Shown: positions 1 through 41,266 of the stretch, one piece after another
Layout of the letters: each line of letters starts with the position of its first letter
How positions within the stretch are numbered: position 1 is the first letter of the stretch
Notes under the pieces: generated by a model
The model's database searches: none
Told to the model about the DNA's origin: nothing
What the model saw: the letters and a program-made list of their open reading frames with translations, nothing else
Position numbers and translations under genes: made by a program
Source of the DNA: a virus
Taxonomy: Duplodnaviria; Caudoviricetes
Direction: 5' to 3' (one strand)
Length of the DNA stretch: 41,266 nucleotides
Virus record (IMG/VR): IMGVR_UViG_3300005077_000040
Location: 1-41,266 of that record

Positions 1-98
1 AGCATCCCAATGGTTAATGAATTCGGTGAAACGCCCTGTGCGGACCCGCACGCAGGGTGTTGTGGGGAGCGGGAGAGAAAAACTCCCGCTTACCCGAT
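1..98 (+). mobile_element. 3' end (domains V-VI) of a group II intron, class IIC / IIC-attC-like; the 5' part lies outside the window
   Basis: DV hairpin AACGCCCTG-TGCG-GACC-CGCA-CG-CAGGGTGTT (30-61) with CGC catalytic triad and CG bulge, typical of IIC. DVI stem AGCGGGAG/CTCCCGCT with a bulged A near 92, and the canonical ...ACCCGAT end at 98. Confidence 0.85.
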
Positions 99-279
99 TA
101 GTTTGCGGGATGGGGTTTGTGAATGGACACAAGATGAATTTGATGAATACAATATATGGGAAACTGATTGCGGAAAATCTTTTTGTATTGAAGATGGAAC
201 ACCCACAGAAAATGATATGAATTTTTGCTGCTATTGTGGAAAAAAATTAAAACAGCGGGTGGTGAGGCAGTCAAACTAA
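99..279 (+). CDS. 3' part of a small Cys-rich zinc-ribbon-like phage protein, 5' end interrupted by the intron
   Basis: The first ~30 codons of ORF 10..279 are intron sequence. The remainder, CEW...WETDCG...FCCYCGKKL, resembles small phage Zn-ribbon proteins. The stop codon overlaps the AACTAAC inverse core. Confidence 0.55.
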
Positions 280-354
280 CAATGGAGATAATCGGAATGA
301 CAACTAAGAGCGAAGCGACGCAGGCAGCACGGCCGCTTGAACGATTTGTTATGC
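274..354 (-). repeat. attC-like recombination site (top strand on minus)
   Basis: The minus strand reads GCATAAC-AAATC-GTTCAAGCGG...CCGATTATC-TCCATT-GTTAGTT, a R''-L''...L'-R' layout with the extra C in L''. Confidence 0.75.
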
Positions 355-566
355 GCTTGCGGCTGTCGATCGTGAAGGCAGTTTGCCGCCTACTGCTGCC
401 GCGCAATGTGTGGGTAGGCCACCATTTTGGCGCCTACACGCAGAAATGGTCGGTACATCTTGGCCGATTGGACAGTCGCGGCGTGCTACAAGGGTTGAGT
501 GACCGCGATGCAGTCGCGCGGAACAGCTTGCATAACGCGCCGAAGGATGCGGCGCACAAGCCCTAA
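297..566 (+). CDS. Hypothetical cassette-borne protein
   Basis: In frame with ORF 225..566. GGAG at 284-287 precedes ATG 297, and both lie inside the attC-like site. Confidence 0.4.
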   Translation: MTTKSEATQAARPLERFVMRLRLSIVKAVCRLLLPRNVWVGHHFGAYTQKWSVHLGRLDSRGVLQGLSDRDAVARNSLHNAPKDAAHKP

Positions 567-649
567 CTGACAATAAAAACTTAAAGCGGAGCATAAAATG
601 TCAGATTTTAAACACAGCCCTTCGGTCGCTGTTAATGCAAATGTTAGCC
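530..649 (-). repeat. Degenerate or hybrid attC-like site(s)
   Basis: GCATAAC (530-536) complements GTTATGC (348-354). CCCTAAC lies at 561-567. The minus strand from 649 reads GGCTAAC-ATTT-GCATTAACAGCGAC, an R''-L'' arm, but the partner arm is poorly conserved. Confidence 0.5.
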
Positions 650-669
650 ATCCTAAGCAAAGGAGTTTT

Positions 670-981
670 ATGGCTCAGAGAATTCAACGCAAACGCTCGA
701 AGGGATGGAAGATGCCGCCAAATACAATCTATGTTGGTCGCCCTACAAAATGGGGAAACAATAACAAGATTGGGGATCCACACCCGTTTTTTGAAAATCA
801 TTTTTGCACGCTTGATGATGTAATCTGGCTGTATGAGTGTGATCTAAAAGCGATGGAAGCAGCGGGAATACTCGATGATTTCCTTGCGCCATTACGCGGT
901 AAAGACCTCGCGTGCTGGTGTCCACTTGATAAACCGTGCCATGCCGATGTACTCATACGGTTGGCCGCGGTTTTGTCATAA
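670..981 (+). CDS. DUF4326-like phage protein
   Basis: Motifs QRIQRKR.KGWKMP..TIYVGRPTKWGN and LRGKDLACWCP..PCHADVL. AGGAG RBS at 661-665 precedes ATG 670. Confidence 0.85.
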   Translation: MAQRIQRKRSKGWKMPPNTIYVGRPTKWGNNNKIGDPHPFFENHFCTLDDVIWLYECDLKAMEAAGILDDFLAPLRGKDLACWCPLDKPCHADVLIRLAAVLS

Positions 982-999
982 TTGAAACCGTTGTTAGGC
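964..999 (-). repeat. Half attC-like site (R''-L'' arm only)
   Basis: The minus strand reads GCCTAAC-AACG-GTTTCAATTATGAC-AAAACCGCGG. The complementary arm is missing. Confidence 0.5.
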
Positions 1000-1022
1000 A
1001 AAATAAACATAAGGAGATAGAG

Positions 1023-1355
1023 ATGTTAAATTTCTTATTTGGTATCATTGTAGCTGTTATTTTAATTATTGTGCTGGCAATTTGGTCCAGTAACGATAAT
1101 GAATGGTACAATGCAATTGCTGGAGTTATGGCAATGTTATTAGGAGTTGTAACTATAATAGCAATAACTTTTTATTTCACATTAATTTGGAAATGGTGCG
1201 CATCTGAACAAAAAGCAATCATCATTAATCGAGAATACGGTACAAATTATACAAGAACAGAAGTATTTTACGCCAGTGACGTAATAGATACAATTCGGGA
1301 ACTTGATAGAGAACGAATTGAATTAAATGGCAATCTTATGAAAGATAAAAAGTAA
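1023..1355 (+). CDS. Small membrane protein (2 predicted TM helices)
   Basis: AAGGAG RBS at 1011-1016. Two hydrophobic stretches. AT-rich cassette bounded by GTTAGGCAA (993-1001) and TTGCCTAAC (1356-1364). Confidence 0.75.
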   Translation: MLNFLFGIIVAVILIIVLAIWSSNDNEWYNAIAGVMAMLLGVVTIIAITFYFTLIWKWCASEQKAIIINREYGTNYTRTEVFYASDVIDTIRELDRERIELNGNLMKDKK

Positions 1356-1357
1356 TT

Positions 1358-1418
1358 GCCTAACACAGATTTCAACTTGACTCAGCCTATGGCTTCGCAG
1401 GTTGAATTATAATTAGGT
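1358..1418 (+). repeat. attC-like site (61 bp, forward; R' core degenerate, ATTAGGT)
   Basis: GCCTAAC-ACAG-ATTTCAACTTGAC...GCAGGTTGAAT-TATA-ATTAGGT: an imperfect palindrome with extra unpaired bases on the left arm, directly after a stop codon. Confidence 0.75.
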
Positions 1419-1426
1419 GGCTTTTT

Positions 1427-2050
1427 GTGAATATCTTAGTTGCGTGTGAGTATAGCGGTATCGTTCGGCAAGCGTTCGTGGCTTTGGGTCATAATGTCTG
1501 GTCATGCGATTTACTGCCAACAGAAATACCAGGTCAGCATTATCAAGGCGATGTGCGCGACATGCTGAAAGAAAATTGGGATTTGATGATTGCCCATCCG
1601 CCTTGTACACATCTGGCGGTCAGCGGAGCGCGTTATTTTTACCGCAAGCAGGCAGAGCAAGCCGAAGCGCTGGAGTTTGTCCGCTTGCTTATGAATGCGC
1701 CGATTGAACATATTGCCATTGAAAATCCAATCAGCGTTATTTCATCTCGCATCCGCAAGCCAGACCAAATCATTCAGCCCTGGCAGTTCGGGCATGGTGA
1801 AACGAAAGCAACTTGCTTATGGTTGAAAAACCTGCCAAAGTTACATCCAACAAATATTGTGGACGGCAGAGAGCAACGAGTACATAAAATGCCACCGTCA
1901 CCCGATAGGTGGAAAGAGCGTTCCCGCACGTTCCAGGGTATTGCAAGCGCAATGGCGGCACAATGGTCACGCCACCTAACAAATGCGTGCACCCGACCCG
2001 CCTTCGGCTCTGGTACGCAAGGCGATTCTACGGTCACAACGGGCGGGTAA
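1427..2050 (+). CDS. Short phage DNA cytosine-C5 methyltransferase-like protein
   Basis: N-terminal SAM-binding-like LVACEYSG, catalytic HPPC, ENP motif, QPWQFGH...K.T.LWLK and RSRTF.GIA.AMA.QW. The last ~25 aa read through the downstream attC. Confidence 0.8.
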   Translation: MNILVACEYSGIVRQAFVALGHNVWSCDLLPTEIPGQHYQGDVRDMLKENWDLMIAHPPCTHLAVSGARYFYRKQAEQAEALEFVRLLMNAPIEHIAIENPISVISSRIRKPDQIIQPWQFGHGETKATCLWLKNLPKLHPTNIVDGREQRVHKMPPSPDRWKERSRTFQGIASAMAAQWSRHLTNACTRPAFGSGTQGDSTVTTGG

Positions 2051-2065
2051 CGCTTGCCCTTATAT
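1974..2065 (+). repeat. attC-like site (92 bp, forward; R' degenerate, CTTATAT)
   Basis: ACCTAAC-AAAT-GCGTGCACCCGACCCG...CGGGCGGGTAACGC-TTGCC-CTTATAT. GCCACCTAA (1971-1979) is the exact complement of TTAGGTGGC (1413-1421) at the cassette start. Confidence 0.75.
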
Positions 2066-2304
2066 GTCGAATTTAAAATTTATCCAGGTGCAACGAACAA
2101 CACATCAACGGAGTAATTTATGACAGCCCCACATGATCCAACAACCGCTACGGAATTGCTCAGTTGCCATCTGCGGCAAATGAGATGAATGCTCATTCGA
2201 TGAAATATAAAACAGTTAGTTCCAATTGCGTCGTTAACCTTCAACTAAAATAAAAGGCGTAAACACCACGGGCGGTGTAAACGCAATCCTCCCTCGCCAA
2301 ACAG

Positions 2305-2339
2305 TAAGGGCACGCGCGCGGCGTGCCCTTATCTTTTTT
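2305..2339 (+). terminator. Rho-independent terminator between convergent transcription units
   Basis: Perfect 11-bp stem TAAGGGCACGC/GCGTGCCCTTA followed by TCTTTTTT. Confidence 0.75.
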
Positions 2340-2355
2340 AATATCACTGATTTTT

Positions 2356-2721
2356 TTAACGCCTCGCCATCCGTACAATAGCTAAAAACTTAGCCATCTG
2401 GCTCACCAGCTTCAGCCCTTCCTCCGTCACCAGTTCAGCATATTCCGACTTAAACGCCATTTTCTCAATAATCGCCTCAAGCCGCGCCCGTTCTTCAGGA
2501 TCCATATCCGCGTACTGCGCAGGAATCTTCTCAGCGCCGCTCACCGCGGCAGGCAGTTTTACAAAAGCAGGTAAAATGTGCATAGAATCCGACATCCACT
2601 GCCACCCATCATTCGTTGCCCCATCCACCCGCGTTGCAAAATCAGCAATAAATTCCAAAGCGTCCTCAATTTCATTGACACCCTCTTGAGAAATATCATC
2701 TTTCATAGATTTCTCATCCAT
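2356..2721 (-). CDS. Hypothetical helical phage protein (last gene of late operon)
   Basis: ORF 2356..2745. GGAGG RBS precedes ATG 2721. Confidence 0.7.
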   Translation of the reverse strand: MDEKSMKDDISQEGVNEIEDALEFIADFATRVDGATNDGWQWMSDSMHILPAFVKLPAAVSGAEKIPAQYADMDPEERARLEAIIEKMAFKSEYAELVTEEGLKLVSQMAKFLAIVRMARR

Positions 2722-2735
2722 AACATCCTCCACAC

Positions 2736-3065
2736 TTAACGACAATAATTCTTGTGATTTAACTTATAACAAAGCCGACGTTCACTAATCCCAAGCAACA
2801 GCGCTGCCTTTTTCTGAACACCACCCGCATAGCGCATCGCCAAATCAATCGCCCGACGCTCTAAAATATCGAGATTAAGCGTATCCATCCCAGGGAAAAA
2901 ATGCCCATCACCGCCAGTCTTCACATCCCAGTCAGCACCAATCACATCCCAAACCTCCTCAACCGTCCAAACGTGCCGCCCGCTACTTGTAATCAACTTC
3001 TGCAATCGATCAAGCAAATACTCCCGCATCATGCTATCGGTGTACGCTCCGTGCTCCGTGCTCAT
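2736..3065 (-). CDS. Stand-alone Fis/NtrC-type HTH DNA-binding protein
   Basis: C-terminal LNLDILERRAIDLAMRYAGGVQKKAALLLGISERRLCYKL matches the HTH_8 (Fis-like) pattern. Confidence 0.75.
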   Translation of the reverse strand: MSTEHGAYTDSMMREYLLDRLQKLITSSGRHVWTVEEVWDVIGADWDVKTGGDGHFFPGMDTLNLDILERRAIDLAMRYAGGVQKKAALLLGISERRLCYKLNHKNYCR

Positions 3066-3075
3066 CGCTTTTTTT

Positions 3076-3609
3076 TCAATTCAGCGCATCGGGCCAAAAC
3101 TCAAACAGCCACGAAATAAAAAACTCATAATCGCTGGCCTTCTTCCGTAAATCCTCGCCATAAAGCTGTACCCTTACATTCTCAAGCCGCACATCGCATG
3201 GCCCCTGCTCCGATTCCGCATTTACCCGAAACGCCATCTTAAATATCGGTTGCCCATTAAGCCCGCACGCAGGCTCGCCCTGGGTGCTGTCCGTATTAAA
3301 CGAAACCTGTAACCGTCCAGGCTCAACCAGGTTAATCACCTCGTGATGAAACACCCCGTAAACCTCAGTCGAATCCGCCAGATAAGCAATCCTGCCAGGA
3401 TTGTAAAACAGAGTTGCACCAAGCGCCGAAACACAGCCAGTATATTTCGCCTTATACTGAAATTGAACAACAGTGTCCACCGTGTCAATTTTAGCAATGC
3501 CATTTTGCGCATACAGCTCAAACGATTTTTCACACCCACCAACAGCCAACAACAACGCCGCCAGCACCGTAAGGGCACGCAGCAACGCACCACGATTCGT
3601 CCATTTCAT
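3076..3609 (-). CDS. Predicted lipoprotein with a cohesin-like domain
   Basis: Signal peptide ending LAVGG-C (lipobox-like). The beta-rich pattern VSALGATLFYNP...INLVEPGRLQVSF...NGQPIFKMAFRV...DVRLENV resembles cohesin modules. Confidence 0.55.
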   Translation of the reverse strand: MKWTNRGALLRALTVLAALLLAVGGCEKSFELYAQNGIAKIDTVDTVVQFQYKAKYTGCVSALGATLFYNPGRIAYLADSTEVYGVFHHEVINLVEPGRLQVSFNTDSTQGEPACGLNGQPIFKMAFRVNAESEQGPCDVRLENVRVQLYGEDLRKKASDYEFFISWLFEFWPDALN

Positions 3610-3680
3610 CGCCTTTGTCCTTTTATTAAATTAATAATTATCAATTACCCATTCACAATTCACAATTAAAATGGGTAATT

Positions 3681-4604
3681 TTAATAGTAGTCCCCCAACA
3701 CCGAATCAAACTGCACCATATCCAGCAAATCAATAATCCCGTTATCTTCAAAATCAAACACCGAATCAAACAACCAGTGCCCTAAATAACTCCCCAGCGC
3801 CGTATCAAAAGCAACCATATCCAGCAAATCAATAATCTTGTCGTTATTCCAGTCACCCTTATGCTGCTCACTTGCCTGGCCAGGGACAACATACGCAAAA
3901 ACTTCGTTAGAATACCCGCTCTCATTACCAGCCGTGTCATAAGCCGTCGCCGCAAAATAATACGTCGTATCCGCCCAGAGATCAGTCAGGCATACCGCCG
4001 TCGTATCACCAACATCCTCCGAAAAAACATAATCCCTCGACCCAAAACCATAATAAACCTTATACCCATCCAGATCGGCCTCGTCATTCGCGTCCCAGGT
4101 CAGGCAAACATGCTCAATACATAGCGTCTCAGGCACAGCAACACCCTGCCAGCGCCATTCCACCCAGTCAAGATAAATATTGCGGTCATACTCACCGCTG
4201 AAGTAATCATTGATAAAAGAAAACCGCCAGTCACCGACAGAGCCAACTGACAAAACAAGCGAATACTCAGCCCAGTCGCTATCAGAAACTTGCAACGTAT
4301 CGCATCCTCCAGGAAAACGAACCTCAACCAGGCCATCAGCGCCAGGTACGTAATCTTCCCGCGCACGCACAACAACCGTGCAACAGCCAGATTTATTGAT
4401 TGTTATTTCTGCCGACCCGTTCCCGTAAAACGCCAACAAAGAATCTTCAACAACAACATTCCCGCTGATTATATCAAAAGTTTCAGCCTGCAATCTGTTT
4501 TCTGCAATCTGGCATCCGCCATCAGAAATCCGCCATCCGACAATTTCTAATACAACAACCAGCGCGATAAACGGTAAACCCCGTGCCAAACCAAAACCCC
4601 GCAT
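3681..4604 (-). CDS. Exported modular protein: carbohydrate-binding-like domain, fibronectin III and dockerin-like double EF-hand
   Basis: AGGAG RBS before ATG 4604 and an N-terminal hydrophobic segment. FINDY...DRNIYLDWVE is CBM60-like. LTWDANDEADLDGYKVYYG...YYFAATAYDTAGNESGYSNEV is FN3. GDWNNDKIIDLLD and DFEDNGIIDLLD are duplicated Ca-binding loops. Confidence 0.75.
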   Translation of the reverse strand: MRGFGLARGLPFIALVVVLEIVGWRISDGGCQIAENRLQAETFDIISGNVVVEDSLLAFYGNGSAEITINKSGCCTVVVRAREDYVPGADGLVEVRFPGGCDTLQVSDSDWAEYSLVLSVGSVGDWRFSFINDYFSGEYDRNIYLDWVEWRWQGVAVPETLCIEHVCLTWDANDEADLDGYKVYYGFGSRDYVFSEDVGDTTAVCLTDLWADTTYYFAATAYDTAGNESGYSNEVFAYVVPGQASEQHKGDWNNDKIIDLLDMVAFDTALGSYLGHWLFDSVFDFEDNGIIDLLDMVQFDSVLGDYY

Positions 4605-4861
4605 ACCAACACTCCTATCAAATATAAATGCTCCCGCTTCGGATGCCACACATCATTCAAATGATAATCATACCAATAGACCATCAGAAAATACCCGCTC
4701 GCCACCCAGCATGGAATCTCCCCAAGCCACTTCACACAATGCCACACAAAATCGGCCCAGGCCAGCGCATCCGCCGCGCCTCCAAACTTCAGCGCATCCC
4801 CCAGCGCATCAAAACAGAATCCAAGCATCATAAAAACCAATAATCCAAACATATCCTTCAT
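4547..4861 (-). CDS. Small membrane protein (~3 TM)
   Basis: 104 aa ORF with three hydrophobic segments and a GAGG RBS. It overlaps the next gene by 58 nt. Confidence 0.6.
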   Translation of the reverse strand: MKDMFGLLVFMMLGFCFDALGDALKFGGAADALAWADFVWHCVKWLGEIPCWVASGYFLMVYWYDYHLNDVWHPKREHLYLIGVLVCGVLVWHGVYRLSRWLLY

Positions 4862-4901
4862 CCAACCCTCCGCGTCAACACAGTCAACAATGTCAGCCCT
4901 G

Positions 4902-5228
4902 TCATTTGTTCTCTACAAAAAACAAATAAACAACACCCATTATACCAGCTCCTATTCCAATCAGTCCCGCAATGAAGTCCAAGACATTGAATCCATCATT
5001 TCGCAGCCCGTCTTGCCACTCCCAGGCCAGATTGATCCCGATGCAGAACGCAGCCGCTAACGCCGACGCTGCCAAAACAAGCGCCCCTGTAACAGCGCCC
5101 ATGTGCAGCAACATTAGCCCGAAAACCAGCCAAAACATAATCTGAAATATGACAAACTCCCTGGCCATGTGCAGCCAGAAAGTTGGGTCATATTTGCAAA
5201 TAAAACGTAGTTTAAAATCATCGAACAT
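4902..5228 (-). CDS. Small membrane protein (~3 TM), possibly holin or VanZ/YfiM-like
   Basis: Hydrophobic helices with H...WE..D...GF...DF residues. The start overlaps the upstream stop (TAATG). Confidence 0.65.
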   Translation of the reverse strand: MFDDFKLRFICKYDPTFWLHMAREFVIFQIMFWLVFGLMLLHMGAVTGALVLAASALAAAFCIGINLAWEWQDGLRNDGFNVLDFIAGLIGIGAGIMGVVYLFFVENK

Positions 5229-6160
5229 TAGAATTGTTCCCAGTTTGTTGCGTCGTAAGCGATATATGTTACATTAGAACCAGCAGCCAAAGTAACAGCA
5301 GTATTGACTCCTGCTCCTGTATTATCACCAGAGGCAGGCCAAATTTCAAGCTGATTAGCTCCATTGTTGATAATTCTTATAATCATTCCAGCAGCCGCAC
5401 TCGGAAGTGTTACAGCATCATCAGCCGTTCCAACAGTCGCTATTTCATTTATATTACTTGTCAGTGCACCATCACCCTGTCCACCAGGATTAACAGCCGC
5501 GATTCCAGCAGTTACAGACTGCCGCAGAATACCCATGCTGTCTATTTCACAATATTCCCCTGCCGTTCCAGTATCCCCCATTTTCAAGCTGCCATCAGCA
5601 CCACTTGCATTTGCACCGATGTCGATCAGAATGTCATATGCAGGTTTGTTATCATTCGAAATTAATAGGTTTGAATTTGTATAAGGTTTAAACGCATTTG
5701 CGTAAGTTGCAAAGCTGTACACTGTTGATAGTGTTAAAACTCCATCTCCACGCCAGTGATTATTGACGTTATTGTATATCCAGTAATCTGATGAGCTACT
5801 AATAGCAGTCATTCCACTTAAATCAATAGCTTTTAGGTTTCCAGCAGTTGTTGCAGTAATAGCTATAAACGTTAAGCCATCTGGGTCAATAACTACCTGT
5901 TCAGAAGCCGCGCCATAAAAAGTAGTTATTCCTTTAAATGTTATTCCATCAACGCACTTCATAATAGCATCAAGATAAGTTCCATCCCCAATATATAAAG
6001 TAGAATCACTGGTACAAAAGCAAAGTCTACCAATTGCTTTATTTACATTTGAAGTGTCACTTACAATTTTTACACCAGGTTGAATTCTAAACACAGGTGA
6101 ATCATCAGCAACTAAATACATCGGTATTGTTAACAGTATTAAAACTAATAGCTTTTTCAT
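5228..6160 (-). CDS. Signal-peptide-bearing tail-fibre/adhesin-like protein
   Basis: MKKLLVLILLTIPMYLVA signal peptide. GRLCFCTSDSTLYIGDG resembles the N-terminal motif of phage hyaluronidase/fibre proteins. C-terminal VTLPSAAAG...I.P...NW domain. AGGAG RBS. Confidence 0.65.
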   Translation of the reverse strand: MKKLLVLILLTIPMYLVADDSPVFRIQPGVKIVSDTSNVNKAIGRLCFCTSDSTLYIGDGTYLDAIMKCVDGITFKGITTFYGAASEQVVIDPDGLTFIAITATTAGNLKAIDLSGMTAISSSSDYWIYNNVNNHWRGDGVLTLSTVYSFATYANAFKPYTNSNLLISNDNKPAYDILIDIGANASGADGSLKMGDTGTAGEYCEIDSMGILRQSVTAGIAAVNPGGQGDGALTSNINEIATVGTADDAVTLPSAAAGMIIRIINNGANQLEIWPASGDNTGAGVNTAVTLAAGSNVTYIAYDATNWEQF

Positions 6161-6195
6161 TTCAAATCTCCCTTTATTTCATGATGAAACACAGG

Positions 6196-7872
6196 TTACC
6201 ACGCACTTAAAGCAGCACGTTTCCAACCACCACTTGCACATTTAACATAAATGTATGAATTATCCCAGCAGATATTTCCAACACTTCCGTTTAAATCAGC
6301 GCTACTGGTTGGTGTATAGTTCGTTTGTAGCCTAAGTTGATCATAACCATTAGCCGTGTAAATATGAAGTTGTGCTGTTGGACTTGTTGAACCTATTCCA
6401 ATTTGGCCTCCATACTCCCACGTCATGACTTGTGTCCCTGGAACCGTAGGACAAGATGTACTTCCACCAGCAGAAAATATCATCATATCGCCGCCGTTAT
6501 TCGTCCCCATTCTCCAGTCATAATTAGAACTATTATTAATACCCCAGTGCATCCATGCTCGATACCCATTGCCAGTTTTACGTATAGAAAAGGCATCACA
6601 GGTATCTCCTTCAACAGCCGCCACAAATACAGGCATACTGTCTGCGCTAACTCCACAGAAAGCCGTCCAAAGTGAATCACCTGGGTCAACCATATGGCCA
6701 ATGCTCCAAACTGGAACACCTACCCCAGGGCCTTGTATTGTATGTCCATATTTAGTTAAATTCCAAACATCCATTCCAGCAACAGGGTTGTAAAATGGTA
6801 AATATCTATGGGCATAATCCAAACCAAACTCCAAATATGGTACGCCCTCAACATCGAAACTAATGTTGTTTACATTAATTTGTGTACTATCTTTATCAAA
6901 GTGAAGTGCATAAGAAGAAGAAGGGCTATGCGGAACTGGGTCAAAATAAGTCTTTAAATTTGGTCGTGTCGAAGCATTATACTGGTACATAAAAACTTTA
7001 TTATTCATGTGAAAAGGATATTCTGGGTCAGTCGTACCAATTCCGAAGCTGTCCGTCGTCGAAACAACATACAAATCTTTGCCACGCTTCATTATGCCAC
7101 TGCCTTTTGCGGGGTCTAAATAATAACAAAGCCACTTATTCCCATTCCAGTAAAGTCCGAACATATCGCCAGCCGATGGTGTAATATCCACTCCGCCACA
7201 GTCAAGGCCAGAATTATGTTGTATAGTAGTATTAACATCGTTTATATAAAGCAAACAAAGTTTCCTACCACTCGCTGGTGGGCTGTCAAAATAAGTAATT
7301 GTTGTCGGGGACGTGTTTGCAGTTCTGAAACACACATACCCATCAACAGAAGGGGTGGCATCACCATCAGTAATATTTGTATTTTTGTAAAACGGGTTCG
7401 CAACATACAAATTATCGCCAATATTTTTAATGCTCTCATCATCAGGGTTGTTTGTTACACTCCCGCCGCTTCCAATGTAAGCCAAAGACGCCGCAGTCAG
7501 CTTTGCCAGCGAAATCAAGCTATCCGCCAAATCACCTTGCTCAATCGTGCCTGCTACAATTTTAGAAGACGTAATAGTGTTATTAGCTATTTTACCATCA
7601 GTCACAGCGTAAGCACCTAGTTTATTCTCAGTCACAGCGCCCGTGTTTATTTTACCCTCGGTAACATTCAAATCTTTTATCTTCGCCGTGCTAACGCTTG
7701 TATCCCCCAGCGCCGCGCTCGTCGCCTTGTTATTCGCGTCCAACTTTTGGAAAAACGTCGTCACATTCTTTCCTTGAACCTTCAGGCTATCAACTCGCAG
7801 CGCCCGCTTCTGCCCAAACGCCCCAGGCGCAGCCAGCATTAAAACCAGCAACACCAGCAATAATTTCTTCAT
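6196..7872 (-). CDS. Signal-peptide-bearing tail-fibre-like protein
   Basis: Signal peptide MKKLLLVLLVLMLAAPGAFG. 10-aa V(T/S)xxKI repeats, GIGTTDP / IGIGSTSPTAQLHI fibre motifs, and C-terminal GNICWDNSYIYVK...WKRAALSAW. Confidence 0.7.
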   Translation of the reverse strand: MKKLLLVLLVLMLAAPGAFGQKRALRVDSLKVQGKNVTTFFQKLDANNKATSAALGDTSVSTAKIKDLNVTEGKINTGAVTENKLGAYAVTDGKIANNTITSSKIVAGTIEQGDLADSLISLAKLTAASLAYIGSGGSVTNNPDDESIKNIGDNLYVANPFYKNTNITDGDATPSVDGYVCFRTANTSPTTITYFDSPPASGRKLCLLYINDVNTTIQHNSGLDCGGVDITPSAGDMFGLYWNGNKWLCYYLDPAKGSGIMKRGKDLYVVSTTDSFGIGTTDPEYPFHMNNKVFMYQYNASTRPNLKTYFDPVPHSPSSSYALHFDKDSTQINVNNISFDVEGVPYLEFGLDYAHRYLPFYNPVAGMDVWNLTKYGHTIQGPGVGVPVWSIGHMVDPGDSLWTAFCGVSADSMPVFVAAVEGDTCDAFSIRKTGNGYRAWMHWGINNSSNYDWRMGTNNGGDMMIFSAGGSTSCPTVPGTQVMTWEYGGQIGIGSTSPTAQLHIYTANGYDQLRLQTNYTPTSSADLNGSVGNICWDNSYIYVKCASGGWKRAALSAW

Positions 7873-7951
7873 CTCACCCTCATTAGCTATTAGCAATTAT
7901 CAATTCACAATTCAAAATTAATCTTCTCCGCTTATTTCAATATCTTCGGGA

Positions 7952-10900
7952 TCACCTCCCCACAACTTTCCGCCGCACCAGCCTTTTTTTCTTTTTCTCC
8001 TTATCAGAAACCTTCACAGCATTCGGATTCGGCTCACTCACCGACACCTGAAACCCAAGAGACTTCCCAATCGACTCAAAAGCATCCAATTCCCCCATCA
8101 TAAAACTGAACATATTCTGGAACTGCACAGGCAGAGAACCCCGCGCCTGCGCCAGCAAGTAGCTCGGCATCCTCGAAAAACCAACAGGATGCCAGCCCAT
8201 ATCCTCATACTGCGACTTCGTCAGGCTAAATTGCAGCTTACCACCCTTATCGTCGCCTTTTCGGAAACCATGCTTCGCCGAACTCGTCTTGTACACCCCC
8301 TTGTAATGCGGCGCCCAACTCTCATCGTCAAGCCCCAGAAGCTCATCCCAATGCGTAAACGGTCGCCCCTTCCAATTGCGCCCCGTCGCAATCTCAAAAA
8401 ACATCCTGTAAATAACACTCCCCTTGTGGTGCATCGCCACAAAAGGATTAATATCAAACTTCCCGTCAGGCGCATTCGGAAAAATAAACTTAATCGGATC
8501 GCGAAAATGCCCAACAGTCGAGAAATACGCCCTGTTTTCCTTCCCACCGCCCAGCAAACGGTACAGCGGCGTAATGTCTACCTCCAGCCACCGTAGCCAA
8601 CCCTTATCCCAGGCAGTCTTATATCGCCGCACAATCCGATCAACATAACTCTCATCATCCTCGTCGTCATCCCTGTCCCAATAAGCCAGCAGCACATTCG
8701 GCATAACCGTCGCCAGAAAAATCCCGCGCCACATCGTCCGCGCCCAGAACTGTTGATAGGCCCGTCGCTCCGCAGCGCTCCCCGCTTTGATCGCCTTCAC
8801 CATACTTCGAATATTACTCTCCGTCCAGTCAGGCGCCAGCGCAAACAACCTGAAAATATGCTGCACCGTCTGATCGCGTCCCTGCTTCCCCGTCATAATC
8901 GTCCGCATCCGCTGCAAATGCAGCCCGCCAAAATCATCATTCACCAAATTAGCGACAATCTCCGCCCGCTCATCAGGCGAAAGCTGCGGCTCCTTCTTCA
9001 GCAGATTGCGATACTCCAGCAGCGCCGTGTACGCCTTCAAGCCAGCGCCAAACCGATTGAACAAACTATGCGCCTGCCGTTCCTGAAACGTAATAATCTT
9101 CTCCCGCACCGCCTTCGGAATCAGCATTTTTTTCATCATATTATCCGTTCGATCCCGATAATACGTCGCCAACTCATCCCAATCCTGAATCCTGCCAATC
9201 GTCAGCCCGTTGCGCACCAAAAGCTCAATCTCAGGCGTCATCTCCTGCACAGCCCTCAGCCCCTTTTTGTACGCCGAAATAATATTCAAATTTTTCATGG
9301 AGGCCAGCGCCGCACCGAACAAATAACTTCTCGAAAACGCCAAATGGTGGAACAGCGACGTTTGCAAAATCATCGCCTTAATCGCAGCATTGTAATTCGT
9401 AATCGTGTTAATACTAGGCACACCCTTCAGCTTGCTCTGCCCCAGAATCCGATTTAATTCATCGGCCACATCATTCGGCGCATACAGCGGTTCCCTCCGC
9501 AAAATCGCCCCGTCCGCCGTAATAACAAAATTCTTCCCCAGCTTCGGAACAAACTTCGTCTCATCGATATTCTTCCCCTCGATTCGTTCCGAAACTCTCT
9601 GAATCTCCTTCTTTTTTTCCTCATTACCGCTCGTCGCCGATTGCAGCTTATTAATAACAACCGTCGCCTCATTCTCAGACATCCCCCGCGCCATCAACGC
9701 CTCTTTCGTGACAGTCACCAGCTTTTCCATCGGCCCGCTCGCCTTACCCGTCTTCGCCTTAGCTGCCATATCCGCAATTCTTTCCAGCCGCACCTTGATC
9801 CAGTCGATCCGCACCGACCCGCGGTACGTATACCACGAAAAATTGGGATGATCAATCCGCTTGCTTCCGACACCCTGCGTAAAAGAAAACAGCTTACTTC
9901 CATTGCTCATCGTAAGCCTCATCCCCTCGCGAATCAGCCGCTTATGCTCGATGACATTCGCCATCTCCGCCTTTAAAATCGCCAGGTTATTTGTCGCACC
10001 GTGAATCTTCAGTTGATACCCATGCGACCATGCCTCCATAATCGTCCCAAAAACTCGCTGCTTCGCGTGCCGCGTCGTCGTCCCAAACTTGCGGAAATAC
10101 TCATCGCTCTGCTTATCATCAAAATCATAAATGCGATTCACATAATTCTCAAGCACATTATGAATCACCCCCTCGTCCATCGACTCCACACCAATCGCCT
10201 GATAAAGTTTCGAAATATCCTCAGCAATCTGCTTCTGCTCATCCGTCAAATTCTCAGCCAGCCCAATCAACCGCCGCTGCTCATCCGTAAACGTATCCCA
10301 GAACTTCTCCCGATGCTCAGGGTTCCGCTTCATATCGATATAAAGATGAATCGCCTCGTCAATATCGTGCCACTTCTTTTCCCACGTCGTCAAAAGAGGC
10401 TGCTTAAATCGCTCCCCACTCCCAAACGTCGGTTTTTTCCCAATGCTCTTCTGAATCCGCTCCTGAATCTTCTGCGCCTCAATCCATGCCTGCTGTGTCT
10501 TCCAGTCGCGTTCCCCAAACCAGTCGTTTTTCAGCTTCTCATAAGCCGATGGAATCTCGGGATAAGCCTCATGCTCGTCCTTCGGCTTTCGCTCCGCCTT
10601 CGCCCTTCCCATCGCCTTATACATAGCAGGAGCCGCGGCCCCACCATACTGAAACTGCGGCGACTTTTCCGTAAGCATAGAAAAAGACGCATCACCATTC
10701 TCATGGTATCGAACGATAACTTCTTCCCAACGCATAACGACATTCGAATCAGTTGTATAAGGCGTCAAAGCCGACCGTCTGTCATCATCAAACCACCGCC
10801 GCAAAACAACATCCCGCGCCTCAATCTCCCCCGCAAGCATCGTATATTGCCCCATCGCCCGCGTATTTATATCGACCAGCTTATTGTGAAGCTGGTAAAT

Positions 10901-13900
10901 CCGTTTTCGCATCTTCTCAATCTGACCCTGAATAGCCCTTCGATCCTTATCAGATTTCGCTTTATCGCGCTTAACAACCAATTCCAGCGCCCGATTCTTC
11001 AGCTTCTTATAAGCCGAAAACATCCGTTCAAAATTGGACGGCAGAAAAAATTCAACACGCCCGCCTCGCGCAAACCCCTCAATGTGCTGGATAGCGTGCT
11101 GAACCTCATGCAACAAAATCTCCTCAGCCCTGGCCGCGTCATTCGCAACGACCTTCATTCCCTTAGTCACATGATTGAACCCACCGTTCGTCGCCTCCCT
11201 CGCCATCGTCGGATAAATAGTAATATCAACCTTGTAATTCTTCAACTCAGGATAAGCCTGAAACAGCGCATAATGCGTCACAACATCGCTCAACTTCCCC
11301 ACAAAATAAGAAGTTTTCGCATCGGCCTTCTCCCATCCCTGGCCCCGCGCCCGCAGCTTAAACGCCCCATCGGGAATCTCAAATCGCCATTTCCCATCAA
11401 GCCCTCGGAACCAGCCCGTCTCACGACGAATCCTGTCAATCGTCATATCCCGCCGCGTCTGCGACTCCGCCACAATGTCCAGCCGTTTAGCCTCCTCCTC
11501 GGAAAACTTCTCCCCATACATCACCTTCGACATCAAAGCATTATACTCATCCTTCTCCTCGTTCGCCCTGCGAATCAACGGCCCAAAATGCCGCTCCATC
11601 GCCTTAGCCTTCAAAAGCGTATGAGAGTCAGCCGTCCGTGCCCCTTGCCCCGCATATTGAAACTGCGGAAACCCCTCATAAAGCGCCGTCTTCCGCATCG
11701 CATCCGTAATCCTAATCGCATGTACGGGCGGCCCTTCTTCCGCCTGCGATCTACCAGCCCAAATCCGCAATCGGGACACTTCCCCCCCAAACTGCTTCAC
11801 AAACTTCCCGAAATAACTCGGCAGCTTCCTGTCATAAAACTCAACCATCCCCTCGCCGCCAATCACCAGGCTATCTCCCTCAATAACGCCCTTCTTATCA
11901 CCAGAATCGAGTATCTGCTTCGCCATATTTTTACCAAGAATATCGCCAAGCTCAGATTTATCAGCGTCACGGTCAAAAACCCTTAACCCATTTTTTTCAC
12001 CATGAATAGTTATTTTATCTTCATGGTAATACCATTCAATTCTGTCCACCAGTCTCCGCGTCATGTCCTCATACCGTCGCACCTGCTCCACCCCCGTCGT
12101 CCATGCAACATAATCAAACCCATTCTCCGCCGCATACCGCAAAACATACTTAAATCCAAGCAAGCTCCACGCCTTCTCATCCTTAAACGGAGCATCAGGG
12201 ACAGTATCGAAATGACGATCTGTCGCCTTTGCACCGTATTTTACTAATTTCTCCTTTGCTGCCCCAATAGCGTCCGCCTCTGTATCCGCATTATCAACAT
12301 TCATTAAATAGTTGCCGTCCCTATCATACACATCCCAAACCGAACTCATTGGCGTGCTTATACGAGCCGTCAATCCTTCCAGATAATATTCCACATCAAA
12401 ATTTGGATTATCCCCATACCCCTCTTTTTTCCCCTTTTGATGCCAATCGCTTTGCACTTCCTCAATCAGCAATATTCTATTATCTTTTCCCTCATAATCC
12501 GATGGGCTTGGCTTTTCACCTATTTTGCCGCCTTCAACCCAATTATCATAATCCAAATTAAATTGATCTGCGCCACCTAGCCGTCTTTGTTGCCGCTCCG
12601 TAAACCGAACGTGCATCAAAACATTCACATCATCAGACCAATGGCCGTGCGTAAACGTCGGCTTTTCATCCTCGCTAAATTTTTCTTTCAGGTCTTCCAG
12701 CTTCGCGTCATCCTGGGCAGTCCGTTTATTTCCCAAATTTTCAAGCCTGCGCATCTCCTCATTGTCGCCAATAGTAAACGTTGATGCCATCGGCAGCTTA
12801 ATTAATATCTCCCGATAACCCTCATAAGGCATCGGCGAAATAAAATTCTCACCCTCATACTGCCCGCGAATTTTGACCTCTTGTTCAAGTCGTTTCTCAA
12901 GCTCATCAACCCGCTCGTCATAAATGCGTTGATACGTCTCATCAAACAAATCATAAAGCTCATCCTCATCGGCGACTCCAAGCCGCTCAATATCCGCCTG
13001 CACCTCATCCTCGCTCGCATCCCCGCGATGATAAAATAAATCATGATAATACGGCGCATTCAAATCAAGCTCACTGCCCACCTCGGCAAGCGTATCATAC
13101 TCAATTTCCTGCAACGCCTCAGCCTTTTTCTCCTCAAGGTCAATACGGTCATCAAGGTCATCAAAGACTTCTTTCCCATACTTCCGAGTCACATCCTCAA
13201 CAACCAGCGTCACCTTATTCCGCGCAACAAACCCCAAAAGCTCATCCTTCGAAACGTCATTTTTCCCAGCCAGAAAACCATCCAGATCAATCCAGGCCAG
13301 CTCCGCATCCTTCACCCCGTTGCGAACCAGCCAATTCCTCACCGCACCAGCCTTCATACTTTTCGGAAACCGCCTCTCAACAACCCTCTCCGCCTCCGAA
13401 AAATACACAGGCGCATACCCACCCTCAGACCGCAGCACCCTATCTTTCTTTTTTCCCGTCGCCTTCCCCGCGTCAATCCTGTCAACAACGTCAACCACGT
13501 CCCTCTTTTCTTCACCACTGTCAACAACGTCCCTCTTTTCTCCACCCCCGTCAACAACGTCCTTTTCTTCTTCCCCCTTCCCAATCTCCGAATCCCCAAA
13601 CAACGTTTTCCCAGCCTTCCAAAATTCCCCACCCCTCCCTTGCATTCGATAGGCCACCATCGACGAAAACTCATCTAGGCTTATCGGAACACCAACCAGC
13701 TTTTTAAACGCAACAGAAAGCCTTAAAATGGCTCGTTTCAACCACGCCAAAAATCTATGTTTCTGTTTTCCGTGAATTTCCGCACCCTTCTCACCAATAG
13801 CCTGCACAAGCGCCTCATCCAGGTAGTCAGAATACCCCGCATCCTGCGCGTTTTTCGCGTATCGCGTCCCCTTTATCAAGGCGATCCCATGGGCATAAAG

Positions 13901-16900
13901 CTCAGGCTCATGCACCCGCAAATAATTCATAACAGGATGGGCAAACTCATGGAACACCGTGTCCTTATTCATCCGCCGCACATCGATATAAATCTTATTC
14001 GTCTCAGGATCATAAAACCCCAAAGGCGCCCTCCCCTTAGCAATCTTCCCCTGCGCCTGAAGCGAAGCAACCCGCGCATCGAACATCTTCGTACTTTTAA
14101 CAACAGCTATCCCGCCAACCGCCTTGTGCAGCATCTCCGTCGCCGTGTCTAACCACTCCTCATCCACTTGCTGCGCAGTCCCTATTCCCTTGCTTTTATA
14201 ATGACTAATTCGGGATTCCTGCACCCCCTGCTCACGCAAATCAACAATGCGCTCAACCTCGTCTGCAACTCTACGAGACGGCATCAAAAATCCAGCTATT
14301 TCATTGCCAGACATAATAACAGCGCCCATCGAATTATCATTCACCATAAGAGAAAACTTGGGCACAATCTTCTGCAAATACGAAACCTGCACTTCAGGAA
14401 ACGCAACGTAATTACCTTTGTCAGATAGAAACACCGCCATTTTGTTGTTACTACCACTCTTTGATAAAAAACTAAAAACATATTTGCTTTTAACCGCATT
14501 AGGAACAACGGTATCATATAAATGGTCATACTTGACATTGCGGTTACGAATATCAAACGTCTCAGCAATATTTTTTAGCTCTTTAGGTACAAACTTGCCT
14601 TCAAGCGCCCACTTCCCATTTGTTAATGCACCACTTTCGTTTTTATGCAATGTATCTTTTTTTCTTAAAAATTGTGTAATTGCAGCCTTCGGGTTCAAAG
14701 TCTCCCGATACCTGCCACCCATCTCTTTTTCAACCGCCGAAGCCTTTGGCGCTTTTTTCTGTTTAACGCCCTCAAACTCCACCGTTTTCGTTTGAATAAC
14801 CCCGCCTTCTTCCTCAAACTTTCTACGTGCCTCATCCTCCATCGCAGGTGTAAGGCTTATTTCCTTTTCCTCGTTAAAATACGTCGTTTCAAATTCAGCT
14901 ATTTTGTTGGTAACTTCCCTAAGCTCATCAGCCGAACGCTTCACCTGCTTTTGTATATTGCGAATCTTTTCATTGTCGCTGTCAATATTTTTATTGGCAA
15001 CATCAATCATTTTTTCCAGAAAAGCCTTGCTTTTATCGTACTGGGCCTGGCGTTTTTCTTCATCTTTAATTTTATCATCAGGAGTAAGATTGGCAAGTTT
15101 TTCCTGGCGCTCCGCCAAATATTTTTCATTTTGGTTCAGGCTGTTATAAGCCCTGCTCAGCCGACTGTTAAATACTCGCTCCATATCCCGCGTATTAGAC
15201 CGCTCTCGCTGCATTCGGTCATAATCAAACCGCAGCTTCAACAGCTCCTTTTTAACGGGATCAGTCTCCATCTCAATAGCAATCAGCTCGGAAGATGGCA
15301 TAGCCCCGCCAACCATTTCCTCCTCAGTCGAAATTTCCCTGTCAACATCTTTCTCCCAAAGCGCCTCGTTCCACCCTTTTTTGTGCATCACAATATTAAG
15401 CGAAAGATTGTCAAAACTCCCGCGCATCAGCATGAGATGGGTTATCACAACATCATTCTCGTTCCCATACCGAACGCCACGCCCGTGTCGCTGCCTGAAC
15501 GCACCAGGTGTATACGGTATGTCAAGGTTCCAGATATGCTTCGTCTTAACCTGCAAATCCATACCCTCGCCCATACTTGCAGTCGTGCCAATTAATACCT
15601 TTATTTTACCATCATTGTAAAGGTCGGCAAGCTCCTGTTTTCGTTTATCCTTTTTCTCCCCGCTAACAGAAGATTCATTCCCATTATTCGGGTTCGTTAC
15701 TTCCTTGCCATTCATAATCCCGATCTGTTTTGCCTCAAACCCGCGCTTGGTCAATTCATTTTTAATTTCACGATGCAAATTCTCTGTCAGCTTACCAGCA
15801 TCCACCTGTGTATGGCCAGAATTATCCAAAAATATCAAATGGCCATGCTCTTTGTTTTCTTTGAAAGCAGCCTCAATTCCGTCTAAAACAAATTCCAGCT
15901 TGTCATCTTCACTATTGAACGTCCGCATGTCAATTTCAATTCCAGCGTGCTCACCGCCGTAAAGTCGCGGATCAACCGCCGCATTGCGGCCACCCGTGTA
16001 AATTGCCAGAAGTGTGTCACCCCCTGGCTGTCTTTGAAAAGCCTTTGGCACAGCGCCTTTTCGCCTGTCCAAATCAGCCATCACAGCCGCCACAAGGTCG
16101 CTGGAATTTAAAAAATGCTTTAACTGGTTCTCGGCAGGCACTTCAATATGTGGCATCGCCTCCATCGGAATATAATCGATATACCTGTCCATAATATTCC
16201 GAAGTTCAGGCGCATTAATAATCGATCTTAGAATACTTTTCGGCTTGTGCTTTTCAGGGTCTTCAACAGTGCCCAAATTAAAAAACATATTTGCAAAACT
16301 TCGGTCGTCGCCAACCCCGTACTCATCTAAAATTTGATAATCCATGTGCCGCATCATCGTGTAAATTTCCATCGGCTTATTTGGAGTAGGCGTGGCCGTC
16401 AACATGAAAACATTGCTGTTATTGTTCCGTTCGGCAATGTAATTTGCCTTAAATCGAAAATCATAACTCCGCGCACTTGCAATCGTTACATTGGTTTCGT
16501 CTTTACCGCTCGCATTAAACCCGAACGCTATTCCTAAACCAAACTTGTTAAGTTCACCGCGAATACCAATATTTTTAAACGCATGGGCCTCATCAGCAAC
16601 CAGCATATCAATCCCAAGTTTATCGAACGTCAGCCGTGTATCTCGTGGCATATTACGAATGGCAGATACATACCGTTCAATCTTCTCAAGTAAAAGTGCG
16701 TATTTGCGCCCAGCTATCCCAGGGTCGTCCAAATGTTCGAGCACAACCGCGTTAATAAACCGAAGTTCATCGTCAACAGGAAGTTTCACATGGGCAAATC
16801 CCTCGTGACTAATCAGCACATAATCCGCGTTAGTATTGGAAAGGTCAAAAAGTTTCTTTGTCCGCTGATCCTTGCTTAAATTTCCAAGATTAATTATTTT

Positions 16901-19900
16901 TGCATCAGGAAAAAGCGTCTTAATATCCCGTTCCCACTTTTTAATCGTTTTTGCAGGAACCACAAACATCGGCTTTTTTGCTGCGCCACGCTTTTTAAGA
17001 ACCCTGGCAAGCGCAATCGAAGCAAACGTTTTTCCGCCGCCAACGTCGTGGGCGTTAATCCCCTTGCCCTCATAAAAAGCCTTAATAATCCACTCAATCT
17101 GATTTTTTCTCAAACGAATGGGAGAGTTCGCCTCAATCTCGTTTAGAACATCCTGGATGAGATAAATAGCCTTGCGGTAATTCGGTTTCACATACCCGTT
17201 AAATTTCGAATTGTATACAAACTCAATCTGTTCAACCAGCGCGGCATCTTCCTTAACATTATTAAGAATGCTTTGCTTTATTTCGTACAGATGTTCTTCA
17301 GCTTCGCGCATTCGGGCCATATAACTGCCCATCGGCTCCACAGAACCATCATCAAACCATTTTCGGCTCACAAGCACATGGTTGTTTAAATATTTTTCAT
17401 ATATATCGTCATCATGTACCCAGTGCAATTGTTTGTTTTTATCGGGTACCTGCCGTGCGGTAAACCAGCCTTTATTTTCAATCAACGGGTGAATCCATGT
17501 TTCATTCCCCCTGAAATCAATCTCGTCAATCGGAAGCGCATCTGGCCGAACCCGCTCAAGCTCGGCAATTTGTTTTTTTAATTTGTCTGCAACAGTCCCG
17601 TCGTCTCCCCACTTATCTAAAATAGCCTGCGCCATTTTAATTTTATCATACACAAACCCAGAATAATACAAAATATCATTCTGTACAACAGTCTTATCGC
17701 CAAACTCAACAACAGAATACCCGTTCTTAAGCAATTCCTGAAACTCGCTGTCTTTAATCAAATCCGCATCAGCGATATGAATAAACCCCTTATTATCCTC
17801 GCTCGCAATCGCCCTGTCAATAAGCGGCGAATCTTTTGTCGCCTCCTTGCGCCCGCTTCCCGTGTGCCGCACTCGTTCCTTAAAAACATCCGCAGGCTCA
17901 AAGTTTTCATTAAACGTACTCGTCAGCTCATTGAACAACGGCATTTCTTTGTGCATTTTAAAAAATCCGTGCAGTTTTTTATCTGCAATCGGGGGCGTTT
18001 TAAACTGATTTTTATAGTCGTTAATCAAACCAATCCCAAGCTCAGAATCGTAACTATCACCCATTTCCTGGAATTCAGTCGCCGCGTTTTTAATCCGATT
18101 TAACATATCAATTTTATCATAAAGCTCACCAGTAAGCGGCTTATAAATCTTGGCAAACCCATTATGAAGATCATTAAATGGAATATACTTATCCATCACA
18201 TATATCTGTCCAGAACTGAACAAAATATTCATTTCAAAATTAGAATCAACAGAATGATAATATTTTTCATTCCCGTCTTTATCCTTACCCATAGGAAGAA
18301 AAACATTTTGCTTTACCATAACATTCGGATTCTCTTCCATCCAGCCCTGCAAATCATGGTAGCTTTCGGGAATACCACCTTCTTTTTGTTTATCCTTTTC
18401 TTTCTGCTTTTCCTTCAAATACGGTGTGTAATCGACAGATATATCGTCCAGCCGCGCCTCTCCCTCAACAACATACATCGGCTTACCGCCATACAGCTTA
18501 TCAACGCCCTCAACCAGCTCGCCCAAAATATTTTCAGGATGAAGATTATAATAAGAATTTATTTTAAGCCCGTTTTCTTGGGTGTCAACAATCTCAAACG
18601 CCGCGTTATTCTCTGCCATCTCAGGCCGCGCCTCAACGCCGTCAGGACGTTTCTGCATAAAAATAATATCAACCATCACGTCCGTATGCGCCGTTTTTGT
18701 AAAATGGCCCTGCGGCAGCCTGAATGCGCCGATAATATCAGCCTTGCTCGTAATCTCTTTTCGGGTTTTTTTGTCTAATTTATCCATCGTGTAATGGGAG
18801 GAAATAAAAGCAACAATCCCGTCGTCACGAACGCGGTCCAGCGCATGTATAAAATAAAAATCATGCAGCGTCTTAATATCTGGCCTGTTCCGAAGCCGTC
18901 CCGCTCCGCGTTCCTCGCTGAACGGTACGTTGCTCACCACAAAATCATAGCCAGAATCAACGAAATCTTCAAAAGATAAATGGTAATGTTTCCCCTGGGG
19001 ATAAAGTGCAGATACTACCTTATGGTTGGTCTCGTCAATATCTATCGTCGTCCATGCAAGCTCAGGCCAGTTGCCAACAAAGTTGCCGCCGCCAACCGAT
19101 GGCTCCAACGCAGTTTTAGGCTTAAATCCAGCCTTTTCCAGCGCATTGTAAATCGCACGAATTGTATCATAATCCGTGTAATGCTGATTAAGCGCCTCTT
19201 TCGTCCCACTGCTCAGGCCGCCTTCGCCAGTATATTGACGTAATATGTCCTTATCGTCGTCTGTTAAATCGGAAGATTGTTTTGAAAGGATTTCCTTAAC
19301 GCGGGAGTTGATGCTGTTTCTTTGCCCTTTTGTAAGTCGCGGAGATTCTTTTTCTCGGAGGGAATAATTTTGTACCACACGTGGCTCGGTGGTTGGTTTC
19401 TCACCACGTATGTCAGTTGCGCCTGGTACCACTGGCTCGTTTCCAGCCCCGCGTACAGCTTCGCTAATTCCTCCAGCGGCCTGCTGTCCTTCCACTTGTT
19501 CTGTTCCAGTGGATACCTCAGCGCCTGGCACACCTGCCCCAATTGCAAATTCAGAATCGCGTACAACTTTGTCCGAACGCTCACTTCCTGGTTTTCGCTC
19601 CCCTGCTCTACCCTCAATATTCCCTCCAGGACTAACGCTCGTTGTTCCTTCGGTACCCGTTGTGCCAGTTTGTCGTCCAGATTTTCCTGTTTCATCAGGT
19701 TTCTCCTTATTCTCTGTTTCATTATACGCAGATTCTTTTCCAATAGTTTCAACATCCACACCCTCGACAACACGTTCCGAATCCATCCCCGAATTATCCA
19801 AACCAGGATAATGCCGCGCACCCAAATACATCGACCTCAAAAATGGCCGAATGGCATCCCCAAAAGTCTCAACCATCTTTCGGGCAAAGTCCACAAACTT

Positions 19901-22900
19901 TCGCGTCCCTGCCTCAATATGGTAAACCGCGTACTCCGTCCCCAAAGCCAGAAACTCAGGATCAACGCCCACATTCAAATTTTTCAGTTTCTCGCGTATC
20001 CGCCGCTCAAGCTCCGCCGCTCGTTCCTGGCTCACCAAAACATTCTTCGCCCCATACTCAGTCGACTTTTCCCCGCTCTCCGCTTTTTCTGTTTTAACTT
20101 TTTTAAAACCATCATCCCATTTTTCTTGACTCAAAAAAGATGGAGAAGTAACCCGAACTAACGGCTGCTCGCCTTTGATTGGGTTTTCAATAAGAACGCC
20201 CTCTATGGTATGATTGCGCTGTTTTTTTGCAACAAAATCACCATATTTAAGATTATTTTCTGCCAGGGCTTCATCCCATGAAAATTCATCCGCCATCGGC
20301 GATCTGGCATCTGGCATCGGCTTTTCGCTTTTCGCCCCACGCTCCACGTCTTTTTCTTTTCCCGAATCCCCTTCCCCGATCTCCGAACCCCGATTCAATC
20401 GTTCCGCCAACCCCTCAGCAAACCGAACCGCCTGTTCCGTCCGCTTCTTATACCACACCTTATTCCGCATACTCCATCGGAACCCGTTCGCCTTCACCTC
20501 CGAAACAACATCCGCGCTCGGCTTCTCGGCAAACTTCAGCTCAACCCCACCCTGCGCCTCATTCATCAGAACATCAACAACCCGCGTCTCGCGTCTAACG
20601 TCTTGCTCTTCCTTATCTGCTCCACTTTCAACCTTAACAAAATCCACCTTATTCAATTGTGTATCGCCAGTGATATTCGTTTTCAACATCGTCCCCTGTT
20701 CCCAGGTAACTTTCACTGGCCCAGTAATAGTTATTTTACTACCTGGTTTTGTTTTTACCATGTCGCCAACGCGAATCACTGGCGATTTATAGATAGTGTC
20801 AATGAATCTTTGCGCCGACTTTTTGTCCCAAAAGTGCATTGTCCTGACTTGTGTTTTATCTTTACCAAGCGGGGAAGGCACAACAATTTTAACATTCCAA
20901 CTTCCTCCACTAGTTTCCCCAGGCCTCTTTACAGGGTTACCAACTTCAAATACTTCAACAGTCTCATACCCCCAATTCCCAGCAGGGTCTGCAACAGGGT
21001 CTGCAAATGTCCCAATCGGTTCTTGCTTTACCGCTCCCCCCTCCTCGATTCTCACTTCTCGCTTTCCGCCCGCATCGTCTACCGTTTTATCACCCGTTTT
21101 AAGCCCCTCAGCGCCACGATCTTTTTCCCCAGCGCCCTTTTCCCCAGCTTTTTTCTCCTCATCCGCCATCTGTGATCGGGCATCTGCTTTATAATTGCGC
21201 ACAACATACTCAATATACTGCTTCTCATGCCTCGACGAAAAACTATAATTCCTCCCCTTCTCATCAACAACAATAGCCACATGAGGAATAGCACCGATCT
21301 TATAAGTCTCGGTCCTGTAATTCGCCTTTTTCAGCTCGCGATCAATAAGCTCCTTTGCCGAAATAACAACCCCGTCATTGTCCTTGTATTTTTTCTTCTC
21401 AACCACCGCAATCATCTCAGCGTGCTTCTGGTCTTCCTTCCTTGCCTCATAAGCCTGCTTCTCCGCAGCCTGCTTCGCATCGTACTCAGCAGCTTTTTCC
21501 TTGCCAACAAACTCCCTCAACACCGCAATCGTATCGCGCTGATTACGTGGCAAAGCAATCCCCGTATACGCCGAAAAAAACTCACGAGTAAAAGAATTAT
21601 CAGTATTCCCCACCCATTCAATTAATCCCGCCAACTCCCTATCATCAATCATCCGCCTGATGGAATTCTCCCGATCAGCAATCAAAGTGTCGCGGTTTCC
21701 AAAACCAGCCAATCCAGATCGAAACTTCTCCCGCGCCTTCTCGATAATTGGCTGCCGCTCCGCACCATAGTCAGCAAGCCCACCAGCTTCGCCCGTCACT
21801 TCTCGCTTTCCGCCCTTATCGTCTGCCGTTTCACCCAAGCGCTCCTTAGCTTGCTTCACTGCTTTCCTGAAACCCATCTTATACTTGCCAGAAACATCAT
21901 ACTCCCCAGAAGCCAGTAAATCGTCAAATTCCTTCTCAACCGCCGCAACCGTTTCCTCATTTTCTGCCTCATTCACCCGCTCAACAAACCGCGCATCAGG
22001 CATGTGTTTCTTAATTGGTTCGCTTTCCCCTCGTATTTTCAACGCTTCTTTAGCTAAGAATACCCCATTATTAGCATCCTGCCTCACCCGATCCATTGGC
22101 ATCCGCAAATACGGATTTTCCTGCGTCTCGCTTCTCTCGTCTTGCTTCTTGCCTTTCTCAACATCAGAAATTGTTAATCCCTGTTCTGAAATTGCCTTTT
22201 CTTTCAGCTCAGGATATTCCGCCAGCTCCAACGGCTCTTTATTTTTCGCTTTTTCTTCCTCTGCGCCTTCGCGCCTCTGCGTGACACCCTCTTTTTCCTG
22301 CTCCAAACGCCCCTCATCGACCGCTGACGGCTGACCGCTGACAGCCTTCCCCTCAACCACGTCCTTCAGCGCCAAAAGCTCCTTCTTCTCATCGGCATAA
22401 TCAGCAGCGGATGGATCATTCCCTCGTTCCATCTCCTCAATAGCATCAATATTATTAGCGATATACAGCCAAGTATTCCCATGCAGCATTTCCCGCATAG
22501 CGGCAATATATTCATCATCATAGTCCCCAGACTCCTCCATCTGGTCCAGCCGCTCATTCTCCGAAACGATAAACGCCTCAACCTTCTCATTTCTCACCCG
22601 CCCAACAATCCCAGCATCCGCTTTTTCATCCGCTTTCGTCTTTTCATCTGGCATCTGCGATCTGGCATCTGCTTTCGTCTTTTCATCCGCAATCCGTGAT
22701 CCGACATCCGCCTTTCCATCCGCCGTTTCACGTTCACCATCCTTCTTCTGATGCGCCTCCGTCAGTCGACTCAGAACAATCTCCGCAAAACTTCGCTTCT
22801 TCTTCTCATCGGTTTCGTTCTCGCTCGCCACAAAATCATCCAGAACCTGCTGACCAACCGCCTTAGCCGTCTTTTTATCCAGCCCCGTCCTCTCAGCAAT

Positions 22901-24355
22901 ATCGGCCCCAGCCTTACGAACATCGTGAACCTGCTTTCCAGCCATGCTTGTATGAATCGTCGCGCCAGGCAATCCCAAAAATGCCATCGGGCCAATCGCA
23001 TGAATGCCCTCATCCCAGAGCTGCTTACCAACATCACCCCACGAAATATGGCGTAGATGCTCACCGCCCTGCTCATTTTGCACAGCCTTGCCAAGCTCAA
23101 TCGTTGCCAGCTCGACGCCTTTTTGCACCACTTCTTCAGCCGTATTAACTGCAACATCCTTCCCATATTTTGTAGCAGCCCCTAAAGCCACCTTTTTAAT
23201 CGAATTGGCAAGCATCTTTGGGAACATTTTTTTCAATCCAGGCACCCAATCCAGGATCCTTCCAACTTGACTATATTCAATAGCAGCGTATGGAATGCCA
23301 CCAGCAAGCGCCAAAGGCGCCGCCATGTCATGATCAATACCCTCACTCCTCAGCGCATCGTACAGCATCCCAGCGCCCATCTTATACCACGCCGTCACCG
23401 TCCCAGCCGTCCCGCCAGCCACGGCAGCAATCGAACCCGTAACCCCTGCGCCAGGCCCCGTAACAGAGCCAGCCGCCACTCCCGCCAATCCAGCAGGCAA
23501 AGCAACCTTTTGCCCTTCATGTACACCAGCGGCAATCGGCCCCAGCATCTCAGCCGTTGCCAGTCCCGTCTCTGTAAACCAGTTCTCTCCCTTAGCGGGA
23601 TCCCTTTCTATCTCTTTTTCAAAAGCAGACTTCTCCTTTTTCCGTTGCGCATACTGGCTACTGTCAAAAATAGCGTCAAACATACCAACATCATGGTTGA
23701 ACAGCTCAATTCCTCTGCCAAGCCGCTTCCCCGCCTTCGTCTCGGCTGCCTTATCAAGCAACGTCTCATTCTCCGCTTTTGGCCAATCCTTAACAGGAAC
23801 ACCAAATTTGGACAGCCGCATTCTCGGATCAGCCGATGCTCCAGAGGTCCGCGTAGCATCATAATTCGCAACAGACAAAGCCGCGTCATGCGCCAGGCCA
23901 TCCTTCCGCAACTTCTGATACTTATCAAATATATCAGGTCTCGTCCGCGCAACCTCATTCAAAACATCCTGCTCACTCGGAGCCGCCGCCTGATCTGGCA
24001 TTAGCCCAAGCCTCCCCAGAATCCGATCCACCACCGAAGCACTCTCATACCCACCGCCAACGCCAAAGCTCCGTTCCCCAGGCCGATAACTCGCATCATG
24101 CCCCGCCAATCGTCCATCTGACATCGGCAATCCGCCATCTGCTTTTATCTTCTCCGCCTCACCTTTCACGCCTGCCGCTTGACGTCCATCTGACATCGGC
24201 AATCCGTTATCCGTTTTTTCATCCACCCACTCCCCAGGAATCCGATCCAGCGCCGCCAAATCCCTCTGATCCTTATAAATCTCCTGAACAAGCTCCTCAA
24301 AACTCGGGCTACTTCCCGCTGCGCTCTTTGGCCGATATTTTGTAATATCAATCAT
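7952..24355 (-). CDS. Large polyvalent virion/ejection protein (~5467 aa) with DarB-like N6-adenine MTase plus SF2/SNF2 helicase, HExxH zincin motifs and an LPD23-like domain
   Basis: MTase motifs YTGEGG, LEPSVGGGNF and NVPF (~19240-18920). Helicase motifs AHDVGGGKT, DEAH, TATP, GEGMDLQ and QRHGRGVR (~17055-15470). HEFAH at 13937-13951. ETGWFRGLDGKWRFEI...LFQAYPEL (LPD23-like) with HEVQH at 11096-11110. The start may be 24385 or 24355. Confidence 0.9.
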   Translation of the reverse strand: MIDITKYRPKSAAGSSPSFEELVQEIYKDQRDLAALDRIPGEWVDEKTDNGLPMSDGRQAAGVKGEAEKIKADGGLPMSDGRLAGHDASYRPGERSFGVGGGYESASVVDRILGRLGLMPDQAAAPSEQDVLNEVARTRPDIFDKYQKLRKDGLAHDAALSVANYDATRTSGASADPRMRLSKFGVPVKDWPKAENETLLDKAAETKAGKRLGRGIELFNHDVGMFDAIFDSSQYAQRKKEKSAFEKEIERDPAKGENWFTETGLATAEMLGPIAAGVHEGQKVALPAGLAGVAAGSVTGPGAGVTGSIAAVAGGTAGTVTAWYKMGAGMLYDALRSEGIDHDMAAPLALAGGIPYAAIEYSQVGRILDWVPGLKKMFPKMLANSIKKVALGAATKYGKDVAVNTAEEVVQKGVELATIELGKAVQNEQGGEHLRHISWGDVGKQLWDEGIHAIGPMAFLGLPGATIHTSMAGKQVHDVRKAGADIAERTGLDKKTAKAVGQQVLDDFVASENETDEKKKRSFAEIVLSRLTEAHQKKDGERETADGKADVGSRIADEKTKADARSQMPDEKTKADEKADAGIVGRVRNEKVEAFIVSENERLDQMEESGDYDDEYIAAMREMLHGNTWLYIANNIDAIEEMERGNDPSAADYADEKKELLALKDVVEGKAVSGQPSAVDEGRLEQEKEGVTQRREGAEEEKAKNKEPLELAEYPELKEKAISEQGLTISDVEKGKKQDERSETQENPYLRMPMDRVRQDANNGVFLAKEALKIRGESEPIKKHMPDARFVERVNEAENEETVAAVEKEFDDLLASGEYDVSGKYKMGFRKAVKQAKERLGETADDKGGKREVTGEAGGLADYGAERQPIIEKAREKFRSGLAGFGNRDTLIADRENSIRRMIDDRELAGLIEWVGNTDNSFTREFFSAYTGIALPRNQRDTIAVLREFVGKEKAAEYDAKQAAEKQAYEARKEDQKHAEMIAVVEKKKYKDNDGVVISAKELIDRELKKANYRTETYKIGAIPHVAIVVDEKGRNYSFSSRHEKQYIEYVVRNYKADARSQMADEEKKAGEKGAGEKDRGAEGLKTGDKTVDDAGGKREVRIEEGGAVKQEPIGTFADPVADPAGNWGYETVEVFEVGNPVKRPGETSGGSWNVKIVVPSPLGKDKTQVRTMHFWDKKSAQRFIDTIYKSPVIRVGDMVKTKPGSKITITGPVKVTWEQGTMLKTNITGDTQLNKVDFVKVESGADKEEQDVRRETRVVDVLMNEAQGGVELKFAEKPSADVVSEVKANGFRWSMRNKVWYKKRTEQAVRFAEGLAERLNRGSEIGEGDSGKEKDVERGAKSEKPMPDARSPMADEFSWDEALAENNLKYGDFVAKKQRNHTIEGVLIENPIKGEQPLVRVTSPSFLSQEKWDDGFKKVKTEKAESGEKSTEYGAKNVLVSQERAAELERRIREKLKNLNVGVDPEFLALGTEYAVYHIEAGTRKFVDFARKMVETFGDAIRPFLRSMYLGARHYPGLDNSGMDSERVVEGVDVETIGKESAYNETENKEKPDETGKSGRQTGTTGTEGTTSVSPGGNIEGRAGERKPGSERSDKVVRDSEFAIGAGVPGAEVSTGTEQVEGQQAAGGISEAVRGAGNEPVVPGATDIRGEKPTTEPRVVQNYSLREKESPRLTKGQRNSINSRVKEILSKQSSDLTDDDKDILRQYTGEGGLSSGTKEALNQHYTDYDTIRAIYNALEKAGFKPKTALEPSVGGGNFVGNWPELAWTTIDIDETNHKVVSALYPQGKHYHLSFEDFVDSGYDFVVSNVPFSEERGAGRLRNRPDIKTLHDFYFIHALDRVRDDGIVAFISSHYTMDKLDKKTRKEITSKADIIGAFRLPQGHFTKTAHTDVMVDIIFMQKRPDGVEARPEMAENNAAFEIVDTQENGLKINSYYNLHPENILGELVEGVDKLYGGKPMYVVEGEARLDDISVDYTPYLKEKQKEKDKQKEGGIPESYHDLQGWMEENPNVMVKQNVFLPMGKDKDGNEKYYHSVDSNFEMNILFSSGQIYVMDKYIPFNDLHNGFAKIYKPLTGELYDKIDMLNRIKNAATEFQEMGDSYDSELGIGLINDYKNQFKTPPIADKKLHGFFKMHKEMPLFNELTSTFNENFEPADVFKERVRHTGSGRKEATKDSPLIDRAIASEDNKGFIHIADADLIKDSEFQELLKNGYSVVEFGDKTVVQNDILYYSGFVYDKIKMAQAILDKWGDDGTVADKLKKQIAELERVRPDALPIDEIDFRGNETWIHPLIENKGWFTARQVPDKNKQLHWVHDDDIYEKYLNNHVLVSRKWFDDGSVEPMGSYMARMREAEEHLYEIKQSILNNVKEDAALVEQIEFVYNSKFNGYVKPNYRKAIYLIQDVLNEIEANSPIRLRKNQIEWIIKAFYEGKGINAHDVGGGKTFASIALARVLKKRGAAKKPMFVVPAKTIKKWERDIKTLFPDAKIINLGNLSKDQRTKKLFDLSNTNADYVLISHEGFAHVKLPVDDELRFINAVVLEHLDDPGIAGRKYALLLEKIERYVSAIRNMPRDTRLTFDKLGIDMLVADEAHAFKNIGIRGELNKFGLGIAFGFNASGKDETNVTIASARSYDFRFKANYIAERNNNSNVFMLTATPTPNKPMEIYTMMRHMDYQILDEYGVGDDRSFANMFFNLGTVEDPEKHKPKSILRSIINAPELRNIMDRYIDYIPMEAMPHIEVPAENQLKHFLNSSDLVAAVMADLDRRKGAVPKAFQRQPGGDTLLAIYTGGRNAAVDPRLYGGEHAGIEIDMRTFNSEDDKLEFVLDGIEAAFKENKEHGHLIFLDNSGHTQVDAGKLTENLHREIKNELTKRGFEAKQIGIMNGKEVTNPNNGNESSVSGEKKDKRKQELADLYNDGKIKVLIGTTASMGEGMDLQVKTKHIWNLDIPYTPGAFRQRHGRGVRYGNENDVVITHLMLMRGSFDNLSLNIVMHKKGWNEALWEKDVDREISTEEEMVGGAMPSSELIAIEMETDPVKKELLKLRFDYDRMQRERSNTRDMERVFNSRLSRAYNSLNQNEKYLAERQEKLANLTPDDKIKDEEKRQAQYDKSKAFLEKMIDVANKNIDSDNEKIRNIQKQVKRSADELREVTNKIAEFETTYFNEEKEISLTPAMEDEARRKFEEEGGVIQTKTVEFEGVKQKKAPKASAVEKEMGGRYRETLNPKAAITQFLRKKDTLHKNESGALTNGKWALEGKFVPKELKNIAETFDIRNRNVKYDHLYDTVVPNAVKSKYVFSFLSKSGSNNKMAVFLSDKGNYVAFPEVQVSYLQKIVPKFSLMVNDNSMGAVIMSGNEIAGFLMPSRRVADEVERIVDLREQGVQESRISHYKSKGIGTAQQVDEEWLDTATEMLHKAVGGIAVVKSTKMFDARVASLQAQGKIAKGRAPLGFYDPETNKIYIDVRRMNKDTVFHEFAHPVMNYLRVHEPELYAHGIALIKGTRYAKNAQDAGYSDYLDEALVQAIGEKGAEIHGKQKHRFLAWLKRAILRLSVAFKKLVGVPISLDEFSSMVAYRMQGRGGEFWKAGKTLFGDSEIGKGEEEKDVVDGGGEKRDVVDSGEEKRDVVDVVDRIDAGKATGKKKDRVLRSEGGYAPVYFSEAERVVERRFPKSMKAGAVRNWLVRNGVKDAELAWIDLDGFLAGKNDVSKDELLGFVARNKVTLVVEDVTRKYGKEVFDDLDDRIDLEEKKAEALQEIEYDTLAEVGSELDLNAPYYHDLFYHRGDASEDEVQADIERLGVADEDELYDLFDETYQRIYDERVDELEKRLEQEVKIRGQYEGENFISPMPYEGYREILIKLPMASTFTIGDNEEMRRLENLGNKRTAQDDAKLEDLKEKFSEDEKPTFTHGHWSDDVNVLMHVRFTERQQRRLGGADQFNLDYDNWVEGGKIGEKPSPSDYEGKDNRILLIEEVQSDWHQKGKKEGYGDNPNFDVEYYLEGLTARISTPMSSVWDVYDRDGNYLMNVDNADTEADAIGAAKEKLVKYGAKATDRHFDTVPDAPFKDEKAWSLLGFKYVLRYAAENGFDYVAWTTGVEQVRRYEDMTRRLVDRIEWYYHEDKITIHGEKNGLRVFDRDADKSELGDILGKNMAKQILDSGDKKGVIEGDSLVIGGEGMVEFYDRKLPSYFGKFVKQFGGEVSRLRIWAGRSQAEEGPPVHAIRITDAMRKTALYEGFPQFQYAGQGARTADSHTLLKAKAMERHFGPLIRRANEEKDEYNALMSKVMYGEKFSEEEAKRLDIVAESQTRRDMTIDRIRRETGWFRGLDGKWRFEIPDGAFKLRARGQGWEKADAKTSYFVGKLSDVVTHYALFQAYPELKNYKVDITIYPTMAREATNGGFNHVTKGMKVVANDAARAEEILLHEVQHAIQHIEGFARGGRVEFFLPSNFERMFSAYKKLKNRALELVVKRDKAKSDKDRRAIQGQIEKMRKRIYQLHNKLVDINTRAMGQYTMLAGEIEARDVVLRRWFDDDRRSALTPYTTDSNVVMRWEEVIVRYHENGDASFSMLTEKSPQFQYGGAAAPAMYKAMGRAKAERKPKDEHEAYPEIPSAYEKLKNDWFGERDWKTQQAWIEAQKIQERIQKSIGKKPTFGSGERFKQPLLTTWEKKWHDIDEAIHLYIDMKRNPEHREKFWDTFTDEQRRLIGLAENLTDEQKQIAEDISKLYQAIGVESMDEGVIHNVLENYVNRIYDFDDKQSDEYFRKFGTTTRHAKQRVFGTIMEAWSHGYQLKIHGATNNLAILKAEMANVIEHKRLIREGMRLTMSNGSKLFSFTQGVGSKRIDHPNFSWYTYRGSVRIDWIKVRLERIADMAAKAKTGKASGPMEKLVTVTKEALMARGMSENEATVVINKLQSATSGNEEKKKEIQRVSERIEGKNIDETKFVPKLGKNFVITADGAILRREPLYAPNDVADELNRILGQSKLKGVPSINTITNYNAAIKAMILQTSLFHHLAFSRSYLFGAALASMKNLNIISAYKKGLRAVQEMTPEIELLVRNGLTIGRIQDWDELATYYRDRTDNMMKKMLIPKAVREKIITFQERQAHSLFNRFGAGLKAYTALLEYRNLLKKEPQLSPDERAEIVANLVNDDFGGLHLQRMRTIMTGKQGRDQTVQHIFRLFALAPDWTESNIRSMVKAIKAGSAAERRAYQQFWARTMWRGIFLATVMPNVLLAYWDRDDDEDDESYVDRIVRRYKTAWDKGWLRWLEVDITPLYRLLGGGKENRAYFSTVGHFRDPIKFIFPNAPDGKFDINPFVAMHHKGSVIYRMFFEIATGRNWKGRPFTHWDELLGLDDESWAPHYKGVYKTSSAKHGFRKGDDKGGKLQFSLTKSQYEDMGWHPVGFSRMPSYLLAQARGSLPVQFQNMFSFMMGELDAFESIGKSLGFQVSVSEPNPNAVKVSDKEKKKKRLVRRKVVGR

Positions 24356-24360
24356 TTTCG

Positions 24361-25185
24361 TCACTTTCCGCCGATAGTTTTCCACTGCTGGTACGTCATA
24401 CCAGCATTTTTCTGCAACATCTGATCAACAGCCCGCTCCCACTCCCTCAGCCCCTCAGCCGTGCTTCTATCCCACGGCAAACTCTTTAAAGCATGGGCAA
24501 CAACCCCGTTTGCCGTTTCAAACTGATCCCGCAAATCCCTCGGACTAATCTCTATCCCCTGCCGCTTCATATCCTTTGCAATCGCATCAAACCTCTGCAA
24601 ATCCTGATACACCTTAACAGAATCAGCATAGCTCTTTCGCAACGACGCCATATTCTGCATCTGATCGCGGGACATCGCAGGCTGATAAATCGTATCGTTA
24701 TTCTGATAAGTCGTATCGTCATTCTGAATTTTTGATTGAACGAACCCGTCTTCCCCTGGCAATGCCGTATACTCAGGCTCCATCTCTTTCGTCGCCTTGT
24801 CAATGTCGCCGATCTTCTTTATCCATTTAGCGATCTTCTCGTCATAGCCATTCTCGGCCTTTTTGCCTTTCGGCCCAGCTCCGCCGCTTTTAATCTTCTC
24901 GATCCCACTCGCATAGCGCATTCTCAAATACCGCGCCTTCAGAGCATCCAGCTCCTGCTTCTTTCTATCACCAAAAATACTCGGCTTCCCAGGGTTATAA
25001 CGATCATACTGCAACGAATCCGCCCTCGTCACATCAGGACTCGCCAGCCGCATCAGGTTCTCATACTTACCCTTCTCATACTGCTGCTGCATCGTCTTTT
25101 CTTTATCCTCGTCTGGTTTAAACCCAGCAGGATAAAACCCCATCTTCTTTCTGTAAATCTCAGCCTGTTCCTTGCTCCAGTTCAT
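24361..25185 (-). CDS. Putative internal virion/ejection protein
   Basis: Helical, charged protein directly upstream of the polyvalent protein. GGAG RBS before ATG 25185. The function call is positional. Confidence 0.6.
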   Translation of the reverse strand: MNWSKEQAEIYRKKMGFYPAGFKPDEDKEKTMQQQYEKGKYENLMRLASPDVTRADSLQYDRYNPGKPSIFGDRKKQELDALKARYLRMRYASGIEKIKSGGAGPKGKKAENGYDEKIAKWIKKIGDIDKATKEMEPEYTALPGEDGFVQSKIQNDDTTYQNNDTIYQPAMSRDQMQNMASLRKSYADSVKVYQDLQRFDAIAKDMKRQGIEISPRDLRDQFETANGVVAHALKSLPWDRSTAEGLREWERAVDQMLQKNAGMTYQQWKTIGGK

Positions 25186-25187
25186 TC

Positions 25188-25874
25188 TTATTCTCCGCTC
25201 CATCCGCCCTGGATTGCTCGTTGAAATCGTTCGTCAAAATCTTGTGGACTCGTCGCCTGTTGAATCCACAGCCACGTTGCTTTATTATCCTTGAAATCTG
25301 GCAACACATCGTCGCTTTCCTTCCGCCCAAGATATTCAGTATACGCCTGCTCCCTGGCAGCCTGCGCGTCCTGTAACGGCTTTTGAATTTTTCCCTGAAC
25401 ATACGTCCCAGCCGCGTCCACAACCCCGCTAACCAGATTCGCGTTATTTTGCCTGTTCCATTCCTTTACTCCCTCGCTATAACTCGTTTTCGCCTCAGCA
25501 TATTGATCAGCCGCCCGTTGCTTACTTAGCTCGTTTTCCATCTCAAGCCGCTCCGTCACATCGGCAAGTTTACCCATCCGCTCCGCCTCTATCTGGTTCA
25601 TACCAGCCTGCCCAGCAATGCTCCTTTCCATCCCGCGGTTTATCAGCCGTCCCTTGTAATCAGCCCGTGCAGTCTGGGCCGCGTTCCCCGTCGCCTTAGA
25701 AACACCACCAACAATCCGACTCATAGCGTTCGGCGTATACATCCCCGTCTTCATCAGGCTTCGCAGCCTCTGGCCATACGCCGTATCATCGAACTTATCC
25801 ATCCGCCGATTCATCAACCAGTTCATCCCAGCGCCCACGCCCTGCGCCGCCGCCAAAATCGCCGCATATCCCAT
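25188..25874 (-). CDS. Putative DNA ejection (pilot-type) protein
   Basis: Gly/Ala-rich hydrophobic N-terminus (MGYAAILAAAQGVGAG) followed by a Gln/Ala coiled coil. AAGGAG RBS. Typical podovirus ejection-gene position. Confidence 0.65.
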   Translation of the reverse strand: MGYAAILAAAQGVGAGMNWLMNRRMDKFDDTAYGQRLRSLMKTGMYTPNAMSRIVGGVSKATGNAAQTARADYKGRLINRGMERSIAGQAGMNQIEAERMGKLADVTERLEMENELSKQRAADQYAEAKTSYSEGVKEWNRQNNANLVSGVVDAAGTYVQGKIQKPLQDAQAAREQAYTEYLGRKESDDVLPDFKDNKATWLWIQQATSPQDFDERFQRAIQGGWSGE

Positions 25875-25902
25875 TCAATCGCTCCTTCCACTGCTTTTTT
25901 CT

Positions 25903-26178
25903 TTAATCAATCTTCTTCTCAATCCTCTCCAGCGACGTCGCAATAAACCCATACTGCGACTCCAGAACCGCCACCCGATTATCAATCAAATGACAAAACT
26001 CCCGCTGCCTCTCAAAACTGCTCGTAACCTCATCCACCTTACGCGTCAGCCCGCCGTAAGTAATAAAAGAATAAACCCCAATCGTCGCCGACACAATAGT
26101 AATAATTAAACCCAGCATCATCGCCCACGTTTTAACAATCAACTCACCCTTAGTCCCGTTCGTTCTCACCGCCGTCAT
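25903..26178 (-). CDS. Small TM plus coiled-coil protein (holin-like?)
   Basis: One TM helix followed by RVAVLESQ...LERIEKKID. The upstream part of ORF 25903..26361 is a translated tandem repeat. Confidence 0.55.
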   Translation of the reverse strand: MTAVRTNGTKGELIVKTWAMMLGLIITIVSATIGVYSFITYGGLTRKVDEVTSSFERQREFCHLIDNRVAVLESQYGFIATSLERIEKKID

Positions 26179-26214
26179 AATCAGCCCCCAGCCTGTTTTA
26201 ATTCCCCGTTGTTT

Positions 26215-26304
26215 GTCAACCCCGTCAACTCTGTCAACTCTGTCAACCCCGTCAATCCTGTCAATCGCGTCAACTCTGTCAATCCCGTCAACCCCGTCAA
26301 TCAT
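26215..26304. repeat. Tandem 9-bp repeat array, 10 units of GTCAAYNNN
   Basis: gtcaacccc gtcaactct gtcaactct gtcaacccc gtcaatcct gtcaatcgc gtcaactct gtcaatccc gtcaacccc gtcaatcat. Confidence 0.95.
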
Positions 26305-26308
26305 CCCC

Positions 26309-27193
26309 CTACCGTCTCGGCTCCTTCGTCTTAACACCCCCAGAAGGACGGAACCGCTCATTCAAAACACTAATTTTCAAAACAACCTGATCCATCGCCG
26401 CCTTTTGCCTCGCCGCCTTATTATCCACCCCCCACGCCTCCGCCTCGGCAATATCGACAATCAGCTCATGCAAAGACGAGTTCAAATCGCACGTTGCCCC
26501 CTCAAGATGAACCATATCAAAATCATGCGTCAGAAAATAAAACTCATCCCCAGCGCCAAACTCGCTCGACGCCGCAGGCGTCACAGTGAACTCCGTATCC
26601 CCGCCATCATAATCCGTAATCACATGATAACTCCCGTGATCAACCGAATAAATCACCGCCCCATTGTAATAATCATCAGCCGTCGACAAATCCTGCCCAC
26701 TGCTCCCGCGCAAAATCGTCGTGCTCGCCACATCGCGGTCGCGCACGGTAAACGCATATCTCAGCGTCGTCGGCATCTTAAAATACCAGACATCAATCGT
26801 CGGATTCACTGTTGCACAAAGAACATAAATCGTATTCTGAAACACATAAAACATTGGATTACTATCGCTCTTGGCCAGCCACGTCTCCGTCCGCTTCAGC
26901 TCCTCAACAGGGATCGGATAGCAATACCTCCCGTTGCTCAGTTTTACTTTAAGAATCCCCTCACCACCACACAGAACAGGATGCTGCAATCCACTTAGCA
27001 CATACTTCCCGCCCGTCGCCGTCAAACTCGTCTCAATAACCTGAAGCTCCGTCAAATACTCCCTCGCCAGCATAATCGCCAGCGACTCCTGGGCGTGATT
27101 CAAAAACAAAAGTTTCTTATCTTCCCCAAAAATGACAGAATCCTCATCCTCCAACCGAATCCCAAGCAGCTCAATCATCTCCGCAACATTCAT
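26309..27193 (-). CDS. Head-tail adaptor/tail tube-like protein, paralog 2
   Basis: The N-terminal helical pattern (...FLNHAQ...), P.FYVF..IY and H.LIVD.A resemble podovirus adaptor proteins and gene 31249..31911. It has an internal DDYYNG...ITDYDG insertion. Confidence 0.55.
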   Translation of the reverse strand: MNVAEMIELLGIRLEDEDSVIFGEDKKLLFLNHAQESLAIMLAREYLTELQVIETSLTATGGKYVLSGLQHPVLCGGEGILKVKLSNGRYCYPIPVEELKRTETWLAKSDSNPMFYVFQNTIYVLCATVNPTIDVWYFKMPTTLRYAFTVRDRDVASTTILRGSSGQDLSTADDYYNGAVIYSVDHGSYHVITDYDGGDTEFTVTPAASSEFGAGDEFYFLTHDFDMVHLEGATCDLNSSLHELIVDIAEAEAWGVDNKAARQKAAMDQVVLKISVLNERFRPSGGVKTKEPRR

Positions 27194-27247
27194 CGTGCCT
27201 GCCCCATCCTTTATTTTTTTAATCTTTAAATCTTTAATTCTTAATTT

Positions 27248-30073
27248 TCAGTCATGCTCCACCTTAATCTCATAAATCTCCACCTCCCCCGTATCCTTCG
27301 TCGCATCAACAATCTCGATCTTAAACGAGTGGCACCGATACCGCAGCGCAATCCCGCCCGTCAAAATAACACTACTTGCAATCAGCGTCCCAGACTTCAC
27401 AGGCGTCGAACCACCATCCACATACAAATTAACCGTCAAATCATGAGCCGATTTATACCGAATTTTCACATACCGCACAATCTCCTTGTGCTCCCCAACT
27501 CTCCCATCGGAAACAAAAAACGTCCGTGTCATCACCACGGCCCCGACGCCCTCCTGCTTCCCCGTCGAAAAAAGCCGCTGCGACGCATCATCATAAACAA
27601 GCATCTGCCCGTCGCTATCCGTACAAACAAGATCGATCTCAACATCACTCTCAATCTGACGCCAAGCATTCTCACGAATATTATACGCCCAAATCGACCC
27701 CGACTTAAACTGATACACAATCTCCGTTTTCGTCCGATCATACCCCGCTTTGATATAAGGCTTCTCACCCTCATCGTCCAGCGCCAGATACACATCGTTA
27801 ATCGGCTCGCTAATCCGCGCATTGATCAGCGGTGTCTCGTCCGCCGCCGCCTCAAAATTCAAATCCAGCTTATAAATCCCGTCGTAAGCGCAGAAATAAA
27901 CCACATGCCCAACCTGCACAAGACCCTTCTTTGCCACATTCCCCCGATTGAACACACTATCGGACAGCTTCCAGGTCGAAACATCATCAATATCAACCAC
28001 ATGCAACTTAAACGCACTGTATTTCTTAAACAAAATCAAACTTCCGAAACTGATCGCCATCCCCGTACCCTCACCCGACATCCAGTCGAGAATCGGAATC
28101 ACATTACTCACAGGAATAGAATCAGGCTGATCAAGCTCCGAATACGCCAGCCAATCCTCATGAACCTCGTTCACACCCCCAGGATCAAGCACAATATTGA
28201 ACAAAAAAAGCCGCCCTTTCAGCATAACGCTAAACTTGCCATTCACCTTAATCTTATCATCACCTACATAGCTGTGAGAAGCCCCGCCCGATAAATTGTT
28301 ATCAAAAAAGTCTATTGTAACGCCATACTGCTGCCCAGCAACAACCTGGCTCACATCTATTTCATAAAGACCCTTACTCGGTGCCATTAATACCCACAAC
28401 GCATTTACTATTTCAGCTACCCCAGTATAATCGCTCGAATATCTATCTTTAAGATGAATTGCATATTTATAAGTAGTTTCGACAAGCCGATAATCGCCAA
28501 TATACTTCCAATTTCCATTCTCATTACTACCAAATACCGCATTGATTGTAAATGTATTCGCTGTTTTAGCCTTAACAACAAATGTCCCGTTATATCGTGG
28601 ATTCGTAGTAAAACCAGTCATAACCACAACATCCCCAACTTCCAAACCATGATTATTGCATGTAAAATCAGTTTGGTACGTACCAACCGCAGCAGCATTA
28701 GTCGTCAATCCGCCGTTAGCCTCAACCCGCAGCACCCCACCGCCGCTATATTCTCCAACATCCTCGTTGACAATAATACATTGATCGCCAGCATAAGCGC
28801 CGCCATCATTACCCTCAACAACGACCCCCGACTTATAAAGCATCCAGCCAACATCCCATAAGTCATTATTCCAGCCATCTGAACCAATATGAAAAATAAC
28901 ATTTCCAGTCCCAGATGGTATTGGCGATAGATTCGCACCAACAAACGATGTATTAGATGTTCTAAGATAAAGCGTATAAGTAGAAACCCCGTCAAAATTA
29001 TAACTTGTCAATTCAGGAATATATACCGTGTTTGAACCAGAATAAGCGCCGTTGCTTTTACTATAAATTTCATCACTATCTCGTGTAAAGTCAATAGTAT
29101 GTATGCAGCTATAAGGCCCTTCTTCAGCATCAGCCCGATATATTTTCATCCCTGTTTTACGAAAATTATAGCCTTCAACATTTAAGACAAATGTATAATT
29201 AAGTCTTAAAAACAAATTATTTGCAAAATCAAATATAACTGCTATAGGCTCGCTCAATGGGCTTTCCTGCTCGCCGTCGTAAAGCTCAGAAACTTTATAA
29301 TATTTAGTGTCTGCACCACCACCCGACGGGCTATATTCGCCCCCCTGGATTTGTATTACAGTAAATTCAATATCGGGCTTTGTAAGCTCCGCATCATAAA
29401 CACGATACCCCGCCTTAAAATCTGCATCGCCTTCATTTACTTCTTGTTCACTTCCAGCAAGGAGCTGCCCGTCAAAGTAATCACGCCCAATATATCCCAG
29501 CCAAATTCCCTTCGCCTCATGCCCGTCGATCTCACCGACATTCCCAGGCAGAAGCCGCAAAATCTCGTTATGCTGCACAATGCAATTCGAATCGCGCTTC
29601 TGATAAAATGACCCCAGCGTATTCACAATCATATTCGAAATATCAGCCCAGGAATCCCCGTCCCAATACTTCAGCGAAACCAACCCCTCCGACATCGCCT
29701 CATTGCTGATCAAAACAACAATAATCGCGAAGCCAACACCGCTCCCAATGGGACACGCAAACTCGTGATGCTTAAACACCACAACATCCTGGATACTCTC
29801 TCCAATTGACTTCGCCAAATCCGAAATCTCACTATCAACCCAATACTCATGATCCGTCCATACTTCATCATCGTCCCATACAACCGAATTATTCTCAATC
29901 ACATTCATCACTTCCAAATCAAACCGATCCCCAATCCCAAACGTCTTAACAATCTTCCCATTCTGCGCCATGAAATTGACCAGGCTCTCAGCCATCTCCG
30001 CCGAAACATCCTCCATATCCGCGTTGCGGAACACACCCATAATTTGCCTGATCTCAATTTGCGCCATCTTCAT
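27248..30073 (-). CDS. Tail nozzle / DNA-stabilisation-like protein (P22 gp10/T7 gp12 analog)
   Basis: 941 aa with beta-propeller-like C-terminal motifs (KGRLF, YSELDQPD, LILFK, VYFCAYDGIY, RISEPI, IWAYN) and an internal NHGL.VGD.V...NGTF.V...ANTFTI beta domain. Confidence 0.65.
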   Translation of the reverse strand: MKMAQIEIRQIMGVFRNADMEDVSAEMAESLVNFMAQNGKIVKTFGIGDRFDLEVMNVIENNSVVWDDDEVWTDHEYWVDSEISDLAKSIGESIQDVVVFKHHEFACPIGSGVGFAIIVVLISNEAMSEGLVSLKYWDGDSWADISNMIVNTLGSFYQKRDSNCIVQHNEILRLLPGNVGEIDGHEAKGIWLGYIGRDYFDGQLLAGSEQEVNEGDADFKAGYRVYDAELTKPDIEFTVIQIQGGEYSPSGGGADTKYYKVSELYDGEQESPLSEPIAVIFDFANNLFLRLNYTFVLNVEGYNFRKTGMKIYRADAEEGPYSCIHTIDFTRDSDEIYSKSNGAYSGSNTVYIPELTSYNFDGVSTYTLYLRTSNTSFVGANLSPIPSGTGNVIFHIGSDGWNNDLWDVGWMLYKSGVVVEGNDGGAYAGDQCIIVNEDVGEYSGGGVLRVEANGGLTTNAAAVGTYQTDFTCNNHGLEVGDVVVMTGFTTNPRYNGTFVVKAKTANTFTINAVFGSNENGNWKYIGDYRLVETTYKYAIHLKDRYSSDYTGVAEIVNALWVLMAPSKGLYEIDVSQVVAGQQYGVTIDFFDNNLSGGASHSYVGDDKIKVNGKFSVMLKGRLFLFNIVLDPGGVNEVHEDWLAYSELDQPDSIPVSNVIPILDWMSGEGTGMAISFGSLILFKKYSAFKLHVVDIDDVSTWKLSDSVFNRGNVAKKGLVQVGHVVYFCAYDGIYKLDLNFEAAADETPLINARISEPINDVYLALDDEGEKPYIKAGYDRTKTEIVYQFKSGSIWAYNIRENAWRQIESDVEIDLVCTDSDGQMLVYDDASQRLFSTGKQEGVGAVVMTRTFFVSDGRVGEHKEIVRYVKIRYKSAHDLTVNLYVDGGSTPVKSGTLIASSVILTGGIALRYRCHSFKIEIVDATKDTGEVEIYEIKVEHD

Positions 30074-30102
30074 GTACCTTTTTTTTATCTAAAAAAAGCC
30101 TA

Positions 30103-30642
30103 CTAAAACACCAGCACCTCATAATCCACCGTATCCGAAGTCCCGCTCCCCCCAATCGCAACAACCACCTGCGTCGTCGACACAGACGAAATGTACATAT
30201 CCCAATCGCACTTCGGCACCAGCACCACGCTCGGAGCCGCCGCGTATGTCTCAGTCAGGCTATGCGTAATCGTCGTAATTTCAGCAGGATCAGTCTCACC
30301 AGGCGTTGGCGCTTCCGTCCCGCCGCTCCGCAAAAGTGTCTCATTAAGGCCGCTCCGACCATACGGCAGCCGCTCCCAATCGCTGCCATTGTAAATCAGC
30401 ATATCATGCCGCTGAACAGTCGTAACATCCGACTGCCCATAACATGGCGTCCCGCTATAACTATCCACAACCAGATAATAATCACCCGCCGCTGGCGAAC
30501 CCGTCACGCTATCCCCCGTCTCCAAAGCCCCCAGATAATTCAGACCAGCGATCAAATCCTCATAAATCTCCTGCATCATCGCATTCAATTTATTTCGGAT
30601 CGACAACCCCGTCTCCCCATTCACCAACGTCTCTCGTGCCAT
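30103..30642 (-). CDS. Putative tail/structural protein
   Basis: 179 aa. N-terminal NGETGLSIRNKLNA and GDYYLV...D.LIYNG..W motifs resemble fibre-associated phage proteins. Confidence 0.55.
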   Translation of the reverse strand: MARETLVNGETGLSIRNKLNAMMQEIYEDLIAGLNYLGALETGDSVTGSPAAGDYYLVVDSYSGTPCYGQSDVTTVQRHDMLIYNGSDWERLPYGRSGLNETLLRSGGTEAPTPGETDPAEITTITHSLTETYAAAPSVVLVPKCDWDMYISSVSTTQVVVAIGGSGTSDTVDYEVLVF

Positions 30643-30676
30643 ACGCTTTCCCGTCTCACGTTTGATATTTCACGCT

Positions 30677-31198
30677 TTACTTATTCACCTTCGCATTCGT
30701 CCACGTTTTCACCGAATCCAGATCGCCCCCCCCCTTCGTGAAAACAACATCAACCCCGTCAAACATAGCAAAATCGTCAAACAGCCCCTCGAAATAATAC
30801 GTGTGAAACGTACTGTCAACAGGAAGCGTCGCCACAGCCACTACATCGCTCCGCACCTTCTCAACAATCCCTCGCCCCAGCGCATTCACATTCGTTTCCC
30901 GCTTCTTTAACTTGAGACCGTAAGCCGTCACCGTCAGCGTGTCCGTCTCGCCAGTGAGCGTATCGGCCATCGCCGTATAAATATCCAGGTCAACACTCCC
31001 ACTGTTATAAATCTTCTCCGTCGAATCACTCTTTGAATTGAACCAGATCGTAACCGTCGAAGACGTCCGCGTATAAATCGTATCATACACCATCACAGCA
31101 GGGCACTCAATGAACGACGCAGGCTCCTTAATGAGCTGCGCAAACGCCCCAGGCGTAACCATCGTTAAAACCAGCAACACAAACAATAATCTTTTCAT
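30677..31198 (-). CDS. Signal-peptide-bearing beta-rich protein of unknown function
   Basis: Signal peptide MKRLLFVLLVLTMVTPGAFA, with a leader duplicated at the 7872 gene. Confidence 0.65.
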   Translation of the reverse strand: MKRLLFVLLVLTMVTPGAFAQLIKEPASFIECPAVMVYDTIYTRTSSTVTIWFNSKSDSTEKIYNSGSVDLDIYTAMADTLTGETDTLTVTAYGLKLKKRETNVNALGRGIVEKVRSDVVAVATLPVDSTFHTYYFEGLFDDFAMFDGVDVVFTKGGGDLDSVKTWTNAKVNK

Positions 31199-31248
31199 CT
31201 CACCCTCATTAGCAATTATTGATTCACAATTCAAAATTCCGCTTCGGC

Positions 31249-31911
31249 TTACTCACTCACCAGCCCAATCCTGTTCTGGATACTCAACGCATCCGTATTC
31301 AGCTCCCCCAGCACATCCGTGATACTATACTGCTTGAATCGCTGATTCTGATAGTGAATCTTTGCAGCCGCAGCCATCGCATAAAACTTTTCCTCGTAAT
31401 GCGTCGCCTTTCGATCATTTCCATCCATCTCAAACAGCACATACAGCACATAATCGACCAATTTGATATGCTCCCGCACAGGGATAATCGGACTCGTCCC
31501 GCTCGTCGAGGTATTCCGCTTGCAATACCAGAGATGAAAATACCCGTCACTTGACGGCTTCGGAATCAACCGAACTTGCTCATCCTCAATCCAGTACGCA
31601 ATAGGAGTCCCCGTAATAAGCGTATTCGCGCTATCCAGCAGCCGCACATCGCTGCGCTGATGCAACGGATCGATACTGATCCCATTCCAGGTAACGCGAA
31701 ACTCCTTCACAAAATCATCAGGCAAATCGTAAGTATCAGCAAGCCCGTCCACGCTTGTACTAATCGCGTCGATAGCCTCCGTGCAGAAACTCTCCGCGAT
31801 AAAAATATTCTCAGCCTCACGGACCAAATTCTCCACATCAATAGAAAGATTGATCCCCGCATTGTCCGCAACCAACCGCACCCGATCTGCCAGCTCAGTA
31901 TAAGTCGACAT
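31249..31911 (-). CDS. Head-tail adaptor (head completion) protein
   Basis: Motifs YDLPDDF, GTP.AYWI...L.PKP and P.IP..EH..LVDY. Located downstream of the capsid genes. GAGG RBS. Confidence 0.7.
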   Translation of the reverse strand: MSTYTELADRVRLVADNAGINLSIDVENLVREAENIFIAESFCTEAIDAISTSVDGLADTYDLPDDFVKEFRVTWNGISIDPLHQRSDVRLLDSANTLITGTPIAYWIEDEQVRLIPKPSSDGYFHLWYCKRNTSTSGTSPIIPVREHIKLVDYVLYVLFEMDGNDRKATHYEEKFYAMAAAAKIHYQNQRFKQYSITDVLGELNTDALSIQNRIGLVSE

Positions 31912-31923
31912 ATATCCTCACCG

Positions 31924-31965
31924 AAAAAAAATAATGGCGACCGTCACCAATCGTAACGGCCACCA
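31924..31965 (-). terminator. Rho-independent terminator after the capsid/decoration genes
   Basis: Minus strand TGGTGGCCGTTAC-GATTG-GTGACGGTCGCCA followed by TTATTTTTTTT. Confidence 0.75.
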
Positions 31966-31970
31966 ATCTG

Positions 31971-32462
31971 TTAAGCCCCTGCAATTGTCACAAACCGCCC
32001 AAGCAAAAACACGGTTTTCACTGCGTCACCGCTCGTATTCGCGTCAATCGCAATGGCGCCGCTATTCACGCTTTCCGTCGTGCTTTCACTGGTGAACTTT
32101 CCAGCCGTACTGATAACCTCCAGATAGTCGCCAGCCGTCACACTGCCATTCACCTTTGCCAAGGCAATCCCGAATGTCTGAAACCACGTGATCCCCGCCG
32201 CAGTCGTCGTCTTTGCCGCCACAGCCAGTTGAACTTTTCCCACTGGGTTTGTGGCCGTCGCCGCAGCCGTCACCTCGCGCCCGCTAGTAACAGCAAACGT
32301 CAGCATTTTAACATCACCCAGCGTCACAGCCGCAGCAGCGTAAGCGGAAATATACTCCTTCCCGTCCACGCTCTTGCGAATGCCGCAGGCCGCTGGCGTA
32401 TCGCTCAAATTGAACAGCACGCGACTCACCGCCTTGTTTATTGCAATACTTGGATAACCCAT
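31971..32462 (-). CDS. Putative capsid decoration/cement protein, paralog B
   Basis: Ala/Thr-rich, similar to the upstream gene. GGAG RBS before ATG 32462. Confidence 0.6.
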   Translation of the reverse strand: MGYPSIAINKAVSRVLFNLSDTPAACGIRKSVDGKEYISAYAAAAVTLGDVKMLTFAVTSGREVTAAATATNPVGKVQLAVAAKTTTAAGITWFQTFGIALAKVNGSVTAGDYLEVISTAGKFTSESTTESVNSGAIAIDANTSGDAVKTVFLLGRFVTIAGA

Positions 32463-32564
32463 TGCTTTATCTCCCATTGTAATATATGCGCAGGCGGGGT
32501 TATCTACTCGACCCGACGGGCAAAGCAGCCTGCCCGCCCGCACACATGAATAAGGGTTTCTTAG

Positions 32565-33041
32565 TTACAGAGCAGCGATAGTATGCTGCTCCCCGATCAA
32601 AATCGCCGTTTTCAAAACAGGCGATCCACTTCCTTCGCCAGACGCCACCGCATCCCGCAGAACAGCGCAGCTAACAGTCGTTCGGACCGCGCCATCCTCG
32701 ATGAAACTCGTTGCATCACCGAGAACTTCCAGAAATTTTCCAGCCGTCACACCTGCCGTATCTGCAACCAGCACCTCGCATTCACCGCTCGTTTGAAAAT
32801 AACCAATCGCTCCCGACGCGATAACTTCCAGGGCGATAGCTACTTTTGCCGCAAAAGCCGATGTTGCGATGGCTGACGCCTGAACCTCGCGCCCAGCCGT
32901 CTGGTGGTAAGTAATCATTACAGGTTGGCCTATAGCCGTAGCCGCACCCGTGGCGTTATACAGCGTGATCCCCATACCGCCCTTTTCAGGAATAGGGTAT
33001 TCACGACCGCACAAGCTCCGATCAACACTCTTTGTAATCAT
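32565..33041 (-). CDS. Putative capsid decoration/cement protein, paralog A
   Basis: Directly follows the MCP with a GAGG RBS. Shares GREV.A.A.AT, FQT.G and VTAG..LEV with paralog B. Confidence 0.6.
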   Translation of the reverse strand: MITKSVDRSLCGREYPIPEKGGMGITLYNATGAATAIGQPVMITYHQTAGREVQASAIATSAFAAKVAIALEVIASGAIGYFQTSGECEVLVADTAGVTAGKFLEVLGDATSFIEDGAVRTTVSCAVLRDAVASGEGSGSPVLKTAILIGEQHTIAAL

Positions 33042-33087
33042 CGTTACCTCACATATCGTTAAATGTTAAAAATCACAGTTAAAAGGA

Positions 33088-34125
33088 CTATCCGTACACC
33101 TGCTCATCCGTCGGCAGGCCCAGAACAGCGCCCTGTCGGTCGCGTCGCGATGTCGTCAAAGCACCCACCCAGTCCAGCATCGAAAAATACACAGGCTGAC
33201 GTTCAGCTTTTTTCCAGGGCGTCCATTTAAAGTTCATCGCTGGCGCATGGTAATAATCCATATATTTTTCGTTAATCACGAGCAGCATCCCGCCATTATC
33301 AGAGACTTCGTTCATCTTCCCACCTGGAACGTGGCTGTCAACGGCAATCTCCATCGAGCGGAAGCGCAGCGTCTCAAACCCGCCATCCGCAACCTTGTAC
33401 ATCGAATCGAATCGCTTATCGGCCCGTAGCACTTCTTCGTATGCGTCCCAAATCACTTGGCTGCACAAACCAATCGTCGGTTTGTCATTCCCCACCGTCA
33501 GCGGTCCGACAATCATCCGCAAAATTTTCTCGATGTAATAGGCATGTTCGGGATTCACCAGATCAGCGTAAGTAAGAGCCTCAGCCGACAAATCGAGAAT
33601 CTGCGGATTCCACGAAAATCGCGTTTCCGTCGACGCATCGATCGCTCCAACCGTGTTATCCGCAGTTGCGCAAATCTTGACTAACGAATCGGGATCATTC
33701 GTCCCCAGGTCAGCAACCGCCTTGAACAACAGCTCGCTGAATTCGTTTTTCATCGATTCACTCATATTCTCCGACTTCGTTCGTGCCAAATTGATGTCAG
33801 CCGCCTTGCCCTTGTTTTGGGCTTCCAGGCGCACTTCATCGATCACCATATCGCCGTGGACGTGCTTCAGCTCGTATGTCGCTTCGTCCAGAATGTCAAT
33901 CGGCTGAAAATTGTACTCATCGTATCGCCCCATCGTTTGGGTATGCTCTCGTCCGTATTTGAGCGGCACCGCAATCTTGTTTCCGCCTTCGAACGGTTTG
34001 CTTTTCTTCAACATGCGCGACGCGAAAAAGTTATCGTTATTAATCGCACTCACAACGGCGGCCATAAAATCCCGCGTTGAGACGTTCAGATCGTTCAATA
34101 TTACACTAACAGTTCTGTTACCCAT
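33088..34125 (-). CDS. Major capsid protein (HK97 fold presumed)
   Basis: 345 aa after the scaffold with a GAGG RBS. Motifs GG.KI.VPL.Y, GFETL.F....I.VD and LIN..Y are typical of a common podoviral MCP family. Confidence 0.8.
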   Translation of the reverse strand: MGNRTVSVILNDLNVSTRDFMAAVVSAINNDNFFASRMLKKSKPFEGGNKIAVPLKYGREHTQTMGRYDEYNFQPIDILDEATYELKHVHGDMVIDEVRLEAQNKGKAADINLARTKSENMSESMKNEFSELLFKAVADLGTNDPDSLVKICATADNTVGAIDASTETRFSWNPQILDLSAEALTYADLVNPEHAYYIEKILRMIVGPLTVGNDKPTIGLCSQVIWDAYEEVLRADKRFDSMYKVADGGFETLRFRSMEIAVDSHVPGGKMNEVSDNGGMLLVINEKYMDYYHAPAMNFKWTPWKKAERQPVYFSMLDWVGALTTSRRDRQGAVLGLPTDEQVYG

Positions 34126-34146
34126 TTTTTTACCTCATAGCTAAGA

Positions 34147-35160
34147 TTATTCAACTCCCAATTTCTTATTAACCTTAGCCTGTATCGCATCAAAGGAAAT
34201 GTCTTCACTTGAAATCACGTCGAAACCCGCAGCACCATCTCCTCCAACAGCCCCAGGCCCAGGTAGACTCGTCTCACGTAGCTTTACCAGCTCCGCGTTC
34301 CGCTCCTTCAGTTCCTTCCGTGCTTTCGACAAATCGTCTTTTAAGGCTTTAACCGTATCTCGCAGCGCCCCGCTCTGCTGAATCTCAAACGCAGTCATCA
34401 GGTTCACGCCACGAGCGTCCGCCAACTCGCCAATTTCCGCCAGGCGCTTATTCCCGTCCTCGCTGCCATCGCCAATCGCAGGATCAATCTTTCGCAAGGA
34501 AAGAATCTCCTTCTCAAGCGCAATCTCCATTTCCTGTTGGCTCAATCGCTCATTGTCTTCGCGCTGCTTTTTCGCCTTCGGCGCAACAGCGTTCAAGCTA
34601 TCAACCAACCTCCGAAACGGATTCTTATCCTTCCCATCGTACCAGTCATCGAGGCTTTCCATTACCTCGTTGATGTCCTCGATCTTACTCAGGGTTTCCA
34701 GCGCCTCGACGGCCTCTTTGCCGCCCGCATTGGCGAGCGCCTTCCGCATGTTCGTGTTGCCAGCCTGGAACTTCTCATAGTTCTCCAGATCGCGCAACAG
34801 CGTGGCTCGCTTTTCCTCATCGTCAAAAGCATCCAGCTTCTTCCAAATTTTTTCTTTAAAATCGCCATCACTGTCATCGCGTTGCTCTTTCCCCGAGTCG
34901 TCTTCATTTTCAGTGCTGGCTTTTTCATTTGCCTTTGCGTCGTCGCCAGTGGTCGCCGTGGACGTAGCTTTTTCGCCTTCTTTTTTAGAGTCGTCATTGG
35001 TCTTTCCTGACGTGCCCGACCCTTTATCACTCAAATCTTTATTCACATTAAGCTCATTGCGAGCAGCCTCGCTCAGCTCAAAATTTCCAACCGCGTTCCC
35101 GATAACAACGGTGCCCATCGGCTCTGAGGCGGCAGTAGTCGCTTTATTATCTGTTTCCAT
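34147..35160 (-). CDS. Capsid scaffolding protein
   Basis: Acidic disordered N-terminus plus coiled coil, directly upstream of the MCP. GGAGG RBS. Confidence 0.7.
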   Translation of the reverse strand: METDNKATTAASEPMGTVVIGNAVGNFELSEAARNELNVNKDLSDKGSGTSGKTNDDSKKEGEKATSTATTGDDAKANEKASTENEDDSGKEQRDDSDGDFKEKIWKKLDAFDDEEKRATLLRDLENYEKFQAGNTNMRKALANAGGKEAVEALETLSKIEDINEVMESLDDWYDGKDKNPFRRLVDSLNAVAPKAKKQREDNERLSQQEMEIALEKEILSLRKIDPAIGDGSEDGNKRLAEIGELADARGVNLMTAFEIQQSGALRDTVKALKDDLSKARKELKERNAELVKLRETSLPGPGAVGGDGAAGFDVISSEDISFDAIQAKVNKKLGVE

Positions 35161-35533
35161 TTATTTTCCTCCCCAGCCCTGGCGCATTATTCATCGTCCC
35201 CGCATTGTAAGTCAAAGACTCCTCGTTCCCTTTCAGTGCAGGCCGCACCGCAATATTCGGGATATAAACGACCGACATCGCCGCAACATTTTTCCCGTTG
35301 TACACCGAATCGCGCTGAATCACCCCGCGATTGCCAGGCAGAACCATCACCTCTGTCAAAAACGTCTGATCCTCACGATACTCGAGGCAGATTGTTTTCC
35401 ACATCCCTTTATTAATCTGATTCGCCCTTCGCCCCTGAATCGGCTGTTTCTCCGTCAATTCCCCGTCCCTCAATCCAGTCAATTCGGTCAATTTGGTCTC
35501 CTGTCCCGCCTGTCCCTTTTTGTCACTTCCCAT
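35147..35533 (-). CDS. Hypothetical protein
   Basis: 128 aa ORF with a GAGGT RBS, between portal and scaffold. Confidence 0.6.
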   Translation of the reverse strand: MGSDKKGQAGQETKLTELTGLRDGELTEKQPIQGRRANQINKGMWKTICLEYREDQTFLTEVMVLPGNRGVIQRDSVYNGKNVAAMSVVYIPNIAVRPALKGNEESLTYNAGTMNNAPGLGRKINGNR

Positions 35534-35584
35534 CTTGCACCTCTTTCATTCAGTTGGTTTTCTCGAAAATCGAGTCGACACTGT

Positions 35585-35656
35585 TATTTAAAATAAAAAC
35601 CCAGGCCGCGCCCATCGATGCCTGCCCGCGCTGCACATCTCAAAACGCGGCTCTGG
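35585..35656 (-). terminator. Terminator/attenuator-like stem with a large loop, after the portal gene
   Basis: Minus strand CCAGAGCCGCG...CGCGGCCTGG followed by GTTTTTATTT. Confidence 0.45.
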
Positions 35657-35658
35657 TC

Positions 35659-37710
35659 TCACACCACCCCCGCGGAATCCGAAAACGCAGCCACAAGCGC
35701 CAGCCGAACACGGTCAGGAAGCTGGGCAAACTCAGGCGTCGTCATCAGTTCTGGCGCCCCTTTAATCACTTCCAGCATCGCGGCAAACGTCTCGTTCTCC
35801 GCCTCCGCTGGCATTCCTTCCGTTTGTCCAGCCGAAATTTGCTTAAATTGCTCAAACGCTCGCTCCTTCATTTTCTCCGCGTCCGCCTTTTCCTGCTGCC
35901 GCGCAAGCCATTTCTTTGCCCGCGCCTTGTCTTTCAGCGTCGGAGCCGCGTCAATGAGCTGCTCAGGACTCAACGCCCCGCGCTCAAACAGCGCCAACGA
36001 CTCGTCCCACTCCGAATAGGGATCATCGGGCAAAATCGACTCCGCCGACACGTCGATATTCATCTTAAATTGCCTTCCAGCAGCCGCGTCAAACCTGACA
36101 TAACTCGAGTTCCCCATCTCGTCCTGCTGCTTCTGATAGTTCACACCCCCGCGCATATTCTGTATGATGAATGCCCAATGCTTAAAAATTTCTCGAATCC
36201 ATTCCACCTGCTCATCCAGTTTCGGCTGGAACGTCCCCGTAGCCGCCGCTCGTAGCTCCCGAATTTTCCGCCCGCTATCCTCGCTGAACTGGTTAAATCC
36301 CCGCAGCGCGTCGCTCAAATGCGTGATCCGATCCACCCAATTTTTCAGATACTCCAGCCACCACTTCACATCATTGCCCAGCCGCGGTGGCTCCAAAAAC
36401 CGCACCCCAGCGGGATTGGGCGATACAAGAATCTGCCCTGGCTCGTTTGTGATCTCCGCGTTATCGTCCCCCGACACCCGCGTTCCCTCGCCAATCACCA
36501 TTTTTGGATTGCCCGTGAAACGGATATTGTCCGTCACGTTGCTCGCCATAAGATTTACACGCAGCGCCAGGTCTTCGATCTGCGCAATCTCGCTTATCCC
36601 GTAGAAATCCCCCGACTGCCGATAGTTCACATTTTCAAAAAAGGGAGGCCGCCCGAACGGATTCTCAGACTCCTCAACGATCCAGTCCTCGTGCCCGAGA
36701 ATGATCGTCACCCGTTTTGCCCCGCTCGCGAAGCGTTGCCGCATCCGCTTTTCAACCTGCACACTCCCGTCGTCATTTATTTTCCGCTCGCCCGTCTCAT
36801 CGTCGTAAATCTCAGTTTCATACTCCATTTCGCTGCTGTCAGGCATGTAGCATTCCAGCACCATCGCGTGGCCAGCCTTTTTCGCCGATCCACTCGGCCA
36901 GGTAACAGTATTCTCCAACAGCGTCTTAATCGCCGCATACACGCGCCCCATGTATCCTGTTTTCTGCGTCGTCGTGCTAAACTTCTTCTCGTCGTCAAAT
37001 TCTCCCACCGCAGCCTTGTCGATCCCCTCAATCCCGTACAGACGCCTGATTTTATCCAGGCTCATCACAACCGCATAAATGAACGGCTCGTCCTTGTGCG
37101 CCTCAATCGACTCCGCGTTCGGCGACGGGTAAATCGTGTTCAGGTCGCACAGCGTATTAACAATCTCGTTCGCGCTCGGATCAAACACACTGCGCAGTAC
37201 CGCGATCCCAACTTTTCCCTTCTCGCGGTACGCTATGCGCGACACCGCCTGCATCTTCGTCTCTTTCCAGATTTTTATCAGCTCTTGTTGCAGCTTCTCA
37301 GCGTAATCAGACGCCTCCTTCTGAATCGCCTCAAGTGCCTGGGCCGCCGCGTCCGCCTCTGGCCCCTCGCCTTGCGAAATCTGGTAAAGCTGATCATATC
37401 CCTGCACCGTCTCATCGCCCAGCTCAGGCTCCACGTCTGGCATCGGCGGTCGGCTCGTCGCGACAGGCAGCCCTGTCTCGATCACATCGAACGCAATCGC
37501 GATTTTCACCTTGCTCAAATAGGAGGGCCGCCAAATCGAATGCGCCTCATACGGCTCGTTCTCGTACATCTTCGAATACCGCTCCGCGTTCGTGAATATA
37601 TTTCGACTTTCGATGTACTTTTTCGACCGCCTGTACGCATTTACAACGTACTGGTAAAGCTCCGCGTCCCGCCTGACGCCCATTCGCTTCATTTCAAAAT
37701 CGGCACTCAT
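35659..37710 (-). CDS. Portal protein (P22-like family)
   Basis: Follows TerL with an ATGA overlap at 37707-37710. Motifs NPFGRPPF, FYG.SE...IEDL, NP..VI and SG..I..L. The ORF-track start at 37929 lies inside terL. Confidence 0.85.
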   Translation of the reverse strand: MSADFEMKRMGVRRDAELYQYVVNAYRRSKKYIESRNIFTNAERYSKMYENEPYEAHSIWRPSYLSKVKIAIAFDVIETGLPVATSRPPMPDVEPELGDETVQGYDQLYQISQGEGPEADAAAQALEAIQKEASDYAEKLQQELIKIWKETKMQAVSRIAYREKGKVGIAVLRSVFDPSANEIVNTLCDLNTIYPSPNAESIEAHKDEPFIYAVVMSLDKIRRLYGIEGIDKAAVGEFDDEKKFSTTTQKTGYMGRVYAAIKTLLENTVTWPSGSAKKAGHAMVLECYMPDSSEMEYETEIYDDETGERKINDDGSVQVEKRMRQRFASGAKRVTIILGHEDWIVEESENPFGRPPFFENVNYRQSGDFYGISEIAQIEDLALRVNLMASNVTDNIRFTGNPKMVIGEGTRVSGDDNAEITNEPGQILVSPNPAGVRFLEPPRLGNDVKWWLEYLKNWVDRITHLSDALRGFNQFSEDSGRKIRELRAAATGTFQPKLDEQVEWIREIFKHWAFIIQNMRGGVNYQKQQDEMGNSSYVRFDAAAGRQFKMNIDVSAESILPDDPYSEWDESLALFERGALSPEQLIDAAPTLKDKARAKKWLARQQEKADAEKMKERAFEQFKQISAGQTEGMPAEAENETFAAMLEVIKGAPELMTTPEFAQLPDRVRLALVAAFSDSAGVV

Positions 37711-39152
37711 AAGCTGAACTCTCCTGGCTCGCTCCGTCCCCGCCGCGCTTCTATCATTATTTTTTCGTGCAGCGTCCTCGGCTGCTCTTTTTCTCGCGCA
37801 CCCGCACGAATGTACATAATCGCGTAGCGGTCCGTGTCGCACGCATCGTCCCCGTCTTGCTTTAACATATCTTCGGGGTTTAGTTTCGAGTGTATCTGCG
37901 CAGGATACGCCGCCAGTGTCGCTTTGCACGTGTTAAAAATAAAGTATTTTGGTGGTCGAAAAATCTTCCGCTTGCCGTTATCGCCGATTTTCCCATCCCA
38001 TTTAAGCAAGCTCCGCAAATTTGCCCAACCCGTCACCCTGGCCTTATTCGCCTTTAGCATCAGCAAATTCGACTTCCCCAGCTCCGCGTTGATCTGCAAA
38101 GCAATCGACTTATCACTGTAAAACTCATCCCCCCCTGTCTTCCGAAACGGGTTCACCTCCCACATCTGCGTATCACCCACGCCAAACCTCAGCCCCTTGT
38201 CACCAGCCGACAGTTCTCGAATCCGCTCGCCAACATCCGCAGGAGACGTTTCAAGAAACTCCGCCTCGCGATACTTGTAAATCGTCCCGTCGTAATCCGT
38301 TGCATACCATCCCACGTGACAGGGATGCGGAGAATACCCCCAATCGACCGCGAACAACTTCCCCCAATTCGCATCAATCGCAAACGGCTCAACCCCGTGC
38401 ACGTCGCGCCTGAAGTCCTGAAAAAACTGGCCGATAAACACATCCCAGTCCCCATCCAGGTAAGCGCGCCTTAAATCGTCGGGAAGGTCCTGCAAATTTT
38501 TAAGATATTCTGGGTTAGCTTTTATAAAAATAGGATTGTCGTAAATTAAAGCAGGAATGAAAGTATATTGCGCAGGGGTCTCGTTCGGATCGAACTTTCT
38601 GTCTACAAACAGCCGCTTCACCCAGCCATGCCCGATCCCCCCTGGGTTTCCAGTCAATAGAAATTTTGATTTGAATTTCGGGTTTCGCGCAATCACGGCA
38701 GGATCGCTTCGCAGCGACGTTTTCAAAATTTTAAACACTTCTTCCTCGTGCTGCGTCGCCTCGTCTAACGTAATGTCGTCGAACTCAATGCCTTGAAAAT
38801 GATACACATCGTTTGTGTACTGTAAATAATTAAATTCCGTCAGAGACCCGTTCGGGTAATAAATTGTTTTCTCCGACGCCCTGTACCAGGCCCGCGTCTC
38901 TGGGTACTCTATAAAAAATTTTCGAATGTGATTCGACAGTAACTCAGGGTAGTTCTTACGAATAATCGTCCCCGTCGTCCCTGGATACTCCATGCGCCGT
39001 GAAAACTCGTTGGCACGCACGAGGTAGCTTTTCCCTCCGCCCTTTGCTCCGCCATAAAAAGTATAAACAGCCGATCCGCTCTCGCTGCGTTGCAAGGTTT
39101 TGTAAGCCTCGAACTGCTTCGGCTGCAATTCTATATCTGTTTTTTTTTCCAT
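37707..39152 (-). CDS. terL: Terminase large subunit
   Basis: Walker A YGGAKGGGKS, Walker B ITLDEA, coupling motif TGNPGG, and nuclease acidic residues AVDWG and DDACDTDRY. Confidence 0.95.
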   Translation of the reverse strand: MEKKTDIELQPKQFEAYKTLQRSESGSAVYTFYGGAKGGGKSYLVRANEFSRRMEYPGTTGTIIRKNYPELLSNHIRKFFIEYPETRAWYRASEKTIYYPNGSLTEFNYLQYTNDVYHFQGIEFDDITLDEATQHEEEVFKILKTSLRSDPAVIARNPKFKSKFLLTGNPGGIGHGWVKRLFVDRKFDPNETPAQYTFIPALIYDNPIFIKANPEYLKNLQDLPDDLRRAYLDGDWDVFIGQFFQDFRRDVHGVEPFAIDANWGKLFAVDWGYSPHPCHVGWYATDYDGTIYKYREAEFLETSPADVGERIRELSAGDKGLRFGVGDTQMWEVNPFRKTGGDEFYSDKSIALQINAELGKSNLLMLKANKARVTGWANLRSLLKWDGKIGDNGKRKIFRPPKYFIFNTCKATLAAYPAQIHSKLNPEDMLKQDGDDACDTDRYAIMYIRAGAREKEQPRTLHEKIMIEARRGRSEPGEFSL

Positions 39153-39159
39153 TTTATCC

Positions 39160-39215
39160 TAAAAAAAAACGGGCGGCCAGCAGACGCGCTTCGGAGGGAT
39201 TATAGCCAGCCGCCC
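39160..39215 (-). terminator. Terminator/attenuator-like hairpin upstream of terL
   Basis: Minus strand GGGCGGC...GCCGCCC followed by a long T run just before the terL RBS. Confidence 0.5.
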
Positions 39216-39235
39216 TTTCGTTACTGGTTTAAATT

Positions 39236-39475
39236 CTAAACAAACCCTCGCGCCTTCTCGAGCATCTCTATTGCTTTCTCTGTATCTTCGTTTTTTTTAA
39301 TCGCATTCAAAAACAACAGTCTATCAACAACAACATCGATCATAACCGCAACCTGCACGCCGTTTTCCGCCTTCCCCTCAGCCTGCCACAAAATAATAAA
39401 CCCCTGCCCGCTCGTAACGCCGCCAGCCGCATTCCCGCGCTCATCGAGGCGATGATTCGAAAAAAAATTACCCAT
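39236..39475 (-). CDS. Tad1/Acb2-like small protein (C-terminally short)
   Basis: I.WQ....NGVQ...I....DRL.FLN......KAI..LE.A resembles the Tad1 core pattern FQ.G...NG......DRL..FQ...EN..A...EEA. Confidence 0.5.
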   Translation of the reverse strand: MGNFFSNHRLDERGNAAGGVTSGQGFIILWQAEGKAENGVQVAVMIDVVVDRLLFLNAIKKNEDTEKAIEMLEKARGFV

Positions 39476-39821
39476 TCATCTCTCCGTCGTCTTCTTTGCG
39501 CTTCACGGTAATCACCCATGCCCCCGCGGTCGTACCGTCGCCTGGATTATTGCTCTCCTGTGCCATTTCAAGCAACTTTTTCGCCGCCGCCACATTCCCC
39601 GTGTCCTTGCTCATCGCGATCGCCTCCAGCCGACGCGTTATTCGCAGTGCGATTTGCTTCGCGTACTCGGGCACCGCCTTCGCAATTTTATCCTTGTGTT
39701 TTCGACGTAAAATGTAAAACGTCTGCTCCGAAACGCCTAATATAGCCGCGATCTCCTGGTTTGTCTTCTCACCCTCATATTTTTCAAGCGCTTCGAGAAA
39801 TATTTTAGGCGGTACCTTCAT
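39468..39821 (-). CDS. Putative terminase small subunit (N-terminal HTH)
   Basis: TNQEIAAILGVSEQTFY HTH, helical middle with AAAKKLLE and a C-terminal beta strand. Lies upstream of terL with an AGGAG RBS. Confidence 0.65.
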   Translation of the reverse strand: MKVPPKIFLEALEKYEGEKTNQEIAAILGVSEQTFYILRRKHKDKIAKAVPEYAKQIALRITRRLEAIAMSKDTGNVAAAKKLLEMAQESNNPGDGTTAGAWVITVKRKEDDGEMNG

Positions 39822-39856
39822 TCATTCTCCTAAATCTTTTCTCAATGTCAATCTCG

Positions 39857-40066
39857 TCAATTCGAAAACTCACTCCGAACATTTTTATTTTTTTTTTCTT
39901 TTTCCGCAACGGCCTTAACCATCGCAATCGTTACGTCCTCCGCTTCCTCAACAACGACTTTTCTTTTAGAATAAAACACAACAGCAAACCAGGCGACAAG
40001 GATAGTATACAGCGCCAGAAAGCCGACAAGCCCTGATATAACATAAATATATTGTATAACTTCCAT
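39857..40066 (-). CDS. Small single-TM protein
   Basis: Hydrophobic N-terminal helix, charged tail, GAGGGG RBS. Confidence 0.55.
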   Translation of the reverse strand: MEVIQYIYVISGLVGFLALYTILVAWFAVVFYSKRKVVVEEAEDVTIAMVKAVAEKEKKNKNVRSEFSN

Positions 40067-40239
40067 CCCCTCTCACCTTTCAGATTTTCAAGACGCCCGT
40101 TTTTATTTAAAAAAGGCGGGCGTCTCGACGAACAAGGAGTTTTACCTGCACAGATTACACACTACAGCTAAAACATAACAGAGTGTTTATTAAAAAACAA
40201 CTAAAAATATTAGCTTTCTAAAAATAGTCTTTTTTTTAC

Positions 40240-40268
40240 TTGTTTTATATTTAACTCTTACATAAATT
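40240..40268 (+). promoter_or_regulatory. Putative sigma70-type promoter
   Basis: TTGTTT-17 bp-TAAATT, upstream of ORF 40312. Confidence 0.4.
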
Positions 40269-40311
40269 ATACAGCATAACAAATAAAATATTAGCATACT
40301 AAAAGGCACCG

Positions 40312-40644
40312 ATGAAACACACAACGTTATACTTAGACGAGGACGATCTTAGAATCGCCGCCTACATGCTTAAAATAAACAAGACACGACAATCGATAAG
40401 CAGCTACATAAGACAATCCATTCACAACTTAATCATAAGCGGCACCCTACCCGCCGCCTCTTTAGAAAAAATGCCAGCAGGCTCAAGAAAACTGCACGAA
40501 TACGCCTGCCCCCTCTGCCTCACAACAATAGACAGCGCAAACCTTATAAAATCAACCCCCCTCACCCCCTCCCTGATCCTTGAAATCTGGGAATGCACCA
40601 TCTGCTCAAACTTTTTCACTCTCAAACGTCAAATAAAAACATAA
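40312..40644 (+). CDS. Putative regulator: ribbon-helix-helix-like N-terminus plus C4 zinc ribbon
   Basis: MKHTTLYLDEDD...SISSYIRQSI fits the RHH pattern. CPLC...CTIC forms the zinc ribbon. Confidence 0.55.
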   Translation: MKHTTLYLDEDDLRIAAYMLKINKTRQSISSYIRQSIHNLIISGTLPAASLEKMPAGSRKLHEYACPLCLTTIDSANLIKSTPLTPSLILEIWECTICSNFFTLKRQIKT

Positions 40645-40760
40645 TCTTAACGTTTTTTTCTTTCAAGTCAATCCTGCCAACAACGTCAACCCTGTCAATA
40701 AAAAAAAACCACCTAACCCATTATTATTTTTACCCACAAAAAAAATAATTAAAATTTTCC

Positions 40761-40789
40761 TTGACATTTGTATTTATTTGTAGTAAATT
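40761..40789 (+). promoter_or_regulatory. Strong sigma70-type early promoter
   Basis: TTGACA-17 bp-TAAATT with an upstream A-tract (UP-element-like). Confidence 0.75.
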
Positions 40790-40834
40790 GTAGTCGTAAT
40801 CACAAACACTACCACTTTAACAAGGAGAACTAAA

Positions 40835-41026
40835 ATGAAAAAAGAATTAGAATATCAGATCGCAGAAAACAAAAAAGCATTAAAACTTGCAAGAAGAGAA
40901 TTTCTTGCTCTGGATGGAACTGCGCCATCAATTCGACAAGCAGAACTAAATTAAACCCGAACTATCTCTTTGATAGAAGGAGAAATAATCGGATTACAAT
41001 ATGCACTAACATTACTGGAGAACTAA
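40835..41026 (+). pseudogene. Small early gene split by an in-frame TAA (39 aa plus 23 aa)
   Basis: AAGGAG RBS and ATG 40835. TAA at 40952-40954, after which the frame stays open (TRTISLIEGEIIGLQYALTLLEN) to TAA 41026, next to the following start. Confidence 0.45.
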
Positions 41027-41027
41027 A

Positions 41028-41210
41028 ATGAAAACGATGGGTTGGTCAACTGAGCAAGCAAGCAGATTTCAGGAGTTTTTAAATCGATTAGATGTTGAGT
41101 TATCTGATAAACAATTAGCAGAAACACAATCCGACTTCATCGATTACGAGGAAGACGAAGAAATAATGACATTCGACACGTTTAAAGAACGTGTCCGCGC
41201 AAGATTGTAA
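41028..41210 (+). CDS. Small acidic early protein
   Basis: 60 aa ORF with a GGAG RBS, followed by a terminator. Confidence 0.65.
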   Translation: MKTMGWSTEQASRFQEFLNRLDVELSDKQLAETQSDFIDYEEDEEIMTFDTFKERVRARL

Positions 41211-41216
41211 TCAATA

Positions 41217-41251
41217 CGCCTGCCTGGTCAAATGATCGGGCAGGCGGTTTT
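41217..41251 (+). terminator. Rho-independent terminator
   Basis: Stem CGCCTGCCTGGTCA/TGATCGGGCAGGCG followed by GTTTT. Confidence 0.7.
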
Positions 41252-41266
41252 AATCGGACTATTGTA

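Follow-up and report, generated by a model that had tools for sequence, protein, structure and literature searches.

The locus described here raises the question of why the 3′ end of a group II intron stands at the very start of a phage contig, in the same sense as the gene behind it, and what kind of site the intron has entered. The stretch of DNA analysed, hereafter the window, comprises 41,266 nt and spans the complete assembly of the IMG/VR virus record IMGVR_UViG_3300005077_000040. A phrog/profile scan of its ORFs revealed a tailed phage, with matches to terminase, portal, and major head and tail proteins on the minus strand. Five short genes occupy the plus strand within the first 2.1 kb, a run that ends at a terminator-like hairpin (2304-2332, +) facing the structural genes; the hairpin was found by a consensus scan only, which returned five such elements versus 3.2 expected. 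The early region of the phage is probably incomplete on the contig, because no replication genes were recognised among the window ORFs scanned. The window also encodes a 5,477-aa protein of the polyvalent-protein type with SNF2/helicase and LPD23 domains (7952-24385), and its right end (40760-41266) displays a promoter-like sequence, recognised by eye, and two small plus-strand genes.

The first 98 nt of the window are the end of a group II intron. The Rfam check suggested in the original prediction gave a clear answer, RF00029 matching 29-98 (+) with 49.1 bits and an E-value of 8.4e-07 as the sole Rfam match in the window. Domain 5 (D5; 29-61, +), delimited by Rfam alignment and fold, is 4 nt below the Rfam consensus length and carries the catalytic triad CGC at 32-34, which aligns to AGC in the consensus. 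Domain 6 (D6; 63-98, +), placed by Rfam, by its fold, and by the divergence of a second copy past position 100, has a bulged A at 92, 7 nt from the intron end. Both domains together fold with -40.9 kcal/mol (z -5.99), equalled by 0 of 200 shuffles. The intron-encoded protein (IEP; RT/maturase) is represented by its last codons and a TAA stop at 15-17 (1-17, +, frame 3). The second copy, on the run X1 contig, is identical to the window at 4-100 and then passes into a different 3′ exon, readable as sense or antisense, which fixes the intron end independently; bases 2-3 of the window are unlike X1, as a contig-end error or a variant. This copy extends ~1.4 kb on its upstream side (record positions 148-1568); translated in the IEP frame, 30 of its upstream letters yield a C-terminal W-x-K-x-H motif that resembles the one in attC-lineage IEPs. 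The window thus begins inside the intron, with D1-D4, the 5′ exon, and the RT of its own copy beyond the contig start. The right end of the contig, a hairpin followed by ...TTGTA, was weighed as this 5′ exon in a circular genome and rejected, since it has no intron 5′ sequence, A follows TTGT, and a terminal repeat is absent. An ORF-less intron, one of the two forms originally expected, is unlikely as the founder, given the IEP frame end in the window. The ORF at 10-279 (frame 1) was considered as the IEP and rejected, the IEP frame stopping at 17. Beginning 5 nt ahead of the IEP stop, this open frame crosses D5/D6 and is in frame with gene 1; it could yield a leader-fused product from unspliced RNA, but its hairpins are very stable and it is probably incidental.

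The intron was probably repeated in the sample, and the window probably breaks here for that reason, because a start 87-103 nt ahead of this intron end is common among contigs, as in 12 of the 18 listed. No exact match to the intron was found in viral contigs, and a more specific intron pattern had no match in 185,579 genomes. Identical introns were absent from the 28 metagenome and 23 genome D5 matches and from 401 genomes of the closest relative's phylum, and neither the intron end nor a lineage IEP gene had a match among GenBank phages. No RNA dataset was among those listed as containing the intron end, which does not bear on its expression. The closest D5-D6 (67/71) belongs to a Syntrophaceae bin, a similarity too small for a host assignment.

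The original prediction placed the intron in class C, among those inserting at attC sites, and this assignment is supported. Besides the CGC triad, a class C feature (PMC7923331), the window D5 is identical at 36/36 positions to that of the L063 intron from a class 1 integron. It matches 50 attC-lineage D5s, which were largely retrieved by the window's own D5 pattern, at 34-36 of 36 positions, whereas the ten generic class C introns compared reach 24-27/36, so that an identity as a generic, terminator-targeting IIC intron does not fit. Nine IEPs from D5-matched loci, two of them integron introns, were separated from ten generic class C IEPs by a branch with 100/100 support in a tree with a midpoint root only. 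The window intron therefore appears to belong to the attC lineage, a membership by proxy through the D5-matched IEPs.

The junctions of this lineage show what kind of target is to be expected. Leaving out two loci without a recognisable end, the 3′ exon begins with T in 51/52 cases and with TA in 42. On the other side, GT closes 17 of 19 5′ exons, 15 of them as part of TTGT, and all 17 score as R″-type, i.e., as bottom strand. The hairpin score exceeded the threshold in 12 of the 19 and was borderline in two more; 7/19 were below it, which counts against our main reading in that not every such exon is an attC. The intron 5′ end had been expected to be GTGCG; the lineage has GTACG more often, with GTACGCC or GTGCGCC in 18 of 19 rows and GTGTGCC in one. 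Among bacterial copies, the gene beside the intron 3′ end is antisense in 33/43, sense in five, and unclear in five.

The window junction agrees with these statistics. The intron ends with ACCCGAT (92-98), an AY end as in group II introns, the 3′ exon starts with TAGTTTG (99-105), and GT plus 99-105 is the 9-nt reverse complement of 272-280 (CAAACTAAC), a 9-mer that occurs once in the 41,266 nt. The junction and its complement had been read correctly from the sequence. A 9-nt complement of GT plus seven letters within 200 nt was found for 4 of 3,955 other TA positions of the window, a chance of about 0.1%, and among 43 distinct bacterial lineage insertions, used as a positive control, the downstream complement reaches at least 7 nt in 25 and at least 9 nt in 11. 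With TA at 99-100 and this 9-nt partner, the window follows the lineage in having a 3′ exon that starts with T (IBS3) within an attC core, and the predicted insertion at a GT|TA core, its GT being putative in the window, is supported by both lines of evidence. We infer that 99-105 (minus strand, as the top strand of the site) is the rest of a split core, the R″ box of a reversed attC. Its partner at 272-280 (-), overlapping the gene 1 stop, is the putative far core of cassette 1, the R′ end of site A; it was placed by the complement, the arm classifier being ambiguous here (-0.5), which also counts against the main reading.

Complementary cores were found at the ends of further cassettes, with 9 nt for gene 1, 9/9 for gene 4, and 9/10 for gene 5, while gene 2 showed no simple fit. 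Cores matching at both cassette ends are the trace of a circular intermediate made by an integrase. From its 9-nt match to the far core, the cassette appears to be older than the intron, which would have entered it in finished form. Since the R box would be disrupted by an intron within R″, this one probably arrived last and now locks the cassette. The proposal that the insertion helped to create a cassette is consequently not supported at this locus.

All genes with a recognised family in the run (genes 1, 3, and 5) lie downstream on the intron's strand. Gene 1 (100-279, +) encodes a small Cys-rich phage protein (phrog_10312, E 5e-10) with 4,842 relatives at E<=0.001, and its sense is that of the intron. 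It has no ATG 3′ of the intron; TTG at 103 is the sole start and has no obvious RBS, and in its relatives few residues suffice ahead of the first Cys. Splicing would be needed for normal translation of gene 1, because the missing 5′ exon probably holds the initiation signals of this gene. ORF 2 (297-566, +) has no family match, gene 3 (670-981, +) matches DUF4326/phrog_464, gene 4 (1023-1355, +) is a predicted membrane protein with no family above the cut-off, and gene 5 (1427-2050, +) encodes a DNA methyltransferase (phrog_757, E 3.7e-76). An antisense ORF at 98-406 was rejected as a cassette gene, having no Pfam match and crossing site A. No integron integrase was present among 30 window ORFs scanned.

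The attC-like sites of the window were scored with an arm classifier and a covariance model, after a first attC heuristic had been dropped for missing most known sites. The classifier was trained on 31 of 42 bacterial attC candidates chosen by eye and oriented by the canonical intron rule; it is thus partly circular, with a leave-one-out result of 30/31 per side. The model was built from 25 of the 31 sites. Its matches in the window have E-values of 0.33-2.6, every site being degenerate and none individually significant, and four of seven fall within the first 2.1 kb. Site A (274-354, -), which holds the RBS and start of ORF 297-566, is a degenerate attC that both classifier and model call reversed (right arm +12.4; 15.1 bits, E 0.33). 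Site B (518-649, -) is long and probably reversed according to its arms (-6.6/+1.3), with a hairpin and extra bases on the plus-strand 3′ arm; the model gives instead a weak forward match at 561-649 (E 0.86). Half site C (967-999, -) consists of an R″-type arm only (+10.7, yet below background for the R″ model, and with no model match), and its core complements 1356-1364 over 9 nt. Sites D (1358-1418, +; E 0.48, left arm +10.4) and E (1974-2065, +; E 2.6, arms +16.1/-7.4) are forward, each with a degenerate R′. The statement that the interrupted site is reversed like its neighbours thus stood in part, A, B, and half site C scoring reversed and D and E forward, all of them degenerate.

The two forward neighbours count against the main reading, as does a stray forward match at 40274-40332 that scores equally (E 0.41, arms +8.3/-9.3), overlaps the start of ORF 40312-40644, and may be chance. 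The core at 348-354 has a 7-nt complement in the inner arm of site B (530-536), a better match than that offered by the outer core of site B. Cores are in frame with the next gene in 5/5 cases in the window and in two or three of eight in relatives; the argument is weak, because a stop always occupies one of the three frames and either of the remaining two is used in relatives. The relatives also led us to reject a rule by which the GTT core would always encode an in-frame Val.

No close phage relative or intron-less allele was found using gene 1 or the capsid protein as query. Related phages provided clear attC sites, with E-values down to 3e-7. In the 80 best of 170 viral loci that hold a gene-1 relative, every one of the seven model matches at E<=1 is reversed versus the plus-strand genes. 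All seven reach E<=7.3e-4 and lie in four loci, two of which are near-duplicates; the other 76 had none. In one locus (L099, 2982-3848), the four attC sites are strong (E 1e-4 to 3e-7) and form a clean array, each being reversed versus small phage genes. In the gene-1 relatives P0034, P0057, P0059, P0066, P0079, and P0123, we take the Pro-Asn-led tails or leaders to resemble translated attC bottom strands. No group II intron end was found in the 80 viral loci.

The intron lineage itself was found elsewhere in viral contigs. The 40 and 37 loci retrieved revealed seven copies with lineage ends and TA exons, five of them sense (L146, L147, L212, L229, and L218) and two in the canonical antisense orientation (L197 and L232), the latter pair counting against the main reading. 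L146 is a full-length intron of 1,899 nt among Bet, exonuclease, and methylase genes (arms -4.3/+8.9). L147 is full-length as well (1,896 nt; arms -4.7/+16.7) and is followed by a methylase, a reversed attC, and an integron integrase. L212 is a deleted copy of 473 nt ahead of a DnaB-like gene (arms -7.9/+6.4). In all three, the 5′ exon scores as bottom strand, ending in TTGT in L147 and in TGGT in L146 and L212, and plus-strand phage genes lie on both sides. In both L146 and L147, the first core of the site supplies the TAA stop of the upstream gene. Their IEPs group with integron introns (SH-aLRT 87), support for L147 inside the clade being modest. The integrase gene of L147 (IMGVR_UViG_3300037518_000399, 6471-7565; TIGR02249, 415 bits) lies inside a phage gene run.

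L229, a 42-kb phage contig, carries 98 nt of an L147-type intron at its end with a TA exon, a layout like that of the window; the exon leads into a sense ORF that has an RBS, and a complement of 10 nt is present. One intron type is therefore present at two different phage sites in L147 and L229. L218 is a short remnant, half of D5 plus D6, with the same sample number as L146. The remnants L212 and L218 suggest that lineage introns in phage sites decay by deletion. The window copy may be dead too, because these two of the five sense viral copies are deleted remnants.

From these results we consider it likely that the group II intron ending at position 98, whose D5 is of the attC lineage, made a normal bottom-strand insertion into a reversed phage attC; it thus lies in sense with the phage genes and would be transcribed and spliced as part of an early operon. 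The intron end is real and of a known lineage, and its undescribed geometry recurs in at least four other phage contigs. Judging from relatives, the missing 5′ exon would fold as the bottom-strand hairpin of an attC and end in GT, with the cut at GT|TA inside R″. The interrupted site is likely to be reversed, by analogy with 3/3 complete phage analogues. In phage arrays, attC would precede its gene on the coding strand, so that bottom-strand targeting yields a sense insertion; in such a reversed cassette the attC bottom strand is the coding strand, and therefore the intron would land in the phage transcript. The sense orientation, the main consequence of the locus and absent from the original prediction, would follow from cassette polarity with the targeting rule unchanged. 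The cassette would have existed first, and a 1.9-kb insert in its R box would block excision by an integrase at the DNA level. Splicing is predicted to give gene 1 back its leader and start, and the particle of spliced intron RNA and protein to home to other single-stranded attC bottom strands.

The most serious alternative accepts the 3′ junction and assigns the 5′ exon to something other than the attC of this cassette, the window copy being a recombinant of two intron copies, an insertion behind a terminator-like hairpin, or a remnant with an internal deletion that has lost splicing. Two lineage copies (L003 and L028) have TTGT 5′ exons with clearly no attC hairpin, the model of Léon and Roy, as summarised in the available text of PMC7923331, has these introns also using terminators and recombining, and deleted phage copies exist in L212 and L218. 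However, the hairpin test was passed by 12/19 lineage 5′ exons with two more borderline, an attC hairpin is present in all three phage copies with an intact 5′ end, and the identical X1 copy runs on for ~1.4 kb upstream, which together make this explanation unlikely.

Alternatively, cassette 1 could be an ordinary forward one whose preceding attC was hit by the intron in its R′ core, on the top strand. Either orientation would produce the complement of 99-105 with 272-280, the arm at 277 does not classify, and sites D and E are forward. Top-strand insertions do exist: in L148 (IMGVR_UViG_3300027694_000279, 296-6383) a forward attC array holds two tandem class C introns, sense and in the top strand, and one non-IIC-attC top-strand case from Enterobacter cloacae is cited in the text of PMC7923331 available to us. 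The L148 introns are sister to the attC clade, though, and cut before the core and not at GT|TA, whereas the GT-ending lineage 5′ exons uniformly score as bottom strand and site A, the nearest, scores reversed. We regard a forward cassette as improbable. That host DNA was mis-assembled onto the phage is hardly credible: the contig opens with the intron end and searches gave no further copy of this phage, but the junction falls exactly between an intron 3′ end and a core with a 9-nt partner, a break at this distance is usual for the repeated element, and L229 has the same layout in another phage.

Our main reading, a canonical insertion into a reversed phage cassette, combines elements that are already known separately, namely the intron lineage, phage attC arrays, and phage group II introns; their combination and geometry appear to be new. 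According to the available parts of PMC4424553 and PMC7923331, IIC-attC introns are without an endonuclease and insert after the folded attC bottom strand, and the target rule given in those of PMC7923331 and PMC3001079 is TTGT/T in the R″ box of the bottom strand. With S.ma.I2, E.c.I7, and Kl.pn.I1 (PMC3001079, PMC7923331, PMC4424553, as far as available), the window shares the CGC D5 identical to an integron copy and an IEP ending just before D5, as well as the R-box GT|T cut and the bottom-strand target, both proposed for the window, the target being observed in the phage analogues. The copies described there lie antisense to cassette transcription, whereas the window copy is sense and on a tailed-phage contig. 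Sense introns are known from UHB.I2 (IIB) and the E. cloacae non-IIC-attC case (accessible text of PMC7923331), which share the co-orientation with cassette genes. They achieve it through the top strand or another class, while a canonical lineage would do so here through a reversed cassette.

Phage attC arrays have been reported as CALINs (Qi et al. 2023, PMC9892861). In the available text, they share with the window small phage genes including a methyltransferase and attC-like spacers; the missing integrase among the window ORFs fits this likeness, and one phage there has mixed site directions. No account of sites systematically reversed versus genes was found in that text; the window sites are degenerate candidates. 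The word "intron" has 0 occurrences in its main text. A survey of phage group II introns (PMC12350094), as far as accessible, curated 20 and reported matches in 9,229 IMG/VR genomes. The L146 and L147 contigs are raw matches in the accessible Table S2 and L212 and L229 are absent from it. Neither attC nor integron occurs in the main text of PMC12350094, and attC is absent from the supplement; the one class C example discussed in its available parts sits after a terminator, unlike the attC reading given here. An attC-lineage intron in a reversed phage cassette was not found in the literature searched, although the primary papers of 2008-2009 may list phage or sense cases, and the publications using "IIC-attC" included none on phage cassettes among the matches listed.

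The reversed phage cassettes flip the geometry of a known parasite, so that an intron that targets as usual ends up on the transcribed strand. There, splicing matters to the downstream gene, and phage promoters can drive mobility. The window itself holds only 98 nt of intron; L146 and L147, as complete natural copies, make the geometry directly testable. In the accessible text of PMC3001079 (Léon et al. 2010), S.ma.I2 is described as untranscribed, antisense insertion is suggested to limit mobility, and the scarcity of attC-targeting introns in integrons is called perplexing; cassette formation by IIC-attC introns is a published hypothesis (Léon and Roy 2009, summarised in the available part of PMC7923331). 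Rather speculatively, phages with reversed cassettes could be the niche in which IIC-attC introns are expressed and spread, hopping among phage cassettes and host integrons, and could even let them build reversed cassettes, although we hold this broader proposal to be doubtful. The early operon would transcribe the intron while replication exposes single-stranded attC hairpins, and a unit of attC bottom strand, intron, and sense gene could be spliced and copied back into new reversed cassettes. If true, such a niche would explain the mobility of a lineage reported to be untranscribed in an integron.

Follow-up and report, generated by a model that had tools for sequence, protein, structure and literature searches.

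A partly decayed phage cassette array in which the polarity of attC-type sites changes at a membrane-protein gene

Five small plus-strand genes lie in a row at positions 1-2065 of a phage contig, separated by stretches that resemble the attC sites of integrons, and the question that they raise is whether they form a genuine array of cassettes and, if so, which way the sites face the genes that they separate. The window analysed here, 41,266 nt in length, is a whole linear IMG/VR virus record with an estimated completeness of about 69%, and the record breaks off on the 5' side of that array, inside a group IIC intron. From 2356 onward the genes lie on the minus strand and encode a terminase, portal, major head and tail proteins and a 5,477-aa SNF2/LPD23 protein. 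A terminator-like hairpin on the plus strand (2304-2332) separates the operon of the array from these convergent structural genes, and the 1-2065 array is likely to be the end of the plus-strand operon of the phage. Promoter and terminator counts within 1-2500 are at the level of shuffled sequence. Queries with a late-region gene and with the Zn-ribbon gene found no close phage relatives.

A preliminary description had taken the region for an integron-like array in which accessory genes are shuffled through attC-type recombination. We find that it is a real phage cassette array, partly decayed, which behaves as an integron array does but is not a plain CALIN: in the 5' part the canonical order of a gene and then its attC does not hold. 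To the earlier picture this analysis adds a base-exact breakpoint for one of the array's own cassettes, a switch in site polarity, and the end of an attC-type intron.

Sites and their polarity along the array

The motifs on which the preliminary description had built its case are all present: TAGTTTG at 99, CAAACTAAC at 272-280, GTTATGC at 348, GCATAAC at 530, GTTAGGCAA at 993, TTGCCTAAC at 1356, TTAGGTGGC at 1413 and GCCACCTAAC at 1971. The complementary cassette ends that they form do exist but are weak evidence alone, given that 7-mers starting with TTA and having their complement 150-700 nt downstream number three, against 1.5 in shuffles. For attC-like arms scoring at least 10 bits, 99-2100 contains five against a shuffle mean of 0.41, none of 300 shuffles reaching five, and the other 39 kb contain four. 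The further claim that attC-like palindromes separate the genes holds for the arms and for two sites, but not for a full site at every junction: two of the five junctions carry a covariance-model match, with rough E-values. Folding of the junctions is mostly no better than that of shuffles, and we therefore did not count plain folding as evidence for a site.

Rfam is without an attC model, and strand calls were made with models of our own. Arm matrices were first derived from 39 intron-defined sites, with four doubtful rows dropped. Contiguous sites harvested with them from bacterial intron loci, using a rule-based scanner, shared the polarity of the intron-targeted site in 111 of 112 cases, and matrices rebuilt from 104 contiguous sites called all 104 arms of each type, left and right, correctly in leave-one-out tests. 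A covariance model (CM) was trained on 60 contiguous bacterial attC sites; in a bacterial control, all 32 CM matches, one of them a training site, had that polarity across 27 loci. For scale, the TJE1 CALIN, already published, has three sites with scores of 18.7-27.1 bits under this model, a range that includes both of the matches found here. The preliminary description had proposed an attC covariance-model search of both strands, and ours bears it out, with one match at 274-354 on the minus strand and another at 1974-2065 on the plus strand (E about 0.017 each over the whole window, by a rough calibration; next best, E = 1). Weak matches at 40274 and 7689, with E of about 1, were taken as chance. 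A CALIN is recognised by at least two attC sites within a few kb, and the array has two CM matches 1.6 kb apart and one further site found by the scanner.

The first cassette (100-279, plus strand) encodes a Zn-ribbon-like phage protein (phrog_10312, E 2e-10) with 3,646 relatives at E<=0.001. Its start probably lies in the missing 5' exon of the intron, since the window offers only a TTG at 103, which has no ribosome-binding site. At its end stands attC site A (274-354), which scores 20.9 bits on the minus strand against 5.9 on the plus strand and is thus reversed. This site holds the ribosome-binding site and the ATG (297) of gene 2 and folds poorly (z +0.86, no better than shuffles); its orthologue in L327, a locus of another phage, scores 29.2 bits, also on the minus strand. 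Cassette 2 (297-566, plus) encodes an 89-aa conserved hypothetical protein with 24 homologues besides the window's own, at 53-88% local identity, and the gene is found in seven other viral loci. Its N-terminus is encoded by the upstream hairpin; its 3' end is disturbed and reads through into the next site, most homologues ending in DAGA.

That next site is a long composite attC, also reversed (518-649, minus), which the rule-based scanner recognises with an L box of 6/6 and to which the CM gives just 6 bits. Its loop contains the stop codon of gene 2 together with the ribosome-binding site and ATG (598) of the DUF4326 gene, and the folding z-score for 528-650 is -2.0. The preliminary description had paired GTTATGC at 348 with GCATAAC at 530 as the ends of one cassette. 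This agrees with gene-2 homologues, which end GCA TAA C, but GCATAAC occupies the L-box position of the 518-649 fold. A second AAC lies at 522-524, 12 nt upstream of that in GCATAAC, and the stop there is out of frame in the window. Crossover could be placed at either AAC (522 or 534), and both readings give minus polarity.

Cassette 3 (598-981, plus) encodes a DUF4326 protein (PF14216, E 1.5e-21) whose 3' core has been lost: the protein ends RLAAVLS* in the window, and its closest relative ends RLAN, with a natural AAC. Overlapping its end is half of a reversed attC (965-999, minus), consisting of the R''-L'' arm only; the arm scores 11.4 as left and 2.4 as right, or 6.1 and -3.8 with the contiguous training set, and is a minus-strand left arm at 993 whose partner is gone. 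Cassette 4 (1023-1355, plus) encodes a 110-aa predicted membrane protein with 65 homologues besides itself. It is followed by canonical site B (1358-1418, plus), which has a left-arm score of 10-12, 12/11 spacing and an L box of 6/6 on the plus strand, gives no CM match and has ATT as its R' triplet instead of GTT. Cassette 5 (1427-2050, plus) encodes a C5-type DNA methyltransferase (phrog_757, E 3.7e-76), the reading frame of which passes through canonical site C (1974-2065, plus; CM 21.1 bits, left arm 20-23 bits) and stops in L'. The R' triplet of site C is CTT instead of GTT, and the AAC in the methyltransferase is out of frame. For sites B and C, no relative on a plasmid turned up. The cargo is as the preliminary description had it, with DUF4326 confirmed by Pfam and the methyltransferase and Zn-ribbon-like protein by their PHROG families.

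Since all five genes are on the plus strand and the CM match to site A is on the minus strand, the 5' sites are reversed, with the coding strand as the bottom strand. The canonical architecture that the preliminary description implied is therefore not that of the 5' part, where the hairpin precedes its gene and lies on the opposite strand; the classical order, in which each gene's attC comes after it and the coding strand is the top strand, is absent from 274-649 and is found at sites B and C alone. The polarity of the array changes at the membrane gene (1023-1355), both sides of which face an R''-type arm. Against these calls, the arm at 643 is ambiguous alone (12.7 as left, 12.6 as right), and the polarity of site B is read from one arm and from spacing. 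A universal rule of in-frame cores was considered and rejected; all five 5' cores of the window are in frame, but only 3/16 are in other viral loci, by a rough ORF test, and the methyltransferase AAC breaks the rule too. As for preservation, site A has intact cores and an L box of 4/6, the 518-649 site has an ambiguous core beside its complete L box, and B and C have the altered triplets given above. With most sites damaged in this way, present-day activity of the array is doubtful.

A group IIC intron end at the first core

The first 98 nt of the record, on the plus strand, are the 3' end of a group IIC intron (Rfam RF00029 at 29-98, 49.1 bits, E 8e-7), which the preliminary description had missed. 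Domain V occupies 30-61 (32 nt, with a CGC triad) and domain VI about 68-98, ending in CCCGAT. The intron end directly abuts TAGTTTG (99-105, plus), which is thus its 3' exon and which can be read as what is left of an attC core (R'', bottom strand), complementing CAAACTA at 272-278. The best plasmid matches of the intron end are in or near class 1 integron arrays. Of five plasmid introns compared, three are identical to the window over 42 nt spanning domain V, and the CCCGAT/TA end is present in all five. The class C domain V and the 3' end are those of group IIC-attC introns, and the TA of the 3' exon fits insertion into the attC bottom strand at TTGT/T, the 5' exon lying off the contig. The window intron thus shares with introns of the S.ma.I2 type, as the available text of two papers describes them, the domain V region, the CCCGAT end and a TA 3' exon in the attC core (PMC3001079, PMC7923331). 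It differs from them in residing in a phage and in being co-directional with the adjacent gene, and just 98 nt of it are present.

This difference in direction bears upon polarity. IIC-attC introns target the bottom strand of attC and hence oppose cassette transcription, according to the same available text (PMC3001079, PMC7923331), whereas in the window the intron and the Zn-ribbon gene are on the same strand. We gathered 80 further loci with a related reverse transcriptase, giving 85 in total; an intron end could be recognised in 69 of them, and enough downstream DNA was present in 63. The 3' exon begins with TA in 58 of these 63 bacterial control introns, and the next ORF is antisense to the intron in 51, co-directional in three and lacking in nine. 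That the next gene is co-directional with the window intron, unlike in most controls, points to reversed attC polarity. This reading carries two caveats: the 5' exon and the intron's reverse transcriptase are missing from the record, and one IIC intron outside attC has been recorded in a top strand (PMC7923331).

The intron may be a late passenger in the phage. A search with an exact domain V pattern returned no viral stretch, a query with the IIC-attC reverse transcriptase returned no relative in viral contigs, and the window intron end has no match among 50,697 phage records; reverse transcriptase matches in phages are at most 47% identical. No reverse transcriptase was found in the record itself, and 13 further loci of phage type, the majority of which bear cassettes, have no group II intron.

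Core breakpoints and the unit that moves

Comparison with L327 shows which piece of DNA travels with gene 2. Identity between the window and L327 is 16/60 upstream of the AAC at 278, rises to 58/70 across the hairpin and 133/170 across the gene, and falls to 12/60 after 517; the two share a block at 278-517 and have different neighbours on both sides. Identity begins exactly at AAC278, which places the hairpin ahead of gene 2 inside the cassette. An independent pair of loci, L183 and L229, shares 406 bp at 93% identity from an upstream AAC to a downstream AAC, with flanks that are identical at 14/60 and 13/60 positions. A unit that moves with breakpoints at cores, as a cassette does, is therefore seen at the 5' end in the comparison of the window with L327 and at both ends in the second pair. 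The preliminary description had expected gene content to change at G/TT junctions; the change does fall exactly at the AAC278 core, but the crossover maps to AA/C on the coding strand. Its broader proposal, that the sites are of attC origin and that genes were shuffled site-specifically, is supported by the CM matches together with this breakpoint.

The same polarity recurs wherever CM matches were found around homologues of the cargo. In 81 loci with the membrane gene, duplicates included, all 56 matches run opposite to the anchor gene. The 80 methyltransferase loci yielded four matches, all in locus L022 and all opposite the anchor gene, with 79 loci giving none, and in the gene-2 loci six of six are opposite. 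Among CM matches directly flanking homology-anchored genes in other contigs, 14/14 are reversed, and apart from the plus-strand site of the window no CM match in the collection of homologue loci is canonical. Arm searches around the membrane gene in 65 distinct loci found an upstream arm in eight (all of left type, that in L213 probably by chance), four of which have a downstream right arm too, and no arm in 57; beside these, the window's gene is the only one with a left-type arm on both sides. For DUF4326, both arms were found in 0/76 loci and a lone downstream arm of canonical type in two. A longest-ORF strand test on viral loci gave plus in 16/28, a method that fails on short phage genes. 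Most cargo homologues lie outside cassettes. The nearest relative of the methyltransferase, in locus L006, is 89.7% identical at the nucleotide level over 1442-1966, is without attC and has a direct repeat flanking it.

Clusters of attC sites in phages are not new. Qi et al. (2023) published 17 phage CALINs, including methyltransferase cassettes, and the available text describes divergent attC directions in P12002L and five phage attC sites that are active with IntI1, sites of H101 and TJE1 being among those recombined (PMC9892861). With TJE1, H101 and P12002L, as that text presents them, the window shares attC sites clustered among small phage genes, a methyltransferase in the cargo and no integrase seen; it differs in having two polarities within one co-directional row of genes and an intron at the first core (PMC9892861). 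Sites reversed relative to their genes are not described in the available text of that paper, the figures of which may show orientation. By our CM, TJE1 is canonical, whereas H101 has four matches, the published PH101_attC1 included, that are opposite the genes annotated in GenBank; gene direction in H101 is that of the annotation alone, the genes concerned being without PHROG hits. A literature search, covering few subscription papers, turned up no account of cassettes reversed in phages, of arrays with mixed polarity or of phage IIC-attC introns.

Set beside classical integron cassettes, with their IntI, attI and attC and recombination on the bottom strand (PMC5027507), the window has the same R''-L''-loop-L'-R' anatomy, the bulged base in L'', the AAC/GTT core, complementary cassette ends and little non-coding DNA. 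Unlike in classical cassettes, the hairpin stands ahead of the gene and the coding strand serves as the bottom strand, as the comparison shows for cassette 2 and as we infer for cassettes 1, 3 and 4. Start and stop codons also lie inside sites in the window, unlike in classical integrons; no intI was found in the sequenced part, and no attI or Pc is apparent.

How the array may have been built

Taking these data together, we favour, with a probability of roughly two in three, an attC-derived array in which the upstream sites are reversed and the last site is canonical. A host integron integrase likely built it, and by now it is probably frozen in part. Where the sites are reversed, the coding strand would be the recombinogenic bottom strand, and the mobile unit would be an upstream hairpin plus its gene, with the hairpin often supplying a ribosome-binding site and a start codon. 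Crossover would take place at AA/C at the 3' end of the gene, as the comparison of cassette 2 shows in that case, and such units would have been moved on the coding strand by what was presumably a host IntI. The IIC-attC-type intron probably took its normal bottom-strand target, which, lying in the reversed part, would account for its being co-directional with the genes. The Zn-ribbon gene would then likely need splicing to be restored; against such a need, there is the TTG at 103, and the start of some of its homologues lies immediately ahead of the first cysteine. To place the membrane gene between two R'' arms, one crossover between a bottom and a top strand would have been needed, and low-frequency recombination of the top strand at R'' has been documented (PMC5027507). 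The resulting R''/R'' junction would keep the membrane gene from ordinary excision, which fits the damage nearby and the decay of neighbouring sites. The array likely marks a junction between phage-style and bacterial-style cassette pools.

No integron integrase or tyrosine recombinase was found in the contig, in agreement with the preliminary description, which had seen no integrase in the window. This absence carries little weight, as some 31% of the genome is missing and the contig stops where the array has its 5' end. The same architecture could be driven by an integron-type or other tyrosine recombinase encoded in that missing part, and G011, a complete cassette-bearing phage, does have two tyrosine recombinases. 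These are, however, far from IntI, the best scoring 24 bits against a cut-off of 265, and were rejected as such; TIGR02249 exceeded its cut-off in 0/8 and 0/5 cassette-related records, the complete H101 and TJE1 among them. We consider a phage-encoded enzyme unlikely.

Decay raises another alternative, that the sites are dead relics and that genes and hairpins have spread by homologous or illegitimate recombination in which attC chemistry no longer matters. The ATT and CTT cores, the half-deleted site and the poor folding of site A would all suit this, as would the direct repeats with which the methyltransferase's nearest relative moves. Base-exact breakpoints at AAC cores in two independent pairs and uniform polarity across homologue loci argue against it, and there is perhaps one chance in a dozen that it is correct.

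Marginally less probable again is that the intron itself built or flipped the cassettes, recombination between intron copies and subsequent intron loss having joined hairpins to ordinary phage genes and so produced both the reversed arrangement and the polarity switch. An intron end of IIC-attC type placed exactly at a core invites this thought, a role for such introns in building cassettes was proposed by Leon and Roy (2009, as cited in the available text of PMC7923331), and cargo genes are mostly outside cassettes, one of them at 90% nucleotide identity. The 13 other phage-type loci have no group II intron, however, viral contigs have no relative of the intron reverse transcriptase, and the possibility of a late arrival counts against the idea further. 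Least probable of all is an ordinary canonical CALIN with the intron in a top-strand R', which sites B and C, the canonical methyltransferase-bearing array of TJE1 and a non-attC IIC intron on record in a top strand (available text of PMC7923331) might suggest, but which is contradicted for 274-649 by the strand preference of site A and by the upstream, rather than downstream, hairpin that travels with gene 2.

Returning to the reversed array with a canonical last site, it may be asked what it captures. One bolder interpretation, which we regard as improbable though worth stating, is that it catches cassettes in the making and their polarity in the course of conversion, with ordinary phage genes, such as the methyltransferase with its 90% identical relative lacking attC, becoming cassettes, a sense-spliced attC-homing intron taking part, and the R''/R'' junction being the crossover of an exchange between bacterial and mirror-image phage pools. 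How cassettes arise, and why the integrase's strand selectivity holds them to a single orientation, are questions still open in the integron field. The locus offers short, defined substrates with both polarities, an R''-locked gene, cargo with a near-identical relative outside any cassette and an intron at a core, and these would suit tests of strand choice, of recombination across polarities and of the intron hypothesis. Our data also suggest that scans which assume a gene followed by its attC may misassign phage cassettes, the published H101 sites included.

Reversed attC sites in other phages

Phage H101 (KR534323, 75.9-78.0 kb, corresponding to 30919-32987 of our locus L339) carries four attC sites, and for all of them the annotated genes run on the other strand. 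One of these four is PH101_attC1, the published site that was tested with IntI1 (Qi et al. 2023). Because this tested site lies opposite to the annotated H101 genes, validation of a reversed phage attC appears to be already on record, although the publication, so far as its accessible text goes, appears not to state the reversal.

Phage G011, which is complete at 58 kb, also carries a reversed array, and a 326-aa Xer-like tyrosine recombinase that is not IntI-like by profile is encoded around 1.5 kb upstream of it (L329:1268-2248). In L327, the phage locus that shares cassette 2 (13% complete, its source phage being apparently much larger), 13 tRNA matches are clustered at 12954-15964, with the reversed array lying about 5 kb upstream of them.

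Features elsewhere in the window

Among the virion genes, a single 5,477-aa ORF with SNF2/helicase and LPD23 domains occupies 7952-24385 (-), and its product is probably a giant ejected polyvalent protein. Towards the contig's far end, close to the divergent promoter region there, a weak attC-like match at 40274-40332 (+) (12.6 bits, E=1) was taken as chance.

Altered sites and a possible second route of movement

The copy of the membrane-gene cassette at L229:1957-2362 has an upstream hairpin with ATT instead of GTT and lacks a downstream site, a decay similar to that of site B (1358-1418, +). The right end of site C (1974-2065, +) also forms a terminator-like stem (2041-2059), which may explain the altered R' box of this site.

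The closest relative of the methyltransferase gene is flanked by a direct repeat (L006:3963-4007 and 4551-4595), comprising 19 exact nt followed by a similar ribosome-binding and start region, which suggests that this gene can also move by a second, repeat-based route.
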